The notes below the pieces were generated by a model. It was not told the DNA's origin. It worked only from the letters and a program-made list of their open reading frames with translations, and ran no database searches. This document shows positions 1-64,000 of a stretch of DNA of 64,000 nucleotides, piece after piece (the stretch's first letter is position 1; each line of letters begins with the position of its first letter). The stretch is taken from assembly GCA_963778555.1 (NCBI GenBank), contig CAVZUR010000005.1, positions 33,756-97,755 on the forward strand, in the 5' to 3' direction. The stretch comes from Candidatus Moraniibacteriota bacterium. GTDB taxonomy: Bacteria; Patescibacteriota; Minisyncoccia; Moranbacterales; UBA1568. The position numbers were made by a program, and so were the translations under genes.

Positions 1-941
1 GTGACCATATCCACCCGACGGTTGAAGATGTGATGCGCGTCCATTTTGACCTTTGGACTTCTGAGAGGCAGCTCATTACTGACGGCTATGTTGAGAAAGC
101 TCTCGGGATTCTCAAAGACAAAGGCCTGACGTTCGAAGAGGATGGTGCGCTGTGGCTCCGCACTACTGAGTTCGGTGATGACAAGGACCGGGTCTTGGTG
201 AAGAGCGATGGATCGAAAACGTATTTCGCTTCAGATGCGGGCTATATCCTGAACAAGATGGAGCGGGGATTCAATCTGTTCATCGAGACCTGGGGGGCGG
301 ATCACCATGGCTACATCTCCCGCTTCCGGGCCGCGACTCAGGCACTCGGCTTCAAAGGGGAGGTCCATTTCATCATCGTGCAGCTGGTGAAGCTGGTAAA
401 AGATGGCGCTGAGGTGCGCATGTCGAAGCGCGCCGGGAACGTGGTCAGTATCGAAGAGCTTATTGAGACGGTGGGACACGATGTAGCGCGCTTCTTTTTC
501 CTCATGTATAGCCCCGACACGCACATGAACTTCGACTTGGGGTTGGCTGAGGAGCGCTCGGACAAGAACCCGGTCTTCTATGTGCAGTACGCCCATGCCC
601 GGCTGGCGAGCATGTTTCGCAAGGCGGATGAGGCGAACCTCATGCCCTCCGTCAATCATCTGAACCTACTGACTCATCCGAAAGAGCGTGTCCTCATGCG
701 CGAACTCATGGTGTTTCCGGAGCTCGTCGAGCGGATGGCTGCCGAAAAGACGGTGCATCAATTGCCGCAATATGCGGTCCGGCTCGCGGATCGGCTCCAT
801 TCGTTCTATGCCGACTGCAAAGTAATCGATATGGCGAATAGGGAACTCTCTGGCGCGCGGCTCGCACTCATGCAAGCGACGAAAGCGGTTCTGGCCGAGA
901 CGCTTCGACTCATGGGTATCGGCGCGCCGGAAGCGATGTAA
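1..941 (+). CDS. argS: arginyl-tRNA synthetase, C-terminal ~310 aa (5' end outside window)
   Basis: Reading frame is open to the window edge. Translation shows ArgRS catalytic-core and anticodon-binding motifs (VLVKSDGSKTYFASDAGYILNK, GADHHGY). TAA stop at 939-941. Confidence 0.85.
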   Translation, partial: DHIHPTVEDVMRVHFDLWTSERQLITDGYVEKALGILKDKGLTFEEDGALWLRTTEFGDDKDRVLVKSDGSKTYFASDAGYILNKMERGFNLFIETWGADHHGYISRFRAATQALGFKGEVHFIIVQLVKLVKDGAEVRMSKRAGNVVSIEELIETVGHDVARFFFLMYSPDTHMNFDLGLAEERSDKNPVFYVQYAHARLASMFRKADEANLMPSVNHLNLLTHPKERVLMRELMVFPELVERMAAEKTVHQLPQYAVRLADRLHSFYADCKVIDMANRELSGARLALMQATKAVLAETLRLMGIGAPEAM

Positions 942-1045
942 CATCAAAAGAAACATCACTATGTCTGACAAGGAATCACGTCCGGATACGAATGCATTTC
1001 TATTTGCCGCCCACCTCTATGTCCTCGTAGTGGGGACACTTATCT

Positions 1046-1705
1046 TTGCGATCGGATCAGACATCTCTCACGCGGTCGAGGCGTATGGCCGAACCTATGG
1101 TAGCTAAGTATCAGCGAAACGCGTATTGCCTGGTCCGGCACGGCGAGGCAGACAACAATGTTCTCGGGATACTGAGTTCGATGAAGAGCCGGAAGGAGTA
1201 CGCGTTGACTGAGCGCGGGAAGTTGGCGATATCCGCGACGGCGGCATTCCTCGCCAAGGAGGAGCCGGACTTCATTGTTGCCTCGCCGATACTGCGCGCG
1301 CGAGAGAGTGCCGAGATCATCCAGGTTGCGCTCAGCATCCCGCTGACGATCGATTCGCGCCTCTGTGAAGCACGCTTCGGGAATTTCGAAGAAACGAGCC
1401 ATCAGGCGTTCTTGGATTTCATGCGTATACATGGGACACGAGCTGTCGGAGCGCCCGAGCTCGGCGTCGAGGGCTACATGGACATCCGTGAGCGCGTCCG
1501 GGCGTTTCTCGAATCGGTGAACGCGGCATTCCAGAACAAGAAAATAGTCATTGTTTCGCATGCGGATACACTCCAGGAACTCTACGCAGAACTTCTCGGT
1601 GAGCCGATAGGTGCGGAACAGGGGGAAGGACGCTGGTTCCCTGAAAAGGGAGCTTGCCTAGTCGTGAGTCTGGATGGGACGAAGAGTTTTGCGCCGGAAA
1701 GATAG
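1046..1705 (+). CDS. histidine phosphatase superfamily protein (phosphoglycerate mutase-like)
   Basis: N-terminal LVRHGE (RHG catalytic motif), about 200 aa; true start may be an internal Met. Confidence 0.6.
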   Translation: MRSDQTSLTRSRRMAEPMVAKYQRNAYCLVRHGEADNNVLGILSSMKSRKEYALTERGKLAISATAAFLAKEEPDFIVASPILRARESAEIIQVALSIPLTIDSRLCEARFGNFEETSHQAFLDFMRIHGTRAVGAPELGVEGYMDIRERVRAFLESVNAAFQNKKIVIVSHADTLQELYAELLGEPIGAEQGEGRWFPEKGACLVVSLDGTKSFAPER

Positions 1706-1767
1706 TGTTGTCGTGACCGGGTGAAAGCGCTGATGGTACACTGATTCCGTAATCTCTGAACGCCTGT

Positions 1768-2454
1768 ATGGACAAAACTCAACACGAGGCACTGCTGGCG
1801 ACACTCGAAAATGTGGAGTCGCTCCAGGCGTACAAAGCGTCATACGATAACTATTCGGTCGGTAACCTTCCGAAATTCCTCGGTACTCTTCTCGTCACCT
1901 GCGGCAATCTCGTGTACGGTCACGCTCCCTCCTATGGGAAATTCAAAGCGGTCGAAGTGATCGCGCGCATCCCGTACCAGTCGTGGGAAGTCGCGAGCTA
2001 TACGCTCTTGACCATGTTCTACTCGAACGAACAGAGGGCGATCGAGCTTTCGAAAGTCTCGCGTTTCAGCCGGATCTCGCAGGACAATGAGACGATGCAT
2101 GTCGTCGTGCTTTCGCAACTCGCAAAGAAATACGGACAAGACGGATTCATCCGGTACACGCTCATCCCGCTCCTCTTCTCTTTCGGCTATGCGGCGGCTT
2201 CATTCATCCTCTACCTCCTCAGCCCCAAGAGCGCGCTCCAGCTCAACTATCTGTTCGAAGACCATGCCTTCTCGCAATACTCTATGTTCGTGGAGGGGCA
2301 TGCCGAAGAACTCAAGGCGAGGCCGGTCATGATCGACTTCCTCGATTTCTACGGCCGTCAGGTGAAAAGCGAATATGAGCTGTTTGTCTCGATCAAGAAC
2401 GACGAGATTGTCCATCGCAACATGTCGGCCCATAGTGCTGATGAGCTGGCATAG
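1768..2454 (+). CDS. alternative oxidase (AOX/PTOX)-like di-iron carboxylate protein
   Basis: Four iron-ligand motifs in AOX order and spacing: VEVIAR (E), NETMH (ExxH), FEDH (E..H), DEIVH (ExxH); 228 aa. Confidence 0.55.
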   Translation: MDKTQHEALLATLENVESLQAYKASYDNYSVGNLPKFLGTLLVTCGNLVYGHAPSYGKFKAVEVIARIPYQSWEVASYTLLTMFYSNEQRAIELSKVSRFSRISQDNETMHVVVLSQLAKKYGQDGFIRYTLIPLLFSFGYAAASFILYLLSPKSALQLNYLFEDHAFSQYSMFVEGHAEELKARPVMIDFLDFYGRQVKSEYELFVSIKNDEIVHRNMSAHSADELA

Positions 2455-2507
2455 GGAATTGGTCATGTGTCAATTCGTTTGGTGTCAGTAAGTAACTTCT
2501 TTCATCT

Positions 2508-3736
2508 ATGTTTGAGCTCTTCTCTTTCATCCAGTATCTACTGCTTCAGGGGGTAGGGCTTATCATCGCGATCGGCGTCGGTGGACTCTTTATCTTCATG
2601 GTTCTTCGCAAGCTTCACTCGCGGGTGATGACCTGGGCTCTGTTCCTTTTCTTCTTTGGTACCTGTCTCTTTCTCTATGTGCCGATGGGCGTGCCCCAGA
2701 CGATCGCCTTTCCCTTTGGACTGAAAACTTTTGGGCCATCAGAGGGTCCCTGGCTTCCTCTAAAAAATGTTTTTTCCTTCTTTTCACACTTCCAGCAATT
2801 TGCCAAGGTAACTGACATTGCTGCGGATCCAGATGTTACAAGGGCAGCTAAAGGTACTAAGGGGGGTGAGGTTGAGATTCGTATCACAGCCAAAGAAGTG
2901 CTCTCGGAAATTGCGCCGAGCGTCACTATGAATTACTGGACCTTTGATGGAATAGTCCCGGGACCATTTTTGCGAGTGCGCGAGGGTGACCGAGTGCACC
3001 TCACGCTCACCAATGACCCGACCAGTCTCCATCACCACAGCATTGACCTTCACGCGGTCACGGGCCCCGGTGGTGGAGCGGCTGTGACCAATGTGGCACC
3101 CGGCGAATCCAAGGATTTCCGTTTCCGGGCCATAAATCCAGGACTCTATGTCTACCACTGTGCTCACCCCAATGTGGCCAATCACATGGCCCATGGTATG
3201 TATGGAATGATTTTGGTCGAACCAAAAGAGGGGCTACCCAAAGTAGATAAAGAATTCTATGTAATGCAGGGGGAAATCTATACCTCAGAAAAAATGGGTG
3301 CTCGGGGACTACAGGTGATCGATGCGCGCAAAATGCTTTCGGGGGATGCAGAGTACTTTACCTTCAATGGCCGCGTGGGTGGGGTGAATGGAAAAATGAT
3401 GGCAAAGGTCGGTGAGACTGTGCGTATCTATTTTGGCAATGGTGGTGTCAATCACATTTCCTCGTTCCACGTGATCGGTGAGATATCGACACGGTCTATC
3501 CCGAGGCCTCTGTCGGCGGGGCCCTCTTCAAAAATGTCCAGACGACGCTAGTGCCTGCTGGTGGGGCGACGGTAGTAGAATTTAAGCTGGAGGTTCCTGG
3601 GAGATACATTCTCGTTGACCACGCTTTGGCACGGCTCGACCGCGGAGCCTGGGGTGTACTTGAGGTGACGGGAGAGGAGAATAAGGATGTATTTGAAGGA
3701 AAAACAGATTCCAATGCGGCAGCTGAAGGACACTAA
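2508..3736 (+). CDS. nirK: copper-containing nitrite reductase (NirK family) with N-terminal 2-TM anchor; reading frame broken by a single -1 shift near 3482
   Basis: Cupredoxin motifs [13 protein letters not shown] and [20 protein letters not shown] (type 1/type 2 Cu ligands). The C-terminal cupredoxin domain continues in another frame (3482-3736, ...[24 protein letters not shown]...). Confidence 0.7.
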
Positions 3737-3739
3737 TCT

Positions 3740-3995
3740 TGGATTGCCAGGGGCATGAAAAAGTGGTATCGTTGCTACACAATCTTGAAAGGCGCTTGAG
3801 GGGTCATCAGCCCCAATGCTGTGGGAAGAAAGCCATCCTGTGCTCGGAAGCTTCGGAATGGTGAATAGACCTCACCGGGTAGGCCCGTAACAGCCTTCAT
3901 GAAGTCTGCCGTTCGGCGGAGAAGTAAGGTGGTACCACGATTTCCGAATCGTCCTTAGCGCAAAGCGTGTTAAGGATTTTCTTTTTTTCTCTACC
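3740..3995 (+). promoter_or_regulatory. putative T-box riboswitch leader (Ile) with intrinsic terminator, upstream of ileS
   Basis: AAGTAAGGTGGTACCACG (3922-3939) matches the T-box antiterminator consensus AATTAGGGTGGTACCGCG in 14 of 18 positions. It is followed by the hairpin CCTTAGCGC-AAAGC-GTGTTAAGG (3953-3975) and a T-tract (3976-3990), directly 5' of the ileS start. Confidence 0.5.
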
Positions 3996-3998
3996 CCT

Positions 3999-6989
3999 AT
4001 GCCATTCCGAAAAGTCGACGCCAAAGTGGATTTCCCGAAGCTCGAGGAAGGGATACTGAAGTTCTGGAGTGAGAACGGGATTTTCGAGAAGTCGGTGAAG
4101 AAGAATCCCGAAGACAAACCCTTCATCTTTTACGAAGGGCCGCCGACTGCCAATGGCAAGCCGGGGCTGCATCATGTCCTGGCGCGATCGTTCAAGGACA
4201 TCATCCCGCGGTACAAAACGATGAAGGGCTATCGGGTGGCGCGGAAGGCCGGCTGGGATACGCATGGGCTCCCGGTCGAGCTTCAAGTCGAAAAGGCGCT
4301 GGGGCTCAGGAGCAAGCAGGATATCGAGAATATCGTGCCGGGTGATGCTCGGGCGAGCGTGATCGAGTTCAACCGGCAGTGCAAGGCATCGGTCTGGGAA
4401 TACCGCGATCTCTGGGAAAAGATGACGACCCGGATGGGGTACTGGGTGGACATGGAACATCCGTATGTGACCTACGAGAACGAATATATCGAGTCGGTCT
4501 GGTGGCAGTTGGCTCAGATCGCAGAGATGAAAACTGAGGTAGGAGAATCATTCGTCTACAAAGGGCACAAAGTCGTGCCGTATTGCTACCGCTGCGGGAC
4601 GGCGCTCTCATCGCATGAAGTGGCCCAGGGGTACAAGGTGGTCAAGGATCTCTCGGTGACGGTTGAATTCGAATTGATCGGCGAAGCGGTGAAGACTTCG
4701 GTACTGGCTTGGACGACCACTCCTTGGACGCTGCCCGGCAATGTCGCGCTCGCCGTGAACAAGGATATCGATTATGTCACGGTCGAAAAAAAAGACGAGG
4801 GCGTCGGCGAAACGGTTCGCTTCATCGTCGCCAAAGATCGTTTGAAATCAATTTTCGGCGAGGAAGGATACGCCGTAGTGGATGAATACAAGGGCTCAAA
4901 GCTCGTGGGTCGTTCCTACAAGCCGCTGTTTGATTACTATGCGTCGGACGAAACGGTGAAGCATCGCGAGAACGGGTGGAAGATCTATCATGCGGATTTC
5001 GTCACGACCGACATCGGCACGGGCATCGCTCACGAAGCGCCGGCCTTTGGCGAGGACGATATGGAACTCGCGCGAGCTGAGAAACTGCCGATTATCCATC
5101 ATGTGAAGCTGGATGGGATGTTTGAGGAAGTGGTAACCGATTTCGCCTCGCTCCTCGCGAAGCCGAAGGACGATCCACAGGCGACGGATGTCGAAGTGAT
5201 CAAGCATCTGGCTCACGCGGGGCGTCTGTTTTCGAAAGAAAAGTATGAGCACGAGTATCCGTTCTGCTGGCGCTGCGATACGCCGCTCATCTATTTTGCC
5301 AAGCCGTCATGGTTCATCCGGATGAGCGAGCTTTCCACGGCTCTGGTGGCGAACAATGATCAAGTGTCTTGGGTACCCGAGAACATCAAAGAAGGACGTT
5401 TCGGCGAATGGTTGCGCGGCGTGAAGGACTGGGCGATCTCTCGCGAACGGTACTGGGGGACGCCGCTGCCGGTCTGGGAATGCGAGCAATGCGATGCCCG
5501 AAAGATTCTTTCATCGGCCAAGGAGCTGAATGCGCTGGAGGATTTGCATAAGCCCTACATCGATGATGTGACTTTTGCGTGCGCGTGCGGCGGGACGATG
5601 AGACGGACGCCGGAGGTGATGGATGTCTGGTTCGATTCCGGCTCGATGCCCTTGGCGCAGTTCAATTATCCGGATGCGGTCACCGAAGACGACAAGCGAA
5701 GCATCGAATCAGGGAAGTATTTTCCGGCGGACTATATCTGCGAAGCTATCGATCAGACGCGGGGCTGGTTCTACACGCTGCACGCGATCGCGACCTTGCT
5801 CCATCGGGCGGGGAAAGTCCCGATGGGCCATGCTTTCAAGAATGTCATCTGTCTCGGGCATCTCCTCGATGGCGAAGGGAAGAAGATGTCCAAGTCGAAG
5901 GGGAATGTCATCGACCCATTCGAGATGTTCGATCAGTTCGGCGCCGATCAACTGCGTTGGTTTCTCTTCTCTATCAATCAGCCGGGACTGCCGAAACGCT
6001 TCGACCTGAAGGGGATGCGCGATGTGCAGAACCGCGTGTTCCGCATGCTCTGGAACTCGTACTCATTCTTCACGACCTATGCCTCGATCGATAACTGGGA
6101 GCCGAAAAAAGACGCGAAGTCTTCAGACAACCTGCTCGATCGCTGGATCCTTTCCGAGACGCAGGTTCTGATACGGGAGGTAGACGCTCTACTCGAAGGA
6201 TATGATGTGTATACTGCGACGCAGAGCATTGAAAGCTTCATCGACAATCTGTCGAACTGGTATATCCGCCGCAGCCGCAAGCGTTTTTGGAAGTCCGAGG
6301 ATGACGGCGACAAGGAACAGGCGTATCAGACGCTCTACACTGTCCTCGTCACGCTCGCGAAGCTGATGGCCCCGTTCACGCCGTTCATCGCTGAGGAAAT
6401 CTATCGCAATCTGGTTGGCGAAGAGTCTGTTCATCTCGCCGAGTATCCCGTTGCAGATGAGAGTTTGATTGAGGAGAAGTTGAATGGAGACATGAATCTT
6501 TTACGCGATGTGGTAACTACTGGATTACAGTTTCGAGCAGAAAAGAAAATTAAAGTGAGGCAACCATTGAGTAAAGTTCTGCTTCCTCAGAAGTACGAAT
6601 CCATTTTTGATCGAGTAACGAGTGATTCTGATGAGTGGGGCAGTATTCTATATGAAGAATTAAATGTGAAGGGTGGCTCATTAGGGAATTATGAAAAAGT
6701 TGAGCTCGATATCGAAATCACCCCCGAACTGAAACTCGAAGGAGAGGCGCGGGAAATTATTCGAGCGATCCAAGAGGGGCGGAAGAAAGCCGGGTTCAAT
6801 GTGGAGGACAGGATAGTGCTTGGCTACACGGGCAAAGATGCAGTCTTCGCGAACAAAGAGCTGAAGGATCTCATCCTGCATGAAATTCTCGCAACATCTG
6901 TACAGTCGGAATCGCTGGCTGATGCTGACTATTCCGAAGCCGTCGACATCGAAGGGGAGAAATTTGCGTTCACTTTGAAGCGCGTATGA
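3999..6989 (+). CDS. ileS: isoleucyl-tRNA synthetase
   Basis: 996 aa; HIGH-type motif (PGLHHVL), KMSKS ([10 protein letters not shown]) and editing-domain motifs; no internal stops. Confidence 0.95.
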   Translation: MPFRKVDAKVDFPKLEEGILKFWSENGIFEKSVKKNPEDKPFIFYEGPPTANGKPGLHHVLARSFKDIIPRYKTMKGYRVARKAGWDTHGLPVELQVEKALGLRSKQDIENIVPGDARASVIEFNRQCKASVWEYRDLWEKMTTRMGYWVDMEHPYVTYENEYIESVWWQLAQIAEMKTEVGESFVYKGHKVVPYCYRCGTALSSHEVAQGYKVVKDLSVTVEFELIGEAVKTSVLAWTTTPWTLPGNVALAVNKDIDYVTVEKKDEGVGETVRFIVAKDRLKSIFGEEGYAVVDEYKGSKLVGRSYKPLFDYYASDETVKHRENGWKIYHADFVTTDIGTGIAHEAPAFGEDDMELARAEKLPIIHHVKLDGMFEEVVTDFASLLAKPKDDPQATDVEVIKHLAHAGRLFSKEKYEHEYPFCWRCDTPLIYFAKPSWFIRMSELSTALVANNDQVSWVPENIKEGRFGEWLRGVKDWAISRERYWGTPLPVWECEQCDARKILSSAKELNALEDLHKPYIDDVTFACACGGTMRRTPEVMDVWFDSGSMPLAQFNYPDAVTEDDKRSIESGKYFPADYICEAIDQTRGWFYTLHAIATLLHRAGKVPMGHAFKNVICLGHLLDGEGKKMSKSKGNVIDPFEMFDQFGADQLRWFLFSINQPGLPKRFDLKGMRDVQNRVFRMLWNSYSFFTTYASIDNWEPKKDAKSSDNLLDRWILSETQVLIREVDALLEGYDVYTATQSIESFIDNLSNWYIRRSRKRFWKSEDDGDKEQAYQTLYTVLVTLAKLMAPFTPFIAEEIYRNLVGEESVHLAEYPVADESLIEEKLNGDMNLLRDVVTTGLQFRAEKKIKVRQPLSKVLLPQKYESIFDRVTSDSDEWGSILYEELNVKGGSLGNYEKVELDIEITPELKLEGEAREIIRAIQEGRKKAGFNVEDRIVLGYTGKDAVFANKELKDLILHEILATSVQSESLADADYSEAVDIEGEKFAFTLKRV

Positions 6990-7516
6990 CCCGAGTGATT
7001 ATCTTTTGCGGCAAAAGCGGCTCGGGCAAGACGACCTTGGCCAGTGCAGTCTCGAAACGGCTGAATGTCGTCTGTCTGGCCAAAGACACCCTCAAGGAGA
7101 AACTCTATGAACTCGAGAATGGGAAAACGCTTGAGGATAGTTTTCGAGTCGGTCGGAGTGCCATTCTCCTCTTGCTTGATTTGGCGGAAGCAGCGGTCAA
7201 GAACGGCGTTGATGTCATCGTCGAGTCGCCTTTCGATCATCCGGACAATGGCGTACGATTCCAGCACTGGATCGATCTCTACGCAGCCCATGTGCGTGTG
7301 ATCGTCTGTGAGGTAGACGAAAAGACGAGATTGGAGCGTACGCTCGGAAGACCGCGCCATGCCTGCCATCACGACGAGGAACGGATCGCTCGCGGGCTCT
7401 ATGAGAAGCCAGTCTTTGATTACTCAACTTTGCCGGGAGAGAAACTGGCAGTGGATACGGCTCAACCGCTTGAAATGAATACCGCGACCGTCTTGAAATT
7501 TCTTGGTGATGCATAG
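6986..7516 (+). CDS. P-loop NTPase / predicted kinase (AAA_33-like)
   Basis: Walker A motif GKSGSGKTT at the N-terminus; the start overlaps the ileS stop (ATGA). Confidence 0.6.
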   Translation: MTRVIIFCGKSGSGKTTLASAVSKRLNVVCLAKDTLKEKLYELENGKTLEDSFRVGRSAILLLLDLAEAAVKNGVDVIVESPFDHPDNGVRFQHWIDLYAAHVRVIVCEVDEKTRLERTLGRPRHACHHDEERIARGLYEKPVFDYSTLPGEKLAVDTAQPLEMNTATVLKFLGDA

Positions 7517-7539
7517 CTATTGTTCGGACCAGCCATTGT

Positions 7540-9240
7540 GTGAGGTACAATAGACGCATGTCTGAAACCCTGAACTTCAAGCCACCGATGGAATTGCCAC
7601 CTAGCCAGCCGGAATCGCCACCTCTTTCATCGGGTGAAGTCTCCAAAGTAAAAGAGAAGTCTGTTGACGTAGACCTTTCCATTGAGGAACGGCAGACGCT
7701 TCAGGCTACACTCAAGCAGCTTGATACCAATCTGCTCGTTGCGTGGAATCGGCGAGGTGAGAAACACAAAGGTGCGAAGGGTGAAGCGCTACGCGCGGTA
7801 CGCCGCGAACTCATCCGGCAGCCAACACTCATTCAAAATGGTCTGCACTATGCTGAGACGAGGAGTCATACGCTCTCGGTGATTAATTCAGCCATCAGTC
7901 TTTTCAAGGAGCTCAATCCGCAGACGCATTTTAGCGAACGAGAGAGTTCCACCGACCAAAGCCTGATGGAGTCACTTTTTGACGCGCTCCGGAACGAGTC
8001 AGCGGCCATCACTGCGGAACTGGAGGATGAAGAGAGTCCGGACCAGGACATCACACTTTCGGTTCTGAGCGAAATGCTCGATTCACCCGATGCTGAGCAA
8101 CGTGCTTACGCAGGGGATATTCTCATTCGTCAGCTCCCGTTGCTCATGGCTAAACTCTATGCTGAGCTCGATGATCCAGACAACGAAACCTCGATCGCCA
8201 ATGCGTGGCAGAACCTGGTCTTGCGCGTTGAAGATTCGAAACAGTACATCCAGGCCAGTGGAGCGCTGAAGAATGTCTGGGAAGCGAAGGAAGAGCAGCA
8301 TTGGGGCACATTGGAGGCCAAGATCTTTCAACCGATACTCAGAGTCCGAAGCAAGCCTTTGGAGCGGAATAAGGATTTCGTCACCCGATCGGCTATCGAA
8401 CTTGCTGGCCTCGATGGTGCGCGCATCATCGATGAGTGGGGGATGGCCGGAAGCCTGGGAGAAGAAAAAAAATACGGTCCGAGCCATCAGTATGCCTATG
8501 AATCGAATCTCAAAGCGTTGTATCTATTGAAAGATCTCTCCGCTGATGCGCCGAAGGCTCTGCACGACGAGTTCGGCATCACACATTTCGGCCGCTATCC
8601 AACCGAAGTCCTCCATCGGCAGTATGAAGAGCGAGAGAATCAAGACCCATACGGTATCGTGCTCTTTCCCTACGCTGACCATAACGGTGCGTTCACGGGA
8701 ATCCCCGAAGTATTCGCGCGGCTCCAAACCGAACTCGGCGGGAACGGATTTCGCTTGCGCATCATCGAGGCTGAGTCGAAGCATGGTATCGGCAAACGAC
8801 TCCTCCATCTCGATCGAAAATACGCATCTGGTGAGGGTGGGAATCAAGTTGAGTTCGCTATCATTGGTGGACATGGAACGAAAGAGAGTATTCTCTTCGG
8901 CGATGGCCGAGGACCGAGTCAGCAGATACATATGGCCGATCTCGAGGGTCAGGGAACGACGCGCGGGGCGGCCCAGATATTTCGGAAAGGTGCGCGAGTG
9001 GCGCTCATGTCGTGCAGTACTGGCATGGCGGGAGGTATTGCGCGCAAGATGAAAGATCGTTTCGGCTGGACCGTCCTGGCACCGCCGAAGGATGTCGCGT
9101 TAAAAGATATTTCCGTCCGTTTCCACAAAGGACGCGTGATACTCGATACGGAATATCGGGACGTTATCAGCAATGAATCGGTAGCGGCGAGGATTCATAG
9201 CCCAGAAATGCCTCATTCGTCTCTTTCTCTCGATAAATAA
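7540..9240 (+). CDS. hypothetical protein with C-terminal caspase-like (CHAT/C14-like) His-Cys dyad region
   Basis: 566-aa ORF. The C-terminal part has IIGGHGTKESILFGDG ... ARVALMSCSTGMAGG, the His and Cys context of clan CD peptidases. The N-terminal ~400 aa is acidic and helical with no recognisable family. Confidence 0.5.
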   Translation: MRYNRRMSETLNFKPPMELPPSQPESPPLSSGEVSKVKEKSVDVDLSIEERQTLQATLKQLDTNLLVAWNRRGEKHKGAKGEALRAVRRELIRQPTLIQNGLHYAETRSHTLSVINSAISLFKELNPQTHFSERESSTDQSLMESLFDALRNESAAITAELEDEESPDQDITLSVLSEMLDSPDAEQRAYAGDILIRQLPLLMAKLYAELDDPDNETSIANAWQNLVLRVEDSKQYIQASGALKNVWEAKEEQHWGTLEAKIFQPILRVRSKPLERNKDFVTRSAIELAGLDGARIIDEWGMAGSLGEEKKYGPSHQYAYESNLKALYLLKDLSADAPKALHDEFGITHFGRYPTEVLHRQYEERENQDPYGIVLFPYADHNGAFTGIPEVFARLQTELGGNGFRLRIIEAESKHGIGKRLLHLDRKYASGEGGNQVEFAIIGGHGTKESILFGDGRGPSQQIHMADLEGQGTTRGAAQIFRKGARVALMSCSTGMAGGIARKMKDRFGWTVLAPPKDVALKDISVRFHKGRVILDTEYRDVISNESVAARIHSPEMPHSSLSLDK

Positions 9241-9278
9241 GCATCCGGATCTTTTCAAGCCATAACCAATCAATTCTC

Positions 9279-9307
9279 TTGACATTGATGATACTTCGTG
9301 ATACCAT
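9279..9307 (+). promoter_or_regulatory. sigma70-like promoter (TTGACA-17-TACCAT)
   Basis: -35 TTGACA at 9279-9284, 17-nt spacer, -10 TACCAT at 9302-9307; RBS GAAGGAG sits just before the 9391 start. Confidence 0.4.
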
Positions 9308-9390
9308 GGTGCTTCGTAACTTTCCAACTTAACTTCACCTAATTCCCCCCATTCTTCGGTTTTTTGTGTGTTTTGTGAAGGAGAAGCCCC

Positions 9391-10479
9391 ATGGTCATCC
9401 ATGGCATCTTGGCCTTGTGCTGGCGCCGATTTGTCGCCCTAGCACTCGGTCTCGGCACTTCATTCGCTGTGTTGGCGAATGTTGTGGTCTATCCGGTGAA
9501 AACCGGTGATACGCTCTCGGCCATCGCCGAGCGGTTCTGCGGCGATTATGTCGCGATTGCACGTGACAATGGCATCGTCGATCCAAACCGAATCTATGCC
9601 GATCGGACAGTTCTGCGAATCACGGACCGTTGCGTCCGTACCGCTCCATCCGCCCCCTCGGTCACAGCAAAATCAGCTGTTTCCCCGAGGGAGTTCGCCG
9701 CAGTGGGCAGGGCTTCTTTGGGAAAACAATCAATCACTCCCAAAGCTCAGCCTCAGCCGCGAGTCGTCACGCGCATCGCTTCGGCTACTCAGCCGTCCCG
9801 TCCCGTCGTCATCGATGATGACGCAACCAAGCCGCTTTCAGTCGCCCGCCACCGCGAAATCTATCGCATTGTTGCGCTCCGCAACATCGATGCGAAGGAT
9901 CGGACCAGGGCACAGAACGCGGAGCTGGCTCGGCTCACGGCGCTCATCCGCCAAGAAGTACTCGCTCGCTATCGGTTGCCGAATGCGGATTGCCTGTATG
10001 CCAAGAATGATGGTAATAACTGGCGTGAACAGACGCTCGCTCGAGTGCGCTGTATCCGGCAGAATTACGGTGCTGTCATCGATGAAGTGGCAGCGAGCAA
10101 TCGGCTCCCTGCCGCGTATCTCGAGGCGGTCATCTTCATTGAGTCGGGTGGACAGCCGGATGCCATCTCATCGACGGGCTGCACCGGATTGAAGCAATTC
10201 ACCCAAAGCTCGGCCAAACTCTTTGGTCTCAAGGATCGCTTCGATCCGTTCGAGAGCCTCCGCGCCGGTGGCCGGCATCTCGCGGACAATCTTCGATTGT
10301 GGAAGGGCAATGTCGCCCAGGCGACCGCTCACTACAACATCGGCTCAGTCGTCGTGGGTGCTAAAGGGTTCAATGCTCAGGCATTCCCGTACACGCAGAG
10401 CGTGCTCCAAGTCCAGCGGCTGATCGAAACCGATCGCCGCGTCGTTGGTCAGTATCGCTCAGCGGTCCGATCACTCTAG
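9391..10479 (+). CDS. LysM domain-containing lytic transglycosylase (SLT domain)
   Basis: N-terminal hydrophobic anchor, LysM motif (YPVKTGDTLSAIAERF...IYADRTVL), and C-terminal SLT motif (ESGGQPDAISSTGCTGLKQFT). Confidence 0.8.
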   Translation: MVIHGILALCWRRFVALALGLGTSFAVLANVVVYPVKTGDTLSAIAERFCGDYVAIARDNGIVDPNRIYADRTVLRITDRCVRTAPSAPSVTAKSAVSPREFAAVGRASLGKQSITPKAQPQPRVVTRIASATQPSRPVVIDDDATKPLSVARHREIYRIVALRNIDAKDRTRAQNAELARLTALIRQEVLARYRLPNADCLYAKNDGNNWREQTLARVRCIRQNYGAVIDEVAASNRLPAAYLEAVIFIESGGQPDAISSTGCTGLKQFTQSSAKLFGLKDRFDPFESLRAGGRHLADNLRLWKGNVAQATAHYNIGSVVVGAKGFNAQAFPYTQSVLQVQRLIETDRRVVGQYRSAVRSL

Positions 10480-10529
10480 CCCGAACCGGGCACCATCCGA
10501 AGCGGGGCACTCGACCCCTCAAGGAAGCT

Positions 10530-10569
10530 AGCTCGTCATGCATGTTGCAGACGAGCTTTCATTTTTTTA
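10530..10569 (+). terminator. rho-independent terminator
   Basis: AGCTCGTC-12-nt loop-GACGAGCT followed by TTCATTTTTTTA. Confidence 0.6.
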
Positions 10570-10775
10570 CTCTCGAAGGCGGGTCGGGCTCGCATGCTAC
10601 ACTTTTCCTAGAGCGTATTTCAAAAATAGTTTTGTAACGCTTTGCTGGTGTTTTCGAGCGAAACATCTAGGGATTGAGGAGGGCTACCGAGTGGTAACCC
10701 GACGAAATCCATGGATGGTGCAGCCGAAAACGACGGAAAGTAAGTCAAAGATTATTTTTGAGATAGGCTCTAAAT

Positions 10776-11501
10776 ATGGAATACCGATTTACTGGCATTA
10801 TGCTGCGGAAGCGCGAAGTAGGCGAGACGGACCGTTTTTATACTTTTTTCTCCCGCGAACAAGGCAAAGTGACCGCTATCGCCAAGGGCGTTCGAAAAGC
10901 CGAGGCGAAATTGGCGAGTTCACTCGAGACAGCGACCCTGGCCGAGATCATGGTGGCGCGAACGCGCGGAGTCGGGAAAATCACCGGCGCCGTGCTTGAG
11001 GAATCATATCCGGCAGTCCATCGCTCATACGAGTGCATTCGCGGCCTAACGCGTTTCTTCTCGGATGTTGATCGGCTTGTCGAAGCAGAAGAGAAGGATG
11101 AAATTCTTTTCATGTTGCTCAAAACATATTTAGAAACGGCCGAACATCTCATCGCAGACGGAAAAGCCATCCAACAGAACCGGATTCTAACTGAGGCGAC
11201 ATACTACCAGCTCTTCGCACTGCTCGGCTATCAGCTGGAACTGTCCGTTTGCGTCATCTCGCATGAGCGTCTCCGTTCTGGCGACCGGTTTTTCGTCAGC
11301 TTGGAAGCTGGCGGTATTGTTTCAGAAGCGCACGTGCGGGATGTGAGAGACGCACAGCCCGTGTCGGAGAACGCGATTAAAGCCCTCCGGCTCATGGTGC
11401 GAGAGCCGCTGCAACATATCCCGAAAATCGTCGTTGATGACAAAACACTTGAGGAGATTTCCCGACTTCGGACCATGTATCGTCGTTGGATCCGCGAGTA
11501 A
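10776..11501 (+). CDS. recO: DNA repair protein RecO
   Basis: RecO N-terminal OB-fold signature (MEYRFTGIMLRKREVGETDRFYTFFSREQGKV) and length (241 aa). Confidence 0.8.
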   Translation: MEYRFTGIMLRKREVGETDRFYTFFSREQGKVTAIAKGVRKAEAKLASSLETATLAEIMVARTRGVGKITGAVLEESYPAVHRSYECIRGLTRFFSDVDRLVEAEEKDEILFMLLKTYLETAEHLIADGKAIQQNRILTEATYYQLFALLGYQLELSVCVISHERLRSGDRFFVSLEAGGIVSEAHVRDVRDAQPVSENAIKALRLMVREPLQHIPKIVVDDKTLEEISRLRTMYRRWIRE

Positions 11502-13498
11502 AGAGCTTTCATGCGGCCTCGGGCTCTGATAAGATAGAGAAAAACACACACCCTGCTATGTCACTTGCGGATATCAATGAGGAAATTCATCGCCGCAGCC
11601 GCGAGACTGAGGCAGTCGCTCCTGGTGAAGCGCCGCGGTCAGCGCCGCCGTCGATTATGCCGCCGACGTCGTCGGAACCGATTCCCGAAGTGCCGCTGGG
11701 CGTTGCCTGGGGCGGCCAAGAGAAGCACGATGAACCGGTTGCGCCGGGCCTGAAGCTGCGCAATCCTTTTTCCCGACTGCCGAAAAAGATCGCATTGATA
11801 CTTGGTGGCGTGGCGATCCTCGCGGTCAGCGCCACCCTCCTGTTCAAGGGTGGAAGCTGGCTGTTTGTCCCAGAGAACGTCAAGGTGACTATCGAAGGAC
11901 CGAAACGTGTGGAAAGTAATGCGACCGCTGAGTACCTGATCCGGTATGAGAATAACAACTGGGTCGACCTTACGGATGCGGAACTTATCATCAGCTATCC
12001 CGAGATGTTTCACCTGGCCCCGATGGAGGGTCTCGAGGTAAGCGCTTCGCGCGCCGTTCTCACACTCGGGACTGTGAAAAAGTCGAGTCTGAATAGTCTC
12101 GTGCTCAAGGGTTCATTCCAATCGCTACAGGATCAGGTCGCACTTTTTACGGCTACTTTGCGTGCCGCACCCGAAGGTGTCGAGAGTCGAATCGATGCCA
12201 GCTATCAATACAGCGTCGCTATCGAAAGTTCGGCTCTTGTAGTCGAGCTCGTGGCACCATCGCAAGCGGGCGATGGTCAATTTGTCGACTATGTCGTAAC
12301 GTATCGCAATGAGAACACCGAGCGTATCGACAATCTCGAGCTGCGCCTCGACTATCCCTCAGGATTTACAGCCGCCGATCCGAGCGTACCGCCGGTACGG
12401 GGAGACAATGCTTGGAGTATCAGCGGGCTTGATCCGGGGGAGTCAGGTGTGATTACTATCCGCGGAACAATGGCCGGTGCTCAGGGCGACGTCAAGCGGG
12501 TCAAGGCGAGACTAGGCATTCCGCAGGGCGACGGGACACTTCTCTCGTATGCCGAAATCGAGCGCCAGACACGGGTTGTCGCCTCGCCGCTGGTGATTTT
12601 CCAAAAGATAGGGACGGAGGAAAAGAAATCCGTCTTACCAGGCGAGCGGATTCCCTATCGTCTCGTGTTCCGGAATGACGGCGATGTTGGATTGCGCGAC
12701 CTGATCGTCACCGTGGATCTTGATCCGGCATATTTCGACGTCAGTGAGATCGACCTCGGCGATGGAGGAAATTATAATAGCGCGAAAAAGCAGGTCATCT
12801 TCCGCGCGTCCGACCGGAAGGTACTCTCGCTCATCGAGCCGGGCCGGAGTGGAGATATCAGTTTTTCCATCCCGGTTCGTTCTGATCTGGTGGGCTTTCG
12901 GATGAATAATATCGAACTTGAATCGATTGCACGGATCGATAGTCCCGATGTGCCGACGCCAATCGGCGCCAACAAGATTGTTGGTAGCAACCGGATTGCC
13001 TTCAAGGTGAAGACGGATCCGGTGCTCCAGCTCCAGGGCTATCACTTCGATAGTCATGGCAATATCGGACCGGTGCCCCCAATTGTTGGGCAGGAGACTA
13101 CCTATACGCTATTATTGCGCGTCGGGAGCACATTCAACGCGATCGATGACGCGCGTGTTGTGCTCGCGATCCCCGGCCAGGTACGCTACCTAAAGACGCA
13201 TGCGGTCGGCCAGGGAGCAGTCGTGTATAATGATCGGACTGGTGAAATTGCCTGGAATATCGGCACCCTTCCGCCCGGTACGGATCGGCTGACTGAGCTC
13301 GCCATTCAGGTTGGGTTTACGCCTGATCCGAGCCAGGTTGGCGCTGAGGCGAAGATTGTAAACTCAGCTACCTTCACTGGCCGAGACCTCTGGACTGAGG
13401 AGGCGGTTTCAAAAAATCTTCCGAGCAAGAATATCCGGTTCTCCGAAGATCCTCAATTGATGGATCTCCGCGGGGGCGAAGTCCAGAAGGCGATCTGA
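11486..13498 (+). CDS. membrane-anchored hypothetical protein with tandem beta-sandwich (DUF11/CARDB-like) repeats
   Basis: Single TM segment (IALILGGVAILAVSATLLF) then repeated segments about 110 aa long (…LDYPSGFTAADPS…GLDPGESGVITIRG…). The start is uncertain: an internal Met around 11558 is also possible. Confidence 0.5.
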   Translation: MDPRVKSFHAASGSDKIEKNTHPAMSLADINEEIHRRSRETEAVAPGEAPRSAPPSIMPPTSSEPIPEVPLGVAWGGQEKHDEPVAPGLKLRNPFSRLPKKIALILGGVAILAVSATLLFKGGSWLFVPENVKVTIEGPKRVESNATAEYLIRYENNNWVDLTDAELIISYPEMFHLAPMEGLEVSASRAVLTLGTVKKSSLNSLVLKGSFQSLQDQVALFTATLRAAPEGVESRIDASYQYSVAIESSALVVELVAPSQAGDGQFVDYVVTYRNENTERIDNLELRLDYPSGFTAADPSVPPVRGDNAWSISGLDPGESGVITIRGTMAGAQGDVKRVKARLGIPQGDGTLLSYAEIERQTRVVASPLVIFQKIGTEEKKSVLPGERIPYRLVFRNDGDVGLRDLIVTVDLDPAYFDVSEIDLGDGGNYNSAKKQVIFRASDRKVLSLIEPGRSGDISFSIPVRSDLVGFRMNNIELESIARIDSPDVPTPIGANKIVGSNRIAFKVKTDPVLQLQGYHFDSHGNIGPVPPIVGQETTYTLLLRVGSTFNAIDDARVVLAIPGQVRYLKTHAVGQGAVVYNDRTGEIAWNIGTLPPGTDRLTELAIQVGFTPDPSQVGAEAKIVNSATFTGRDLWTEEAVSKNLPSKNIRFSEDPQLMDLRGGEVQKAI

Positions 13499-13529
13499 TG
13501 GCTGATCGATATATAACGAGAGAGGAAAT

Positions 13530-14642
13530 ATGGCCGGTTGGAGCGTTTCGAGAAAAATAATCGTGCAGACGAGAAACGGCGCCGTACGGACGCCGGTTTT
13601 CATGCCCATCGCGACGCGCGGCGCAGTGAAGCATCTCACGACGGATGAGCTTCTTGCGTTGGGTGCAGAAATCGTCCTCGGCAATACCTATCACCTGTGG
13701 CTGCGGCCGGGCGACGAGCTCATCGCGCGGGCCGGCGATCTCCACTCGTTCATGCGTTGGAATGGTCCTATCCTGACCGACTCCGGCGGCTTTCAGGTCT
13801 TTTCTCTTGGAGCGCGCGCCGCCGAGCGTTTTGGGAAAAACGGCGTAAAGCTTTCCGAAGAAGGTGTCGCGTTCCAGGACCCGACGAATGGCAATGGTTA
13901 TTTCCTTTCGCCAGAAAAATCGATTGATATCCAGCTCAATCTCGGATCGGACATCATGATGGTCCTGGACGAATGTCCGCCGTATCCCTGCACCAGAGAG
14001 TATGCGCTTTCATCGCTTGAGCGGACCATGCGTTGGGCGGCCCGGGCGAAAGCACATTTCGAAAAACGCGTCATCGAGCTCAGCCTGCAAGAGAAGCGAC
14101 CGCTGCTCTTCGGGATTGTCCAAGGGTCGGTCTATCCGGAACTCCGAGAACAGAGCGCACGCGGGCTTGTCGCAATCGGTTTCGACGGTTATGCCATCGG
14201 CGGCGTGGCAGTGGGCGAGCCGCGCGAAACCTTGCCCGCTGTCCTTGCGGCGACATTGCCATTTCTACCGGAGGACAAGCCGCGCTATCTGATGGGTCTC
14301 GGCCGACCGGAGGAGATCGTCGCGGCCGTCCGGGCCGGGGTGGATATGTTCGATTGCGTCATCCCGACGCGCGAAGGGCGGCATGGCCGGCTTTTCTATT
14401 GGACGGGGACGCCGCTCGATACGAACGGGAGTTTCTATTCGACGAAGAATCTGACGAGCGATGAGTTCCGCGAGGACTTCTCACCGATTGACGCCGACAG
14501 CCCGGTTATTGCGCTTCGTGAATACTCCAAAGCCTATCTCCGTCATCAGTTCGCGATGGCTGAACCCTTGGCGGGACGTCTCGCCACGCTTCACAATCTG
14601 GCTTTCTATCTCGGTCTCATGCAAAAGCTTCGGGAGGAATAA
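13530..14642 (+). CDS. tgt: queuine tRNA-ribosyltransferase (tRNA-guanine transglycosylase)
   Basis: Tgt motifs PVFMPIATRGAVKHLT, LGNTYHLWLRPG, ILTDSGGFQVFSL and CxC..C zinc site. Confidence 0.9.
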   Translation: MAGWSVSRKIIVQTRNGAVRTPVFMPIATRGAVKHLTTDELLALGAEIVLGNTYHLWLRPGDELIARAGDLHSFMRWNGPILTDSGGFQVFSLGARAAERFGKNGVKLSEEGVAFQDPTNGNGYFLSPEKSIDIQLNLGSDIMMVLDECPPYPCTREYALSSLERTMRWAARAKAHFEKRVIELSLQEKRPLLFGIVQGSVYPELREQSARGLVAIGFDGYAIGGVAVGEPRETLPAVLAATLPFLPEDKPRYLMGLGRPEEIVAAVRAGVDMFDCVIPTREGRHGRLFYWTGTPLDTNGSFYSTKNLTSDEFREDFSPIDADSPVIALREYSKAYLRHQFAMAEPLAGRLATLHNLAFYLGLMQKLREE

Positions 14643-14645
14643 GAA

Positions 14646-14677
14646 AAGCCCGCTGTCCGGTTAGAGAGAGCGGGCTT
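14646..14677. terminator. hairpin terminator between convergent tgt and the minus-strand operon
   Basis: AAGCCCGCT-14-nt loop-AGCGGGCTT; A-rich on the + side means T-rich for the minus-strand transcript. Confidence 0.5.
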
Positions 14678-14698
14678 GCTGAGCGGCTGAAGCGCGGT

Positions 14699-15061
14699 TC
14701 AGGCCGGTGTTCGTTCACGGGCGTTGAGAGCCAGCATGTTGCCAGTCAGCGTCCGAAGGAGCGTGATGCGAAAGGCACGCATCTCGGCCTCTGTAGACGA
14801 AACAGGTGCGGCGCTCGTCATGCAATCCACGAGCGAGTCGGTGAGTCGCCGCGCTTCTTCTTCGAAGAGCGTGGCGAGGCCGGTGTCGTTTTTGTGTTTG
14901 AGGTGCTCGCGCAGGCGAGGAATCGTGTCCAGGAAATGGATGCCAGCAATCTGCTCCACCAGCGTCCAGGGGATTTCGATTCGTTCCGTCACGAGTTTCC
15001 GGAGATGGACGACGGCCTTTTTTGGGTCGTCGATTCGGTCGTACGAGGGATATACGTTCAT
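14699..15061 (-). CDS. hypothetical protein (120 aa), last gene of minus-strand operon
   Basis: Clean ORF with AGGAGA RBS 8 nt upstream of the ATG; no recognisable family. Confidence 0.5.
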   Translation of the reverse strand: MNVYPSYDRIDDPKKAVVHLRKLVTERIEIPWTLVEQIAGIHFLDTIPRLREHLKHKNDTGLATLFEEEARRLTDSLVDCMTSAAPVSSTEAEMRAFRITLLRTLTGNMLALNARERTPA

Positions 15062-15074
15062 GGCGGTCTCCTGG

Positions 15075-15461
15075 TTACACGAGGGCGAAATCGATTTTGA
15101 CCTTTACGGTCGCCAGCGTCTCCATCAGCTGGATGAGCGCGTCCCAGCGCCGGAATTTTTCTCCGGCACGGATACTCCCAATGCCGCCGTGTTTCATGCT
15201 GGCTACGAAAGCGGCCTTCTCTTTTTCTGTCATGGCCAGCAGCTCTCGCCTCGCCGCCACGACGGCACCGAGCTGCGCATACAGCATGAGGAACACGGGT
15301 GTTTTTCCCGGCCCCATGAATTCCGGGATGATGTATTCCCGGACCAATCCGAGCCAATGGAAGGCCCCGATCCGTTCGCCCTGTGAGGTTCTCATCCTGA
15401 GAATCTCGAGGTGCATTTGCAGCTCCTCGCAGGGATGATGTGTCGTTTCGGCAGTTGTCAT
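15075..15461 (-). CDS. hypothetical protein (128 aa)
   Basis: C-terminal part of the longer 15075-15971 ORF. The Met at 15461 overlaps the stop of the upstream gene as ATGA. The N-terminal extension of the long ORF is Arg/Pro-rich junk. Confidence 0.45.
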   Translation of the reverse strand: MTTAETTHHPCEELQMHLEILRMRTSQGERIGAFHWLGLVREYIIPEFMGPGKTPVFLMLYAQLGAVVAARRELLAMTEKEKAAFVASMKHGGIGSIRAGEKFRRWDALIQLMETLATVKVKIDFALV

Positions 15462-15898
15462 GTGGATCTCCGAGTGAAGGGAAGGTGGAATTCGGTTCGG
15501 ACGAACCGAGAGGGGAGGCAGTAGCGCGACAGGATGTGGATGCTCTCGGCGAGACAGAGGGCGAGAAAGGCGATGAGGCCGATCGTCAGACCGATGCCGA
15601 ATGCGAGCGCCCACTGCCCGAGAGTGTCCGATGGTACGAGCGGGGCGATGGTACGGAACCACAGTCTGAACCAGGGCGCTACCGGGAGATGGAGCGTGAG
15701 ATAGATCACGAGGATAGCTGCCAGCCATCCGGGCTCGCACTCGTCTGTCGTGTGTCTCGGTTGCGGCTGAGCGGCAGGCCCTGGTGGCCACAACACGATA
15801 CCGCTCCGGATAACCAGAGTGGAAACGAGGGCGCTGCCGATGATGAGCACCCAGCCGAGGGTGGTGTACTCGAATGCAGGAGCGATTTCGTTGCTCAT
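15458..15898 (-). CDS. integral membrane protein, ~4 TM helices (146 aa)
   Basis: Start MSNEIAP preceded by GAGGTGG RBS; hydrophobic segments through most of its length; ATGA overlap with the upstream gene. Confidence 0.5.
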   Translation of the reverse strand: MSNEIAPAFEYTTLGWVLIIGSALVSTLVIRSGIVLWPPGPAAQPQPRHTTDECEPGWLAAILVIYLTLHLPVAPWFRLWFRTIAPLVPSDTLGQWALAFGIGLTIGLIAFLALCLAESIHILSRYCLPSRFVRTEFHLPFTRRST

Positions 15899-16107
15899 GA
15901 GACCACCTCGTCGTTTCGCCATTCGTGGCGGCAGTCGAGACAGCCGTAGAGCGGACTGTGCAGCAGGGCAAAACGGATCATATCCGTGTTGAGGCTCCGG
16001 CAGGCCGGGCAGGCCGTATCCGGGCACCAAGCGCGCCAGAAACCGTACAGGACTGCCAGCGCGATGAGGAGAGCGATACCTGGGCCGATGTACGACATGA
16101 GATTCAT
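15895..16107 (-). CDS. small membrane protein with C-terminal zinc-ribbon (CPxxxCPxC...CxxC), 70 aa
   Basis: AGGAG RBS before ATG; N-terminal TM helix then a 5-Cys cluster, 4 of them in a zinc-ribbon arrangement. Confidence 0.5.
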   Translation of the reverse strand: MNLMSYIGPGIALLIALAVLYGFWRAWCPDTACPACRSLNTDMIRFALLHSPLYGCLDCRHEWRNDEVVS

Positions 16108-16257
16108 GTGGACTCCTTGTGTTGGTGTAGGGACTTGAGTTGAAGAAACTGCCTAAACAGGCTAGGATAGCCTAAGAATACGCAGCGTTGGATTGTTAAA
16201 GAATTCTATTATCCTACACGTTTTACTTGGTATTGTCAAGTCTCAGCGCTCGAAACT

Positions 16258-17595
16258 ATGTCTGAAAAACAAGCTGGTCTGATGGAAAAAATCATCTCGC
16301 TCTGCAAGCGGCGCGGTTTCGTGTTTCCGGGAAGCGAGATCTATGGTGGGTTGGCGAACAGCTGGGACTACGGTCCCTATGGAGCACAGCTGAAAAAGAA
16401 CATCAAAGACCATTGGTGGAAGTTCTTCGTTGAGTCTCGCGATGACATGGTCGGCCTCGACGCGGCCATCATCATGAATCCGAAAGTCTGGGAGGCGAGC
16501 GGGCATGTCGCTAACTTCACTGACCCTTTGGTGGAGTGTAAAAAATGCCACCACCGTTTTCGTGCTGACCAGATTGATATCTCAAAAGATTGTCCAGACT
16601 GTAAAGGGGAGCTGACTGAGCCGAAGCAGTTCAATATCCTCATGAAGACGTTTTTGGGTGCGGTCGAAGACTCCAAGGAGGTGGCTTATCTTCGTGGAGA
16701 AACTGCTCAAGCCATGTTCATCGATTTCCCAGCGGTTCAGCAGATGAGCCGGAAAAAGTTGCCCTTTGGCGTGGCGCAAAGCGGCAAAGCATTCCGGAAT
16801 GAGATCACGCCGGGCAATTTCATCTTCCGGACGCGCGAATTCGATCTGATGGAATTCGAATATTTCTTTGATCCGAAGAAGTCAGATTGGAAGGAGCTTT
16901 TCGAAAAATGGAAGACAGAGATGGAGATGTGGATGGAGGTTGTGGGCATCGATGTGGCCAAGACGCACGCCGTTGATATTCCAGACGGGGAGCGCGCGCA
17001 TTACTCCAAGCGCACCATCGATTTTGAATTTGACTACCCGTTCGGACAGAAAGAACTGTTTGGCCTCGCGTATCGCGGTGACTATGATCTGGAACAGCAT
17101 GAGAAGGCGAGTGGACAAGAACTTCACTATCTCGATCCAGATACGAATGAGAAAGTCCGTCCGCATGTCATCGAGCCGGCATTCGGAACCGATAGGGCAA
17201 TGCTCGCCATTCTTCTCTCGGCCTTTGAGGAGCAGCCGCTCGATGGTGATGACGTTCGTACTGTACTTCATCTCAAGCCTGCCATCGCTCCGGTACAGGT
17301 GGCAGTATTTCCACTCATGAAAAACAAGCCCGAGCTCGTCGCCAAGGCGCGTGAGGTGTACGATATGCTCCGCCAGACATTCCGTGTCGAGTTTGATGAC
17401 AATGGCAATGTGGGCAAGCGCTATCGCCGTCAGGACGAAATTGGAACCCCGTACTGCGTCACCGTTGATTTCGATACGCTCGGTGAAAATCCTGAGCTCG
17501 CCGGCACCGTCACCGTCCGCGATCGCGATAGCATGAAACAAGAACGAGTGAAGATCGAAGACCTCACTGAATTTTTCCAGACTAACCTGAAATAA
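16258..17595 (+). CDS. glyQS: glycyl-tRNA synthetase (dimeric class II, GlyQS-type)
   Basis: 445 aa with GlyRS N-terminus (RRGFVFPGSEIYGGLANSWDYGPYG) and class II motifs. Confidence 0.95.
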   Translation: MSEKQAGLMEKIISLCKRRGFVFPGSEIYGGLANSWDYGPYGAQLKKNIKDHWWKFFVESRDDMVGLDAAIIMNPKVWEASGHVANFTDPLVECKKCHHRFRADQIDISKDCPDCKGELTEPKQFNILMKTFLGAVEDSKEVAYLRGETAQAMFIDFPAVQQMSRKKLPFGVAQSGKAFRNEITPGNFIFRTREFDLMEFEYFFDPKKSDWKELFEKWKTEMEMWMEVVGIDVAKTHAVDIPDGERAHYSKRTIDFEFDYPFGQKELFGLAYRGDYDLEQHEKASGQELHYLDPDTNEKVRPHVIEPAFGTDRAMLAILLSAFEEQPLDGDDVRTVLHLKPAIAPVQVAVFPLMKNKPELVAKAREVYDMLRQTFRVEFDDNGNVGKRYRRQDEIGTPYCVTVDFDTLGENPELAGTVTVRDRDSMKQERVKIEDLTEFFQTNLK

Positions 17596-17608
17596 CTGAG
17601 AACTGATT

Positions 17609-18877
17609 ATGAATTACAAGAAACACACGCTCAAAAACGGGCTTCGCATTATCCTCGCGCCGATGCATGAGACGGAGACGGTGACGGTGCTCGTCATGAC
17701 GGGAGTAGGGAGTCGCTATGAGACGCGTCGGGAAAACGGCCTGGCACATTTCCTCGAGCATATGTTCTTCAAGGGGACGACGAAGCGTCCGACGGCGCTC
17801 GATATTTCCAAGGAGCTCGATGCGGTTGGGGCCGAATACAATGCCTATACTGGTAAAGACCGGACCGGTTACTATGCGAAAGTCGAAGCGCGCCATGCCG
17901 ACATCGCGCTCGATGTCGTCTCGGATATTTTCATGAATGCGAAAGTTGAGCAGGCCGAGATTGACCGCGAACGCGGCGCCATCATGCAGGAGATCAACAT
18001 GTACGAGGATATGCCGATGCGCCACATCAATGATTTGTGGGAGCTCCATCTCTATGGCGACACTCCTTTGGGTTGGGAAATCGTCGGACCCAAGTCGAAT
18101 ATCAAGCGGTTCAAACGCGTCGACTTTATGAAGTATCTCGCGCGCGGCTATGTGGCGGGCAATGTCGTCGTCGGTGTCGCGGGGAAAATGGATCCAAAGA
18201 AAATGAAGCGTGAGATCGAAAAGCGCTTCGCGCATATACGGCGTGGCAAAAAACCGACATTCAAGAAAGCGTCGGACAAGCAATCCGTACCGGGCGTCTT
18301 TCTCCAGCACAAAAAAACCGATCAGACCCATCTCCTTCTAGGGGTACGGACCTTCGACATGAATCACCCCGATCGGCACGCGCTCTCCGTCTTGGCGACC
18401 ATCTTGGGTGGTGGCATGTCATCGCGGCTTTTCCTGTCGGTCCGGGAGCGCCGCGGCCTCGCCTACAGCGTCCATACCTCGGCGGACAGCTATCATGATG
18501 CAGGTTACCTCGCGACGCAGTGCGGCGTGGAGCACGAGAATCTGGAGAAAACGATCGATGTTATCCTCGACGAGTACAAGAAAATCGCGACAGAGAAAGT
18601 CGGTCCCGAGGAATTGACCAAGGCCAAGGAATATATCAAAGGGAAGATCGCGATGGGGCTCGAGGGTTCAGACGATGTAGTAGAGTATCTCGTCAATCAA
18701 GAAACACTCAAAGGCAAGATCGTCTTACCGAAAGAACACGCCGCGAAGATCGATAAGGTAACGGCGGCTGATGTATTGCGAGTCGCGAAAGCCATCTTTG
18801 TGAATCAGAAACTTAACCTCGCCGTCGTCGGACCACATGCTCATCAAAAGGCGCTCGAGAAGTTGGTGAAACTCTAG
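17609..18877 (+). CDS. M16 family zinc metallopeptidase (pitrilysin-like)
   Basis: Inverted zinc motif HFLEHMFFKGT (HxxEH); 422 aa. Confidence 0.9.
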   Translation: MNYKKHTLKNGLRIILAPMHETETVTVLVMTGVGSRYETRRENGLAHFLEHMFFKGTTKRPTALDISKELDAVGAEYNAYTGKDRTGYYAKVEARHADIALDVVSDIFMNAKVEQAEIDRERGAIMQEINMYEDMPMRHINDLWELHLYGDTPLGWEIVGPKSNIKRFKRVDFMKYLARGYVAGNVVVGVAGKMDPKKMKREIEKRFAHIRRGKKPTFKKASDKQSVPGVFLQHKKTDQTHLLLGVRTFDMNHPDRHALSVLATILGGGMSSRLFLSVRERRGLAYSVHTSADSYHDAGYLATQCGVEHENLEKTIDVILDEYKKIATEKVGPEELTKAKEYIKGKIAMGLEGSDDVVEYLVNQETLKGKIVLPKEHAAKIDKVTAADVLRVAKAIFVNQKLNLAVVGPHAHQKALEKLVKL

Positions 18878-18879
18878 TT

Positions 18880-19551
18880 ATGCAGCCCGGTATCCTTTAT
18901 GTCGTCGGGACGCCGATTGGGAACCTCGGCGATATCACCTTGCGAGCATTAGAAACTTTGAAGTCCGTTGATTTCATCTTGGCCGAAGATACACGCGTGA
19001 CGAAAAAACTTCTCATGAAGTACGCAATCCCGACCTCGGTCTTTTCGGCGCATGAGCATACGGAACAGAAAAAGCTCGAGTCATTTCTCGTCCGGTTGGT
19101 GGCCGGTGAAAGCGTGGCGGTGGTGACAGACGCGGGGACGCCGGGCTTGTCTGATCCGGGCAATGTCCTCGTCTCGCTCGCCCTCGCGCGTGGTATTGCG
19201 GTCGTGCCCATTCCGGGCGTGTCCGCCCTCGCTGCGCTCGTCTCGGTGGCTGGTGTCGATATGCGGGAATTCACCTTTCTCGGCTTCCCGCCGCACAAGA
19301 AAGGTCGCGAGACATACTTCAAGCGTGTTGCGGCAAGCGAGCTACCAGTTGTGTACTATGAATCACCGCATCGTGTGGTGAAGAACTTGGAATTGCTCCT
19401 GTCCTTCGCTCCGGAGAAACAGGTGATTGTCGGTCGGGAATTGACGAAGCTGTTTGAGGAAGTCGTCCGTGGCGATATCGCGATGGTTCTCGGTCGAATG
19501 AAGGCAGATGCCAATAAACTCAAGGGGGAGTTCTCGATTATCGCACACTAG
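18880..19551 (+). CDS. rsmI: 16S rRNA (cytidine1402-2'-O)-methyltransferase RsmI
   Basis: N-terminus LYVVGTPIGNLGDITLRALETL and tetrapyrrole-methylase fold motifs. Confidence 0.9.
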   Translation: MQPGILYVVGTPIGNLGDITLRALETLKSVDFILAEDTRVTKKLLMKYAIPTSVFSAHEHTEQKKLESFLVRLVAGESVAVVTDAGTPGLSDPGNVLVSLALARGIAVVPIPGVSALAALVSVAGVDMREFTFLGFPPHKKGRETYFKRVAASELPVVYYESPHRVVKNLELLLSFAPEKQVIVGRELTKLFEEVVRGDIAMVLGRMKADANKLKGEFSIIAH

Positions 19552-19557
19552 TCAGTT

Positions 19558-19914
19558 ATGGATCTGACCCATAAAAAATGCGTACCCTGCGAGGGCGGGG
19601 TGGACCCGATGGGTGCGGAAGAAGTCGAGCAGTATCTCCGTGTAGTGACCGGTTGGACGCTCGCCGAATTTCCCGAGATTCGAAAAAACTATCAATGCCA
19701 GGATTTCGCCCAGGCGCTCGAGTTCGTGAATGCAGTCGGGGCAATCGCTGAAGCGGAGGGGCATCACCCGGACATCTGCCTCCATGGTTGGAATCAGGTG
19801 GAGCTTCGGCTTTCAACCCACGCCATCCATGGGCTGCATCTGAATGACTTCGTCTTGGCATCCAAGGTTGACGCGCTGTGGAAGAAGGACTTTGCAAGCG
19901 CTGAAAGTAAATAA
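19558..19914 (+). CDS. phhB: 4a-hydroxytetrahydrobiopterin dehydratase (pterin-4a-carbinolamine dehydratase)
   Basis: EGHHPD active-site motif; 118 aa. Confidence 0.8.
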   Translation: MDLTHKKCVPCEGGVDPMGAEEVEQYLRVVTGWTLAEFPEIRKNYQCQDFAQALEFVNAVGAIAEAEGHHPDICLHGWNQVELRLSTHAIHGLHLNDFVLASKVDALWKKDFASAESK

Positions 19915-19991
19915 ACTCACCACCTGAAGTCTAAAAAGTTTTGAAGCCCGACATACAGTGTATGCGGGCTTCGGGTTGCGGGGAGACTCGG

Positions 19992-20276
19992 CTATTTGCC
20001 GAAAATCCAGTCTGCAAAGGCGGCGTTGGCGATGAGACAGCTATTGCTGTCGAGCGCGCACAGCGCCGATGCCATTAAGTACCCTACGGGGAGGCTGGCG
20101 ATGATGAGCGTCCAGAACATCCAACGCTCGCTTCTCGGCGAAAACTCGCCCTTGAGCCAGTCGATGAATATCGACAACTTCAGCGCGATGGTGAGCATCA
20201 CCATGTCGAATCGATCCATTCGGTCCACGTTCTCTCCTTGGTTGTGAAAGATTACTTCAATTGAAGTTGCCCACAT
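19992..20276 (-). CDS. small hydrophobic hypothetical protein
   Basis: ORF with two predicted TM segments; the ORF track starts at a TTG at 20303, an in-frame ATG lies at 20276; no clear RBS. Confidence 0.3.
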   Translation of the reverse strand: MWATSIEVIFHNQGENVDRMDRFDMVMLTIALKLSIFIDWLKGEFSPRSERWMFWTLIIASLPVGYLMASALCALDSNSCLIANAAFADWIFGK

Positions 20277-20338
20277 TATACATGATAAACTCAGAAAAGT
20301 CAAGGATGGAGAGTATTCATTTCTTGGCTTAGAAAAGG

Positions 20339-20374
20339 TATACCATCACACCAATACATTGGTGTGATGGTATA
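20339..20374. promoter_or_regulatory. perfect 17+17 bp inverted repeat (TATACCATCACACCAAT-AC-ATTGGTGTGATGGTATA), candidate operator
   Basis: Palindrome read directly from the sequence in the divergent intergenic region, 34 nt upstream of the metG start. Confidence 0.35.
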
Positions 20375-20407
20375 GTATGGAGGTATCACCTATTACATAA
20401 GAAGGCC

Positions 20408-22030
20408 ATGTCCAAGCCATTTTTCATCACGACTGCCATCGACTATGTGAACGCGGCTCCGCATGTGGGACATGCCGTGGAAAAAGTCCTGACCGATGTC
20501 GTTGCGCGCTATCATCGCTTGGCGGACGATGAAACCTATTTCCTCACTGGGTCGGACGAGAATAGTCTGAAAAATGTGCAGGCTGCGGAAAAGGCTGGCA
20601 AGCCAGTTGCGGAATTTGTTGCGGAGAATGCAGAGTCTTTCAAAAAACTGAAAGAGAGTCTGAATCTTAATTTCAATCAATTCATCCGCACGACGGAGCC
20701 GCGGCATTTCGAGGGGGCAAAAAAAATGTGGAATGCTTTCAAAAAGGAAGACCTCTACAAGAAGGCGTACCACGGACTCTACTGCGTCGGTTGCGAAGAG
20801 TTCAAGTCGGAAAAAGACTTGGCCGATGGCCTCTGTCCCGACCACAAGGTCGCACCGGAAGCTGTGGAGGAAGAGAACTGGTTCTTCAAACTTTCGACGT
20901 ATCAGGATCAGCTCTTAGAACTTGTTCTGAATGACAAGCTGAAGGTCTATCCCGACTATCGGAAGAATGAAGTTCTGTCATTCATTCGGATGGGGCTCGA
21001 GGATTTCTCTATCTCGCGCTCCGTGGCGCGGGCCAAAGGCTGGGGCGTGCCGGTGCCGGGAGACGAGAGTCAGATCATGTATGTCTGGGTGGACGCCTTG
21101 TCGAACTACATCACCGCGCTTGACTATGCGACGGACGGTGAGCAGTATCAAAAATACTGGAACCATGCCGACGGTGAGCGCGTGCACGTTATCGGCAAAG
21201 GTATCCTGCGCTTCCATGCAATCTATTGGCCAGCGATGCTCTTGTCGGCCGGACTCCCGCTCCCGACCACCATCTACGCGCACGAATACCTGACCATCAA
21301 CGGTCAAAAAATGTCGAAGTCTTTAGGCAATGTCATCTACCCGGAAGAGTTGGTGGCGAAATATGGCGTCGATGGGACGCGCTATCTGCTCCTGACGGCG
21401 TTGCCGTACAGTAAAGACGGTGACTTGTCCTGGGAGAAAATGACGGAGAAGTACAATGCCGACCTGGCGAATGGTCTCGGCAATCTCGTTTCGCGGGTAG
21501 TAAAATTAAGTGAAAAGTTAGAAAACGAAAAAGATAAAGAGGTATATGTTTCTAAGGGGCATGCATTAGAAAATCTTAATTCGTTCCTATTCAAGTTCGA
21601 TGTTTCCGGGGCCCTTGGTGCTATATGGGTCACGGTAAAACACCTTAATGAATACCTGGCTAAGGAAGAGCCATGGAAACTTGATAGCAGTTCAAAAAAG
21701 TTTACTAGTATTCTGAAAAGAATCGCGGAGGATACTTGCTCAGATAGCGTTAGAGATTCAGCCATTTCTTCCATCAACCTCCGAAAAGATCGAATCAGCA
21801 TTGAAGACGGGGAAAGTCGAACCGCTATTTCAGCGTATCAAGTAAAAAGAGAATCGGCGGCCGCGGTGACGGACGCCGATGAGTCGGGAAGGGGATCTTC
21901 ACCCGAGGATATACCTGGTGCCTCCGCCAGAGACGACCAGGACGAAAGCGATGGCGGCGAGTGTTCCTGCGATGAGGAAGAATCGGACCAGGTGAGGGAT
22001 GCAGTTTCATGTGTTACTCCAGTTTGGTGA
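20408..22030 (+). CDS. metG: methionyl-tRNA synthetase (monomeric core form) with unusual acidic Cys-containing C-terminal tail
   Basis: HIGH motif (APHVGHAV), CxxC...CPDH zinc knuckle, KMSKS (QKMSKSLGNV); 540 aa. Confidence 0.9.
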   Translation: MSKPFFITTAIDYVNAAPHVGHAVEKVLTDVVARYHRLADDETYFLTGSDENSLKNVQAAEKAGKPVAEFVAENAESFKKLKESLNLNFNQFIRTTEPRHFEGAKKMWNAFKKEDLYKKAYHGLYCVGCEEFKSEKDLADGLCPDHKVAPEAVEEENWFFKLSTYQDQLLELVLNDKLKVYPDYRKNEVLSFIRMGLEDFSISRSVARAKGWGVPVPGDESQIMYVWVDALSNYITALDYATDGEQYQKYWNHADGERVHVIGKGILRFHAIYWPAMLLSAGLPLPTTIYAHEYLTINGQKMSKSLGNVIYPEELVAKYGVDGTRYLLLTALPYSKDGDLSWEKMTEKYNADLANGLGNLVSRVVKLSEKLENEKDKEVYVSKGHALENLNSFLFKFDVSGALGAIWVTVKHLNEYLAKEEPWKLDSSSKKFTSILKRIAEDTCSDSVRDSAISSINLRKDRISIEDGESRTAISAYQVKRESAAAVTDADESGRGSSPEDIPGASARDDQDESDGGECSCDEEESDQVRDAVSCVTPVW

Positions 22031-22037
22031 CCGTGGT

Positions 22038-22184
22038 CTATCCGCGCAGCCGCTCGATTGAAAGCAGCAGCTCCTCGACGAACTCCGGGTCGGTAAACGT
22101 CCAGATGAAATTGACGATGACGCCGATGAGGAGTAACAGTAAAAGAGCGGCGAACCATCGCTCGGAACGATTCCCACGTTTCAT
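22038..22184 (-). CDS. small single-TM protein (48 aa)
   Basis: MKRGNRSERWFAALLLLLLIGVIVNFIW... with GGAG RBS; convergent with metG. Confidence 0.4.
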   Translation of the reverse strand: MKRGNRSERWFAALLLLLLIGVIVNFIWTFTDPEFVEELLLSIERLRG

Positions 22185-22250
22185 GAGACACTCCAGTTGG
22201 TAAAGATGCGGCCAACATAGCAGGGATAGAAAATAACAGCAAGTACTATC

Positions 22251-23111
22251 ATGTACGACATTCACACTCACCTCTACTGGGACTCCTATGACGCGGACCG
22301 AGACGCGGTGATCGCGCGCGCCCAGGCGGCGGGGATAGAAAGGATGTTTGCCATTGGCTGCACGGTAGAGGAAAGTCGGCAATGTGTGGCACTCGCTGAA
22401 CAGTACCCCGAGATCTCTGCCTCGGTCGGCATTCATCCACATGAATTTCGAACCGAGACCGATGTAAAGAATCTCGGGGCGGATATCGAAGCGCTTCGTG
22501 CTTTGGCTCAATCATCAATGAAAGTCGTCGCCATCGGAGAGTGTGGGCTCGACTATTATGTGCGCCCAGCCGTGATCGATGCACAGCAACAGTACGTTGG
22601 ACGGCAAGTAACCGAAATTTCCGAAGGGGCGAAAATGGTTCAGCGGCAGGGGTTTCTGGCTCAGATCGAATTGGCGAGCCGCGTGCATCTGCCACTAATC
22701 GTCCATTGTCGAGATGCGTATGAAGATATGCTGCCGATTCTTGGGGCCGAGGCTAAGGATTTGGGAGCTGTCATCCTCCATTGCTATATGGGTAATACCG
22801 AAGTGACGAAGCGTTTTTTGGAGCTTTCCAACGTATACTTTTCCTTCACGGGCAATATCACGTATCCCGTGAAGAAAGCGCTGGTGGGGACGAAGGATGA
22901 CCTGCAGGAGACGGTGCGAATGGTGCCCTTGGAGCGCCTGTTCGTCGAAACAGACTGTCCGTTTCTCACGCCCCAGGCGAAGCGTGGGGAACGCAATGAA
23001 CCAGCGAATGTGACGCATATCGCTGACCAAGTAGCGCTCCTAAAAGACATTACCCGGGATGTCCTTGATCAATACATCGACGAAAATTTCCGGCACGTTT
23101 TCTTGCGGTGA
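22251..23111 (+). CDS. tatD: TatD family metal-dependent DNase/hydrolase
   Basis: N-terminal IHTHLYWDSY (TatD HxH) and downstream conserved His/Glu/Asp ligands; 286 aa. Confidence 0.9.
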   Translation: MYDIHTHLYWDSYDADRDAVIARAQAAGIERMFAIGCTVEESRQCVALAEQYPEISASVGIHPHEFRTETDVKNLGADIEALRALAQSSMKVVAIGECGLDYYVRPAVIDAQQQYVGRQVTEISEGAKMVQRQGFLAQIELASRVHLPLIVHCRDAYEDMLPILGAEAKDLGAVILHCYMGNTEVTKRFLELSNVYFSFTGNITYPVKKALVGTKDDLQETVRMVPLERLFVETDCPFLTPQAKRGERNEPANVTHIADQVALLKDITRDVLDQYIDENFRHVFLR

Positions 23112-23186
23112 ACGCATCGGAGAGCCGTGATGAATGTGGGAGGATATTGTATACTTGGGGCGATAACGTCTTATCGTTCGTAGATA

Positions 23187-23498
23187 ATGCCTGAACAACT
23201 CGGGAGAGTCGAAGTGCCGAAGGGCGGTTGGGTCAAGAAACAGCCAGCCAGTGCTTTTAATTTTGATGTGGCTCTTGCCCGCGCTCGGGTTTTGTCTGAA
23301 CAAAAAAGAATTATCAGCGATTTGCAGCAGCAGATTCAAGACGTTCAAGCACAAATCGAGATCGAGAAAGCAGACGGAATCGGTCCGAGCGAAGCGTTGA
23401 GAATGGAGCTCCAGCGTTGCCAAGACGGCATAGCGATAGCCGAACAGCGTCTGGTAGCGGAGTTTCCGCAACCAAAAAATCCGAAACAACCACACTAG
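23187..23498 (+). CDS. hypothetical coiled-coil protein (103 aa)
   Basis: ORF with heptad-like Q/E/L-rich sequence; no family recognised. Confidence 0.4.
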   Translation: MPEQLGRVEVPKGGWVKKQPASAFNFDVALARARVLSEQKRIISDLQQQIQDVQAQIEIEKADGIGPSEALRMELQRCQDGIAIAEQRLVAEFPQPKNPKQPH

Positions 23499-23595
23499 AT
23501 GCACCGCCGTTAAAAAAAACTGTCAAGCATACTCAGAACGATTTCAAGCCGGTCCGAGAATAAGGTATAATGAGCAAGAAAGTAAGTATACCCCG

Positions 23596-24783
23596 ATGTC
23601 ATTTTTTGAATCTCTTCTCGGGAAACCGAGGGTTGTTCCGAAGTCTGAGATAACCTATCCGAAAAAGCCAGCCGAGGGCGCATTTGATGCAGCCAAAGCA
23701 GTCAATGTGGGCATTGCACGCGTAGAGGCGGCCCAGGCGACAAAGTCTGCGATTGCGAAAGCGCAAGTGGGAGGACTGGAGACGCTGCGGACCAATGCGA
23801 AGACTCTGGAGGATGCACTCGAGAATCCGCCCTCATTTGAAGCGCCGACAATGGCTGAGCCGGTGGCCCGAGTGCACGATGGACCCATGATACCTGATAC
23901 TGCTGCTGCCCATCTCCGCAAACGGAAAGAGGAGGTCTACCAGCTGAAGGGGGAGCCGCTGAAGGATGCTGATTTGTCCCCGTTGGAGACCGGGGATGGC
24001 AGAAATCCGTATGGGGTCCATACCGGCCAAGGTGTGGAGAAGATTGGAAGTGCCGAGGTTCTGGCGAATCTAAAGAATGCGAAACAACTTCTTGGTGAAC
24101 CAATGGCGCTGGAGCGGGAGCCAGTGGATCCTGTCAGAAAAGCCAGATCTGAAGCGTTCCGGAAAGACCCGATACCGACAACTCCGCTCGGCACACGAGA
24201 AGATCTTGCAGGAGCGGGGGGATTAGTCGAAGGAGTAGAGGACGATTGGAAAGCGGCTCAACGCGCAGCCAGAGTCGACAATCCTGAGGGGTTGAAGAGC
24301 CTGCGTACCCTCGCGACAGACCGTTCGCGGCCGAAAGATATCCTGCACGTCGAGGATGTGAAAAGCGGCCTCGTTAATCAAGGATCGGAGTCTCTGACCT
24401 ACCCTTTAGAACACTCATCGAATGCAACAGCGCGACTCGCTGCTTACCCCAAAGGAATTGGGTTCGGCGCTGAGAGAACACAGTCGTCGAAACCAAAAAA
24501 AATAAATAGTGTCGAAGATCTACGAGGAGGATTAGTGGAGCGCGAAACCGAGCTTGAAAATTCCAGCCAAGCGAAAAAGCGACTGAGCCGGAAGAGCGAT
24601 CGAGGTCCGGTGTCAGAGAGCGACACATACTGGGAATCGTTGCAGCAGAAAAGCCAGAATAAGCTACGCGAACTGGAAACGATGATCAAGCTTGCTGCGA
24701 CTCCTGAGGAAGTCAGTCTGATGCAAGAGCTCTTAGAGCGGGCCCGTGCCAAGCACCAGGAGAGTTTTGGCGATGAAGCCTAG
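23596..24783 (+). CDS. hypothetical low-complexity K/E/A/P-rich protein (395 aa)
   Basis: Long ORF in a consistent coding frame; no family recognised. Confidence 0.45.
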   Translation: MSFFESLLGKPRVVPKSEITYPKKPAEGAFDAAKAVNVGIARVEAAQATKSAIAKAQVGGLETLRTNAKTLEDALENPPSFEAPTMAEPVARVHDGPMIPDTAAAHLRKRKEEVYQLKGEPLKDADLSPLETGDGRNPYGVHTGQGVEKIGSAEVLANLKNAKQLLGEPMALEREPVDPVRKARSEAFRKDPIPTTPLGTREDLAGAGGLVEGVEDDWKAAQRAARVDNPEGLKSLRTLATDRSRPKDILHVEDVKSGLVNQGSESLTYPLEHSSNATARLAAYPKGIGFGAERTQSSKPKKINSVEDLRGGLVERETELENSSQAKKRLSRKSDRGPVSESDTYWESLQQKSQNKLRELETMIKLAATPEEVSLMQELLERARAKHQESFGDEA

Positions 24784-24844
24784 TTTTCACCCTGTCCAGG
24801 CCGGTATATAATCGGAATGCATGTTAAGTCGTAACTGAATCGCT

Positions 24845-25276
24845 ATGTCGTGGGAACAGAGAAAAAACGATTTGATCGGGGGAGAGAAAAAAGGGAAAGA
24901 TATTGCTGGTCAGCAAATGTGGAATGAAGGATTCTCGAAACAGAGTCCGGATAATGCTGCTCGAGGGAAAGCCGCAGAGGGGAGTTTCGTGGAGACCGCC
25001 ACGGCGGAGCAGCAGGCAAAAAAGATAGAAGTCATGCAGGCTCAGATCGCCGAGAATCATAAAATGACGGAGGCATTGGATGCTAGTATCGCCGAAGTGA
25101 ACGCTCAACTACAGAAGGGGGAAGAGGCTGCCTCAAAGAACCCGAGTGTTGCGGCGATCAATCAAATGCTCGCGGCGGAGGCGCTCAAGAAAAAAGAAGG
25201 ACTTTTGGTTCAAAAGAACACCCTGGCTGAGCAGAGTAAAGACTTGGAGGGACAGATAATCTCGATGGCGCACTAA
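24845..25276 (+). CDS. hypothetical coiled-coil protein (143 aa)
   Basis: A/E/K/Q-rich heptad-like sequence. Confidence 0.4.
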   Translation: MSWEQRKNDLIGGEKKGKDIAGQQMWNEGFSKQSPDNAARGKAAEGSFVETATAEQQAKKIEVMQAQIAENHKMTEALDASIAEVNAQLQKGEEAASKNPSVAAINQMLAAEALKKKEGLLVQKNTLAEQSKDLEGQIISMAH

Positions 25277-25288
25277 TCCGCACAGAGT

Positions 25289-25765
25289 ATGAATGAATCT
25301 GGTTTCATAGCGCCGAGTGGGGAGAAGTCCAAACCACCGCTCAACATGCGGCCGATGGAGGGTGTGGAGGCTTTGGAGCTGGAGCCGCTCGAAGGGGAAA
25401 AGGCTTTTGCGAAAGTCGAGAAGGCTTCAGCGAAGCCGAATTTCGGCGAGGGGCCTGAAGCCATGAAGACGGCGGACGAGATTCTCAAGGCGCAGGAGAT
25501 GCTGGCAACCTTCGAGAGTCAACTAGCCGCCGCAGAAGCGGAATTAGCCCTCGTTCATAAAGAAGAAGGTGAATTGTTTGCGCTACTTAAGGAAGCGACG
25601 ACTCCGGAAGACGCGAAGGTAGAGACATTGACAAAGTTGCTCGATGTGCAGAAACGTCTGGAAGAGTCGGGGCAGATCGCAGATTCCAAAAGGAAATTGG
25701 TAGCCACCTCCAAAGAGGCTTTTCAGAAAAAATTCGGACCGCGCAACACAGATACCCTTCATTAA
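25289..25765 (+). CDS. hypothetical coiled-coil protein (158 aa)
   Basis: A/E/L/K-rich heptad-like sequence. Confidence 0.4.
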   Translation: MNESGFIAPSGEKSKPPLNMRPMEGVEALELEPLEGEKAFAKVEKASAKPNFGEGPEAMKTADEILKAQEMLATFESQLAAAEAELALVHKEEGELFALLKEATTPEDAKVETLTKLLDVQKRLEESGQIADSKRKLVATSKEAFQKKFGPRNTDTLH

Positions 25766-25825
25766 GGGTTTCTATATTTCCGTTTGACCTTTCGTGTTTT
25801 CACCAGTACACTGGAAGCGCTTAAA

Positions 25826-25847
25826 AAGAAGGCCGGCCCTTCTTTTT
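25826..25847 (+). terminator. rho-independent terminator overlapping an extended -10 (TGTATAAT)
   Basis: AAGAAGG-CCGGC-CCTTCTT then TTT, followed immediately by the TGTATAAT extended -10 (TATAAT at 25849-25854). Confidence 0.5.
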
Positions 25848-26622
25848 GTATAATCATTCTGCCACTCCGTTGGAAATCTCCATAGCCGCAGAAAAATTGT
25901 TCAGTCTCGGGAATTTTCCAGTGACCAATGCCTTTTTGATTGGCGTCCTGGTGAGTTTGGGTTTGGTCGTCGTGACCCAGCTCGCGCTCCGCCGCCGTTC
26001 GCTCGTGCCGCGGGGTCTCCAGAATGTCTTCGAGCTCATCGTCGAGGGGCTGCTCGCGTTCATCGAGAGTGTGACGGGAGATAAGGCTCAAGCCAAGAAA
26101 TTCTTCCCGCTTATTGCGACGATATTCCTGTTCGTCCTGTTTTCCAATTGGGTGGGGCTGCTCCCGGGCGCGGGCACCGTCGGTCTGGCGCATACGCAGA
26201 ATGGGCACGCGACTATCATTCCGTTTTTGCGGAGCACATCGGCGGACCTGAACTTCACGCTCGCTCTTTCGCTCATGGTGGTTGTCACGGTCCAATTCAC
26301 TGGCATTGCAACGCTTGGTCTCTTTAAATACGGCCAGAAATTCTTTGTCAGTCCGTTCCGGAAGCCGTATGGCATCGGCATGGTGGTCGGTCTGCTCGAG
26401 CTCGTGAGCGAATTCGCTAAATTCCTCTCCTTTTCTTTTCGTCTCTTCGGCAATGTGTTCGCGGGAGAAGTGCTTCTGACAGTTATGCTCCACCTCGTGC
26501 CGTATTTCATCCCGCTGCCGTTCCTTTTCCTCGAAATCTTCGTCGGATTCATTCAGGCGGCAGTCTTCGCTATGCTAACCTTGGTTTTTCTCAAGATGGC
26601 GATGCTGCCGGCGGAGCATTGA
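25846..26622 (+). CDS. atpB: F0F1 ATP synthase subunit a
   Basis: Motif FRLFGNVFAGE with the essential Arg; multiple TM helices. The ORF-track TTG start at 25846 lies inside the terminator/-10, so the true start is probably downstream (GTG near 25921). Confidence 0.85.
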   Translation: MYNHSATPLEISIAAEKLFSLGNFPVTNAFLIGVLVSLGLVVVTQLALRRRSLVPRGLQNVFELIVEGLLAFIESVTGDKAQAKKFFPLIATIFLFVLFSNWVGLLPGAGTVGLAHTQNGHATIIPFLRSTSADLNFTLALSLMVVVTVQFTGIATLGLFKYGQKFFVSPFRKPYGIGMVVGLLELVSEFAKFLSFSFRLFGNVFAGEVLLTVMLHLVPYFIPLPFLFLEIFVGFIQAAVFAMLTLVFLKMAMLPAEH

Positions 26623-26949
<327 letters not shown>

Positions 26950-26977
26950 CTCAAACGTGCCGTAATCAAAGACTCGC

Positions 26978-27472
26978 ATGGAAGCGTTGGCGAATTTGGG
27001 TGTCGATTGGAAGCTCTTTCTCGCTCAAGCGGTGAATTTTCTCATCCTACTTTTTGTGCTGCGCCGGTTCGCGTATCGGCCGATGCTGAAATTCCTCGAG
27101 GAGCGTACGGCGCGTATCGATCAGGGGCTGAAGGATGCTGAATCGGCCCATGCCAAACTGAAGTCCGTTTCCGAGGAGGAAAAGAAGATCATGGTGGCAG
27201 CCCGAGAAGAGGCGCGCGATATCTTGCTCCAGGCGGAGGGTGCGGCCAAAAAGCGCGATGCATTGATGCTTCAGGAGACCAAGGGTAAGATCGATAAGAT
27301 GATTGCGGATGCGGACGCGCATCTGGCTGATGAAAAGGAGCGTTTGGTCCGCGAGGCGAAGGCTGAACTCTCCAGTCTGGTTGTCACTGCCACTGAGCGC
27401 GTACTTGGCAAGACTGTCGATGCCAAGATCGATACCCAGTTGGTCGAGGCGGCGCTCAGTAAAGGCAAGTAA
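26978..27472 (+). CDS. atpF: F0F1 ATP synthase subunit b
   Basis: N-terminal TM helix then long charged helix; sits at the canonical position in the operon. Confidence 0.85.
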   Translation: MEALANLGVDWKLFLAQAVNFLILLFVLRRFAYRPMLKFLEERTARIDQGLKDAESAHAKLKSVSEEEKKIMVAAREEARDILLQAEGAAKKRDALMLQETKGKIDKMIADADAHLADEKERLVREAKAELSSLVVTATERVLGKTVDAKIDTQLVEAALSKGK

Positions 27473-27476
27473 CGGT

Positions 27477-27871
27477 ATGCGAATCGCGGAAGCGCAACTC
27501 GTGAAAGCAGTTGATGAGCTCCAGCGGGAGGGGCAGCTTGTCGGGACCGAACTTGCCGCGGCCTTTGCGAAATTTCTCCGTCGCAAGCGGCTTTCCCGAC
27601 GCGTGGGGAAGATCGGCCGAGCACTCGATACGTATGCTGAACAGTCATCGGGTGTACTCTCCGTCACCGCGACCAGCGCGCGTGCGCTCTCGGTCAGTGA
27701 GCGGCAGCGAGTCGAGGAAGCGGCCGCGCAGCTCCTGGGGCAGCCGGAGCACGGGGTCGCGATCGAGTTCCGCGAAGAGACAGATCTCATCGGCGGCCTC
27801 CGGCTTGAAACGACAAACACTCGCCTGGATGGGACGGTTGCCCGTGCACTCAAAGAACTCCGTAAATCATT

Positions 27872-27875
<4 letters not shown>
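27477..27875 (+). CDS. atpH: F0F1 ATP synthase subunit delta (short, 132 aa)
   Basis: Position between atpF and atpA; an OSCP-like helical sequence; overlaps the atpA start. Confidence 0.7.
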
Positions 27876-29392
<1,517 letters not shown>

Positions 29393-29398
29393 ACTGCT

Positions 29399-31706
<2,308 letters not shown>

Positions 31707-31708
31707 GC

Positions 31709-32155
31709 ATGCCCACACTCACGTTTAAACTGGTGACGCCCGAGCGCGCGGTCGTAGAGATCGAAGCGGCAGGGGTGACTGTTCCTATCGCGGACGGCGA
31801 TGTAACGATACTGCCGGAGCATGTGCCGTATATCGGCGCGCTCAAATCAGGTGAAATCGTCGTGCATCATACGGATGGCTCGACGGAAAGTCTGGCGGTC
31901 TCTGGCGGGTTTGTGGAATTCGATTCGAACACCCTCTCCGTATTGGCGGATACAGCAGAGCGGGCGGCTGATATCGATATGGAACGCGCCGAGGCTGCGC
32001 GAGTTCGCGCTGAAGCGCTGCGAAATGAGCGGGTCTCGATGGGTGAGGAGGAATATGCGCGGGTCGCAGCCGCACTGGAAAAGGAAATGGCGCGTATCAA
32101 AGTCGCGCGTAAACATCGTGGCCGGGCTGGGCCGAATGTGCTTTCGCGCGAATAG
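31709..32155 (+). CDS. atpC: F0F1 ATP synthase subunit epsilon
   Basis: N-terminal beta-sandwich sequence (LTFKLVTPERAVVEIEA) plus a C-terminal helical hairpin. Confidence 0.85.
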   Translation: MPTLTFKLVTPERAVVEIEAAGVTVPIADGDVTILPEHVPYIGALKSGEIVVHHTDGSTESLAVSGGFVEFDSNTLSVLADTAERAADIDMERAEAARVRAEALRNERVSMGEEEYARVAAALEKEMARIKVARKHRGRAGPNVLSRE

Positions 32156-32334
32156 TGTGTGCCGTCACAGGTCCGAGAGAGCTTACAGCAGGTGGGGATA
32201 TTATTGTAAAGGGAGTGATGTGGTTTTTCCGCTCGGGCTAAAAAATACTTGTAACGGTACTAGCACATTCTTACGTGTGGGAGTAAACTCAAAGAGGTAC
32301 CTCTATTGATTTATTGTAATAAGCAAAAAAATAT

Positions 32335-33315
32335 ATGGTAGTAAAACAAACAACGCTGCAGAAATATGGGCGTTTTGGTGGACTCCTCCTTGTTGCGGTG
32401 CTTTTCCTTCCGATTTTAGGAGTGTATCTCTACCAAACGATGAGATTAGCCTCCAACCACATGGGTGTGTTGATGCGACCAAAAAACTCAGCCGTATACT
32501 CTACAGGCTATGGTGGCATGATGGGGCTAACAGACAACAAGAGGCGAGCAGCGTTTGAAGTGGCAGAGATTTCAAGACCGGCGGGTATGATGGGCGGTGT
32601 CGCAGTGAGCGCCCCCGCTACGATAGATCGTCAATTGATGAAGAGTGCCACGCTCGATTTGCGTGCCCGGAGTCTCGATTGGACAGTCGGCAAGATTCAG
32701 GAAATTACCAAGAATGTCGGCGGATATGTCGAGAGTGCGAATGTCTCTCAACCGAAAGTGAACGTCAAGACGGCGTGGCTGACGGTCCGAGTCCCGGCTG
32801 ATCGTCTTGATGTGACGCTCGACGAGGTAAAAAAGTCGGCATCGGCGGTCATGAATGAACACCTGAATATCGGGGATGTCACGGACCAGGATATCGATCT
32901 CTCAGCCCGTCTCGGCGCCAAGCTTGCCGAAGAATCCGCACTGGTCTCATTGCTGGACAAAGCCGTGAAGGTCAGTGATGTGATTGAAGTGACGGATCGC
33001 CTCACTCTGGTGCGCGGCGAGATCGAGCGGATGCAAGCGGAGCAGCGCATGCTGAGAGGCCAGGTAGCCATGGCTACGGTATCGATTTCTATCACCGAAG
33101 ATCCACGTGTTGCAGTTGACACGAACTCAGTGCGTGACGGGAATGTCGTCAAGCAATCTCTTGCTGATGTCTCTCGCTGGGGCATCGCGCTCGGCAGCGC
33201 TCTGGTCGCCTTCCTCATCAGTGGCGTCCCGATTATCATCATCTATGGATTCTTTCTCTGGGTGGCCTATCGAATCGGTCGTGCCATCGCCCATCGGGTA
33301 GTGCATCGGAAATAG
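32335..33315 (+). CDS. hypothetical membrane-anchored protein (DUF4349-like architecture: N-terminal TM, coiled-coil middle, C-terminal TM)
   Basis: Hydrophobic segments at both termini; family assignment from architecture only. Confidence 0.45.
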   Translation: MVVKQTTLQKYGRFGGLLLVAVLFLPILGVYLYQTMRLASNHMGVLMRPKNSAVYSTGYGGMMGLTDNKRRAAFEVAEISRPAGMMGGVAVSAPATIDRQLMKSATLDLRARSLDWTVGKIQEITKNVGGYVESANVSQPKVNVKTAWLTVRVPADRLDVTLDEVKKSASAVMNEHLNIGDVTDQDIDLSARLGAKLAEESALVSLLDKAVKVSDVIEVTDRLTLVRGEIERMQAEQRMLRGQVAMATVSISITEDPRVAVDTNSVRDGNVVKQSLADVSRWGIALGSALVAFLISGVPIIIIYGFFLWVAYRIGRAIAHRVVHRK

Positions 33316-33332
33316 TCGGATTGAATCGATAC

Positions 33333-33372
33333 ATACTATCCCGTCCCCGTGGCGGGATAGTATTATTGTCGG
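33333..33372 (+). terminator. hairpin terminator
   Basis: ATACTATCCCG-9-nt loop-CGGGATAGTAT followed by a T-rich run (TATTATTGT). Confidence 0.5.
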
Positions 33373-33706
33373 AAAAGAAAAAGCGCCCCGTCGTTGAAAC
33401 AGGGTGCTGGGCCAGGAGAGGGATTCACTCACCCCGTGCGCTTCGAATGGACTTCTCAAAATCCGTCACGGTGTTGGTGGGTGGCTGGAGAGGTTCTGGA
33501 TAGGGTGGATGGAACGGCGAGGTCACTCTCGATGTTTGGTCCACCCAACTGTGGAGCGGATTGCCGCTGAAACGCTGGCCTTTGGCCGTCTTAATGATGA
33601 GCGGGTGTTGCTGCACGATGGCTCTCCTGTAAAGTGCTGCATTTAGCATAGAACGCCGCCGTCTTCAGTGGCAAGTTCTGGCGGATGAAAAAATCCCGAT
33701 TTTCTC

Positions 33707-33735
33707 TTGAAAAAAGGCTCATTTTCGGCTAGAGT
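33707..33735 (+). promoter_or_regulatory. sigma70-like promoter TTGAAA-17-TAGAGT upstream of leuS
   Basis: Hexamers and 17-nt spacing read directly from the sequence; GGGGAG RBS before 33755. Confidence 0.45.
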
Positions 33736-33754
33736 AGGGGAGTAATGCGCTGGT

Positions 33755-36294
33755 ATGGCTATGAAATACGACCCGAAAAAGATCGAAAGGAAGTGGCAGA
33801 AAGTCTGGGCAGCGGGTCATCCTGGGCCGATTGGTAAACGCGGAAAATACTCGGTGCTCGACATGTTTCCGTATCCATCGGGCGATGGGCTGCATGTCGG
33901 CCATGTCGAGAACTTCACGGCTACCGATATCTACGCGCGCTTCATGCGCTTTCAGGGCTATGAAGTGTTTCACCCGATTGGCTGGGACGCGTTCGGGCTG
34001 CCGGCCGAAAACTTCGCCATCAAGACTGGCATCCATCCGGACAAACGGACGAAGGAATCTATCAAGAATTTCACTCGGCAGATCAAATCAATCGGTCTGT
34101 CGTATGATTGGGATCGTGAACTGAATACTTCGAGTCCGGAGTATTACCGTTGGACGCAGTGGATATTTCTGTTTTTGTACAAGAACGGCCTGGCCTACAA
34201 GAAAAAAGCGAAAGTGAACTGGTGTCCGTCCTGCCAGACGGTCTTGGCCAATGAGCAGGTCATCGACGGCAAATGCGACCGCTGCGGCGATAGCGTGGTC
34301 CAAAAAGATCTGGAACAATGGTTTTTTAAGATCACGGACTTCGTCGAACAACCAGGACCAAGAGCAGCAATAAGAAAATCTCTGGTCTGCTTTCCGGTCT
34401 CGAAACCATCGACTGGCCTGAATCGACCAAGGCGGCCCAGACGCCACTGGATCGGCCGGTGCGGAGGGAGCCGAGATTGTCTTCTATGTTGCGACACCGA
34501 AGAGGAAACCAGGGTCTTCACGACGCGCATCGACACGATTTATGGCTGTACATATCTGGTCGTGGCGCCCGAGCACCCACTCGTCAATGCGCTCTCAGGA
34601 CGGATCAAGAATATAAACCGAAGTGAGAGCAATACCTTGCCGACAATCAAAGAAAAAGACAGACCTCGAACGGACTGAACTCAATAAGGAAAAGACGGGT
34701 GTGCGCTCGAAGGGCGTCGAAGCCATGCATCCGTTGACAGGTGAAGGATGCCGGTCTACGTCGCCGACTACGTACTCGGTACCTATGGTACGGGAGCGGT
34801 GATGGCGTTCCGGCACATGATAAGAGGGATTTCGAGTTTGCGAAGAAACATGACCTACTTATTAAGTATGTTGTACATCCGATTGCATTTTCTTATCAAA
34901 AATCTGCGAGGACCTGGAAAACGGTCGAGAATATACATCCAGAAAAGAGCAAAGTGGACGAAAGGTGGCTTACTGATAGACTAGAGACCAAAGGCGTCCC
35001 TTATCTTGCTGATGGAAAGCTAATCAATTCAAGAGAATTTATTGGCTGACATTGTGATGAAGCGCGGGAGAAGATGGTCGCGTGGCTGAAGAAAGAAAAA
35101 CTGGGGAAGAAAGTGGTGAATTATCGGCTGCGTGATTGGCTTATTTCCCGGCAGCGCTATTGGGGTGCGCCGATCCCAATCATCTACTGTGATGACTGTG
35201 GGGCGGTGCCGGTGCCAGAGAAAGATCTGCCCGTGAAGCTACCGACAGATGTGGATTTCCGTCCGACCGGGGAGTCGCCACTTGTCCGTTCGAAAGCCTT
35301 TCATAAAGTAAAGTGTCCGAAATGCGGCGCGAAGGCGCGGCGCGAGAGCGATACGATGGATACTTTCGTCTGTTCGAGCTGGTACTATCTGCGTTACGCT
35401 GATCCGAACAATACGAAACAGTTCGCCTCGAAGAAAGCCTCGAGAAATATCTCCCGGTGGATTTCTATATGGGTGGGGCGGAACATACGGTACTCCACCT
35501 CCTCTATGCGCGTTTTTTCACCAAAGCGCTCTGCAGCACGGCTACCTCGCTTTCGACGAGCCGTTCGTGAAACTTCGCCATCAGGGGATGATTCTCGCGG
35601 AAAACGGTCAGAAAATGTCCAAATCGAAGGGGAATGTGGTCAATCCGGATCAGGTGATCGCGGAGTTCGGCGCGGATAGTCTGCGCCTCTATGAGATGTT
35701 CATGGGGCCGATCGAGGAGATGAAGGGATGGAATACGGCGAGTATGATCGGACTGAGACGATTTCTTGGAGAAGGTCTGGAAACTTGAAACACGGATAAC
35801 GGATCAAAAATCACAGATTAGGGATAAGAATCTTGAAACCTTATTCCACAAAACGATTAAGAAAGTTACCGAGGATATAGCCGAGCTTAAATTTAATACC
35901 GCTATCAGCGCCTTGATGATTTTCGTCAATGAAATAGAAAAGGAGGAAAAGCTTTCAGTCGGCAAGTTATAGGCGACTGTTAACACTGCTCGCTCCGTTC
36001 GCACCACATATCGCGGAAGAGCTTTGGCAGCGATTAGGAGAAAAGAAATCGATCTTTCTTGCTCCCTGGCCGAAGTTTGATCCGAAAAAAATCCGTGAGG
36101 AGACGAAAACAATCGGAGTCCAAGTGAATGGCAAGGTCCGCGGTACGATTGAGCTTGCGGTCGATGCGACGGAGGCTGAAGCGAAATCGCTCGCTCTCGG
36201 CGACTCAAAGATACAGGCATTCATCGGTGGGAAACAGCTGCGGAAATGTATCTATGTGCCGGGTCGTATCCTGAATTTCGTGGTCAGCAATTAA
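33755..36294 (+). pseudogene. leuS: leucyl-tRNA synthetase, heavily disrupted (about 11 frame shifts, a 32-35 nt insertion, and one in-frame TGA)
   Basis: LeuRS sequence is recoverable end to end: HVGH region, ...WPESTKAAQT/HWIG..., [67 protein letters not shown]-terminal FAPHIAEELW. Reading it requires switching frames about 11 times. Confidence 0.85.
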
Positions 36295-36304
36295 TTTTCA
36301 TCCT

Positions 36305-38131
36305 ATGTGCGGTATCGTCGGCTATACGGGCCAGCGCCAGGTCAAAGATGTTCTCATTGAAGGGTTGAAGCGCCTGGAATACCGTGGCTATGATTCGGCC
36401 GGAGTCGCCTTCCTCGACGGCAAGAAGGTACGGATCGTTAAGGCTGCTGGCAAGGTTGCTATCCTGGAGTCGAAAATCGGCACGCTTTCAGTTGCTGGGA
36501 TGGGTATTGCGCATACTCGTTGGGCGACGCATGGGAAACCATCTGAGAAGAATGCTCATCCGCACTCAGACTGCCAGAGTCATGTGGCGGTCGTGCATAA
36601 TGGTATCATCGAGAATTACCGCGAGTTGCGGGAGGTGTTAGAAAAGCAAGGGCATCGGTTTCGGTCAGAGACGGACACCGAGACGATTGCGCATCTGATT
36701 GAAGAAGGAATGAAGACGGATACCTTCGAAACGTCGTTCGTGATAGCTCTCAAAGTGCTTCGCGGGGCGTATGGCATTGTTGCCATTTCGAGCGAGCATC
36801 CGGGAGTGATGCTTGCGGCACGGAACAGCAGCCCGCTGGTCATCGGCATCGGGAAAGGCGAGATGTTCGTTGCGTCGGATGTCTCGGCGATGATTGGCGA
36901 CGTGAAGCGCGTCGTGTACCTCGATGACGGAGAAATAGCGAAAATTGATCGGGAGGGCTATACGGTCAAAACACTGGGGAGCCGGAAGCGAGCGAAAGCT
37001 GAGATTACGCTCGAATGGGATCAAGCTATCGCTGAACGGGGAGGATATCCGCATTTCATGCTGAAAGAGATCTTTGACCAGCCGAAGAGCTTCACGGACG
37101 CGCTCCGTGGCCGATTGCTTGTGAAGGAAGGGCGGGTTCGTCTCGGAGGTCTGAGGACAGTTGAGAAACGCCTTCGCCAGATCAATCGTATCGTTATCGT
37201 TTCTTGCGGGACCTCGTATCATTCCGGTCTCGTGGGAGAATACCTCATCGAGGAGCTGGCGCATATTCCGACTGAGGTTGAGATGGCCTCCGAATTCCGC
37301 TATCGCCAGCCGATTGTTGACAAGCGGACGGCGGTCATTGCGATTTCTCAATCGGGTGAAACAGCGGATACGCTCGCTGCTATCCGCGAGGCGAAGTCTC
37401 AGGGCGCGCTGACCATCGGCATCGTCAATGTCGTCGGTTCGACGATCGCGCGAGAAACGGATGCGGGCGTGTACTGCCACGCCGGTCCGGAGGTGAGTGT
37501 GGCCTCGACCAAAGCCTTTACTTCGCAACTGGCTGTCCTTTCGCTCTTGGCGATCTATCTCGGGCAGGATCGCGATCTGGCTCCGAAGCTTGTAGCCCGC
37601 ATCGTGAGGGAGTTGGCCAAGATTCCCAGGCATATGGAAACGGTCCTGAAAGGGACGAGTTCAATTCAGAGGCTCGCGAAACAATACGCGCGACAAGAAC
37701 ACTATCTCTATCTCGGCCGGAAATATAATTATCCGGACGCGCTTGAGGGCGCACTGAAGATCAAAGAGATCGCGTATGTTCCGGCCCAGGGTTATCCGAC
37801 CGGCGAGATGAAGCATGGGCCGATTGCGCTTATTGAACCTTCAGCCTTGGCCTTCATGCTCATTCCGCACGACAGTGTCTACGAGAAAAATATGAGCGGT
37901 CTGGAAGAAATCCTCGCTCGTGGCGGAAAAGTAATCGTACTAGCGACCGAAGGTGATACCGCTCTCAAACGAAAGGCGACGCATGTGATCGCCATTCCAA
38001 AAACACTCGAAATGCTCACACCGATTCTTTCGGCCCTCCCGCTTCAATTGTTCGCGTATTTCGTCGCCGTCGAGCGGGGCTATGATATCGATCAGCCCCG
38101 CAACCTGGCAAAGAGCGTCACAGTTGAGTAA
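36305..38131 (+). CDS. glmS: glutamine--fructose-6-phosphate aminotransferase
   Basis: N-terminal MCGIVGY (Ntn Cys) and two SIS domains; 608 aa. Confidence 0.95.
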   Translation: MCGIVGYTGQRQVKDVLIEGLKRLEYRGYDSAGVAFLDGKKVRIVKAAGKVAILESKIGTLSVAGMGIAHTRWATHGKPSEKNAHPHSDCQSHVAVVHNGIIENYRELREVLEKQGHRFRSETDTETIAHLIEEGMKTDTFETSFVIALKVLRGAYGIVAISSEHPGVMLAARNSSPLVIGIGKGEMFVASDVSAMIGDVKRVVYLDDGEIAKIDREGYTVKTLGSRKRAKAEITLEWDQAIAERGGYPHFMLKEIFDQPKSFTDALRGRLLVKEGRVRLGGLRTVEKRLRQINRIVIVSCGTSYHSGLVGEYLIEELAHIPTEVEMASEFRYRQPIVDKRTAVIAISQSGETADTLAAIREAKSQGALTIGIVNVVGSTIARETDAGVYCHAGPEVSVASTKAFTSQLAVLSLLAIYLGQDRDLAPKLVARIVRELAKIPRHMETVLKGTSSIQRLAKQYARQEHYLYLGRKYNYPDALEGALKIKEIAYVPAQGYPTGEMKHGPIALIEPSALAFMLIPHDSVYEKNMSGLEEILARGGKVIVLATEGDTALKRKATHVIAIPKTLEMLTPILSALPLQLFAYFVAVERGYDIDQPRNLAKSVTVE

Positions 38132-38176
38132 GATACCTTGGAGGAGCAGGCTTTATCCGGCTGATTTTTTGCAAAT

Positions 38177-38851
38177 ATGAAAAGCGCTATCCCTGAATTT
38201 CTCCCGCTCGATCGGCCACTCATCGTCTTCGATCTCGAAACGACCGGCTTGTCCACGAGTGAGGACAAGATTATCGAACTTGCATATGAAAAGATTATGC
38301 CGGACGGCAGCGTGACGGCTCATGTCCAGCGCATCAATCCTGGGAAACCGATTGCGGCCGAAGCAAGTGCAATCAATGGGATAACGGACGCAGACGTGGC
38401 CCATGCTCCGAGTTTCGCGAAGCTGTCCTATGAGCTCTGGAGTGCTTTCGAGGGAGCGGATGTAGGCGGCTTCAATATCACTGGGTTTGATCTCCCGTTC
38501 CTCAAGGCAGAATTCGCGGCGGTCGGAAAAAGTTTTGATTACCTCTCACGGAAGATCTTGGATGCCAAGATTCTCTATCACAAGATGGAGAAGCGTGATA
38601 TGTTCGCACCCCGCAACCTCAGCGCCGCCTACAAGTTCTACTGCGGCAAGGAGCATACGAGTGCGCATACCGGAGCGGGCGATGTCCGCGTGACGGTCGA
38701 AGTGCTGGAGGAAGAATTGCGCCGGTATCCGGAATTCCGCGATTGGAAATATCTCGCCGAGCTCCATGGCAACAAGGATCTGCTCGAATCGGCAAAAACC
38801 GAGCATGCGAGCTATGAAGACACGGTGGCACGAGCCAATACGCTTTTCTAA
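38177..38851 (+). CDS. DEDDh 3'-5' exonuclease (DNA polymerase III epsilon-like)
   Basis: Exo I motif VFDLETTGL, and Exo II and III motifs; 224 aa. Confidence 0.8.
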   Translation: MKSAIPEFLPLDRPLIVFDLETTGLSTSEDKIIELAYEKIMPDGSVTAHVQRINPGKPIAAEASAINGITDADVAHAPSFAKLSYELWSAFEGADVGGFNITGFDLPFLKAEFAAVGKSFDYLSRKILDAKILYHKMEKRDMFAPRNLSAAYKFYCGKEHTSAHTGAGDVRVTVEVLEEELRRYPEFRDWKYLAELHGNKDLLESAKTEHASYEDTVARANTLF

Positions 38852-38860
38852 TGACGACGT

Positions 38861-39625
38861 ATGAGCAGTCTCGACGCGATTTTTCTCGGCATAGTCGAAG
38901 GGCTCACGGAGTTTCTTCCGATTTCTTCGACGGGGCATCTGATACTGACTTCACAGCTCCTGGGATTAGCTGAAACTGATTTTCTTAAATCATTCGAGGT
39001 AGTGATTCAGCTTGGTGCCATCCTAGCGGTTGTCACGCTCTATTGGCGGAAGCTATTCTTCGATTGGCCGATCATGCTGCGGATTGCGGTCGCGTTGCTT
39101 CCAGCGCTGGGCGTCGGGTACCTCTTCTATGCCACCATCCGATCAATGTTAGACTCACAGTTGACGGTTGTCCTGGCGCTTTTTTTCGGCGGTGTCATCC
39201 TTATTCTCTTTGAACGCTATCGGAAAGTGCCAGCCGTCACCGGCACTCTCGAAACGTTGACGTATCGACAAGCTGGAATCATCGGTCTCGCACAGGCACT
39301 CTCAGTCGTACCGGGAGTCTCTCGGGCCGGGGCTACAATCGTCGGTGGTCTTTTGACCGGACTTTCGCGACCTGCGTCCGTCGAGTTCTCCTTTCTCTTA
39401 GGGGTTCCGACTATGGTCGCCGCGACAACGCTCGATCTCGCCGAAAATTATCAGACGTTCTCCTGGGACGATGTGCAGTCGCTCTCACTCGGACTGATAA
39501 TGTCATTCCTGGTGGCGCTCATAGCGATTAAATTCCTCCTCCGTTTCGTGGAGACGCATTCATTCACTGCGTTTGGCGTGTACCGCATCATCGCCGCCGT
39601 TTTCTTTTACTTCTTCATTCTCTAG
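38861..39625 (+). CDS. uppP: undecaprenyl-diphosphate phosphatase
   Basis: BacA signature EGLTEFLPISSTGHL; polytopic membrane protein. Confidence 0.9.
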   Translation: MSSLDAIFLGIVEGLTEFLPISSTGHLILTSQLLGLAETDFLKSFEVVIQLGAILAVVTLYWRKLFFDWPIMLRIAVALLPALGVGYLFYATIRSMLDSQLTVVLALFFGGVILILFERYRKVPAVTGTLETLTYRQAGIIGLAQALSVVPGVSRAGATIVGGLLTGLSRPASVEFSFLLGVPTMVAATTLDLAENYQTFSWDDVQSLSLGLIMSFLVALIAIKFLLRFVETHSFTAFGVYRIIAAVFFYFFIL

Positions 39626-39630
39626 TCTGC

Positions 39631-40488
39631 ATGCGCTCTCTCTACGGAAAACCGATTGCTGCCGAGATACTCCGGCAGACGAAAAAGTCGCTCCAGGCGC
39701 GCGGTGTCACTCCCGGATTGGGGGTGGTATTGGTGGGAAACGACCCAGCCTCAGAAATCTATGTCGAGTTGAAAGAGAAGGCTGCCCGATCGGTCGGCGT
39801 GGCTTTTGAGAAGCATCTCTTGCCAGCGGATAGCAGAACCGATGATGTCCGGTCACTGGTACAGAAACTCAATACGCGCGCGGATATCCATGGCATCATT
39901 GTCCAGCTCCCACTTCCCGCTGGCATCGAAGCGGATGCCGTAATCGCGACGATTTGTCCACACAAAGATGCTGATGGATTCCATCCCGAAACCGTTGAGC
40001 GCTTTCTTGCCGGATCGACTCATATACCGCCTGTGTTTCCGCGAGCGATTCTGGCGCTGCTTCGAAATACTGGCGTCACTCTGCAAGACAAACAGGCGCT
40101 CATTTTCGCGAATTCTCATTTGTTCGCTCGGGTGATGGCCAAGGCCCTCAGTCAATTCAGTATTCGTGCCGAAGACAGCCTGTTACTCACTCCGGCTGAA
40201 ACAAAGACCAAGCTTGCATCGGCCGACATCATCATCTCTGCCAAAGGTGACCCGCATTTTTTGAAGGGCGATATGGTCCGCTCGGGGGCGATCATCGTCG
40301 ATGGCGGCATCACGCGCGTCGGAGAGCGGGTGATGAGCGATGTGGATCCAGCGAGCTTCGAACTGATCGAGGGCTTTATTACTCCAGTTCCTGGTGGTGT
40401 CGGACCAGTGACAGTCGCGTACCTCATCGCTCGAGTAGCTGAACTTGCATTGGGCGGGTCGGATGAGGAGAGTATACTAGAGTCATGA
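39631..40488 (+). CDS. folD: bifunctional methylenetetrahydrofolate dehydrogenase/cyclohydrolase
   Basis: FolD motifs (GVVLVGNDPASEIYV, IHGIIVQLPLP, PVPGGVGP). Confidence 0.9.
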   Translation: MRSLYGKPIAAEILRQTKKSLQARGVTPGLGVVLVGNDPASEIYVELKEKAARSVGVAFEKHLLPADSRTDDVRSLVQKLNTRADIHGIIVQLPLPAGIEADAVIATICPHKDADGFHPETVERFLAGSTHIPPVFPRAILALLRNTGVTLQDKQALIFANSHLFARVMAKALSQFSIRAEDSLLLTPAETKTKLASADIIISAKGDPHFLKGDMVRSGAIIVDGGITRVGERVMSDVDPASFELIEGFITPVPGGVGPVTVAYLIARVAELALGGSDEESILES

Positions 40489-40985
40489 CAGTCAATCGGA
40501 AAAAATTGAAAGGATCAGTCCTCGGTTTCTCGCTCATGCTCCTTTCGGTCCTGCTTCTTTCAGGTATCACCGTCGTCAGTGTCTCTGTCTTGGAACGGAA
40601 AGCGAGTTTTGCGACGCAGAAGTCGGTGATTGCGTTTCAGGCTGCCGACAGCGGTGCCGAACGCGTTCTAAATATTATCTACATGAGGAATTCACCCGCG
40701 GTGGCGGTCTTGCCACTCGGCTCACTTACAATCGATGCCTCTATTTCCATCCTACCGCTTTCTGGTGCCGTTCTCATCGCCTGTGATTTTGCTACCAATA
40801 CTCTCACAGCGACGAATAATGCCGCACCAGTGTACACCTTTAACGTCGTGTTCTACAAAAATGATGGGTCAAGGGTTGGCTGTGCTGAAACCGGTTGGCG
40901 GGATTCAGTGGTGCGCATTCGGGTCGAAGGATTTTTCCAGCGTACCTCGCGCGTCGTGGAAATCGGCATCCGTCAGAGGGTCTAG
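40485..40985 (+). CDS. hypothetical secreted/membrane protein with prepilin-like N-terminus
   Basis: Basic leader ending in G followed by a hydrophobic segment of about 20 aa (…KKLKGSVLG/FSLMLLSVLLL…). It lacks the usual Glu at +5, so the pilin assignment is weak. Confidence 0.35.
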   Translation: MTVNRKKLKGSVLGFSLMLLSVLLLSGITVVSVSVLERKASFATQKSVIAFQAADSGAERVLNIIYMRNSPAVAVLPLGSLTIDASISILPLSGAVLIACDFATNTLTATNNAAPVYTFNVVFYKNDGSRVGCAETGWRDSVVRIRVEGFFQRTSRVVEIGIRQRV

Positions 40986-41002
40986 AGGAGTAATCAGAAT
41001 GT

Positions 41003-41040
41003 GCCGCGGGAGAGACTCGAACTCTCATGATATTGCTATC
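41003..41040 (-). tRNA. tRNA-like 3' fragment: T-arm plus acceptor strand (GAGAGTTCGAGTCTCTC-CCGCGGC-A) of a Leu-type tRNA
   Basis: Canonical T-loop TTCGAGT with a 5-bp stem and 7-nt acceptor strand, but no matching 5' half is adjacent. Confidence 0.3.
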
Positions 41041-41087
41041 GCGGGATTTTGTCCTCCCAAGGCGGATAAAAGTCCCTGTTGCTATTG

Positions 41088-41170
41088 TGGGCGAGGAGAG
41101 ACTTGAACTCTCACGCTGTTGCCAGCATTGGATTTTGAGTCCAACGTGTCTACCATTCCACCACTCGCCC
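41088..41170 (-). tRNA. tRNA-Leu (anticodon CAA), class II with long variable arm, no encoded CCA
   Basis: Folded by hand: acceptor GGGCGAG/CTCGCCC, D-arm GTGG-AATGGTAG-ACAC, anticodon stem TTGGA/TCCAA, loop CTCAAAA, 15-nt variable arm, T-arm GAGAG-TTCAAGT-CTCTC, discriminator A. Confidence 0.8.
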
Positions 41171-41184
41171 ATTGTTTCCTCCGT

Positions 41185-41241
41185 GTGCCTGCCCGTCCGA
41201 AGTTCTTACGAAGGAGGGTCTACCATTCCACCACCGCGGCT
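41185..41241 (-). tRNA. tRNA-like 5' fragment: acceptor GCCGCGG + Leu-type D-arm (GTGGAATGGTAGAC), no T-arm
   Basis: Its acceptor strand is complementary to the 3' fragment at 41003-41040; the D-arm is identical to that of tRNA-Leu(CAA). Confidence 0.3.
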
Positions 41242-41301
41242 TTTGAGCCTTTGAATGTTGCCAAAAAGGCTCTCTTTAGGGAAGAGTAGGCAATTGAAAG
41301 A

Positions 41302-42120
41302 GTGTTGTCAATCACCTATAATGACCCTATGACTCAGATAATTGCGTTCGTCAATCAGAAAGGTGGTGTCGGGAAAACCACGACCACGATTAATGTCGCT
41401 CGTTACCTCGCGGAGGCGGGTCGGCGCGTGCTCTTGGTGGATCTTGATCCTCAAGGCAACGCTTCGTCAGGTCTTGGGGTGCACGTGCGGAATCTCGAGA
41501 AGAATCTCTACCACTCGATGATTCTCGGTCTCGCTCCGATGGAAATCATTCTCGATATCGGCATCCCAAATCTCTATCTCATTCCAGCCGCCCAAGATTT
41601 GGCGGGTGCGGAGATTGAAATGGTTCATCTCAGCGAGCGCGAATTCCGGCTCTATCAGGTCCTCCGGCAGCTCCGGTCTGAGTTCGATTATATTCTCATC
41701 GATAGCCCGCCCTCTCTCGGACTTTTGACAATAAATGGTCTGGTTGCGAGCGATGGTGTGATCGTGCCGGTCCAGACGGAATACTATGCGCTCGAAGGAC
41801 TGTCTCAGCTTCTCGGCACAATCGAACTCGTGCGCGAGCATTTGCAGCCAAACCTGAAAATTTTTGGCGCGCTTCTCACGCTTTTCGATCGGCGGAATCG
41901 TCTGGCCCGCCAGGTCGTGGAGGAAGTCCGGCGGCATTTTCCGGGCCCAGTGTTCGACAGCGTCATCCCGCGATCGGTCCGGTTAGCCGAGGCGCCGAGC
42001 TTTGGGAAATCCATTCTTGATTTCGATGCGTTTTCCAAAGGCGCCCGCGCCTACAAATCTGTTGTCCGTGAGATACTCGAACGCGAAGAAACCGAGCGGA
42101 AAAATCTTAAAGTAGTGTAG
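41302..42120 (+). CDS. parA: chromosome partitioning ATPase ParA/Soj
   Basis: Deviant Walker A KGGVGKTT; the start is probably the internal Met (MTQIIAF). Confidence 0.9.
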   Translation: MLSITYNDPMTQIIAFVNQKGGVGKTTTTINVARYLAEAGRRVLLVDLDPQGNASSGLGVHVRNLEKNLYHSMILGLAPMEIILDIGIPNLYLIPAAQDLAGAEIEMVHLSEREFRLYQVLRQLRSEFDYILIDSPPSLGLLTINGLVASDGVIVPVQTEYYALEGLSQLLGTIELVREHLQPNLKIFGALLTLFDRRNRLARQVVEEVRRHFPGPVFDSVIPRSVRLAEAPSFGKSILDFDAFSKGARAYKSVVREILEREETERKNLKVV

Positions 42121-42131
42121 AATACTAGCAT

Positions 42132-43052
42132 ATGGCCCAGCAGTATGGACTGGGGCGCGGACTCGCTTCGCTCATTCCTCCTAAAAAAGAAAAATCATCA
42201 GCTGCCGCATCAACGGGAGCGGCTTTTGGGTCAGCACCAACGTCCGTCTTGCCGCCGGTAACAGTTTCGCACCCCGATATGCCAGTGATCCGCGAGATTC
42301 CCATCGGCGATATCGTTCCCAATCCGCATCAGCCGCGTCTCCACTTTGACGAAGCGAAGCTCGCAGAGCTCTCTGAATCTATCAGGGACCACGGGATTCT
42401 CCAGCCGCTCGTTGTTTCTTCGCTTGGAGACGGAAAATACGAGCTCATTGCCGGGGAACGCCGGCTTCAGGCGGCGAAGCGCGCGGGACTCATGGCGGTG
42501 CCAGTGGTCGTACGGCAGGCTGATAATCAGGAGAAACTTGAATTAGCTATCATCGAGAATATTCAGCGCCATGATCTGAATCCAATTGAAGAGGCGAGGG
42601 CGTATCTGCGTTTGACTGATGAGTTCGGGCTGCATCAGGATGCAGTCGCGAAAAAAATGGGCAAGAGTCGACCGAACATATCGAATACCCTCAGGCTCCT
42701 GACGCTCCCAGTGGAGATTCAGCGCGCCATTATCGAGGGAAAGATCAGTGAGGGGCATGCCAAAGCGCTCCTTTCCATCGAGAACCCCGAGAAACAGCGG
42801 GCACTTTTTGAACTTATCATCAAAGAAGAGCTCACGGTGCGTGAGGCTGAGGAAAAAGCGCGCGCAGTTTCCGTCCGTTCCCATCTTCGTACGGTCCGAG
42901 AAAATAGTCCTGAGCTTGCCGCCAAGGAAGATTGGCTGACCGAGCAGCTGGGGACGAAGGTACGAATTCAGTCGCGAGGTAAAGGGGGGAAAATAACCAT
43001 TGAGTTCTACTCGAATGAGGAACTTAGTGGAATCCTCGGTCGGCTCGCGTAA
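42132..43052 (+). CDS. parB: chromosome partitioning protein ParB/Spo0J
   Basis: ParB box GERRLRAA, HTH, and N-terminal IPIGDIVPNPHQPR. Confidence 0.9.
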   Translation: MAQQYGLGRGLASLIPPKKEKSSAAASTGAAFGSAPTSVLPPVTVSHPDMPVIREIPIGDIVPNPHQPRLHFDEAKLAELSESIRDHGILQPLVVSSLGDGKYELIAGERRLQAAKRAGLMAVPVVVRQADNQEKLELAIIENIQRHDLNPIEEARAYLRLTDEFGLHQDAVAKKMGKSRPNISNTLRLLTLPVEIQRAIIEGKISEGHAKALLSIENPEKQRALFELIIKEELTVREAEEKARAVSVRSHLRTVRENSPELAAKEDWLTEQLGTKVRIQSRGKGGKITIEFYSNEELSGILGRLA

Positions 43053-43078
43053 TGTCTGTCAAAACAAACGAAAGAGTG

Positions 43079-43116
43079 ACAGAGAGACGGACGGCCTCTC
43101 TGTTTGTTCGTGTTTC
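43079..43116 (+). terminator. rho-independent terminator after parB
   Basis: ACAGAGAG-9-nt loop-CTCTCTGT followed by TTGTTCGTGTTTC. Confidence 0.6.
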
Positions 43117-43214
43117 ATATCAATCTGACTGATACCTCACTTCAGTAAGTCATTATATTTTTCTGTCAAGGTCAGAATATATTCAGTTCAATCACGAAAG
43201 AAGCCATCAATTCG

Positions 43215-43223
43215 TGGTATAAT
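43215..43223 (+). promoter_or_regulatory. extended -10 element TGGTATAAT
   Basis: TGnTATAAT about 50 nt upstream of the 43277 start. Confidence 0.35.
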
Positions 43224-43276
43224 ACAGGCTGAAATCTTGTCTAAAGTGGCGTTCCGAGGGCTCTCTACATGAATGT

Positions 43277-44113
43277 ATGGCGGAAGAAAAAACAACCATC
43301 AATCCTTTTCTCGGTAATCAAAAAACCCCCCCACCAGAGAGCCATGCGGCTGTCGAGCCAGCGGTATTGAGTCGTCGTGTACAGTCCGCTCCATCGAAAA
43401 CGACTTCAATGACCACAAACCTTCCGACTGAAGGAAGGTCGGGGATTGCTTCACCCTCGAGCAAGCGGCGGCATCAAGCAGTACGGTGGAGTCTGATCAG
43501 CCTCTCATTCCTGGTCGTCATTGTGGGACTCTTGTATTGGTGGTTCCGGGGAGTGGATAGCGTGCCAGTCGTAGCACCGAAAAGTGTACCGCCAGAAGAA
43601 CAGACAACAGTTCCGCTCAATATCGGAAATCTTGATGAACCAACAGCGCTTCCGGAGGGGAGTGCGAATTATGTCAGCGAGAATTTCAAAGCGGGAGAGA
43701 TCGTCATTGGCGGCGAACTCCAATTCCTCGTGGCTGAAGATGAGACAGGGCCACTTGCCTTGGACAATATCCGGGGTGAGGCGTTCACTGAAAAGAATAA
43801 ACAAGAAGTGAAACTCGTGGTGACTTGGACAACAAATAAGCTTTCGCAAGCAGCTGTCCGCTACTCGAAGGGTATTGGTCAGACAGAACGGTCCTTGAAA
43901 GAGGATGATTTCAGTTACAATCATAGCGTCATAATTTCCGGACTTGATCCGGCCTCGACCTACCTCTATGTGATTGATGCCGCTGACCGATATGGGAATC
44001 AGTTGCAGAGTGAGCCGCATGCGGTCTTTACGGGCGCCCGGACGGTGTCATTGTTTGATTTGATTGCAGGCGCTATCGGTGAAGTATTCGGCTGGGCGGT
44101 ATCAAATAAATAG
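43277..44113 (+). CDS. single-pass membrane protein with extracellular fibronectin-III-like domain
   Basis: TM helix LISLSFLVVIVGLLYWWF followed by a beta-rich domain (VKLVVTWTTNK…YNHSVIISGLDPASTYLYVIDAADRYGN). Confidence 0.5.
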   Translation: MAEEKTTINPFLGNQKTPPPESHAAVEPAVLSRRVQSAPSKTTSMTTNLPTEGRSGIASPSSKRRHQAVRWSLISLSFLVVIVGLLYWWFRGVDSVPVVAPKSVPPEEQTTVPLNIGNLDEPTALPEGSANYVSENFKAGEIVIGGELQFLVAEDETGPLALDNIRGEAFTEKNKQEVKLVVTWTTNKLSQAAVRYSKGIGQTERSLKEDDFSYNHSVIISGLDPASTYLYVIDAADRYGNQLQSEPHAVFTGARTVSLFDLIAGAIGEVFGWAVSNK

Positions 44114-44147
44114 CCCTTGATTAATTAAAAAAGATAATGTTTTTTTG

Positions 44148-44156
44148 TGATATAAT
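44148..44156 (+). promoter_or_regulatory. extended -10 element TGATATAAT upstream of the giant gene
   Basis: TGnTATAAT 16 nt upstream of the 44172 start. Confidence 0.3.
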
Positions 44157-44171
44157 TCAGCTATGGCATGA

Positions 44172-46436
44172 ATGTCCGCCATGTACTGGTATGTAAAAAA
44201 TAAAAATCTAAAACCGTATACTTATCTCCTAGCGATCGCATTGGCGACGGGGAGTCTCATTGGTTGGGGGATTCGATCCCAATCCGTTTTTGCGCAATCA
44301 ATAAATCAAATCTCAGTCGCTGCCTCGCTCTTCGACTCAGAAAGTAAACTTATCATCAATGGCGAGTATTCAGTCCGATTCGCTCTCTATCAAACAGATC
44401 GGGCAACCGCTGATGCTTACCCGTCGAACGCGGATGCGGGCAGCCGGCTGTGGGAAGAGACTCAGACCGTCACTGTAAAGAATGGTATCCTTCGAGCGTT
44501 CTTAGGGTCTTCGGTGGCGCTTCCACCAGACCTAAATTTCGAAAGCGGCGATTATTATCTCGGTATTCGAGTTGGTACGGACTCAGAGATGGTCCCCCGG
44601 AAGAAGCTCGGCGCTGTACCTGCTGCCTTGAATTCGCAATTTCTCCGCGGCAGGACATCTGGGACGAGCGAGGGCAATCTTCTGATACTGGGGAAAAACG
44701 GCAAGGTGAATATCAAACAGCTCCCGGTCGGGACCGGAGCGAATCAATTGGTACGAGGTGATGATTCGCGTCTCGGCGATAGTCATCAGCAGAATACGGA
44801 CATCAGTACCGATTCAGAGATTTTTACCATCGGCGATGGCACAAGCGCCACGAGTACGAATTTTGATCTCGCCGTTTCGAACTCGGCGACGCCTCCTGCG
44901 CTCCGGTACAACGGATCGACACAGGCCTGGCAACTCTCGAATGATGGGACCACCTTCTCAGACATCTCGTCCGGCCTGTCAGGTTCGGTGATTTTGGGAA
45001 CGGGTACAGACGGGGATTATGTCGAATCGATCTCCAATGGCAACGGGATTTTTGGGGGCGATGGCGGCAGCGAAGGGGCAGCGCTTTCGCTCAGCATCAA
45101 TCTTCTGGATTCCGCGGACGGTACCGGGAGTATTTCGAGCGAATCCGGACTTGAGTTCCAAGGTTTAGGAAATGATGAGCTCACCCTCCTACAGGGATGT
45201 GCGGATACGCAGCTTCTGGCGTGGGACGATACGAATAATGTCTGGGAATGTTCAACGGTTTCAGGTGCTGGTGGATTGAGCGGATCAGGCGGATCAGGCC
45301 AAGCAGCTTTCTGGACGAGCTCGACAACGCTCTCGGGTGAGAATCAGCTCAATCCGTCGCGCGGTGGTACTGGCGTGGATGGATCATTAGCCGCCAATGG
45401 TTCGCTCCTTATCGGCAACGGCACGGGGTATACACTGGCGACGCTCACCCAAGGGACGGGTATCACCGTCACCAACGGCGCAGGAAGCATCACCATCGCT
45501 TCCACCCTCGGGACAAGCATCGATCTCACGACTGAAGTGACCGGCACCCTCCCAGTCGGGAGTGGTGGCACCGGTGCGACGACCTTTACGAGCGGCGGAG
45601 TACTGTATGGGAACAGCACCTCCGCCGTCCAAGTCACCGCCGCCGGCACGAATGGTCAGCTCCTCCTCGGCGTCACGGCTGGTGCCCCGACCTTCGCCAC
45701 CATGAGTAGCGATGCCTCCATCACCAATGCTGGTGTCCTGACTATCGCCGCCGATGCTGTCGCCCTCACCACCGATACCACGGGGAACTATGTCGCGAAT
45801 GTCCAGACGAGCGTCCTCACCGGTCTCACCGGTGGCTCAGCGGGGAGCGAAGGAGCGTCTCTCACCCTCAACCTCGATTACTCCCAAGCCCTGACCGGGG
45901 ATGTGGCCTTGGGTGCGAATGCAGGTGTCTTCGGTCAGTCCGGCTTCGCCTTCGAAGGCTCGAGTGCTGACACGATCGAGACCTATCTCGTCGTCACCAA
46001 TCCTACTGCCTCGGACAAGACGATTACGTTCCCGGATGCATCCGGCACCGTTGTCCTGTCAGGTGGGACACTGTTCACGGCCGCTGGCACCTCCGGTTCC
46101 AGCCAAACCATCTCGCAGGGGGATACTCTGACTATCGCCGCTGGTACCGGTATCACGACCACCGGCGGAGCGACTGATACCATCACCATCGCTTCGACCC
46201 TCGGGACAAGCATCGATCTCACAACTGAAGTGACCGGCACCCTCCCAGTCGGCAATGGCGGTACTGGCGCCACCACCTTCACTGCCAATGGCGTCCTCTA
46301 TGGCAACACCACCGGTGCGGTTCAAGTCACCGCCGCCGGCACGAATGGTCAGCTCCTCCTCGGTGTCACCGCTGGTGCGCCAGACTTTCGCCACAATGAG
46401 CAGCGGATGCCTCCATCACCAATGCTGGTGTCCTGA
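44172..46436 (+). CDS. giant Thr/Gly/Ser/Ala/Asn-rich tandem-module surface protein, segment 1 (signal peptide plus first modules)
   Basis: N-terminal signal-like sequence MSAMYWYVKNKNLKPYTYLLAIALATGSLIGWGIRSQSVFAQS; the modular repeats begin at about aa 250. The ORF ends at a double indel near 46390-46420. Confidence 0.7.
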   Translation: MSAMYWYVKNKNLKPYTYLLAIALATGSLIGWGIRSQSVFAQSINQISVAASLFDSESKLIINGEYSVRFALYQTDRATADAYPSNADAGSRLWEETQTVTVKNGILRAFLGSSVALPPDLNFESGDYYLGIRVGTDSEMVPRKKLGAVPAALNSQFLRGRTSGTSEGNLLILGKNGKVNIKQLPVGTGANQLVRGDDSRLGDSHQQNTDISTDSEIFTIGDGTSATSTNFDLAVSNSATPPALRYNGSTQAWQLSNDGTTFSDISSGLSGSVILGTGTDGDYVESISNGNGIFGGDGGSEGAALSLSINLLDSADGTGSISSESGLEFQGLGNDELTLLQGCADTQLLAWDDTNNVWECSTVSGAGGLSGSGGSGQAAFWTSSTTLSGENQLNPSRGGTGVDGSLAANGSLLIGNGTGYTLATLTQGTGITVTNGAGSITIASTLGTSIDLTTEVTGTLPVGSGGTGATTFTSGGVLYGNSTSAVQVTAAGTNGQLLLGVTAGAPTFATMSSDASITNAGVLTIAADAVALTTDTTGNYVANVQTSVLTGLTGGSAGSEGASLTLNLDYSQALTGDVALGANAGVFGQSGFAFEGSSADTIETYLVVTNPTASDKTITFPDASGTVVLSGGTLFTAAGTSGSSQTISQGDTLTIAAGTGITTTGGATDTITIASTLGTSIDLTTEVTGTLPVGNGGTGATTFTANGVLYGNTTGAVQVTAAGTNGQLLLGVTAGAPDFRHNEQRMPPSPMLVS

Positions 46437-46486
46437 CCATCGCCGCCGATGCCGTCGCCCTCACCACGGATACCACGGGGAACTAT

Positions 46487-47749
46487 GTGGCTTCGGCGAC
46501 CGCTTCAGGTGGACTCGTCATGACCGGGACCGAAGGCGCCTCGCTCGGCATCCTGCTTCCAACCGCGACCGACGGTCTCTCGACAACCACTTCTTCTGGC
46601 TCTGGTTTGGAATTGCTATCAAATGGATTAACCTTGCTGCAAGGCTGTGCGAATAATGAAGTTTTGTCATGGAACGAGTCGCTCGATCTTTGGTCCTGTA
46701 CCTCCATCGCGGGCGTCGGTGGCGTTACTGGTTCTGCCACTACCGGACAGGCTGCTTTCTGGAGTGGTACATCGACTATTGCTGGTGAGAATCAGCTTGC
46801 TACTTCTCGCGGTGGTACCGGGGTTAATGGTTCAGCAGCCGCCAATGGTTCGCTCCTCATCGGCAACGGCACGGGGTATACACTGGCGACGCTCACCCAA
46901 GGTACGGGTATCACCGTCACCAACGGCGCAGGAAGCATCACCATCGCTTCAACCCTCGGGACAAGCATCGATCTCACGACTGAAGTGACCGGCACCCTCC
47001 CAGTCGGCAATGGTGGTACTGGCGCCACCACCTTCACTGCCAATGGCGTCCTCTATGGCAACACCACCGGTGCGGTCCAAGTCACCGCCGCTGGCACGAA
47101 TGGTCAGCTCCTCCTCGGCGTTACGGCTGGTGCCCCGACCTTCGCCACCATGAGTAGCGATGCCACTATCACCAATGCTGGTGTCCTGACCATCGCCGCC
47201 AATGCTGTCGCCCTCACCACCGATACCACGGGGAACTATGTCGCGAATGTCGCGAATGGGAATGGCATCGCGGGCGGCTCAGCGGGGAGCGAAGGGGCCG
47301 CATTGACCCTCGCGATTGATCTCCTTGATTCAGCGGACGGTGCGGGCGCAGTGGCGAGCAACTCAGGTCTTGAATTTCAAGGTGCGGGATCGAATGAACT
47401 CGCCATCATCCAAGGCTGTTCCAATGGCCAAGGTATTTCCTGGGATGACACGACCAATCTTTGGCAATGTACCAGCTTCTCTGCCGGACTCGCTGGGAGT
47501 GGCACGACCGGTTATGCGACCTACTGGAGTGGCACCTCCTCCTTGGGGAGCGAGCAATTTCTCTCGACGGTCAGAGGCGGCACCGGTCTCGATGGCTCAG
47601 CGGCCGCCAATGGCACCCTCCTCATCGGCAATGGCACGGGGTATACGCTGAGCGACGTTGACCGATGGTACGGGTATTACTATCACGGAAGGCGCAGGAA
47701 GCATCACCATCGCTTCCACCCTCGGGACAAGCATCGATCTCACGACTGA
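46487..47749 (+). CDS. giant surface protein, segment 2 (continues segment 1 after the frame break)
   Basis: Same module sequence (…LIGNGTGYTLATLTQGTGITVTNGAGSITIASTLGTSIDLTTEVTGTLPVGNGG…); coding continuity with no intervening start or RBS. Confidence 0.65.
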   Translation: MASATASGGLVMTGTEGASLGILLPTATDGLSTTTSSGSGLELLSNGLTLLQGCANNEVLSWNESLDLWSCTSIAGVGGVTGSATTGQAAFWSGTSTIAGENQLATSRGGTGVNGSAAANGSLLIGNGTGYTLATLTQGTGITVTNGAGSITIASTLGTSIDLTTEVTGTLPVGNGGTGATTFTANGVLYGNTTGAVQVTAAGTNGQLLLGVTAGAPTFATMSSDATITNAGVLTIAANAVALTTDTTGNYVANVANGNGIAGGSAGSEGAALTLAIDLLDSADGAGAVASNSGLEFQGAGSNELAIIQGCSNGQGISWDDTTNLWQCTSFSAGLAGSGTTGYATYWSGTSSLGSEQFLSTVRGGTGLDGSAAANGTLLIGNGTGYTLSDVDRWYGYYYHGRRRKHHHRFHPRDKHRSHD

Positions 47750-50700
47750 AGTGACCGGCACCCTCCCAGTCGGCAATGGTGGTACCGGCGCCACCACCTT
47801 CACTGCCAATGGCGTCCTCTATGGCAACACCACCGGTGCGGTTCAAGTCACCGCCGCCGGCACGAATGGCCAACTCCTCCTCGGCGTCACCGCTGGTGCC
47901 CCGACCTTCGCCACTATGAGTAGCGATGCCTCCATCACCAATGCTGGTGTCCTGACCATCGCCGCCGATGCTGTCGCCCTCACCACCGATACCACAGGGA
48001 ACTATGTGGCCAGCCTCACCGCTGGTAACGGTATCAGTGGTACCGTCGCCAGCGAGGGAGCAACCCCGACCCTCGATATCGATCTCCTTGTCGCTGCTGA
48101 TGGCACGGGCGTCACTTCCTCCAATTCCGGTCTCGAATTCGCTGGTGCAAGCTCTGATAAGCTCGCACTCATCCAAGGCTGTTCCAATGGTCAAGGTATT
48201 TCCTGGAATGACACGACCAATCTCTGGGAATGCACCAGTTTCTCCGCCGGACTCTCCGGGAGTGGCACGACCGGTTATGCGACCTACTGGAGTGGCACCT
48301 CCTCCTTGGGGAGCGAGCAATTTCTCTCGACGGTCAGAGGTGGTACCGGTCTCGACGGTTCAGCCGCCGCCAATGGCACCCTCCTCATTGGCAATGGCAC
48401 GGGATATACGTTAGCGACCCTGACCGGTACGGCGAATGAAATTGGCATTACGAATGCCGCTGGCTCCATCACTATCGGTGTCCCGGATGACGGACTCGAC
48501 TTCACCGAATTCCAAGACACCCTCGATCTCGATGCGGCTCTCACCCTGAACCAGACCACCAATACCTGGACCCAGTCCTTCACCGGCACCACCACCACCG
48601 GCTTCGCCTACACCGCCACTTCCCTCACCACCGGCTCCGCCCTCAATGTCACTACCACCAATACCGCCACCGCCAACACCGCCCTCTCACCGGTTCAGTT
48701 CAATCTGACGAATGCTCAATCAACTACCGCCAACACCAATGGTGTCACCGGCCTCGCCGTCAACTTCACCAACAACCCGAGTGTTGCTGGTAACACGGAG
48801 TACGCGCTCCGGATCCAGAATCAGCTCACCGCGAACGTCACCGACAACGCTGTCAGTGCCCTCCTCCTCCTCGACAACGCCGACTCTACCGCGACTGGCA
48901 CCACCATCGTCACCGATGCCATCGCCATCACGAACTCAGGCGGATCGAACTTCACCAACTTCCTCAATACCCCGACCCTCGACATCAGTGCGGCGGGGGC
49001 GATCACCGGAGCGACGGGGATCACAAGCTCGGGGAACATCACGTTCTCTAGCCTCACCGCGAACTCTTTCCTCTACTCGGGTACGGGCGGTCTCCTCACC
49101 ACGACGACCGCTCCGACCAATGGCCAGCTCCTTATCGGAAGTACCGGCGTGGCTCCCGTCGCCGCGGCACTCACCCAAGGGACGGGTATCACCGTCACCA
49201 ACGGTGCAGGAAGCATCACCATCGCTTCCACCCTCGGGACGAGCGTGGACCTCACAACTGAAGTGACCGGCACCCTCCCAGTCGGCAATGGCGGTACCGG
49301 CGCGACATCGCTGACGGATCTCATCGCGTTGACGACGCATACCACGGGGAACTATGTGGCGAATGTTGCGAATGGGAACGGTATCGCGGGCGGCTCAGCG
49401 GGGAGCGAAGGGGCTTCCCTCACGCTCGCAATCGATTTACTGGATGTGGACGACAGTACGGGAGCGATTGCGAGCAACTCCGGCCTCGAATTCCAGGGCG
49501 CCGGTTCCAATGAGCTGACTCTCCTTCAAGGTTGTGCTGACACCGAGATTCTCGCTTGGGACAATACGACCAATGAATGGGAATGTGCGACAGTATCCGG
49601 CGTCGGCGGACTCTCTGGAAGCGGTACCACGAATTACGCTACCTATTGGACTGGGACCTCAACGTTAGGTGCTGAGGCTCAGCTCGATGAAACTCGCGGT
49701 GGTACCGGGATTGGAACGTATGCGACGGGTGACGTTCTCTATGCGAGTGGTGTGAATACCCTCGCCCGACTTGCGGCTGGTACTGACGGACAAGTACTGG
49801 TTCTGTCGAGTGGCGTACCGGTGTGGAGTACGATCGGAGGCGGAGGCGGAGGCGGAGTGACCGCTGACTCCCTCGACTTCACCGAATTCCAAGACACCCT
49901 CGATCTCGATGCGGCCCTCACCCTGAACCAGACCACCAATACCTGGACCCAGTCCTTCACCGGCACCACCACCACCGGCTTCGCCTACACCGCCACTTCC
50001 CTCACCACTGGCTCCGCCCTCAATGTCACTACCACCAATACCGCCACCGCCAACACCGCCCTCTCACCGGTTCAGTTCAATCTGACGAATGCTCAATCAA
50101 CTACCGCCAACACCAATGGTGTCACCGGCCTCGCCGTCAACTTCACCAACAACCCGAGTGTTGCTGGTAACACGGAGTACGCGCTCCGGATCCAGAATCA
50201 GCTCACCGCGAACGTCACCGACAACGCTGTCAGTGCCCTCCTCCTCCTCGACAACGCCGACTCTACCGCGACTGGCACCACCATCGTCACCGATGCCATC
50301 GCCATCACGAACTCAGGCGGATCGAACTTCACCAACTTCCTCAATACCCCAACCCTCGACATCAGTGCGGCGGGGGCCATCACTGGAGCGACGGGGATCA
50401 CCTCGAGTGGCTCTATCACCTTTAGTGCCTTTACCAGTAATGGTGGTCCGCTCTACACCAACGGTTCGGGTGTCATCGCTCAAACCACTGCCGGGACAGC
50501 AACCCAAGTCCTCCATGGTGGTACTGCTCCAAGCTTCTCCGCGGTCTCCCTCACCACCGATGTCTCGGGCACCCTCCCAGTCGGCAATGGCGGTACTGGC
50601 GCCACCACCTTCACTGCCAATGGCGTCCTCTATGGCAACACCACCGGTGCGGTCCAAGTCACCGCCGCTGGCACGAATGGTCAGCTCCTCCTCGGCGTCA

Positions 50701-52724
50701 CGGCTGGTGCCCCGACCTTCGCCACCATGAGTAGCGATGCCTCCATCACCAATGCTGGTGTCCTGACCATCGCCGCCGATGCTGTCGCTCTCACCACCGA
50801 TACCACGGGGAACTATGTCGCGAATGTCCAGACGAGCGTCCTCACCGGTCTCACCGGTGGCTCAGCGGGGAGCGAAGGAGCGTCTCTCACCCTCAACCTC
50901 GATTACTCCCAAGCCCTGACCGGGGATGTGGCCTTGGGTGCGAATGCAGGTGTCTTCGGTCAGTCCGGCTTCGCCTTCGAAGGCTCGAGTGCTGATACGA
51001 TCGAGACCTATCTCGTCGTCACCAATCCTACTGCCTCGGACAAGACGATTACGTTCCCGGATGCATCCGGCACCGTTGTCCTGTCAGGTGGGACACTGTT
51101 CACGGCCGCTGGCACCTCCGGTTCCAGCCAAACCATCTCGCAGGGGGATACTCTGACTATCGCCGCTGGTACCGGTATCACGACCACCGGCGGAGCGACT
51201 GATACCATCACCATCGCTTCAACCCTCGGGACAAGCATCGCCGCAGCTGAAGTCGATGCAGATGCTCTCGACTTCACCGAATTCCAAGACACCCTCGATC
51301 TCGATGCGGCTCTCACCCTGAACCAGACCACCAATACCTGGACCCAGTCCTTCACGGGCACCACCACCACCGGCTTCGCCTACACCGCCACTTCCCTCAC
51401 CACGGGCTCCGCCCTCAATGTCACCACCACCAATACCGCCACCGCCAACACCGCCCTCTCACCGGTTCAGTTCAATCTGACGAATGCTCAATCAACTACC
51501 GCCAACACCAATGGTGTCACCGGCCTCGCCGTCAACTTCACCAACAACCCGAGTGTTGCCGGTAACACGGAGTACGCGCTCCGGATCCAGAATCAGCTCA
51601 CCGCGAACGTCACTGACAACGCTGTCAGTGCTCTCCTCCTCCTCGACAACGCCGACTCTACCGCGACTGGCACCACCATCGTCACCGATGCCATCGCCAT
51701 CACGAACTCAGGCGGATCGAACTTCACCAACTTCCTCAATACCCCGACCCTCGACATCAGTGCGGCGGGGGCGATCACCGGAGCGACGGGGATCACAAGC
51801 TCGGGGAACATCACGTTCTCTAGCCTCACCGCGAACTCTTTCCTCTACTCGGGTACGGGCGGTCTCCTCACCACGACCACCGCTCCGACCAATGGTCAGC
51901 TCCTTATCGGTTGTACCGGTGTGGCTCCAGTCGCCGCGGCACTTACCCAAGGCACGGGTATCACCGTCACCAACGGTGCGGGAAGCATCACCATCGCTTC
52001 TACCCTCGGGACGAGCGTGGACCTCACAACTGAAGTGACCGGCACCCTCCCAGTCGGCAATGGTGGTACTGGCGCCACCACCTTCACTGCCAATGGCGTT
52101 CTCTATGGCAACACCACCGGTGCGGTCCAAGTCACCGCCGCTGGCACGAATGGTCAGCTCCTCCTCGGCGTCACGGCTGGTGCCCCGACCTTCGCCACCA
52201 TGAGTAGCGATGCCTCCATCACCAATGCTGGTGTCCTGACCATCGCCGCCGATGCTGTCGCTCTCACCACCGATACCACGGGGAACTATGTCGCGAATGT
52301 CCAGACGAGCGTCCTCACCGGTCTCACCGGTGGCTCAGCGGGGAGCGAAGGAGCGTCTCTCACCCTCAACCTCGATTACTCCCAAGCCCTGACCGGGGAT
52401 GTGGCCTTGGGTGCGAATGCAGGTGTCTTCGGTCAGTCCGGCTTCGCCTTCGAAGGCTCGAGTGCTGATACGATCGAGACCTATCTCGTCGTCACCAATC
52501 CTACTGCCTCGGACAAGACGATTACGTTCCCCAACGTGTCCGGCACCATCGTCCTTCTGGATGGCGCTCAGACCTTACGAGTGCGACCTGGAACCGACGG
52601 CTATCGGTGCACAGTATGGCGGCAGGCGGTACTTAACACGAGTGCTTCAACCGGCATCCCCACCATTTCGGCTGGTACCTGGAGCGTCTCATGCCACGCT
52701 CGGCGCTGCTTCGATCACCGCTGA
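47658..52724 (+). CDS. giant surface protein, segment 3 (1688 aa; +1 break at about 47651 relative to segment 2)
   Basis: Longest uninterrupted run; contains at least three full modules. Confidence 0.7.
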   Translation: MTDGTGITITEGAGSITIASTLGTSIDLTTEVTGTLPVGNGGTGATTFTANGVLYGNTTGAVQVTAAGTNGQLLLGVTAGAPTFATMSSDASITNAGVLTIAADAVALTTDTTGNYVASLTAGNGISGTVASEGATPTLDIDLLVAADGTGVTSSNSGLEFAGASSDKLALIQGCSNGQGISWNDTTNLWECTSFSAGLSGSGTTGYATYWSGTSSLGSEQFLSTVRGGTGLDGSAAANGTLLIGNGTGYTLATLTGTANEIGITNAAGSITIGVPDDGLDFTEFQDTLDLDAALTLNQTTNTWTQSFTGTTTTGFAYTATSLTTGSALNVTTTNTATANTALSPVQFNLTNAQSTTANTNGVTGLAVNFTNNPSVAGNTEYALRIQNQLTANVTDNAVSALLLLDNADSTATGTTIVTDAIAITNSGGSNFTNFLNTPTLDISAAGAITGATGITSSGNITFSSLTANSFLYSGTGGLLTTTTAPTNGQLLIGSTGVAPVAAALTQGTGITVTNGAGSITIASTLGTSVDLTTEVTGTLPVGNGGTGATSLTDLIALTTHTTGNYVANVANGNGIAGGSAGSEGASLTLAIDLLDVDDSTGAIASNSGLEFQGAGSNELTLLQGCADTEILAWDNTTNEWECATVSGVGGLSGSGTTNYATYWTGTSTLGAEAQLDETRGGTGIGTYATGDVLYASGVNTLARLAAGTDGQVLVLSSGVPVWSTIGGGGGGGVTADSLDFTEFQDTLDLDAALTLNQTTNTWTQSFTGTTTTGFAYTATSLTTGSALNVTTTNTATANTALSPVQFNLTNAQSTTANTNGVTGLAVNFTNNPSVAGNTEYALRIQNQLTANVTDNAVSALLLLDNADSTATGTTIVTDAIAITNSGGSNFTNFLNTPTLDISAAGAITGATGITSSGSITFSAFTSNGGPLYTNGSGVIAQTTAGTATQVLHGGTAPSFSAVSLTTDVSGTLPVGNGGTGATTFTANGVLYGNTTGAVQVTAAGTNGQLLLGVTAGAPTFATMSSDASITNAGVLTIAADAVALTTDTTGNYVANVQTSVLTGLTGGSAGSEGASLTLNLDYSQALTGDVALGANAGVFGQSGFAFEGSSADTIETYLVVTNPTASDKTITFPDASGTVVLSGGTLFTAAGTSGSSQTISQGDTLTIAAGTGITTTGGATDTITIASTLGTSIAAAEVDADALDFTEFQDTLDLDAALTLNQTTNTWTQSFTGTTTTGFAYTATSLTTGSALNVTTTNTATANTALSPVQFNLTNAQSTTANTNGVTGLAVNFTNNPSVAGNTEYALRIQNQLTANVTDNAVSALLLLDNADSTATGTTIVTDAIAITNSGGSNFTNFLNTPTLDISAAGAITGATGITSSGNITFSSLTANSFLYSGTGGLLTTTTAPTNGQLLIGCTGVAPVAAALTQGTGITVTNGAGSITIASTLGTSVDLTTEVTGTLPVGNGGTGATTFTANGVLYGNTTGAVQVTAAGTNGQLLLGVTAGAPTFATMSSDASITNAGVLTIAADAVALTTDTTGNYVANVQTSVLTGLTGGSAGSEGASLTLNLDYSQALTGDVALGANAGVFGQSGFAFEGSSADTIETYLVVTNPTASDKTITFPNVSGTIVLLDGAQTLRVRPGTDGYRCTVWRQAVLNTSASTGIPTISAGTWSVSCHARRCFDHR

Positions 52725-52945
52725 CTCCCTCGACTTCACCGAATTCCAAGACACCCTCGATCTCGATGCGGCCCTCACCCTGAACCAGACCACCAATACC
52801 TGGACCCAGTCCTTCACCGGCACCACCACCACCGGCTTCGCCTACACCGCCACTTCCCTCACCACGGGCTCCGCCCTCAATGTCACCACCACCAATACCG
52901 CCACCGCCAACACCGCCCTCTCACCGGTTCAGTTCAATCTGACGA

Positions 52946-55900
52946 ATGCTCAATCAACTACCGCCAACACCAATGGTGTCACCGGTCTCGCCGTCAACTT
53001 CACCAACAACCCGAGTGTTGCTGGTAACACGGAGTACGCACTCCGGATCCAGAATCAGCTCACCGCGAACGTCACGGACAACGCTGTCAGTGCCCTCCTC
53101 CTCCTCGACAACGCCGACTCTACCGCGACTGGCACCACCATCGTCACCGATGCCATCGCCATCACGAACTCAGGCGGATCGAACTTCACCAACTTCCTCA
53201 ATACCCCGACTCTCGACATCAGTGCGGCGGGGGCGATCACCGGAGCGACGGGGATCACGAGCTCGGGGAACATCACGTTCTCTAGCCTTACCGCCAACTC
53301 TTTCCTCTACTCGGGTACGGGCGGTCTCCTCACCACGACCACCGCTCCGACCAATGGTCAGCTCCTTATCGGAAGTACCGGTGTGGCTCCAGTCGCGGCG
53401 GCACTTGACCCAAGGCACTGGTATCACCGTCACCAACGGTGCGGGAAGCATCACCATCGCTTCGACCCTCGGGACGAGCGTGGACCTCACAACTGAAGTG
53501 ACCGGCACCCTCCCAGTCGGCAATGGCGGTACCGGCGCGACATCGCTGACGGATCTCATCGCGTTGACGACGCATACCACAGGGAACTATGTGGCCAGCC
53601 TCACCGCTGGCAACGGTATCAGTGGTACCGTCGCCAGCGAGGGAGCAACCCCGACCCTCGATATCGATCTCCTTGTCGCTGCTGATGGCACGGGCGTCAC
53701 TTCCTCCAATTCCGGTCTCGAATTCGCTGGTGCAAGCTCTGATAAGCTCGCACTCATCCAAGGCTGTTCCAATGGTCAGGGTATTTCTTGGAATGACACG
53801 ACCAATCTCTGGGAATGCACCAGTTTCTCCGCCGGACTCTCCGGGACGGGGACTACGGGCTACAACGCGTATTGGAGTGGAACGACATCGCTCGGATCAG
53901 AACAATTCGTCGCGACAGTCCGAGGCGGCACCGGTCTCGATGGCTCAGCCGCCGCCAATGGCACCCTCCTCATTGGCAATGGCACGGGATATACGTTAGC
54001 GACCTTGACCGATGGTACGGGTATTACTATCACGGAAGGTGCAGGAAGCATCACCATCGCTTCCACCCTCGGGACGAGCGTGGACCTCACAACTGAAGTG
54101 ACCGGCACCCTCCCAGTCGGCAATGGTGGTACCGGCGCGACATCGCTGACGGATCTCATCGCGTTGACGACGCATACCACAGGGAACTATGTGGCCAGCC
54201 TCACCGCTGGCAACGGTATCAGTGGTACCGTCGCCAGCGAGGGAGCAACCCCGACCCTCGATATCGATCTCCTTGTCGCTGCTGATGGCACGGGCGTCAC
54301 TTCCTCCAATTCCGGTCTCGAATTCGCTGGTGCAAGCTCTGATAAGCTCGCACTCATCCAAGGCTGTTCCAATGGTCAAGGTATTTCTTGGAATGACACG
54401 ACCAATCTCTGGGAATGCACCAGTTTCTCCGCCGGACTCTCCGGGAGTGGCACGACCGGTTATGCGACCTACTGGAGTGGCACCTCCTCCTTGGGGAGCG
54501 AGCAATTTCTCTCGACGGTCAGAGGTGGTACCGGTCTCGACGGTTCAGCCGCCGCCAATGGCACCCTCCTCATTGGCAATGGCACGGGATATACGTTAGC
54601 GACCCTGACCGGTACGGCGAATGAAATTGGCATTACGAATGCCGCTGGCTCCATCACTATCGGTGTCCCGGATGACGGACTCGACTTCACCGAATTCCAA
54701 GACACCCTCGATCTCGATGCCGCCCTCACCCTGAACCAGACCACCAATACCTGGACCCAGTCCTTCACCGGCACCACCACCACCGGCTTCGCCTACACCG
54801 CCACTTCCCTCACCACTGGCTCCGCCCTCAATGTCACTACCACCAATACCGCCACCGCCAACACCGCCCTCTCACCGGTTCAGTTCAATCTGACGAATGC
54901 TCAATCAACTACCGCCAACACCAATGGTGTCACCGGCCTCGCCGTCAACTTCACCAACAACCCGAGTGTTGCTGGTAACACGGAGTACGCACTCCGGATC
55001 CAGAATCAGCTCACCGCGAACGTCACCGACAACGCTGTCAGTGCCCTCCTCCTCCTCGACAACGCCGACTCTACCGCGACTGGCACCACCATCGTCACCG
55101 ATGCCATCGCCATCACGAACTCAGGCGGATCGAACTTCACCAACTTCCTCAATACCCCAACCCTCGACATCAGTGCGGCGGGGGCCATCACTGGAGCGAC
55201 GGGGATCACCTCGAGTGGCTCTATCACCTTTAGTGCCTTTACCAGTAATGGTGGTCCGCTCTACACCAACGGTTCGGGTGTCATCGCTCAAACCACTGCC
55301 GGGACAGCAACCCAAGTCCTCCATGGTGGTACTGCTCCAAGCTTCTCCGCGGTCTCCCTCACCACCGATGTCTCGGGCACCCTCCCAGTCGGCAATGGCG
55401 GTACTGGCGCCACCACCTTCACTGCCAATGGCGTCCTCTATGGCAACACCACCGGTGCGGTCCAAGTCACCGCCGCCGGCACGAATGGTCAGCTCCTCCT
55501 CGGCGTCACGGCTGGTGCCCCGACCTTCGCCACCATGAGTAGCGATGCCTCCATCACCAATGCTGGTGTCCTGACTATCGCCGCCGATGCTGTCGCCCTC
55601 ACCACCGATACCACGGGGAACTATGTCGCGAATGTCCAGACGAGCGTCCTCACCGGTCTCACCGGTGGCTCAGCGGGGAGCGAAGGAGCGTCTCTCACCC
55701 TCAACCTCGATTACTCCCAAGCCCTGACCGGGGATGTGGCCTTGGGTGCGAATGCAGGTGTCTTCGGTCAGTCCGGCTTCGCCTTCGAAGGCTCGAGTGC
55801 TGATACGATCGAGACCTATCTCGTCGTCACCAATCCTACTGCCTCGGACAAGACGATTACGTTCCCCAACGTGTCCGGCACCATCGCCCTTCTGGATGGC

Positions 55901-57418
55901 GCTCAGACCTTTACGAGTGCGACCTGGAACGCGACGGCTATCGGTGCACAGTATGGCGGCACCGGTATTAACACGAGTGCTTCAACCGGCATCCCCACCA
56001 TTTCGGCTGGTACCTGGAGCGTCTCAGCCACGCTCGGCGCTGCTTCCATCACCGCTGACTCCCTCGACTTCACCGAATTCCAAGACACCCTCGATCTCGA
56101 TGCGGCCCTCACCCTGAACCAGACCACCAATACCTGGACCCAGTCCTTCACCGGCACCACCACCACCGGCTTCGCCTACACCGCCACTTCCCTCACCACT
56201 GGCTCCGCCCTCAATGTCACCACCACCAATACCGCCACCGCCAACACCGCCCTCTCACCGGTTCAGTTCAATCTGACCAATGCTCAATCAACTACCGCCA
56301 ACACCAATGGTGTCACCGGCCTCGCCGTCAACTTCACCAACAACCCGAGTGTTGCTGGTAACACGGAGTACGCACTCCGGATCCAGAATCAGCTCACCGC
56401 GAACGTCACCGACAACGCTGTCAGTGCCCTCCTCCTCCTCGACAACGCCGACTCTACCGCGACTGGCACCACCATCGTCACGGATGCCATCGCCATCACG
56501 AACTCAGGCGGATCGAACTTCACCAACTTCCTCAATACCCCAACCCTCGACATCAGTGCGGCGGGGGCCATCACCGGAGCGACGGGGATCACCTCGAGTG
56601 GCTCTATCACCTTTAGTGCCTTTACCAGTAATGGTGGTCCGCTCTACACCAACGGTTCGGGTGTCATCGCTCAAACCACTGCCGGGACAGCAACCCAAGT
56701 CCTCCATGGTGGTACTGCTCCAAGCTTCTCCGCGGTCTCCCTCACCACCGATGTCTCGGGCACCCTCCCAGTCGGCAATGGCGGTACTGGCGCCACCACC
56801 TTCACTGCCAATGGCGTTCTCTATGGCAACACCACCGGTGCGGTCCAAGTCACCGCCGCCGGCACGAATGGTCAGCTCCTCCTCGGCGTCACGGCTGGTG
56901 CCCCGACCTTCGCCACCATGAGTAGCGATGCCTCCATCACCAATGCTGGTGTCCTGACTATCGCCGCCGATGCTGTCGCCCTCACCACCGATACCACGGG
57001 GAACTATGTGGCGAATGTTGCGAATGGGAACGGTATCGCGGGCGGCTCAGCGGGGAGCGAAGGGGCTTCCCTCACGCTCGCAATCGATTTACTGGATGTG
57101 GACGACAGTACGGGAGCGATTGCGAGCAACTCCGGCCTCGAATTCCAGGGCGCCGGTTCCAATGAGCTGACCTTACTGCAGGGCTGTTCCAATGGCCAAG
57201 GTATTTCTTGGGATGATACGACTATGGAATGGGAATGCACCAGTTTCTCCGCCGGACTCTCCGGGAGTGGCACGACCGGTTATGCGACCTACTGGAGTGG
57301 CACCTCCTCCTTCGGGAGCGAGCAATTTCTCTCGACGGTCAGAGGTGGTACCGGTATCGACGGTTCAGCCGCCGCCAATGGCACCCTCCTCATTGGCAAT
57401 GGCACGGGATATACCTAG
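52946..57418 (+). CDS. giant surface protein, segment 4 (1490 aa ORF; genuine module sequence from about 53405)
   Basis: Bridged from segment 3 through the 52399-53496 ORF by clustered indels at 52560-52700 and about 53405. Confidence 0.65.
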   Translation: MLNQLPPTPMVSPVSPSTSPTTRVLLVTRSTHSGSRISSPRTSRTTLSVPSSSSTTPTLPRLAPPSSPMPSPSRTQADRTSPTSSIPRLSTSVRRGRSPERRGSRARGTSRSLALPPTLSSTRVRAVSSPRPPLRPMVSSLSEVPVWLQSRRHLTQGTGITVTNGAGSITIASTLGTSVDLTTEVTGTLPVGNGGTGATSLTDLIALTTHTTGNYVASLTAGNGISGTVASEGATPTLDIDLLVAADGTGVTSSNSGLEFAGASSDKLALIQGCSNGQGISWNDTTNLWECTSFSAGLSGTGTTGYNAYWSGTTSLGSEQFVATVRGGTGLDGSAAANGTLLIGNGTGYTLATLTDGTGITITEGAGSITIASTLGTSVDLTTEVTGTLPVGNGGTGATSLTDLIALTTHTTGNYVASLTAGNGISGTVASEGATPTLDIDLLVAADGTGVTSSNSGLEFAGASSDKLALIQGCSNGQGISWNDTTNLWECTSFSAGLSGSGTTGYATYWSGTSSLGSEQFLSTVRGGTGLDGSAAANGTLLIGNGTGYTLATLTGTANEIGITNAAGSITIGVPDDGLDFTEFQDTLDLDAALTLNQTTNTWTQSFTGTTTTGFAYTATSLTTGSALNVTTTNTATANTALSPVQFNLTNAQSTTANTNGVTGLAVNFTNNPSVAGNTEYALRIQNQLTANVTDNAVSALLLLDNADSTATGTTIVTDAIAITNSGGSNFTNFLNTPTLDISAAGAITGATGITSSGSITFSAFTSNGGPLYTNGSGVIAQTTAGTATQVLHGGTAPSFSAVSLTTDVSGTLPVGNGGTGATTFTANGVLYGNTTGAVQVTAAGTNGQLLLGVTAGAPTFATMSSDASITNAGVLTIAADAVALTTDTTGNYVANVQTSVLTGLTGGSAGSEGASLTLNLDYSQALTGDVALGANAGVFGQSGFAFEGSSADTIETYLVVTNPTASDKTITFPNVSGTIALLDGAQTFTSATWNATAIGAQYGGTGINTSASTGIPTISAGTWSVSATLGAASITADSLDFTEFQDTLDLDAALTLNQTTNTWTQSFTGTTTTGFAYTATSLTTGSALNVTTTNTATANTALSPVQFNLTNAQSTTANTNGVTGLAVNFTNNPSVAGNTEYALRIQNQLTANVTDNAVSALLLLDNADSTATGTTIVTDAIAITNSGGSNFTNFLNTPTLDISAAGAITGATGITSSGSITFSAFTSNGGPLYTNGSGVIAQTTAGTATQVLHGGTAPSFSAVSLTTDVSGTLPVGNGGTGATTFTANGVLYGNTTGAVQVTAAGTNGQLLLGVTAGAPTFATMSSDASITNAGVLTIAADAVALTTDTTGNYVANVANGNGIAGGSAGSEGASLTLAIDLLDVDDSTGAIASNSGLEFQGAGSNELTLLQGCSNGQGISWDDTTMEWECTSFSAGLSGSGTTGYATYWSGTSSFGSEQFLSTVRGGTGIDGSAAANGTLLIGNGTGYT

Positions 57419-60213
57419 CGACCCTGACCGGTACGGCGAATGAAATCGGCATTACGAATGCCGCTGGCTCCATCACTATCGGTGTCCCGGATGACGGACT
57501 CGACTTCACCGAATTCCAAGACACCCTCGATCTCGATGCGGCCCTCACCCTGAACCAGACCACCAATACCTGGACCCAGTCCTTCACCGGCACCACCACC
57601 ACCGGCTTCGCCTACACCGCCACTTCCCTCACCACTGGCTCCGCCCTCAATGTCACTACTACCAATACCGCCACCGCCAACACCGCCCTCTCACCGGTTC
57701 AATTCAATCTGACGAATGCTCAATCAACTACCGCCAACACCAATGGTGTCACCGGCCTCGCCGTCAACTTCACCAACAACCCGAGTGTCGCTGGTAACAC
57801 GGAGTACGCACTCCGGATCCAGAATCAGCTCACCGCGAACGTCACCGACAACGCTGTCAGTGCCCTCCTCCTCCTCGACAACGCCGACTCTACCGCGACT
57901 GGCACCACCATCGTCACCGATGCCATCGCCATCACGAACTCAGGCGGATCGAACTTCACCAACTTCCTCAATACCCCGACCCTCGACATCAGTGCGGCGG
58001 GGGCGATCACCGGAGCGACGGGGATCACCTCGAGTGGCTCTATCACCTTTAGTGCCTTTACCAGTAATGGTGGTCCGCTCTACACCAACGGTTCGGGTGT
58101 CATCGCTCAAACCACTGCCGGGACAGCAACCCAAGTCCTCCATGGCGGTACTGCTCCAAGCTTCTCCGCGGTCTCCCTCACCACCGATGTCTCGGGCACC
58201 CTCCCAGTCGGCAATGGCGGTACTGGCGCCACCACCTTCACTGCCAATGGCGTCCTCTATGGCAACACCACCGGTGCGGTCCAAGTCACCGCCGCCGGCA
58301 CGAATGGTCAGCTCCTCCTCGGCGTTACTGCCGGAGCCCCGACCTTCGCCACCATGAGTAGCGATGCCTCCATCACCAATGCTGGTGTCCTGACTATCGC
58401 CGCCGATGCTGTCGCCCTCACCACCGATACCACGGGGAACTATGTCGCGAATGTCCAGACGAGCGTCCTCACCGGTCTCACCGGTGGCTCAGCGGGGAGC
58501 GAAGGAGCGTCTCTCACCCTCAACCTCGATTACTCCCAAGCCCTGACCGGGGATGTGGCCTTGGGTGCGAATGCAGGTGTCTTCGGTCAGTCCGGCTTCG
58601 CCTTCGAAGGCTCGAGTGCTGATACGATCGAGACCTATCTCGTCGTCACCAATCCTACCGCCTCGGACAAGACGATTACGTTCCCCAACGTGTCCGGCAC
58701 CATCGCCCTTCTGGATGGCGCTCAGACCTTTACGAGTGCGACCTGGAACGCGACGGCTATCGGTGCACAGTATGGCGGCACCGGTATTAACACGAGTGCT
58801 TCAACCGGCATCCCCACCATTTCGGCCGGTACCTGGAGCGTCTCAGCCACGCTCGGCGCTGCTTCCATCACCGCTGACTCCCTCGACTTCACCGAATTCC
58901 AAGACACCCTCGATCTCGATGCGGCCCTCACCCTGAACCAGACCACCAATACCTGGACCCAGTCCTTCACCGGCACCACCACCACCGGCTTCGCCTACAC
59001 CGCCACTTCCCTCACCACTGGCTCCGCCCTCAATGTCACTACCACCAATACCGCCACCGCCAACACCGCCCTCTCACCGGTTCAGTTCAATCTGACGAAT
59101 GCTCAATCAACTACCGCCAACACCAATGGTGTCACCGGCCTCGCCGTCAACTTCACCAACAACCCGAGTGTCGCTGGTAACACGGAGTACGCACTCCGGA
59201 TCCAGAATCAGCTCACCGCGAACGTCACCGACAACGCTGTCAGTGCCCTCCTCCTCCTCGACAACGCCGACTCTACCGCGACTGGCACCACCATCGTCAC
59301 CGATGCCATCGCCATCACGAACTCAGGCGGATCGAACTTCACCAACTTCCTCAATACCCCAACCCTCGACATCAGTGCGGCGGGGGCCATCACCGGAGCG
59401 ACGGGGATCACCTCGAGTGGCTCTATCACCTTTAGTGCCTTTACCAGTAATGGTGGTCCGCTCTACACCAACGGTTCGGGTGTCATCGCTCAAACCACTG
59501 CCGGGACAGCAACCCAAGTCCTCCATGGTGGTACTGCTCCAAGCTTCTCCGCGGTCTCCCTCACCACCGATGTCTCGGGCACCCTCCCAGTCGGCAATGG
59601 CGGTACTGGCGCCACCACCTTCACTGCCAATGGCGTCCTCTATGGCAACACCACCGGTGCGGTCCAAGTCACCGCCGCCGGCACGAATGGTCAGCTCCTC
59701 CTCGGCGTCACGGCTGGTGCCCCGACCTTCGCCACCATGAGTAGCGATGCCACCATCACCAATGCTGGTGTCCTGACTATCGCCGCCGATGCTGTCGCCC
59801 TCACCACCGATACCACGGGGAACTATGTCGCGAATGTCCAGACGAGCGTCCTCACCGGTCTCACCGGTGGCTCAGCGGGGAGCGAAGGAGCGTCTCTCAC
59901 CCTCAACCTCGATTACTCCCAAGCCCTGACCGGGGATGTGGCCTTGGGTGCGAATGCAGGTGTCTTCGGTCAGTCCGGCTTCGCCTTCGAAGGCTCGAGT
60001 GCTGATACGATCGAGACCTATCTCGTCGTCACCAATCCTACCGCCTCGGACAAGACGATTACGTTCCCGGATGCATCCGGCACCGTTGTCCTGTCAGGTG
60101 GGACACTGTTCACGGCCGACTGGCACCTCCGGTATCGAGCCAAACCATCTCGCAGGGGGATATCTGACTATCGCCGCTGGTACCGGTATCACGACCACCG
60201 GCGGAGCGACTGA
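57229..60213 (+). CDS. giant surface protein, segment 5 (994 aa; genuine sequence from about 57420)
   Basis: -1 break at about 57416 relative to segment 4; identical module types. Confidence 0.65.
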   Translation: MGMHQFLRRTLREWHDRLCDLLEWHLLLRERAISLDGQRWYRYRRFSRRQWHPPHWQWHGIYLATLTGTANEIGITNAAGSITIGVPDDGLDFTEFQDTLDLDAALTLNQTTNTWTQSFTGTTTTGFAYTATSLTTGSALNVTTTNTATANTALSPVQFNLTNAQSTTANTNGVTGLAVNFTNNPSVAGNTEYALRIQNQLTANVTDNAVSALLLLDNADSTATGTTIVTDAIAITNSGGSNFTNFLNTPTLDISAAGAITGATGITSSGSITFSAFTSNGGPLYTNGSGVIAQTTAGTATQVLHGGTAPSFSAVSLTTDVSGTLPVGNGGTGATTFTANGVLYGNTTGAVQVTAAGTNGQLLLGVTAGAPTFATMSSDASITNAGVLTIAADAVALTTDTTGNYVANVQTSVLTGLTGGSAGSEGASLTLNLDYSQALTGDVALGANAGVFGQSGFAFEGSSADTIETYLVVTNPTASDKTITFPNVSGTIALLDGAQTFTSATWNATAIGAQYGGTGINTSASTGIPTISAGTWSVSATLGAASITADSLDFTEFQDTLDLDAALTLNQTTNTWTQSFTGTTTTGFAYTATSLTTGSALNVTTTNTATANTALSPVQFNLTNAQSTTANTNGVTGLAVNFTNNPSVAGNTEYALRIQNQLTANVTDNAVSALLLLDNADSTATGTTIVTDAIAITNSGGSNFTNFLNTPTLDISAAGAITGATGITSSGSITFSAFTSNGGPLYTNGSGVIAQTTAGTATQVLHGGTAPSFSAVSLTTDVSGTLPVGNGGTGATTFTANGVLYGNTTGAVQVTAAGTNGQLLLGVTAGAPTFATMSSDATITNAGVLTIAADAVALTTDTTGNYVANVQTSVLTGLTGGSAGSEGASLTLNLDYSQALTGDVALGANAGVFGQSGFAFEGSSADTIETYLVVTNPTASDKTITFPDASGTVVLSGGTLFTADWHLRYRAKPSRRGISDYRRWYRYHDHRRSD

Positions 60214-60266
60214 TACCATCACCATCGCTTCCACCCTCGGGACGAGCATCGCCGCAGCTGAAGTCG

Positions 60267-63200
60267 ATGCAATCTCTCGACTTCACCGAATTCCAAGACA
60301 CCCTCGATCTCGATGCGGCCCTCACCCTGAACCAGACCACCAATACCTGGACCCAGTCCTTCACGGGCACCACCACCACCGGCTTCGCCTACACCGCCAC
60401 TTCCCTCACCACTGGCTCCGCCCTCAATGTCACTACCACCAATACCGCGACCACCAACACCGCCCTCTCACCGGTTCAATTCAATCTGACCAATGCTCAA
60501 TCAACCACCGCCAACACCAATGGTGTCACCGGTCTCGCCGTCAACTTCACCAACAACCCGAGTGTCGCTGGTAACACGGAGTACGCACTCCGGATCCAGA
60601 ATCAGCTCACCGCGAACGTCACCGACAACGCTGTCAGTGCTCTCCTCCTCCTCGACAACGCCGACTCTACCGCGACTGGCACCACCATCGTCACCGATGC
60701 CATCGCCATCACGAACTCAGGCGGATCGAACTTCACCAACTTCCTCAATACCCCGACCCTCGACATCAGTGCGGCGGGGGCGATCACTGGAGCGACGGGG
60801 ATCACCTCGAGTGGCTCTATCACCTTCAGCGCCTTTACCAGTAATGGTGGTCCGCTCTACACCAACGGTTCGGGTGTCATCGCTCAAACCACTGCCGGGA
60901 CAGCAACCCAAGTCCTCCATGGCGGTACTGCTCCAAGCTTCTCCGCGGTCTCCCTCACCACCGATGTCTCGGGCACCCTCCCAGTCGGCAATGGTGGTAC
61001 TGGCGCCACCACCTTCACTGCCAATGGCGTTCTCTATGGCAACACCACCGGTGCGGTCCAAGTCACCGCCGCCGGCACGAATGGTCAGCTCCTCCTCGGT
61101 GTCACGGCTGGTGCGCCAGTTTTTGCAACTATGAGCACGGACGCCACCATCACCAATGCTGGTGTCCTGACCATCGCCGCCAATGCCGTCGCCCTCACCA
61201 CCGATACCACGGGGAACTATGTGGCGAATGTTGCGAATGGGAATGGTATCGCGGGCGGCTCAGCGGGGAGCGAGGGCGCCGCACTGACCCTAGCAATCGA
61301 TCTCTTGGATGTGGATGACAGCGTTGGGTCCATAACCAGCAACTCCGGTCTCGAATTCCAGGGCGCCGGTTCCAATGAGCTGACCCTGCTGCAGGGTTGC
61401 GCGAATCTCGAGGTATTGGCGTGGGATGATACGACTATGGAGTGGGAGTGTACGGCAATCTCTGGCACTGGTGTGGTCACTGGTTCTGGTACAACTGGGC
61501 AAGTCACTTATTGGAGCGGAACGACGACTCTGACTGGCGAGAATCAGCTGGCTCCTCTCCGTGGCGGTACCGGTATCAATGGAAGTGCGGCCGCCAACGG
61601 CACCCTCCTCATCGGCAATGGCACGGGGTATACTCTGGCGACGTTGACCGACGGGACCGGCGTCACCATCACGGAAGGTGCGGGGAGCATCACCATCGCT
61701 TCGACCCTCGGCACGACCATCGCCGCCGCTGAAGTCGATGCAGATGCTCTCGACTTCACCGAATTCCAAGACACCCTCGATCTCGATGCGGCCCTCACCC
61801 TGAACCAGACCACCAATACCTGGACCCAGTCTTTCACGGGCACCACCACCACCGGCTTCGCCTACACCGCCACTTCCCTCACCACTGGCTCCGCCCTCAA
61901 TGTCACTACCACCAATACCGCCACCGCCAACACCGCCCTCTCACCGGTTCAGTTCAATCTGACGAATGCTCAATCAACCGCCGCCAACACCAATGGTGTC
62001 ACCGGCCTCGCCGTCAACTTCACCAACAACCCGAGTGTTGCCGGCAACACGGAGTACGCGCTCCGGATCCAGAATCAGCTCACCGCGAACGTCACCGACA
62101 ACGCTGTCAGTGCTCTCCTCCTCCTCGACAACGCCGACTCTACCGCGACTGGCACCACCATCGTCACCGATGCCATCGCCATCACGAACTCAGGCGGATC
62201 GAACTTCACCAACTTCCTCAATACCCCAACCCTCGACATCAGTGCGGCGGGGGCCATCACCGGAGCGACGGGGATCACGAGCTCGGGGAACATCACGTTC
62301 TCTAGCCTTACCGCCAACTCCTTCCTCTACTCGGGTACGGGCGGTCTCCTGACGACGACGACCGCTCCGACCAATGGCCAGCTCCTTATCGGAAGTACCG
62401 GCGTGGCTCCCGTCGCCGCGGCACTTACCCAAGGGACGGGTATCACCGTCACGAACGGTGCAGGAAGCATCACCATCGCTTCGACCTTGGGCACGACCAT
62501 CGCGGCCGCTGAAGTCGATGCCGACTCCCTCGACTTCACCGAATTCCAAGACACCCTCGACCTCGACGCCGACCTCACCTTAAACCAGACCACCAATACC
62601 TGGAGCCAGTCCTTCACCGGCACCACCACCACCGGCTTCGCCTACACCGCCACTTCCCTCACCACTGGCTCCGCCCTCAATGTCACCACCACCAATACCG
62701 CCACGGCCAACACCGCCCTCTCACCGGTTCAGTTCAATCTGACCAATGCTCAATCCACCCTCGCGAATACAGCTGGCATTAATGGAGTGCAAGTCAACTT
62801 CACCAACAACCCATCCATTGCGGGAAACACCGAAAATGCGGTTCGTATTCAGAACCAGCTCACCGCGAACGTCACCGACAACGCTGTCTCCTCCCTCCTC
62901 CTCCTCGACAACGCCGATACAACCGCGGCAGGGAGTACGGTTGTTACTGACGCGCTCCGTATCACCAATAGCGGTGCCATCGCCGCCGGCATCACCAATG
63001 GCATCACGTTCGCCTCGGCCACGATCGATACCGGTATCAATTTCTCAGCGGCACCAACCACCAACATCTTGAACACGCCGAGCATTGATATCTCGACAGC
63101 CGGTGCCATCACCGGAGCGACAGGATTACCTCTTCGGGTACCATCACCTTCTCTGGTCTCTCCACAGCCGGTATCGTCACCAACACCTGCGGGCGGTGTC

Positions 63201-63737
63201 TTGGGCACGACGACGGCCGTCGCCGCGACCCTCGGTGGGACAGGCTTCTCGTCCTATGCCGTCGGTGATCTCCTCTATGCCAATACGACAACGTCTTTGG
63301 CCAAGCTGGCTGCTGTCGCTTCTGGTAGCTGCCTCGTTTCGGCTGGCGTCGGTGTGGCGCCGACCTGGGGGACTTGTGATCCGTCGGGGGATTCATTCAC
63401 GACCAGTGCAGGGGTGATTACCAAGTCCCCGCTGTCCGATCGGTTCTCGCTCCAGTATGGTGATGCGGCTGATATTCAGCTCACTATTGAGAATACGACT
63501 AATGCGGTTATACCGACGGTGGATGCGATGCAGATCGATCTCTCGGGCGGCACAACGGGCATCGTGACGGACGGTGTTGATGGACTCGTTATCACAACCG
63601 AGTTTGGCAATGGTACCGCCAATACGAACAGTGCGCTGCGTCTCAGTGTTATCCCGGTGAATACTCCGAGCGGTGACGAAACATTCTTTGCTTTGAATAT
63701 CGATGCATTGGCAGCTGGGACGAGCGCAACGAAGTAG
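60267..63737 (+). CDS. giant surface protein, segment 6 (1156 aa)
   Basis: Four indels between 60115 and 60290 separate it from segment 5. Modules diverge toward the 3' end (…LANTAGINGVQVNFTNNPSIAGNTENAVRIQNQ…). Confidence 0.65.
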   Translation: MQSLDFTEFQDTLDLDAALTLNQTTNTWTQSFTGTTTTGFAYTATSLTTGSALNVTTTNTATTNTALSPVQFNLTNAQSTTANTNGVTGLAVNFTNNPSVAGNTEYALRIQNQLTANVTDNAVSALLLLDNADSTATGTTIVTDAIAITNSGGSNFTNFLNTPTLDISAAGAITGATGITSSGSITFSAFTSNGGPLYTNGSGVIAQTTAGTATQVLHGGTAPSFSAVSLTTDVSGTLPVGNGGTGATTFTANGVLYGNTTGAVQVTAAGTNGQLLLGVTAGAPVFATMSTDATITNAGVLTIAANAVALTTDTTGNYVANVANGNGIAGGSAGSEGAALTLAIDLLDVDDSVGSITSNSGLEFQGAGSNELTLLQGCANLEVLAWDDTTMEWECTAISGTGVVTGSGTTGQVTYWSGTTTLTGENQLAPLRGGTGINGSAAANGTLLIGNGTGYTLATLTDGTGVTITEGAGSITIASTLGTTIAAAEVDADALDFTEFQDTLDLDAALTLNQTTNTWTQSFTGTTTTGFAYTATSLTTGSALNVTTTNTATANTALSPVQFNLTNAQSTAANTNGVTGLAVNFTNNPSVAGNTEYALRIQNQLTANVTDNAVSALLLLDNADSTATGTTIVTDAIAITNSGGSNFTNFLNTPTLDISAAGAITGATGITSSGNITFSSLTANSFLYSGTGGLLTTTTAPTNGQLLIGSTGVAPVAAALTQGTGITVTNGAGSITIASTLGTTIAAAEVDADSLDFTEFQDTLDLDADLTLNQTTNTWSQSFTGTTTTGFAYTATSLTTGSALNVTTTNTATANTALSPVQFNLTNAQSTLANTAGINGVQVNFTNNPSIAGNTENAVRIQNQLTANVTDNAVSSLLLLDNADTTAAGSTVVTDALRITNSGAIAAGITNGITFASATIDTGINFSAAPTTNILNTPSIDISTAGAITGATGLPLRVPSPSLVSPQPVSSPTPAGGVLGTTTAVAATLGGTGFSSYAVGDLLYANTTTSLAKLAAVASGSCLVSAGVGVAPTWGTCDPSGDSFTTSAGVITKSPLSDRFSLQYGDAADIQLTIENTTNAVIPTVDAMQIDLSGGTTGIVTDGVDGLVITTEFGNGTANTNSALRLSVIPVNTPSGDETFFALNIDALAAGTSATK

Positions 63738-64000: not shown

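What the first reader, a model, noticed from the sequence alone, without database searches (positions are those of the whole stretch)
14646..16107. Compact minus-strand 4-gene operon of unknown function with a zinc-ribbon membrane protein
Four small ORFs are translationally coupled by ATGA overlaps and a 13-nt gap. The first is a 70-aa protein with a TM helix plus a CPxxxCPxC…CxxC zinc-ribbon. Then come a ~4-TM membrane protein and 128-aa and 120-aa soluble proteins, all with good RBS and a shared terminator. None matches a family I recognise. The segment looks GC-richer than its flanks by eye (not computed), and it is the only minus-strand gene cluster in a + strand stretch, which hints at horizontal acquisition. 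It could be a small membrane signalling or defence module.
Basis: partly seen in the sequence, partly recalled or inferred. Interest (0 to 1): 0.55.

Follow-up and report, generated by a model that had tools for sequence, protein, structure and literature searches.

The report
Orphan fast-evolving small membrane-protein operon
This is a real four-gene operon (a zinc-ribbon membrane protein, a three-helix membrane protein and two small helical proteins) found only in one narrow group of uncultivated Patescibacteria-like bacteria, where it always sits between the tgt and glyS genes and changes far faster than its neighbours; its function is unknown.

Summary
Four minus-strand ORFs (70, 146, 128 and 120 aa) are coupled by two ATGA overlaps and a 13-nt gap. 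Each has an RBS, and they share one sigma-70-like promoter and one terminator hairpin. ORF2 has 3 hydrophobic helices, not about 4. No protein matches Pfam, NCBIfam, PADLOC, PHROGs, PDB sequences or Foldseek libraries.

In 5.8 billion clustered and 1.84 billion representative proteins I found only three relatives of ORF3. Their contigs carry the same locus: IleRS-SLT-RecO-DUF11-Tgt-[cluster, opposite strand]-GlyRS-M16-RsmI-MetRS. So the cluster is inherited in place within a small clade. It is not a recent island, although it is GC-richer than its flanks (0.60 vs 0.54).

The conserved core is ORF2-ORF3-ORF4. ORF1 is seen only in this genome, and relatives carry an extra ORF4 paralog.

The cluster diverges much faster than its flanks. 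Two strains with about 99% identical flanking proteins share only 63-69% identity in three cluster proteins, and dS is raised as well. All cluster promoters carry a TTAACAA element found nowhere else in the sequences examined.

Function is unresolved. My tentative reading is a strain-variable conflict module (toxin/immunity or phage exclusion) with a membrane effector. An ordinary clade-specific membrane complex is about equally likely. Interest is modest.

The parts
16211..16239 (-). Sigma-70-type promoter: TTGACA (16239..16234), 17 nt, TAGGAT (16216..16211)
   Evidence: Consensus scan scored 10/12. It aligns with the TTGACA-N17-TATATT promoters in front of gene A and gene D in relatives L083 and L087.
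16193..16203 (-). TTCTTTAACAA element, 7 nt downstream of the -10 hexamer (about at the transcription start); candidate operator or 5' leader motif
   Evidence: TTAACAA occurs once in the 64-kb window (both strands). It occurs twice each in L087 (16 kb) and L083 (9.6 kb), always at cluster promoters. It is invariant in all 5 aligned promoter instances. It stays unpaired in predicted leader folds.
16108..16204 (-). 5' leader of about 97 nt with RBS AAGGAG (16118..16113) and a window-specific hairpin
   Evidence: Sequence. Leader fold of the 111-nt stretch 16095..16205, which also takes in the first 13 nt of ORF1: -21.6 kcal/mol, z -2.7. The leader is longer than in relatives.
15895..16107 (-). 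ORF1, 70 aa: N-terminal TM helix (about residues 7-25) plus C-terminal 4-Cys zinc-ribbon-like motif (C33xxC36 ... C56xxC59, with an extra C28). Predicted N-out/C-in, which is an inference from R25 following the helix.
   Evidence: Only sub-threshold zinc-ribbon Pfam hits. The coding frame is favoured by the codon model, and a gene caller called it. No homolog in relatives L083-L090, so it is a genome-specific accessory and the least certain of the four genes.
15458..15898 (-). ORF2, 146 aa: 3-TM membrane protein with a GxGxxxG-type motif (G101-I-G103-L-T-I-G107) in TM3 and a basic C-terminal tail. It is a conserved core gene ('A' in relatives, 120 aa, without the tail).
   Evidence: Hydropathy. 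39% identical to L083/L087 gene A, E about 1e-17. Alignment A8. dN/dS 0.55 vs L002 and 0.20 between L083 and L087.
15075..15461 (-). ORF3, 128 aa: soluble all-helical protein and core gene ('B'). The true start is the ATG of the ATGA overlap, not the internal Met16 used by the gene caller.
   Evidence: Homologs P0002 (59%), P0007 and P0008 (28-31%). N-terminal residues P10, E13 and L14 are conserved upstream of Met16. dN/dS 0.36. The AF2 model is all-helical but poor (pLDDT 51).
14699..15061 (-). ORF4, 120 aa: soluble all-helical protein and core gene ('D'), the best conserved of the set (motifs IDDPKKAV..LR.L, W....E.IA..HF.DT.P.L, DT.LA..FEEEA, A[FY]RITLL)
   Evidence: 42-45% identical to L083/L087 gene D, E about 1e-23 to 1e-27. 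About 77% identical to the L002 fragment, dN/dS 0.17. Alignment A5. Gene C in relatives is a probable paralog (hhalign 71%, E 3.8e-5, 102 columns). AF2 predicts four helices, pLDDT 58.
14638..14677 (-). Intrinsic terminator: 9-bp stem AAGCCCGCU/AGCGGGCUU with UUCUUAUU tail, abutting the convergent tgt stop codon
   Evidence: Inverted repeat I8. Fold -25.2 kcal/mol, z -2.68, no shuffle as stable. The simple scan missed it because its loop is longer than that scan allows.

Best explanation
SHOWN: This is a genuine, clade-restricted operon, transcribed from its own sigma-70-type promoter in the opposite direction to the surrounding housekeeping genes. It has been kept at the same place (between tgt and glyS) in every relative found. 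Its conserved core is a 3-TM membrane protein (ORF2) plus two unrelated small all-helical cytoplasmic proteins (ORF3, ORF4). ORF1 (TM helix plus zinc ribbon) is an add-on seen only in this genome. Relatives instead carry a duplicated ORF4-like gene and a second promoter in front of the ORF4 homolog. The genes are under purifying selection but diverge far faster than their neighbours, with raised synonymous divergence that indicates allele replacement by recombination. All promoters of the cluster share a TTAACAA element at the transcription start that occurs nowhere else in the sequences examined.

INFERRED (low confidence): The proteins form a membrane-associated complex. ORF2, probably oligomerising through its glycine-rich (GxGxxxG) TM3 motif, would be the membrane-acting component. 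ORF3 and ORF4 would be cytoplasmic partners that control or sense. ORF1 would add a zinc-ribbon tethered to the inner face of the membrane. The cluster would be co-regulated, possibly by one of its own products, through the TTAACAA element.

Hypervariability between near-identical strains, gene gain, loss and duplication, and the narrow distribution are the behaviour of inter-genomic conflict loci. My best guess is therefore a strain-variable toxin/immunity-like or phage-exclusion-like module whose effector is the small membrane protein.
For: Reality and anatomy.

Rarity: ORF3 has 2 hits and ORF4 only itself among 5.8 billion clusters. A profile search of 1.84 billion representatives adds one protein. 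All four proteins are singleton 90% clusters.

Fixed locus: L083-L090 have IleRS-SLT/LysM-RecO-DUF11-TGT-[A,B,C,D on the opposite strand]-GlyRS-M16-RsmI-MetRS, as in the window.

Fast divergence, window vs L083/L087: Tgt 86%, RecO 82%, GlyRS 80%, RsmI 80%, M16 73% and DUF11 66%, against ORF4 42-45%, ORF2 39% and ORF3 28-29%.

Fast divergence, L083 vs L087: Tgt, DUF11 and RecO are 98.6-99.1% identical, with dS 0.11-0.24 and dN/dS 0.02-0.05. B, C and D are 67, 69 and 63% identical, with dS 0.71, 0.71 and 0.37 and dN/dS 0.32, 0.26 and 0.65. DNA identity drops to 0.53-0.88 across the cluster and returns sharply to 0.99 inside tgt.

Gene turnover: ORF1 is absent in relatives. C is present only there and is a D paralog.

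Shared promoter element. Gene D has its own promoter after an internal terminator in relatives, as is common for immunity or antitoxin genes (my own knowledge).
Against: No sequence or fold similarity to any known toxin, antitoxin, defence or phage protein. This covers PADLOC, Pfam, NCBIfam and PHROGs, PDB sequence profiles and Foldseek against PDB and BFVD with low-confidence models.

The cluster sits among housekeeping genes, not in a defence island or mobile element. It has been retained in place across lineages, which is also what an ordinary cellular function would give. dN/dS is below 1 everywhere.

The neighbouring glyS was also replaced in one strain, so recombination there is not specific to the cluster. 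Lagging-strand (head-on) orientation might itself raise the mutation rate (my own knowledge; contested).

Only four lineages and two close haplotypes are available. Protein-protein contacts, membrane topology and zinc binding are all untested.
Confidence: 0.35

Rival explanations
1. An ordinary, clade-specific membrane complex with a cell-physiological role (for example envelope, division or transport accessory). Its small helical subunits tolerate many substitutions. The high divergence would be a by-product of weak constraint, lagging-strand orientation and a local recombination hotspot.
For: The cluster keeps a stable syntenic position and orientation across lineages whose flanks differ by 14-43%. 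All comparisons show purifying selection. The context is housekeeping. There is no defence or mobile-element signature. Recombination also replaced the adjacent glyS, and patches of 88-95% identity occur elsewhere in the flanks.
Against: dS in B and C is 3-6 times that of the flanks between two near-identical strains. Weak constraint cannot produce that. Gene content is not stable: ORF1 and C come and go. The cluster is absent from the nearest species-representative genome.
Confidence: 0.3
2. A membrane-tethered regulatory (signalling) module. ORF1 and ORF2 would sense an envelope or metal signal. They would hold or release a small helical DNA-binding protein (ORF4 or its paralog) that acts on the TTAACAA element of the cluster's own promoters.
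For: An identical, otherwise absent TTAACAA element sits at the start site of all five cluster promoters, including the separate D promoter. The zinc-ribbon is tethered next to the membrane. The ORF4 segment WTLVEQIAGIHFLDTIPRLREHL looks helix-turn-helix-like by eye (my own reading, not a test).
Against: No HTH, sigma or anti-sigma family hit appears even at E<=1 for any member. ORF1 is missing in relatives, so it cannot be the core sensor. No ZAS motif and no sigma factor gene are in the cluster. Regulators are not usually hypervariable between strains.
Confidence: 0.15
3. A recently acquired horizontal island. The GC-rich, inverted segment would have been inserted between tgt and glyS in this genome.
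For: GC is 0.601 vs 0.538, GC3 is raised and tetranucleotide distance is at the 99th percentile. The orientation is opposite to the flanks. The cluster is absent from the closest species-representative genome, where the tgt-glyS interval holds four unrelated + strand genes.
Against: The homologous cluster sits at the same site and in the same orientation in three other lineages. No direct repeats, integrase or adjacent tRNA are present. No relatives occur in viral, phage or plasmid collections. In relatives the GC excess is only 0.02-0.03. The 45-64 kb part of the window is equally GC-rich.
Confidence: 0.07
4. The ORFs are chance open frames in GC-rich DNA, or the real genes lie on the + strand (220-aa and 169-aa ORFs overlap on the + strand).
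For: Long ORFs occur on both strands here. The codon model separates a frame only weakly from its direct antisense frame, with margins of 0.017-0.17 per codon. ORF1 has no homolog.
Against: Protein-level conservation of ORF2, ORF3 and ORF4 reaches down to 28-45% identity with co-linear alignments. Substitutions are biased to the third position, with dN/dS of 0.17-0.55. RBSs, ATGA coupling, promoter and terminator all lie on the minus strand. The + strand translations are Arg/Ser-rich and low in complexity.
Confidence: 0.02

Closest known systems
Two-component abortive-infection/exclusion modules with a small polytopic membrane effector (e.g. phage lambda RexA/RexB; RexB is a 144-aa four-TM protein; from my own knowledge)
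   Same: A small multi-TM protein of about 120-146 aa is co-expressed with small cytoplasmic partner proteins. The cluster is strain-variable and narrowly distributed.
   Different: There is no sequence or profile similarity (PADLOC negative). ORF2 has 3 TM helices, not 4. There is no prophage or defence-island context, and the locus is fixed among housekeeping genes. No phenotype is known.
Type II toxin-antitoxin operons
   Same: The proteins are small (about 120 aa) and tightly or translationally coupled. An operator-like element overlaps the promoter. Turnover and duplication are rapid.
   Different: No toxin or antitoxin fold or family is detectable. The cluster has four genes including membrane proteins. 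It is not on mobile DNA, and autoregulation is untested.
Class I holins (3 TM, about 95-130 aa, charged C-terminal tail; from my own knowledge)
   Same: ORF2 has 3 hydrophobic helices, a similar size and, in the window and L002, a basic C-terminal tail.
   Different: There is no adjacent endolysin or phage gene and no significant PHROG hit (best E 0.17). The tail is missing in L083/L087. The gene is conserved at a chromosomal housekeeping locus.
Membrane-anchored zinc-binding anti-sigma factors (ZAS family, HxxxCxxC; from my own knowledge)
   Same: ORF1 combines a Cys-rich zinc-binding-type motif with a TM helix.
   Different: The order is reversed (TM first, Cys motif after). The motif is a CxxC...CxxC ribbon, not HxxxCxxC. 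No sigma factor gene is in the cluster, and ORF1 is not conserved in relatives.
Generic zinc-ribbon domains (Pfam Zn_ribbon clan)
   Same: Two CxxC knuckles lie 19 residues apart. Weak hits to Zn_ribbon_Dof, TFIIS and YjdM appear (E 0.007-0.036).
   Different: All scores are far below the gathering thresholds (16.9 vs 26.6 bits at best). Membership of any specific family is not established.

Membership tests
Zinc-ribbon domain (ORF1) | Two Cys knuckles (CxxC ... CxxC) able to bind one Zn | tested here: met
   C33-P-A-C36 and C56-L-D-C59 are read directly from the sequence. Metal binding itself is not testable here.
Zinc-ribbon domain (ORF1) | Profile score at or above the Pfam gathering threshold of a Zn_ribbon family | tested here: not met
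   The best hit is Zn_ribbon_Dof at 16.9 bits against a 26.6-bit cut-off. The others are lower.
Known anti-phage defence systems (PADLOC-DB 2.0) | HMM match of at least one component | tested here: not met
   The four window proteins give 0 hits. One isolated 18-bit RmrT hit in L083 gene B (E 2.8e-4) is not reproduced in the L087 gene B, in the other ORF3 relative scanned in that call (P0002), or in the window's own ORF3.
Known anti-phage defence systems | Location in a defence island or mobile element | tested here: not met
   The neighbours are IleRS, SLT/LysM, RecO, DUF11, Tgt, GlyRS, M16 peptidase, RsmI and MetRS.
Type II toxin-antitoxin | Recognisable toxin and antitoxin domains | tested here: not met
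   No Pfam or NCBIfam family at E<=1 beyond noise.
Type II toxin-antitoxin | Autoregulation through an operator in the promoter | tested here: inconclusive
   A conserved TTAACAA element is present at the start site of all cluster promoters. The binding protein is unknown.
Class I holin | Three TM helices in a protein of about 100-130 aa | tested here: met
   Three hydrophobic stretches in ORF2 and in gene A of relatives.
Class I holin | Lysis-cassette context (adjacent endolysin, phage genes) or holin family match | tested here: not met
   No significant PHROG or Pfam hit (PHROG best E 0.17 for ORF2). The neighbours are tgt and glyS. No viral relatives.
ZAS anti-sigma factor | HxxxCxxC motif in an N-terminal anti-sigma domain with a cognate ECF sigma gene | tested here: not met
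   The motif and the sigma gene are both absent, and the topology is reversed.
Horizontally acquired genomic island | Present in this genome but absent at the same site in close relatives; flanking repeats, integrase or tRNA | tested here: not met
   The homologous cluster sits at the same site in L002 and L083-L090. There are no flanking repeats and no adjacent tRNA.
Horizontally acquired genomic island | Atypical composition | tested here: met
   GC is 0.601 vs 0.538 +/- 0.024 and tetranucleotide distance is at the 99th percentile. The excess is only 0.02-0.03 in relatives.
WXG100 / Esx-like helical hairpins (considered for ORF3) | Conserved central W-x-G motif | tested here: not met
   W36-L-G38 is present in the window and P0002 but is replaced by V-L-T / A-L-A in P0007 and P0008.

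The most novel reading that the evidence does not exclude
The cluster is a previously undescribed, Patescibacteria-restricted conflict system. A small 3-TM effector would be controlled by two or three unrelated helical proteins and expressed from twin promoters carrying a private TTAACAA operator. Divergent alleles would be maintained by recombination or balancing selection at a fixed chromosomal site between tgt and glyS.
Probability: 0.2. Interest if true: 0.6.

Novelty: categorically new. Interest (0 to 1): 0.3.

Why it matters
If the conflict reading is right, this would be a new minimal membrane-effector system from episymbiotic, uncultivated bacteria, whose defence and compatibility repertoire is poorly known. 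It would also be a clean example of allele replacement at a fixed housekeeping locus.

As it stands, 'categorically new' means only that none of the four proteins matches any described family or fold. It does not mean that a new mechanism has been shown. Orphan small-protein operons are common in such genomes, so the practical value is a well-delimited, testable lead rather than a discovery.

Tried and rejected
- **Family libraries.** All four proteins and nine relatives gave nothing reproducible in Pfam, NCBIfam, PADLOC or PHROGs.
- **PDB sequence and profile searches.** Nothing below E 0.02, and only TM-helix noise.
- **JGI metagenome contigs.** Two scans, with the ORF3 and ORF4 alignments, found nothing.
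- **Viral contigs, annotated phages and plasmids.** Three scans plus three tblastn searches found nothing.
- **Mobile-element signature.** There are no meaningful direct or inverted repeats flanking the cluster.
- **Anti-Shine-Dalgarno idea.** I tested whether the conserved 5' UUCUUU/UUCCUU pairs with the AAGGAG RBS. The element is unpaired in all four predicted leader folds, and two of the folds are no better than shuffles.
- **Motif ideas.** A WXG100 reading of ORF3 fails because the motif is not conserved. HEPN (Rx4-6H) and hemerythrin-type His/Glu patterns in ORF4 are not conserved in alignment A5.
- **Relatedness within the cluster.** ORF3 is not detectably related to ORF4 or C (hhalign probability 0.3-2.3%). 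There are no paralogs elsewhere in the window.
- **Sample provenance.** A literature search for the sample accessions returned no papers.
- **Source genome.** It was not found among the species representatives; the best Tgt match is 56%.
Full report
**1. The observation.** The minus strand of 14.6-16.3 kb carries four consecutive ORFs: ORF1 16107..15895 (70 aa), ORF2 15898..15458 (146 aa), ORF3 15461..15075 (128 aa) and ORF4 15061..14699 (120 aa). ORF1/ORF2 and ORF2/ORF3 overlap by ATGA. ORF3 and ORF4 are separated by the 13 nt CCAGGAGACCGCC. Every start has a GGAG-type RBS 7-8 nt upstream. Upstream lies a TTGACA-17-TAGGAT promoter at 16239..16211. Downstream, a 9-bp G+C-rich hairpin with a U-rich tail at 14677..14638 abuts the stop codon of the convergent tgt gene (-25.2 kcal/mol, z -2.7).

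ORF1 has one hydrophobic helix followed by CPDTACPAC...CLDC. ORF2 has three hydrophobic stretches, not about four. ORF3 and ORF4 have none.

The cluster's GC is 0.601 against 0.538 +/- 0.024 for equal-sized windows in 1-45 kb (99.9th percentile). GC3 is 0.69-0.76 against 0.54-0.68 in neighbours, and tetranucleotide distance is at the 99th percentile. The 45-64 kb part of the window is equally GC-rich.

All genes I could identify in 1-45 kb are on the + strand. They include IleRS, SLT/LysM, RecO, a DUF11 surface protein, Tgt, GlyRS, M16 peptidase, RsmI, MetRS and the ATP synthase operon. The long minus-strand ORFs elsewhere are antisense shadows of these genes. Only tRNA-Leu is on the minus strand. 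The description is therefore correct apart from the TM count.

**2. Are they genes?** Yes, for ORF2-4. A 901-bp JGI contig (L002) encodes a 59%-identical ORF3 flanked by the end of an ORF2 homolog and the start of an ORF4 homolog. The ATGA overlap and a 14-nt AGGAG spacer are conserved there. Substitutions between the two loci are biased to third positions (ORF3 43/21/51; ORF4 N-terminus 13/5/26). dN/dS is 0.36, 0.17 and 0.55 for ORF3, the ORF4 N-terminus and the ORF2 C-terminus. A codon model trained on neighbouring genes prefers the annotated frame for all four ORFs. An independent gene caller called all four on an identical Logan contig.

The caller started ORF3 at Met16. Residues upstream of Met16 are conserved in all homologs (P10, E13, L14), so the 128-aa reading with the ATGA overlap is the better one.

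ORF1 has no homolog anywhere. It rests on its RBS, the coupling and codon statistics only.

**3. Homology.** None of the four proteins, and none of nine relatives, matches Pfam, NCBIfam, PADLOC or PHROGs reproducibly. ORF1 gets only sub-threshold zinc-ribbon hits. PDB sequence and profile searches are empty.

AlphaFold2 gave all-helical but low-confidence models (ORF3 pLDDT 51, ORF4 pLDDT 58). Foldseek found nothing at E<=0.001 in PDB or BFVD. Two other fold libraries were unavailable.

In 5.8 billion protein clusters, ORF3 finds itself plus one relative and ORF4 finds only itself. All four are singleton clusters from one 228.6-kb NCBI/ENA MAG contig. An exhaustive profile search of 1.84 billion representatives added a single remote ORF3 homolog, P0007 (E 1.5e-4). 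A follow-up search added P0008. Scans of metagenome contigs, viral contigs, phages and plasmids found nothing.

**4. Context in relatives: the decisive result.** The contigs carrying P0007 and P0008 (L083-L090, Logan assemblies SRR30502xxx) have the window's gene order: IleRS-SLT/LysM-RecO-DUF11-TGT-[small genes on the opposite strand]-GlyRS-M16-RsmI-MetRS.

Their cluster reads as follows:
- A: 120 aa, 3 TM, 39% identical to ORF2.
- B: 121 aa, 28-29% identical to ORF3.
- C: 119 aa.
- D: 128-129 aa, 42-45% identical to ORF4.

C is a probable paralog of D/ORF4 (hhalign 71%, E 3.8e-5 over 102 co-linear columns). B is unrelated to C and D. There is no ORF1 homolog.

In these relatives A-B-C end at a terminator, and D has its own TTGACA-17-TATATT promoter.

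The cluster is therefore not a recent island in this genome. It is a clade-level feature kept at one site and in one orientation. The nearest species-representative genome is a Parcubacteria MAG (56% Tgt identity) that shares the DUF11-like-tgt ... glyS arrangement. It has four unrelated + strand genes in the interval instead. The cluster therefore arose or arrived in the ancestor of this small clade. No repeats, integrase or tRNA flank it.

**5. Evolutionary behaviour.** Between the window and L083/L087, flanking proteins are 57-86% identical: Tgt 86, RecO 82, GlyRS 80, RsmI 80, M16 73, DUF11 66 and SLT 57-59. The cluster proteins are the most divergent in the neighbourhood, at 28-45%.

The comparison of L083 and L087 is more telling. 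Tgt, DUF11 and RecO are 98.6-99.1% identical, with dS 0.11-0.24 and dN/dS 0.02-0.05. By contrast, A, B, C and D are 91, 67, 69 and 63% identical, with dS 0.27, 0.71, 0.71 and 0.37 and dN/dS 0.20, 0.32, 0.26 and 0.65. DNA identity is 0.99-1.0 over the shared promoter and the start of A. It falls to 0.53-0.88 through the rest of the cluster and returns abruptly to 0.99 inside tgt.

Raised dS cannot come from relaxed constraint. It points to replacement by divergent alleles through recombination, to long-lived alleles, or to locally raised mutation.

The neighbouring glyS of L083 is itself a 57%-identical xenolog joined after the first ~24 codons. The locus is therefore a recombination hotspot in its own right. 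Only two haplotypes were seen in eight contigs.

The window's raised GC3 could reflect GC-biased gene conversion at such a hotspot. This is an inference from my own knowledge of that hypothesis.

**6. A private promoter element.** All five promoter instances align as TTGACA-N17-TAnnnT-N7-TT(C/A)(T/C)TTAACAA. These are the window's ORF1 promoter and the A and D promoters of L083 and L087. The heptamer TTAACAA occurs once in the whole 64-kb window, and twice each in L087 and L083, always at these promoters. It lies at about the transcription start. It does not pair with the RBS in predicted leader folds. An operator or a single-stranded 5' RNA motif is therefore more likely than an anti-SD.

**7. 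What it most likely is.** It is shown that this is a clade-restricted, positionally conserved, fast-diverging operon, with a 3-TM membrane protein and two unrelated small helical cytoplasmic proteins as its core.

The rest is inferred. The products would assemble at the membrane, given the conserved glycine-rich (GxGxxxG) TM3 motif in ORF2 and the basic cytoplasmic tail in the window and L002 forms. ORF1 would add a cytoplasmic zinc-ribbon in this genome, with topology inferred from the positive-inside rule. The cluster would be co-regulated through TTAACAA.

Hypervariability between near-identical strains, duplication, gain and loss, the narrow distribution and a separately promoted downstream gene are typical of conflict loci. 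I therefore rank a toxin/immunity-like or phage-exclusion-like module with the membrane protein as effector first, at confidence about 0.35. An ordinary clade-specific membrane complex in a recombination hotspot follows at about 0.30. A membrane-tethered autoregulatory module follows at about 0.15. Recent horizontal acquisition (about 0.07) and non-coding artefact (about 0.02) are largely excluded.

**8. Comparison with known systems.** By analogy only, the cluster resembles RexAB-type exclusion modules, type II TA operons and class I holins in protein sizes and architecture. It fails every membership test that could be run: no family match, no phage, island or lysis context, no ZAS motif and no sigma partner. 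ORF1 meets the bare zinc-ribbon pattern but reaches no family threshold.

**9. Verdict.** The proteins lie outside every described family, so the cluster is 'new' by default, but no new mechanism is demonstrated. Orphan small-protein operons are common in Patescibacteria-like genomes. Interest is modest (0.3). The strain-level hypervariability and the private promoter element are the parts most worth following.

Noticed in passing
window 47658-63737 (+): Four giant + strand ORFs (1688, 1490, 994 and 1156 aa) lie in a GC 0.60 region with strongly negative GC skew. Recurring 213-aa alternative-frame ORFs (six listed starts between 50089 and 60493, five of them 1383-1439 bp after the one before; one gap of 4.8 kb) suggest an internal repeat of about 1.4 kb. 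All four give the same sub-threshold Pfam Phage_TTP_2 hit (17-23 bits against a 27-bit cut-off). They look like huge repetitive surface or fibre proteins.
   Followed up: partly
window 19992-20303 (-); L087 3820 (+): A near-consensus promoter (TTGACT-17-TATAAT) points against the housekeeping direction in the RsmI-MetRS interval. It is followed in the window by a 76-aa hydrophobic ORF with no Pfam match. The promoter is conserved at the equivalent place in L087. This may be a second small minus-strand gene or an sRNA, so the four-gene cluster may not be the only minus-strand unit.
   Followed up: partly
L083 1-690 vs L087 6757-7446: In strain L083 the glyS gene next to the cluster is a xenolog. 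Its product is only 57% identical to L087's GlyRS, as distant as a different Parcubacteria genome. The first ~24 codons and the 200-bp promoter region remain 99-100% identical, and the other flanks are about 99% identical. This is an aminoacyl-tRNA synthetase replacement with a junction inside the gene.
   Followed up: partly
window 15417-15461 (-): The public gene call for ORF3 (113 aa, P0001) starts at the internal Met16. Conservation of the upstream residues and of the ATGA overlap in L002 indicates that the 128-aa form is correct.
   Followed up: yes
L002 860-901: Near the contig end the ORF4 homolog loses protein similarity while DNA similarity continues, which fits a 1-nt indel. This is probably an assembly error at a low-coverage end. 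I read it by eye.
   Followed up: no
window 16148-16186 (-): The window's leader of about 97 nt contains a stable hairpin with core AGGCUA-UCC-UAGCCU. The window's leader carries an insertion of about 29 nt relative to those of L083 and L087, in an adjacent part of the alignment. L087 has a different hairpin right after the TTAACAA element. No Rfam family matches.
   Followed up: partly
window 9391-10479 and 11486-13498 (+): After the cluster itself, the SLT/LysM transglycosylase and the DUF11 (CLIPPER-like) 670-aa surface protein are the fastest-diverging genes in the neighbourhood (57-59% and 66% identity to relatives, against 80-86% for Tgt, GlyRS and RecO). Cell-surface functions in this lineage seem to evolve quickly in general.
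   Followed up: no
whole window: The source genome was not found among 185,579 species representatives (best Tgt identity 56%, to a Parcubacteria MAG). The four cluster proteins and Tgt are nevertheless recorded from an NCBI/ENA MAG contig of 228,612 bp. The lineage is a poorly sampled Patescibacteria-like clade with an unusually high GC of about 55%.
   Followed up: partly

What the first reader, a model, noticed from the sequence alone, without database searches (positions are those of the whole stretch)
33755..36294. The sole leuS in view is shattered: about 11 frame shifts, a 32-35 nt insertion and an in-frame TGA, yet it keeps a good promoter
LeuRS peptide segments are perfectly recognisable but lie in alternating frames. 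Lesions sit at about 34352-34386 (insertion of 32-35 nt between …KITDFVEQ and LLSGLETIDWPE…), 34444 (+1), 34457 (+1), 34502 (-1), ~34600-34660 (+1), 34746 (-1), 34808 (-1), 35047-35049 (in-frame TGA), ~35430 (-1), ~35532 (+2), ~35765 (+1) and ~35965 (+1). At 35047-35049 TGA replaces a codon in …[17 protein letters not shown]… The amino-acid segments show no obvious missense decay, and a TTGAAA-17-TAGAGT promoter plus RBS are intact. Either an essential gene has recently become a pseudogene, implying a second leuS elsewhere or a symbiont-style loss, or this 2.5-kb stretch has a locally very high indel error rate. Neighbouring ileS (3 kb), glmS and glyQS contain none.
Basis: seen in the sequence. 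Interest (0 to 1): 0.7.

Follow-up and report, generated by a model that had tools for sequence, protein, structure and literature searches.

The report
leuS broken by sequencing indel errors
The leucyl-tRNA synthetase gene really is shattered in this sequence, but the damage looks like single-base sequencing or assembly errors, which also hit other essential genes nearby, so it is most likely an ordinary intact gene badly rendered.

Summary
leuS (33755-36294, +) is cut by at least 11 single-base frame shifts, more likely 13, all between 34350 and 35960, plus a TGA at 35047. The "32-35 nt insertion" is wrong: it is the normal linker read after one -1 shift.

The pseudogene reading is not supported:
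- Every lesion is a +1 or -1 (6 insertions, 7 deletions).
- At 117 near-invariant LeuRS columns in the damaged zone, the only 3 mismatches touch frame-shift breakpoints.
- The frame-corrected product matches the bacterial LeuRS model end to end.
- The upstream promoter-like element is almost identical to that of relatives.
- The gene sits at the conserved atp operon-DUF4349-leuS-glmS position, where relatives have intact genes.

leuS is not alone. atpA has three +1 shifts, metG one, nirK one, and the giant repeat gene downstream at least five, shown by comparison with its own in-frame repeat copies. UGA is an ordinary stop here (7 of 33 genes).

Best explanation (about 0.85): residual indel errors in a poorly polished, probably long-read, metagenome contig from a Moranbacteria-like organism, with leuS as a hot spot. 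The hot spot itself is unexplained. No independent assembly of this species exists to settle it, so reads are needed.

The parts
33755..36294 (+). leuS (bacterial-type leucyl-tRNA synthetase), conceptual product of about 844-846 aa once the frames are repaired
   Evidence: Frame-aware alignments. The repaired product matches TIGR00396 leuS_bact over positions 1-842 of 843, at 1028 bits against a cut-off of 548. The ORFs as they stand (307 aa and 201 aa) fall below that cut-off.
33707..33742 (+). Promoter-like TTGAAA-17-TAGAGT followed by GGGGAG
   Evidence: Consensus scan, 9 of 12 matches, about 2.4 such sites expected by chance in the region. The block is nearly invariant in L002-L004, while sequence further upstream is not conserved.
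   Evidence: The linker TRTKSSNKKISGLLSG is collinear with that of relatives when read in the next frame.
34441..34441 (+). +1 insertion (AAQ|RHWIGR)
34460..34461 (+). +1 insertion. CGG T[G]CG GAG restores the conserved RSEGAE.
   Evidence: The base-level placement is my reading of the sequence.
34491..34495 (+). -1 deletion (VFYV A|DTEEE)
34616..34642 (+). Three close shifts (+1, +1, -1) that restore RIKNIN-EV-EQYL-..KKKTDL, against RIKNWKEVEKYLMATKKKTDL in relatives
   Evidence: references L002, L004 and L005 agree. One search merged them into a single +1 at 34640.
34743..34744 (+). -1 deletion (GGT GA[A] AGG; AAA to AA)
34802..34803 (+). -1 deletion (GTG AT[G] GGC; GGG to GG)
34820..35115 (+). 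Variable loop between the PAHDxRD and RLRDW motifs, 98 aa here. A natural insertion site, not a lesion.
   Evidence: Loop length is 64-105 aa in relatives. L001 and many Moranbacteria LeuRS carry a NUDIX domain here.
35047..35049 (+). In-frame TGA, possibly a compensating -1 (about 35046) and +1 (about 35056) pair
   Evidence: TGA is a normal stop codon in this window.
35437..35443 (+). -1 deletion (AAA GC[C] CTC; CCC to CC)
35526..35535 (+). -1 deletion (FFTKAL|QHGYL)
35762..35762 (+). +1 insertion (CGA [T]TTC; TT to TTT)
35940..35961 (+). +1 insertion (EEKL..|ASYRRLL)
27887..29392 (+). atpA (F1 alpha subunit) with three +1 insertions at about 28130, 28758 and 28801. Otherwise 85-95% identical to relatives.
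   Evidence: Pfam domains are split across two ORFs. tblastn hits fall in frames 2, 3, 2. Frame-aware alignment.
20408..21845 (+). metG with a +1 insertion at about 21716 (AAA to AAAA)
2508..3736 (+). nirK (copper nitrite reductase) with a -1 deletion at about 3485 (GEI|FDTVY)
   Evidence: The fused sequence aligns without a break to PDB 2zoo.
46487..64000 (+). Giant repeat-protein gene(s). Single-base indels break the frame at about 47650 (+A), 52700 (+T), 53405 (+G), 57412 (-1) and 60265 (-2).
   Evidence: Frame switches. Base-level comparison with in-frame paralogous repeat copies.

Best explanation
In the organism, leuS is an ordinary, intact, expressed, bacterial-type leucyl-tRNA synthetase gene at its ancestral position in a Moranbacteria-like (Patescibacteria) genome. 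The 13 or so single-base insertions and deletions are errors in the consensus sequence of this contig, most likely from a long-read or hybrid metagenome assembly that was not fully polished. The same errors occur at a lower density across the window, in nirK, metG, atpA and the giant repeat gene. The stretch 34350-35960 is a local hot spot.

Shown here: the lesions, their single-base type, the lack of substitution decay, the lesions in other genes, the conserved synteny and the conserved promoter-like element.

Inferred: that the cause is technical, and which technology was used. Why this 1.6-kb stretch is so much worse than its surroundings is not explained. Low local read support, or short-read polishing that failed where reads from related populations cross-map, would both fit.
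For: **1. Lesion spectrum.** All 13 leuS shifts are +1 or -1 (6 insertions, 7 deletions). There are no longer indels. The one length difference from relatives lies in a naturally variable loop.

**2. No substitution decay.**
- Of 188 columns at least 95% conserved across 78 relatives, the window differs at 3, all next to frame-shift breakpoints. Intact relatives differ at 0-1.
- Of 516 columns invariant in the 6 closest relatives, about 18 real and mostly conservative differences remain. Intact relatives show 7-26 in a leave-one-out test.
- With 5 to 10 substitutions per indel, neutral decay would have changed about 10-20 of the 117 conserved columns in the zone (P no more than 0.008 down to 3e-6).

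**3. Same lesion type in other genes of the window.**
- atpA has three +1 shifts inside an otherwise intact atp operon, and metG has one +1.
- nirK has one -1.
- The giant repeat gene has at least five. Each is visible as a single-base difference from in-frame sister repeats.

**4. An intact gene underneath.**
- The repaired product matches TIGR00396 end to end, at 1028 bits against a cut-off of 548. The HIGH and KMSKS motifs and the editing-domain motifs are all present.
- Codon bias persists in every fragment.

**5. Position and expression signal.**
- The order atp operon-DUF4349-leuS-glmS is conserved with L002 and L004, whose leuS genes are intact.
- The upstream TTGAAA-17-TAGAGT-GGGGAG block is nearly identical to that of relatives.

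**6. Relatives and precedent.**
- All of the roughly 120 closest LeuRS proteins in the public database are full length.
- Another CPR (candidate phyla radiation) contig with a Flye-style name (contig_26151, 214 kb, from ENA and NCBI like this one) also has leuS split by one frame shift.
- Assembly-derived false pseudogenes are well documented (PMC11017572; PMC8103633).
Against: - No reads and no independent assembly of this species are available. The best public match is 79% identical, and the window's own genome was not among the loci returned. The artefact is therefore inferred, not observed.
- The error density is about 70 times higher in the leuS hot spot than elsewhere in the window, and I cannot explain this from the sequence.
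- The longest homopolymers in the gene (A7, T6, A6) are untouched. Several insertions are not in homopolymers at all. This does not fit the classic homopolymer-driven error profile of 454, Ion Torrent or older Nanopore data.
- In residues 181-420 the window is about 10-15 points less identical to relatives than they are to one another. Only part of this is explained by garbled residues next to the shifts.
Confidence: 0.85

Rival explanations
1. Genuine recent pseudogene. leuS, and by the same logic atpA and metG, has really been inactivated in this population. The function is supplied by a second copy elsewhere in the genome or by a host, in the manner of a symbiont.
For: The ORF is unquestionably disrupted in the deposited sequence. 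CPR bacteria are reduced episymbionts, so dependence on a host is conceivable (general knowledge). The middle of the gene is somewhat more divergent than expected. The rest of the 228-kb contig and the rest of the genome could not be searched.
Against: - Conserved residues show no excess change.
- Only single-base indels occur, in balanced numbers. Real bacterial pseudogenes show a bias towards deletions and a wide range of indel sizes (general knowledge, Mira, Ochman & Moran 2001).
- This is the syntenic ancestral copy, and its promoter block is conserved.
- Identical lesions hit atpA in the middle of an intact atp operon, and metG as well. Losing LeuRS, MetRS and the ATP synthase alpha subunit together, with no other decay, is implausible.
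- A tRNA-Leu gene is present at 41087-41170.
Confidence: 0.08
2. The frame shifts are real, and the cell reads through them by programmed ribosomal frameshifting, transcriptional slippage or RNA editing.
For: The expression signals are conserved and each fragment keeps its codon bias. Rescue of frame-shifted genes by transcriptional slippage at long poly(A) tracts is known in insect endosymbionts (general knowledge, Tamas et al. 2008).
Against: - The 13 sites share no slippery motif, and none lies in a long homopolymer.
- The sites are not conserved. All close relatives have uninterrupted ORFs at these positions.
- No structured RNA family was detected in the region.
- Thirteen recoding events in one gene would be unprecedented.
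Confidence: 0.01
3. The in-frame TGA reflects UGA recoding (genetic code 4 or 25), as in some CPR lineages.
For: Gracilibacteria and Absconditabacteria within the CPR read UGA as glycine (general knowledge).
Against: TGA ends 7 of 33 confident genes here, including ileS. Long conserved genes contain no in-frame TGA under table 11. Relatives have Leu at that position, not Gly or Trp. A -1/+1 indel pair explains the local sequence better.
Confidence: 0.01

Closest known systems
False pseudogenes from indel errors in long-read or low-coverage assemblies (Cooley & Wright 2024, PMC11017572; the frameshift-correction problem in Nanopore MAGs, PMC8103633; Watson & Warr 2019, from memory)
   Same: Single-base indels fragment conserved genes into pieces that stay recognisable. 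Several essential genes on one contig are affected. The translated pieces are otherwise well conserved.
   Different: The density is very uneven here: about 8 indels per kb in leuS against about 0.1 per kb elsewhere. The longest homopolymers are spared. The sequencing platform is unknown.
Bacterial LeuRS (TIGR00396 leuS_bact), Moranbacteria clade
   Same: After frame repair the match is full length. The HIGH (HVGH) and KMSKS motifs, the CP1 editing motifs (TTRIDT, GTGAVMGVPAHD) and the anticodon-binding and C-terminal domains are present. The gene sits in the same genomic neighbourhood as in its closest relatives.
   Different: The deposited sequence has no intact ORF. The loop after the editing domain is 98 aa, against 64-71 aa in most relatives.
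True pseudogenes of reductive genomes (for example Mycobacterium leprae and insect endosymbionts)
   Same: A disrupted reading frame of a once-functional gene.
   Different: Those show raised non-synonymous change, nonsense substitutions and a deletion-biased range of indel sizes. They rarely affect aminoacyl-tRNA synthetases. None of this is seen here.
Naturally split LeuRS of Aquifex aeolicus (alpha and beta subunits)
   Same: LeuRS encoded in more than one ORF.
   Different: That case has one clean split into two complete genes, each with its own start. Here there are about 14 fragments with no starts.

Membership tests
Bacterial leucyl-tRNA synthetase (TIGR00396 leuS_bact) | Full-length match above the curated cut-off | tested here: met
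   The frame-repaired product scores 1028.5 bits against a cut-off of 548.4, over model positions 1-842 of 843. The raw ORFs score 348 and 185 bits, below the cut-off.
Bacterial leucyl-tRNA synthetase (TIGR00396 leuS_bact) | Class I signature motifs HIGH and KMSKS, and the CP1 editing-domain motifs | tested here: met
   HVGH, KMSKS, TTRIDTIYG and GTGAV[M]GVPAHD are present and aligned with those of relatives.
Bacterial leucyl-tRNA synthetase (TIGR00396 leuS_bact) | One uninterrupted ORF in the deposited sequence | tested here: not met
   11-13 frame shifts and one TGA.
Sequencing or assembly indel artefact | Lesions are single-base indels only, with no excess of substitutions | tested here: met
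Sequencing or assembly indel artefact | The same lesion type in other conserved or essential genes of the contig | tested here: met
   atpA three, metG one, nirK one, giant repeat gene at least five.
Sequencing or assembly indel artefact | Reads or an independent assembly give the intact sequence | not testable with these tools
   No reads are available. No protein more than 82% identical exists in the public database. The window's own contig could not be retrieved.
True bacterial pseudogene | Relaxed selection: excess changes at conserved residues and nonsense substitutions | tested here: not met
   0-3 of 117 conserved columns changed in the lesion zone, against 10-20 expected. There is one TGA, which an indel pair can explain.
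True bacterial pseudogene | Indel spectrum biased towards deletions and of variable size | tested here: not met
   6 insertions and 7 deletions, all of one base.
True bacterial pseudogene | A functional copy elsewhere in the genome | not testable with these tools
   Only this window is available. It holds no second leuS. This copy is the syntenic one.
Programmed frameshifting or recoding | A shared slippery or stimulatory signal, and conservation of the shift site in relatives | tested here: not met
   The sites share no motif. Relatives have continuous ORFs. No RNA family was found.
UGA-recoding genetic code (table 4 or 25) | TGA is not used as a stop, and in-frame TGA occurs in conserved genes | tested here: not met
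   TGA is the stop codon of 7 of 33 genes.

The most novel reading that the evidence does not exclude
The indels are real. A Moranbacteria-like episymbiont carries frame-disrupted leuS, metG and atpA that were inactivated very recently by an indel-only mutational process. It would then survive either on gene products supplied by a host, or by an unknown mechanism that tolerates or corrects frame shifts on a large scale.
Probability: 0.03. Interest if true: 0.8.

Novelty: not a real feature. Interest (0 to 1): 0.08.

Why it matters
Taken at face value, this contig says a CPR bacterium lacks LeuRS, MetRS and the ATP synthase alpha subunit. That would feed false claims of gene loss or host dependence into metabolic reconstructions of a group already known for reduced genomes.

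Recognising the pattern flags the whole assembly as needing polishing or frame-shift-aware annotation. The pattern is single-base indels only, no substitution decay, several essential genes hit, and conserved synteny and promoter. Nothing new biologically follows from the leuS lesions themselves.

Tried and rejected
- **Independent assembly of the same species.** Two searches of the 5.8-billion-protein database, with the clean N-terminal 199 aa and with the repaired full-length protein, gave best non-self hits of 82% and 79%. The genome-contig scan gave at best 78%. There is no independent copy to compare with.
- **Retrieving the window's own contig** for its name or technology.
- **NUDIX remnant.** I tested whether the extra 30 or so residues at 34855-35000 are a decayed NUDIX insertion like that of L001. 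Only the last 12-15 residues resemble L001, and the loop length is naturally variable. It is not a lesion.
- **Chimeric join at leuS.** Rejected at the level of gene order, because synteny on both sides matches L002 and L004. The sliding identity profile gives no clear switch of nearest relative.
- **RNA elements.** I looked for a T-box or other leader, or a recoding RNA, around leuS. There were no Rfam hits.
- **Shared motif at the lesion sites**, such as a methylation site or slippery sequence. None is apparent.
- **Minus-strand gene upstream of leuS.** The hits there are antisense shadows of leuS.
- **Region 14.7-16.1 kb.** The frame switches the HMM reported there come from minus-strand genes, not frame shifts.

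Full report
**What is in the sequence**

The ORF map of 33.0-37.0 kb shows LeuRS-like peptides scattered over all three + frames between 33755 and 36294. I aligned the DNA to LeuRS of a relative with a frame-aware dynamic-programming aligner. The relative was L001, an ENA contig whose N-terminal fragment is 81% identical.

The alignment gave 11 frame shifts plus an in-frame TGA at 35047-35049. The shifts lie at about 34352 (-1), 34441 (+1), 34460 (+1), 34491 (-1), 34640 (+1), 34743 (-1), 34802 (-1), 35437 (-1), 35526 (-1), 35762 (+1) and 35955 (+1).

A codon-usage HMM trained on intact genes of the window recovered nearly the same frame switches independently. With a lower frame-shift penalty, references L002, L004 and L005 all resolve the lesion near 34640 into three: +1, +1 and -1 within about 25 nt. 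This restores RIKNIN-EV-EQYL, against RIKNWKEVEKYL in relatives. That makes 13 shifts.

All lesions lie within 34350-35960. The first 600 nt and the last 330 nt of the gene are clean.

**Two corrections to the observation**

The '32-35 nt insertion' is not an insertion. Read in the next frame, the stretch gives TRTKSSNKKISGLLSGLETIDWPE, which is collinear with the linker of every close relative. It is one -1 shift.

The TGA can be read as a compensating pair. ATT GG(C) CTG ACA TTG (T)GAT GAA gives IGLTLDEAREKM, against SGLTSEEAREKM in relatives. This is my reading and is not proven.

The extra residues at about 34855-35000 sit in a loop that is naturally variable. The loop is 64-105 aa in relatives and 98 aa here. 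It is not a lesion.

**Who the organism is, and what relatives look like**

The scan of one genome per species returned 80 loci. The closest, at 73-78% identity, are Candidatus Moraniibacteriota (Patescibacteria) MAGs. The window's own genome was not among them. The nine closest loci checked have a single uninterrupted leuS of 810-851 codons.

A search of the 5.8-billion-protein database with the repaired protein found about 120 full-length relatives of 799-1118 aa. The best is 79% identical. No independent assembly of this species exists, so there is no intact twin to compare with.

**Mutational decay or error?**

I aligned the repaired product with 78 relatives.
- Of 188 columns at least 95% conserved, the window deviates at three (S236A, Y294T, L593A). 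All three touch a frame-shift breakpoint, so they reflect where the aligner placed the break. Intact relatives deviate at 0-1.
- Of 516 columns invariant in the six closest relatives, the window differs at 29. Eleven of these are placeholders or lie next to a shift. The remaining 18 or so are mostly conservative. Leave-one-out counts for the intact relatives are 7-26.
- If 13 indels had accumulated by neutral decay, with 5-10 substitutions per indel, 10-20 of the 117 conserved columns in the zone should have changed (P no more than 0.008 down to 3e-6).

Other points agree.
- The lesions are six insertions and seven deletions, all of one base. This is unlike the deletion-biased, size-variable spectrum of real pseudogenes (general knowledge).
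- The repaired protein matches the NCBIfam equivalog TIGR00396 over positions 1-842 of 843, at 1028 bits against a cut-off of 548.
- The TTGAAA-17-TAGAGT-GGGGAG block upstream is almost invariant among the window, L002, L003 and L004, while sequence further upstream is not conserved.
- The gene order atp operon-DUF4349-leuS-glmS is shared with L002 and L004. This is therefore the ancestral copy, not a decaying duplicate.

**leuS is not alone**

- **atpA.** Pfam shows the ATP synthase alpha subunit split across two ORFs. tblastn and the frame-aware alignment show three +1 insertions at about 28130, 28758 and 28801. The protein is otherwise 85-95% identical to relatives and lies inside an intact atp operon.
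- **metG** has a +1 at about 21716.
- **nirK** has a -1 at about 3485. The fused sequence aligns without a break to a solved copper nitrite reductase, PDB 2zoo.
- **The giant repeat gene** (46.5-64 kb) changes frame five or six times. At each switch the DNA differs from in-frame sister repeats by a single inserted or deleted base, for example CTG[A]GCGACG, CTT[G]ACCC and TCTCA[T]GCC.

The window therefore carries a background of single-base indels. I found 5 in about 44 kb outside leuS and the repeat gene, and at least 5 in the 17-kb repeat gene. The 1.6-kb hot spot in leuS stands far above this background (binomial P about 1e-15).

ileS, glmS, glyQS, atpD and the other genes with homologues in the related loci are each read in a single frame.

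**Other readings**

- **UGA recoding is excluded.** TGA terminates 7 of 33 confident genes, including ileS.
- **Programmed frameshifting or slippage is not supported.** The sites share no motif, none is in a long homopolymer, relatives have continuous ORFs, and no Rfam family is found.
- **A true pseudogene with a second copy elsewhere cannot be excluded formally.** It would also need simultaneous, decay-free inactivation of atpA and metG.

**Most likely mechanism**

This part is inference. I think these are residual consensus errors in a long-read or hybrid metagenome assembly.

Another CPR contig in the same public sources has a Flye-style name (contig_26151, 214 kb). Its leuS is likewise split by one frame shift. 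The literature documents that assembler, platform and coverage create spurious pseudogenes (PMC11017572), and that Nanopore MAGs need frame-shift correction (PMC8103633).

Some things do not fit neatly.
- The longest homopolymers in leuS are untouched.
- Several insertions are not in homopolymers.
- The roughly 70-fold local excess is unexplained. A local drop in read support, or failed short-read polishing where reads from related populations cross-map onto a conserved gene, would fit, but neither can be tested here.
- Residues 181-420 are also 10-15 points more divergent from relatives than expected. Only part of this comes from garbled residues near the shifts.

**Verdict**

The 'shattered essential gene' is most probably not a biological feature. 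Confidence that it is an artefact is about 0.85, against about 0.08 for a true pseudogene. Interest is low. Read mapping over the listed coordinates would settle it.

Noticed in passing
window 34820-35115; L001 7150-7560; proteins P0134, P0140, P0211, P0229 and others: The LeuRS loop after the editing domain, between the PAHDxRD and RLRDW motifs, is an insertion hot spot in Moranbacteria. At least 20 of the 120 closest LeuRS (938-1118 aa) carry a NUDIX domain according to precomputed Pfam annotation. Others carry an alpha/beta-hydrolase, GIY-YIG or nucleotidyltransferase domain. I confirmed the position of the insert only for L001. The window has a 98-aa loop with no recognisable domain.
   Followed up: partly
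window 46487-64000: Giant repeat-protein gene(s) with about 60% GC and strongly negative GC skew. The modules are about 1.4 kb and carry the motifs LLIGNGTGYTLATLT..GTGITIT and LDFTEFQDTLDLDAALTLNQTTNTW. There are no significant Pfam hits. The frame is broken 5-6 times by single-base indels relative to sister repeats. It is probably one very large surface protein.
   Followed up: partly
window 27887-29392: atpA (F1 alpha subunit) carries three +1 insertions (about 28130, 28758 and 28801) inside an otherwise intact atpB-E-F-H-A-G-D-C operon.
   Followed up: yes
window 20408-21845: metG has a +1 insertion at about 21716 (AAA to AAAA). The last 42 or so residues are in another frame, and the called ORF runs on to a false stop at 22030.
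   Followed up: yes
window 2508-3736: A copper-containing nitrite reductase (nirK) in a Patescibacteria-like genome, split by a -1 deletion at about 3485.
   Followed up: yes
L001 6842-6861; L082 5990-6030: Two other CPR contigs each have leuS split once near the same A-rich 'K(E/G)EVEKY' stretch. One has a MEGAHIT-style name (k141) and one a Flye-style name (contig_26151). These may be errors at an error-prone site or real splits. I did not resolve this.
   Followed up: partly
window 33707-33742 and the homologous positions in L002-L004: The promoter-like block TTGAAAAAAGGCTC..TTT.GGCTAGAGT.GGGGAG is almost invariant across four Moranbacteria species. The -10-like hexamer directly abuts the Shine-Dalgarno-like GGGGAG, so a transcript starting the usual 6-8 nt downstream would lack most of it. 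The leader may be very short, or the element may have another role.
   Followed up: partly
window 33316-33706: About 390 nt of apparently non-coding sequence upstream of the leuS promoter block. It has no Rfam hit and is not conserved in relatives. The minus-strand ORF hits over the start of leuS (from about 33695) are antisense shadows of leuS.
   Followed up: partly
window 41087-41170 (-): tRNA-Leu (CAA), the only tRNA gene in the window.
   Followed up: no

What the first reader, a model, noticed from the sequence alone, without database searches (positions are those of the whole stretch)
41003..41241. tRNA-Leu(CAA) sits between the two halves of a second, split Leu-type tRNA
A complete class II tRNA-Leu(CAA) on the minus strand lies at 41088-41170. 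It is flanked on one side by a 5' tRNA half (41241-41185: acceptor GCCGCGG plus Leu-type D-arm, with no T-arm). On the other side is a 3' half (41040-41003: T-arm GAGAGTTCGAGTCTCTC plus acceptor CCGCGGC plus discriminator A). The two acceptor strands are exactly complementary. Either one tRNA-Leu gene has been interrupted by insertion of a paralogue, leaving a dead isoacceptor, or this is a split or large-intervening-sequence tRNA requiring unusual processing. A short direct repeat (ACAAT / CAAT) flanks the inserted tRNA.
Basis: seen in the sequence. Interest (0 to 1): 0.6.

Follow-up and report, generated by a model that had tools for sequence, protein, structure and literature searches.

The report
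Dead tRNA-Leu shell around replacement copy
The bacterium's original tRNA-Leu(CAA) gene was broken by DNA insertions, one of which is a complete foreign copy of the same tRNA that now does the job; relatives show this is a recurring replacement process linked to a small nuclease gene that lives in tRNA genes.

Summary
On the minus strand a complete tRNA-Leu(CAA) (41170-41088) lies between pieces of a second tRNA-Leu with complementary acceptor strands. The outer gene is not a different isoacceptor and most likely not a split tRNA. It is the resident tRNA-Leu(CAA) gene that sits next to parA in nearly all sampled Moranbacteria (CPR/Patescibacteria). Deleting three insertions (31 nt, 104 nt carrying the inner gene, 19 nt in the anticodon loop) restores a sequence identical to the intact gene of the closest relatives. 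The inner gene is another allele (22 of 83 differences), identical to the only gene at this locus in a more distant relative. About one in five sampled species carries such remnants, and seven loci are nested. In other loci a 74-94 aa GIY-YIG nuclease gene sits between a disabled partial tRNA copy and an intact one. The same 19-nt hairpin unit is found only in the disabled copies. I read the window as an ORF-less relic of this replacement cycle, producing one working tRNA. The nuclease-driven mechanism is inferred. I found no published description of it.

The parts
41283..41311 (-). Promoter-like block for the tRNA transcript: TTGACA (41311-41306), 17-nt spacer, TACTCT (41288-41283). It overlaps the divergent parA promoter on the + strand.
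   Evidence: Read by eye. The block ATTGACAA..TCAATTGCCTAC is conserved upstream of the single intact tRNA in relatives. The scan tool flags only the + strand parA promoter TTGAAA-17-TATAAT at 41294-41322, because TACTCT matches the -10 consensus at only 3 of 6 positions. Function is inferred.
41219..41240 (-). Outer (resident, type a) tRNA-Leu(CAA), positions 1-22: acceptor 5' strand GCCGCGG, U8 G9, and the D arm up to GGTAGA.
   Evidence: 100% match to the intact tRNA of L067, L020, L021 and L005.
41188..41218 (-). 31-nt insertion after position 22. This is the same site that carries a 19-nt hairpin unit in relatives.
   Evidence: Spliced alignment. It folds no better than shuffled sequence (z +0.49). 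It is also present in L115.
41181..41187 (-). Outer tRNA positions 23-29 (CACACGG).
   Evidence: Exact 7-mer in register after the insertion. Relatives resume at the same point after their unit at this site.
41171..41180 (-). Filler AGGAAACAAT between the 5' remnant and the inner gene.
   Evidence: A 1-nt indel relative to L115 suggests it is unconstrained.
41088..41170 (-). Inner, complete tRNA-Leu(CAA), type c allele (acceptor GGGCGAG/CTCGCCC, discriminator A, no encoded CCA). This is the functional gene.
   Evidence: ARAGORN; Rfam tRNA 61.9 bits; cloverleaf minimum-free-energy fold, z -3.1. It is identical to the sole tRNA at this locus in L029.
41077..41087 (-). Filler CAATAGCAACA after the inner gene.
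41071..41076 (-). Outer tRNA positions 28-33 (GGGACT). It overlaps the 5' remnant by 2 nt (GG).
   Evidence: The 3' remnants in L001, L004 and L033 start at the same point.
41052..41070 (-). 19-nt hairpin unit TTTA-TCCGCC-TTG-GGAGGA, inserted after U33 in the anticodon loop of the outer gene.
   Evidence: It is a member of a unit family aligned from 15 loci. It is the only such unit in the 64-kb window. It extends the anticodon stem into a long hairpin of -12.2 kcal/mol.
41002..41051 (-). Outer tRNA positions 34-83: anticodon CAA, 3' strand of the anticodon stem, variable arm, T arm, acceptor 3' strand CCGCGGC, discriminator A.
   Evidence: 50 of 50 identical to the intact orthologues.

Best explanation
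This is the conserved single tRNA-Leu(CAA) locus that lies head-to-head with parA in Moranbacteria. In this genome the resident allele (type a) was broken at the DNA level into a non-functional shell by three insertions:
- 31 nt after position 22;
- a 104-nt segment after position 29, consisting of 10 nt, a complete foreign allele of the same isoacceptor (type c), and 11 nt;
- a 19-nt hairpin unit after U33.

Only the inner gene makes a working tRNA. It is presumably transcribed from the old promoter, with the outer 5' remnant as leader and the 3' remnant as trailer. It would then be released by RNase P and 3' trimming, with CCA added enzymatically.

The arrangement is one state of a recurrent replacement cycle at this locus. 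In relatives, a minimal GIY-YIG nuclease gene (UPF0213/SLX1-like) sits inside the tRNA gene. On one side is a disabled partial copy studded with the same 19-nt unit; on the other is an intact copy that keeps the cell supplied.

The window most likely descends from nuclease-triggered breakage of the resident gene, near the anticodon stem. The break would have been repaired with a foreign allele as template, leaving both ends of the old gene behind. No nuclease gene remains.

Shown: the anatomy, the orthology, the recurrence, the association with the nuclease gene, and the unit family.
Inferred: transcription and processing, the break-and-repair origin, and the nuclease's activity.
For: 1. The outer pieces are 72 of 72 identical to the intact gene of L067, L020, L021 and L005, behind the same promoter block; L067 also shares the 3' flank.
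2. The inner allele differs from the outer at 22 of 83 positions. It is identical to the only gene at this locus in L029 (ParA 78%). Near-identical copies are nested in L027 and L030 inside a different outer allele.
3. Of 48 species-level Moranbacteria loci with the syntenic tRNA, 9 carry remnants. Seven distinct loci are nested: window, L004, L013, L015, L027, L030, L040.
4. Outer copies elsewhere are incomplete or orphaned. L027 lacks positions 39-43, L013 lacks most of the variable arm, and L001, L028, L033, L034 have 3' pieces with no 5' partner. Their mismatches (3-7 per 50 nt) fit decay.
5. A 74-94 aa GIY-YIG ORF lies between a 5' fragment and an intact tRNA-Leu(CAA) in L017, L035 and L038, in all 8 close homologues found in metagenomes, and in L109. 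Related layouts occur on tRNA-Met and next to a tmRNA gene. Among the 48 loci, the ORF next to the tRNA occurs only where remnants exist (3 of 9 against 0 of 39; Fisher p 0.005).
6. L041 and L042 are empty-site relatives of L038 and L099 with an identical tRNA.
7. The 19-nt unit occurs only in disabled copies (13 of 13 hits in 551 kb; 1 of 1 in the window). It forms one family, with 97% of cells paired.
8. An independent assembly has the same structure.
Against: - The window has no GIY-YIG gene, so the link to the nuclease rests on relatives.
- Loci that carry the nuclease gene lack 3' remnants, and nested loci lack the gene. The step connecting the two states is therefore conjecture.
- The imported segment carries only about 10 nt of flank on each side, and how it moved is unexplained.
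- The outer pieces show no substitutions, although flanking DNA is only 68-82% identical to the closest relatives. This requires either a very recent event or some constraint on the pieces.
- The intact copy next to the nuclease gene would still contain any target that lies wholly inside the tRNA, so self-immunity is unexplained.
- Transcription and processing were not observed.
Confidence: 0.75

Rival explanations
1. The outer gene is functional. It would be a split or multiply interrupted tRNA whose three intervening sequences, including the inner tRNA, are removed or cut at the RNA level. The pieces would then be ligated, or held together by base pairing as in fragmented rRNA with RNase III-excised intervening sequences.
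For: - All 83 positions of the outer tRNA are present and identical to intact orthologues once the insertions are removed, with a 7 of 7 acceptor helix.
- Insertions in this and related loci fall almost only in loop positions.
- The units keep their pairing.
- CPR rRNA genes are known to carry non-intron insertions, some with GIY-YIG ORFs, that must be removed or tolerated (PMC11270868).
Against: - It has the same anticodon as the intact inner gene, so there is no need for it.
- The closest relatives have the uninterrupted gene.
- No Rfam intron family matches, and there is no bulge-helix-bulge.
- The exon junction has a 2-nt overlap (GG) rather than a clean boundary.
- A tRNA cut in the anticodon loop cannot decode.
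- Related outer copies lack essential segments or a partner half, and nuclease-bearing modules have no 3' half at all.
Confidence: 0.06
2. Purely local history: the tRNA-Leu(CAA) gene duplicated in tandem, and the copies diverged and decayed through deletions and small insertions. No lateral import and no nuclease would be involved.
For: - Outer and inner share long identical stretches: 17 nt in the D arm, 13 nt around the anticodon, and the T arm. These could mediate slippage and unequal exchange.
- There is no nuclease gene in the window.
Against: - The two alleles differ at 22 of 83 positions, including coordinated changes on both strands of three stems. Yet each is identical to the sole gene of other species: type a in L067, L020, L021, L005; type c in L029.
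- The same inner allele sits inside a different outer allele in L027 and L030.
- A nested order needs two further deletions after a triplication.
- This history does not explain the 19-nt unit or its exclusive link with disabled copies and with GIY-YIG modules.
Confidence: 0.1
3. The fragments are attachment-site leftovers of an integrative element (tyrosine or serine integrase) that targeted the tRNA gene and was later lost.
For: Partial tRNA duplicates next to an intact tRNA are the classic signature of such elements (established knowledge). Pile-ups of 3' fragments occur in L001.
Against: - No integrase is present among the ten neighbouring genes tested, window 36305-47749, or in the gene tables returned for the related loci.
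- The inserted segment is 104 nt and holds a whole tRNA.
- 5' fragments are as common as 3' fragments.
- The fragments are interrupted by the 19-nt units and are associated with a GIY-YIG gene instead.
Confidence: 0.03
4. Assembly chimera: reads from two strains with different tRNA alleles were joined at shared tRNA sequence.
For: The window is most likely from a metagenome assembly. This is inferred: all its close relatives are MAGs or metagenome contigs. The alleles share exact 13-17-nt stretches.
Against: - An independent Logan contig has the same 5' remnant, inner gene and start of the 3' remnant.
- Nested loci recur in assemblies from NCBI, ENA, JGI and Logan.
- The junction fillers and insertions are not tRNA sequence.
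Confidence: 0.02

Closest known systems
Free-standing GIY-YIG homing endonuclease SegB in the phage T4 tRNA gene cluster (PMC2330249; also PMC13096335)
   Same: A GIY-YIG nuclease gene lies among tRNA genes. It cuts the tRNA region of genomes that lack it, and the gene plus flanking tRNA sequence is copied in. Nuclease-driven rearrangement and amplification of tRNA loci has been reported.
   Different: SegB is a larger phage protein, which I recall (my own knowledge) as having a separate DNA-binding part. No partial tRNA duplicates or hairpin units have been described for it. Here the proteins are 74-94 aa catalytic domains closest to UPF0213/SLX1, they are chromosomal in CPR and other bacteria, and cleavage is untested. 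The window itself has no such gene.
Integrative elements that insert into tRNA genes and restore the gene with their own copy of the displaced part (established knowledge)
   Same: An insertion into a tRNA gene is made harmless by supplying replacement tRNA sequence. The displaced part remains as a fragment.
   Different: There is no integrase. The inserts are about 0.1-0.4 kb. A whole tRNA or its 5' part is supplied rather than the 3' end. The fragments acquire 19-nt hairpin units.
Insertion sequences in rRNA genes of CPR bacteria, some encoding LAGLIDADG, GIY-YIG or 23S_rRNA_IVP proteins (PMC11270868)
   Same: Same bacterial group. Structural-RNA genes are interrupted at loop tips or stem bases. 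GIY-YIG ORFs lie in insertions that are not group I or II introns.
   Different: That work covers rRNA only (the word tRNA does not occur in it). There the interrupted gene must still work. Here a second, intact copy does the work and the interrupted copy decays.
Split, permuted and multi-intron tRNA genes of Archaea and red algae (PMC4090602, PMC3978253, PMC3728597)
   Same: tRNA sequence is interrupted at non-canonical positions, and separated halves have complementary acceptor strands.
   Different: Those rely on bulge-helix-bulge motifs and a splicing endonuclease, and the interrupted gene is the only source of that tRNA. Neither holds here.
Group I intron in the anticodon loop of bacterial tRNA-Leu(UAA) (established knowledge)
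   Same: An insertion in the anticodon loop of a bacterial tRNA-Leu gene.
   Different: No ribozyme is detected. The inserts are 19 and 104 nt, and the site and anticodon differ.
Fractured genes with a homing endonuclease gene between gene halves (PMC2677866)
   Same: A selfish nuclease gene sits between two parts of a host gene.
   Different: There the halves are rejoined at the protein level by split inteins. Here an intact duplicate compensates.

Membership tests
Bacterial class II tRNA-Leu gene (inner gene) | Cloverleaf with a 7-bp acceptor stem, long variable arm, anticodon CAA and discriminator A73; scored above threshold by tRNA detectors | tested here: met
   ARAGORN; Rfam RF00005 at 61.9 bits against 29; cloverleaf minimum-free-energy fold.
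Bacterial class II tRNA-Leu gene (outer gene as it stands) | Continuous gene detectable as a tRNA | tested here: not met
   Not found by ARAGORN or Rfam. Only a sub-threshold ARAGORN call at 80% stringency, as 'tRNA-Thr(cgt) with 148-nt intron', which has no position 26 and a 26-nt variable region.
Split / BHB-intron tRNA | Bulge-helix-bulge (3-4-3) at each exon-intron boundary | tested here: not met
   Folds of the whole region and of the 19-nt insert show continuous helices with 1-nt bulges and no 3-4-3 motif. This was judged by inspection; no dedicated BHB scanner was available.
Split / BHB-intron tRNA | The interrupted gene is the source of that tRNA species, and the interruption is conserved among relatives | tested here: not met
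   An intact gene with the same anticodon lies inside it. The closest relatives have the uninterrupted gene.
Split / BHB-intron tRNA | A tRNA splicing endonuclease and ligase encoded in the genome | not testable with these tools
   Only a 64-kb window of the genome is available.
Group I intron in tRNA | Group I ribozyme core recognised by a covariance model; length of about 200 nt or more | tested here: not met
   No Rfam hit other than tRNA at E up to 10 in 40500-41800, nor in 14 related loci at gathering score. The inserts are 19, 31 and 104 nt.
Integrase-mediated insertion at a tRNA gene | An integrase gene and a kb-scale element bounded by a direct repeat of the tRNA 3' part | tested here: not met
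   The Pfam domains of ten neighbouring genes (window 36305-47749) include no integrase. The gene tables of related loci show none. The segment between the pieces is 104 nt.
Homing-endonuclease gene cassette (GIY-YIG) | A GIY-YIG ORF at the locus | tested here: not met
   Window: no tblastn or profile hit. Met in relatives L017, L035, L038, L050, L099-L106 and L109. The window is therefore filed only as a probable relic, not as a member.
Homing-endonuclease gene cassette (GIY-YIG) | Filled and empty sites at the same position among related genomes | tested here: met
   L038 and L099 (filled) against L041 and L042 (empty), with a 100% identical tRNA and 76-84% identical upstream DNA. This was tested in relatives, not in the window.
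Homing-endonuclease gene cassette (GIY-YIG) | Catalytic residues of the GIY-YIG fold conserved | tested here: met
   Invariant Y5, Y16, G18, R26, H30 and E58 in six proteins. Pfam PF01541 E 2e-12. Closest solved structures are UPF0213 1zg2 and 1ywl, then SLX1, then I-TevI. Mapping these to the catalytic Tyr, Tyr, Arg and Glu of I-TevI rests on my own knowledge.
Homing-endonuclease gene cassette (GIY-YIG) | Site-specific cleavage of the allele that lacks the gene | not testable with these tools
   Needs biochemistry.

The most novel reading that the evidence does not exclude
The nested tRNA may be a relic of an undescribed family of selfish elements. In this reading, minimal UPF0213/SLX1-like GIY-YIG nuclease genes settle inside tRNA and tmRNA genes at the junction of the anticodon stem and the variable loop. 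They keep the host alive by carrying a duplicate of the displaced tRNA part, or a whole replacement allele. They come with a 19-nt hairpin unit (TTTA + 6-bp stem + TNN loop) that multiplies in the loops of the disabled copy. The unit could serve as an immunity device, as a block to deletion by repeat recombination, or as the substrate of a structure-specific nuclease. Such elements would drive lateral turnover of single-copy tRNA genes in reduced genomes across several phyla.
Probability: 0.4. Interest if true: 0.75.

Novelty: new variant of a known kind. Interest (0 to 1): 0.6.

Why it matters
- Annotation: tRNA 'halves' around an intact tRNA in CPR genomes are remnants. They should not be called split tRNAs or counted as lost isoacceptors.
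- Evolution: a single-copy, presumably essential tRNA gene in a reduced genome is shown to be replaced repeatedly by foreign alleles, with about one species in five carrying scars.
- Mobile elements: if the link holds, a catalytic-domain-only GIY-YIG protein of the long-uncharacterised UPF0213 group gets a concrete genomic role and a testable target, namely tRNA genes. The 19-nt unit would be a new kind of very small insertion with strict target context.
- Both of the last two points can be tested directly with a few cloned sequences.

Tried and rejected
- ARAGORN with intron options finds only the inner gene at normal stringency. At 80% stringency it calls the outer gene 'tRNA-Thr(cgt)' with a 148-nt intron. 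I rejected this: it has no position 26, a 26-nt variable region, and it contradicts the orthologues.
- Rfam at E up to 10 gave only the tRNA plus two chance hits, Plastid-ycf2 on the antisense of the tRNA and DUF805b.
- I first read GGGACTTTTAYCCGCC as a conserved non-tRNA motif that pairs with the D stem. It is in fact the anticodon-stem 5' strand plus the 19-nt unit.
- The idea that the hairpin is a genome-wide miniature repeat was rejected. There were no other copies in the window or in 551 kb of loci.
- A phage vector was not found. There were no viral contigs with the unit in its tRNA context and no GIY-YIG homologue in 50,697 phage records.
- A resistant-allele idea (type c escapes the nuclease) was dropped, because nuclease modules occur with all anticodon-stem variants.
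- Retro-insertion of a mature tRNA was dropped, because the inner gene is followed by CAA, not CCA.
- My spliced aligner with nearly free insertions overfits random DNA (spurious scores of 30-58). Only long exact blocks were used.
- Seven literature searches found no description of tRNA-embedded GIY-YIG modules or nested bacterial tRNA genes. The library is incomplete, so this is not proof of novelty.

Full report
**What is there.** The window is a chromosomal stretch of a CPR/Patescibacteria bacterium of the Moranbacteria group. The gene order is glmS, an RNase T-like gene, uppP, folD, a PilX_N-like gene, then the tRNA region on the minus strand, then parA and parB (Pfam; the best ParA hits are named Moranbacteria). 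ARAGORN and Rfam find one tRNA in the whole 64 kb: tRNA-Leu(CAA) at 41170-41088 on the minus strand.

On both sides lie pieces of a second tRNA-Leu. A spliced alignment to the intact tRNA of relatives gives this layout, read on the minus strand:

| Window coordinates | Content |
|---|---|
| 41240-41219 | outer tRNA positions 1-22 |
| 41218-41188 | 31-nt insertion |
| 41187-41181 | outer positions 23-29 (CACACGG) |
| 41180-41171 | 10-nt filler |
| 41170-41088 | inner gene |
| 41087-41077 | 11-nt filler |
| 41076-41071 | outer positions 28-33 (GGGACT) |
| 41070-41052 | 19-nt insertion TTTATCCGCCTTGGGAGGA |
| 41051-41002 | outer positions 34-83 |

Its 5' 'half' contains the 31-nt insertion, and the 3' part begins earlier than it said. 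An independent Logan contig that encodes the identical ParA protein has the same 5' remnant, inner gene and start of the 3' remnant, with a 1-nt indel in the filler. An assembly chimera is therefore unlikely.

**Which gene is which.** I fetched the syntenic locus from relatives, using ParA homologues and their contigs and one scan of species-representative genomes. A tRNA-Leu(CAA) head-to-head with parA was found in 48 of 52 Moranbacteria loci. Most have one intact gene and nothing else.

The closest relatives (L067, L020, L021; ParA 90-91% identical) and L005 carry exactly the window's outer gene, uninterrupted. It lies behind the same conserved promoter block, and L067 also has the same 3' flank (CACATTC). 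Outer exon sequence is 72 of 72 identical to these genes, while flanking DNA is only 68-82% identical. The outer gene also had anticodon CAA.

The inner gene is a different allele. It has 22 of 83 differences, including both strands of the acceptor stem, the anticodon stem and the variable arm. It is identical to the only gene at this locus in L029 (ParA 78%). Near-identical copies are nested inside a different outer allele in L027 and L030. The outer gene is therefore the disrupted resident, and the inner gene is an imported replacement of the same isoacceptor.

**The arrangement recurs.**
- Nine of the 48 species-level loci carry remnants.
- Counting the other fetched loci, seven distinct loci are nested: window, L004, L013, L015, L027, L030, L040.
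- Others have an intact gene followed by orphan 3' fragments: L001, L028, L033, L034, L050.
- Remnants range from complete (window) to clearly defective. L027 lacks positions 39-43, L013 lacks most of the variable arm, and the orphan fragments have 3-7 mismatches per 50 nt.
- The inner tRNA of L004 has the acceptor stem of the window's outer allele on the body of the window's inner allele. Two deletions between the shared D-arm and T-arm stretches of a window-like nested locus would produce exactly this.

**A small nuclease gene is linked to the remnants.** In L017, L035 and L038 a 74-aa ORF lies between a 5' tRNA fragment and the intact tRNA. It is a GIY-YIG catalytic domain (Pfam E 2e-12). 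The GIY and YIG tyrosines, an Arg, a His and a Glu are invariant. It is closest to the solved UPF0213 proteins 1zg2 and 1ywl, then to SLX1, then to I-TevI.

A metagenome scan with this protein returned eight close homologues, and all eight have the same module:
- a promoter;
- a 5' fragment of tRNA-Leu of the same allele as the downstream gene, running to about position 41-43;
- the ORF;
- an intact tRNA-Leu(CAA).

A Parcubacteria locus (L109) is the same, and its start codon overlaps tRNA position 43. Other loci show related layouts:
- L086 has the module on tRNA-Met.
- Cloacimonetes loci have the mirror layout: an intact tRNA-Met, then the ORF, then a 3' fragment, in tandem copies.
- In L107 the ORF follows a tmRNA gene.

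L041 and L042 are empty-site relatives of the filled L038 and L099, with an identical tRNA. Among the 48 species-level loci, the ORF next to the tRNA occurs only where remnants exist (3 of 9 against 0 of 39; p 0.005). The window has no such ORF.

**The 19-nt unit.** Many insertions in the disabled copies are exactly 19 nt. Twenty-five of them, from 15 loci, align without gaps to one consensus: TTTA (or CTTG), a 6-bp GC-rich stem, a TNN loop, and the return strand. In that alignment 97% of cells are paired, and three of six pairs change on both sides.

The units occur in either orientation, almost always at loop positions: after raw positions 9, 12-13, 15-16, 22, 31-33 and 65-66. Their number changes between near-identical modules, for example two in L038 against one in L099, and five in tandem in L105. 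A strict pattern hit 13 times in 551 kb, always inside tRNA remnants. A relaxed pattern hit once in the window, at 41070. The window's unit extends the anticodon stem into a long hairpin and separates U33 from the anticodon. The origin of the units is unexplained. Because a palindrome is perfectly paired when it is first made, the covariation does not prove selection on an RNA structure.

**How it most likely works.** The locus yields one working tRNA, the inner one. I infer that it is transcribed from the conserved TTGACA-N17-TACTCT block at 41311-41283. The scan tool flags only the overlapping parA promoter on the other strand. The outer 5' remnant would be the leader and the 3' remnant the trailer, and no CCA is encoded.

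The history I favour has three steps:
1. A break occurred in the resident gene near the anticodon stem. The 3' remnants in the window, L001, L004 and L033 all start at position 28/29.
2. The break was repaired on one side from a foreign allele, and the other end was joined without homology. This left both parts of the old gene, with a 2-nt overlap.
3. Any nuclease gene was lost, or the nuclease acted in trans.

This fits the known behaviour of free-standing GIY-YIG homing endonucleases in the phage T4 tRNA cluster (PMC2330249). It also fits the presence of GIY-YIG ORFs in non-intron insertions of CPR rRNA genes (PMC11270868). Cleavage, target and immunity are untested, however. Loci with the ORF lack 3' remnants and nested loci lack the ORF, so the connecting step is conjecture.

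**Rivals.**
- *A functional split or intervened tRNA.* The perfect exons and the loop-only insertions favour it. Against it are the redundancy with the inner gene, the uninterrupted orthologues, the absence of any intron signature, the unit inside the anticodon loop, and the defective or orphan remnants elsewhere.
- *Local duplication and decay.* This does not explain alleles that are each identical to the genes of other species, or the same inner allele sitting in different outer alleles.
- *Integrase leftovers.* There is no integrase and no kb-scale element.
- *Assembly error.* This is countered by the independent contig and by the recurrence across assemblies from several sources.

**Novelty.** Seven full-text searches found nothing on nested bacterial tRNA genes or tRNA-embedded GIY-YIG modules, and the CPR rRNA insertion paper does not mention tRNA. 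The window's feature is a gene remnant plus a replacement copy, which is a known kind of thing. The nested like-for-like replacement, the 19-nt unit, and the link to a minimal GIY-YIG family across phyla make it a new variant.

Noticed in passing
window 41283-41322: The tRNA promoter-like block (minus strand, TTGACA-N17-TACTCT) and the parA promoter (plus strand, TTGAAA-17-TATAAT at 41294-41322) overlap back to back. The block is conserved across relatives.
   Followed up: partly
window 46000-64000: GC content rises from about 0.51-0.55 to about 0.60, and GC skew flips from positive to negative near 46-48 kb. A 1688-aa ORF (47658-52724, TTG start) begins there. This could be a replication landmark or an acquired region.
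   Followed up: no
L005 3749-4204; L013 2350-2724; L017 2330-2704: In several relatives a 23S_rRNA_IVP/bAvd-like four-helix-bundle gene is inserted between parA and parB. In L005 another copy lies between the RNase T-like gene and uppP. It is absent from the window, where parA and parB are adjacent.
   Followed up: no
L004 2786-2869 (minus strand): The inner tRNA of L004 is a chimera: the acceptor stem of the window's outer allele on the body of the window's inner allele. Two deletions between shared D-arm and T-arm stretches of a window-like nested locus would give exactly this.
   Followed up: partly
L009, about 890-1310 (minus strand, upstream of the intact tRNA): A tRNA-like 5' piece (GCCCGGATGACAGAATGGGTAGAT) is followed by about 330 nt of unknown sequence before the intact tRNA-Leu(CAA). 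No Rfam family matches.
   Followed up: partly
L112 1-1010; L113/L114: Two to three tandem copies of a unit made of a GIY-YIG ORF, a hairpin-studded 3' tRNA fragment and a terminator. In L113/L114 the array lies downstream of an intact tRNA-Met(CAT); ARAGORN finds no tRNA in L112, whose fragment type is unidentified. Some copies in L112 carry frameshifts.
   Followed up: partly
L107/L108 693-1410: A more distant GIY-YIG homologue (41% identical) lies about 120 nt downstream of a tmRNA gene, preceded by a GC-rich hairpin plus TAAAA.
   Followed up: partly
L086 1787-2014 (minus strand): The GIY-YIG ORF in the tRNA-Met module has an in-frame TGA. It is either a decaying copy or recoded.
   Followed up: no
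L032, L036, L043, L083: In four Moranbacteria loci the tRNA-Leu(CAA) next to parA is in the opposite orientation.
   Followed up: no
window 40485-40985 and equivalents: The gene between folD and the tRNA varies among relatives: a 166-aa PilX_N-like gene here, 175 aa without a domain in L001, 376 aa in L004, and none in L005.
   Followed up: no
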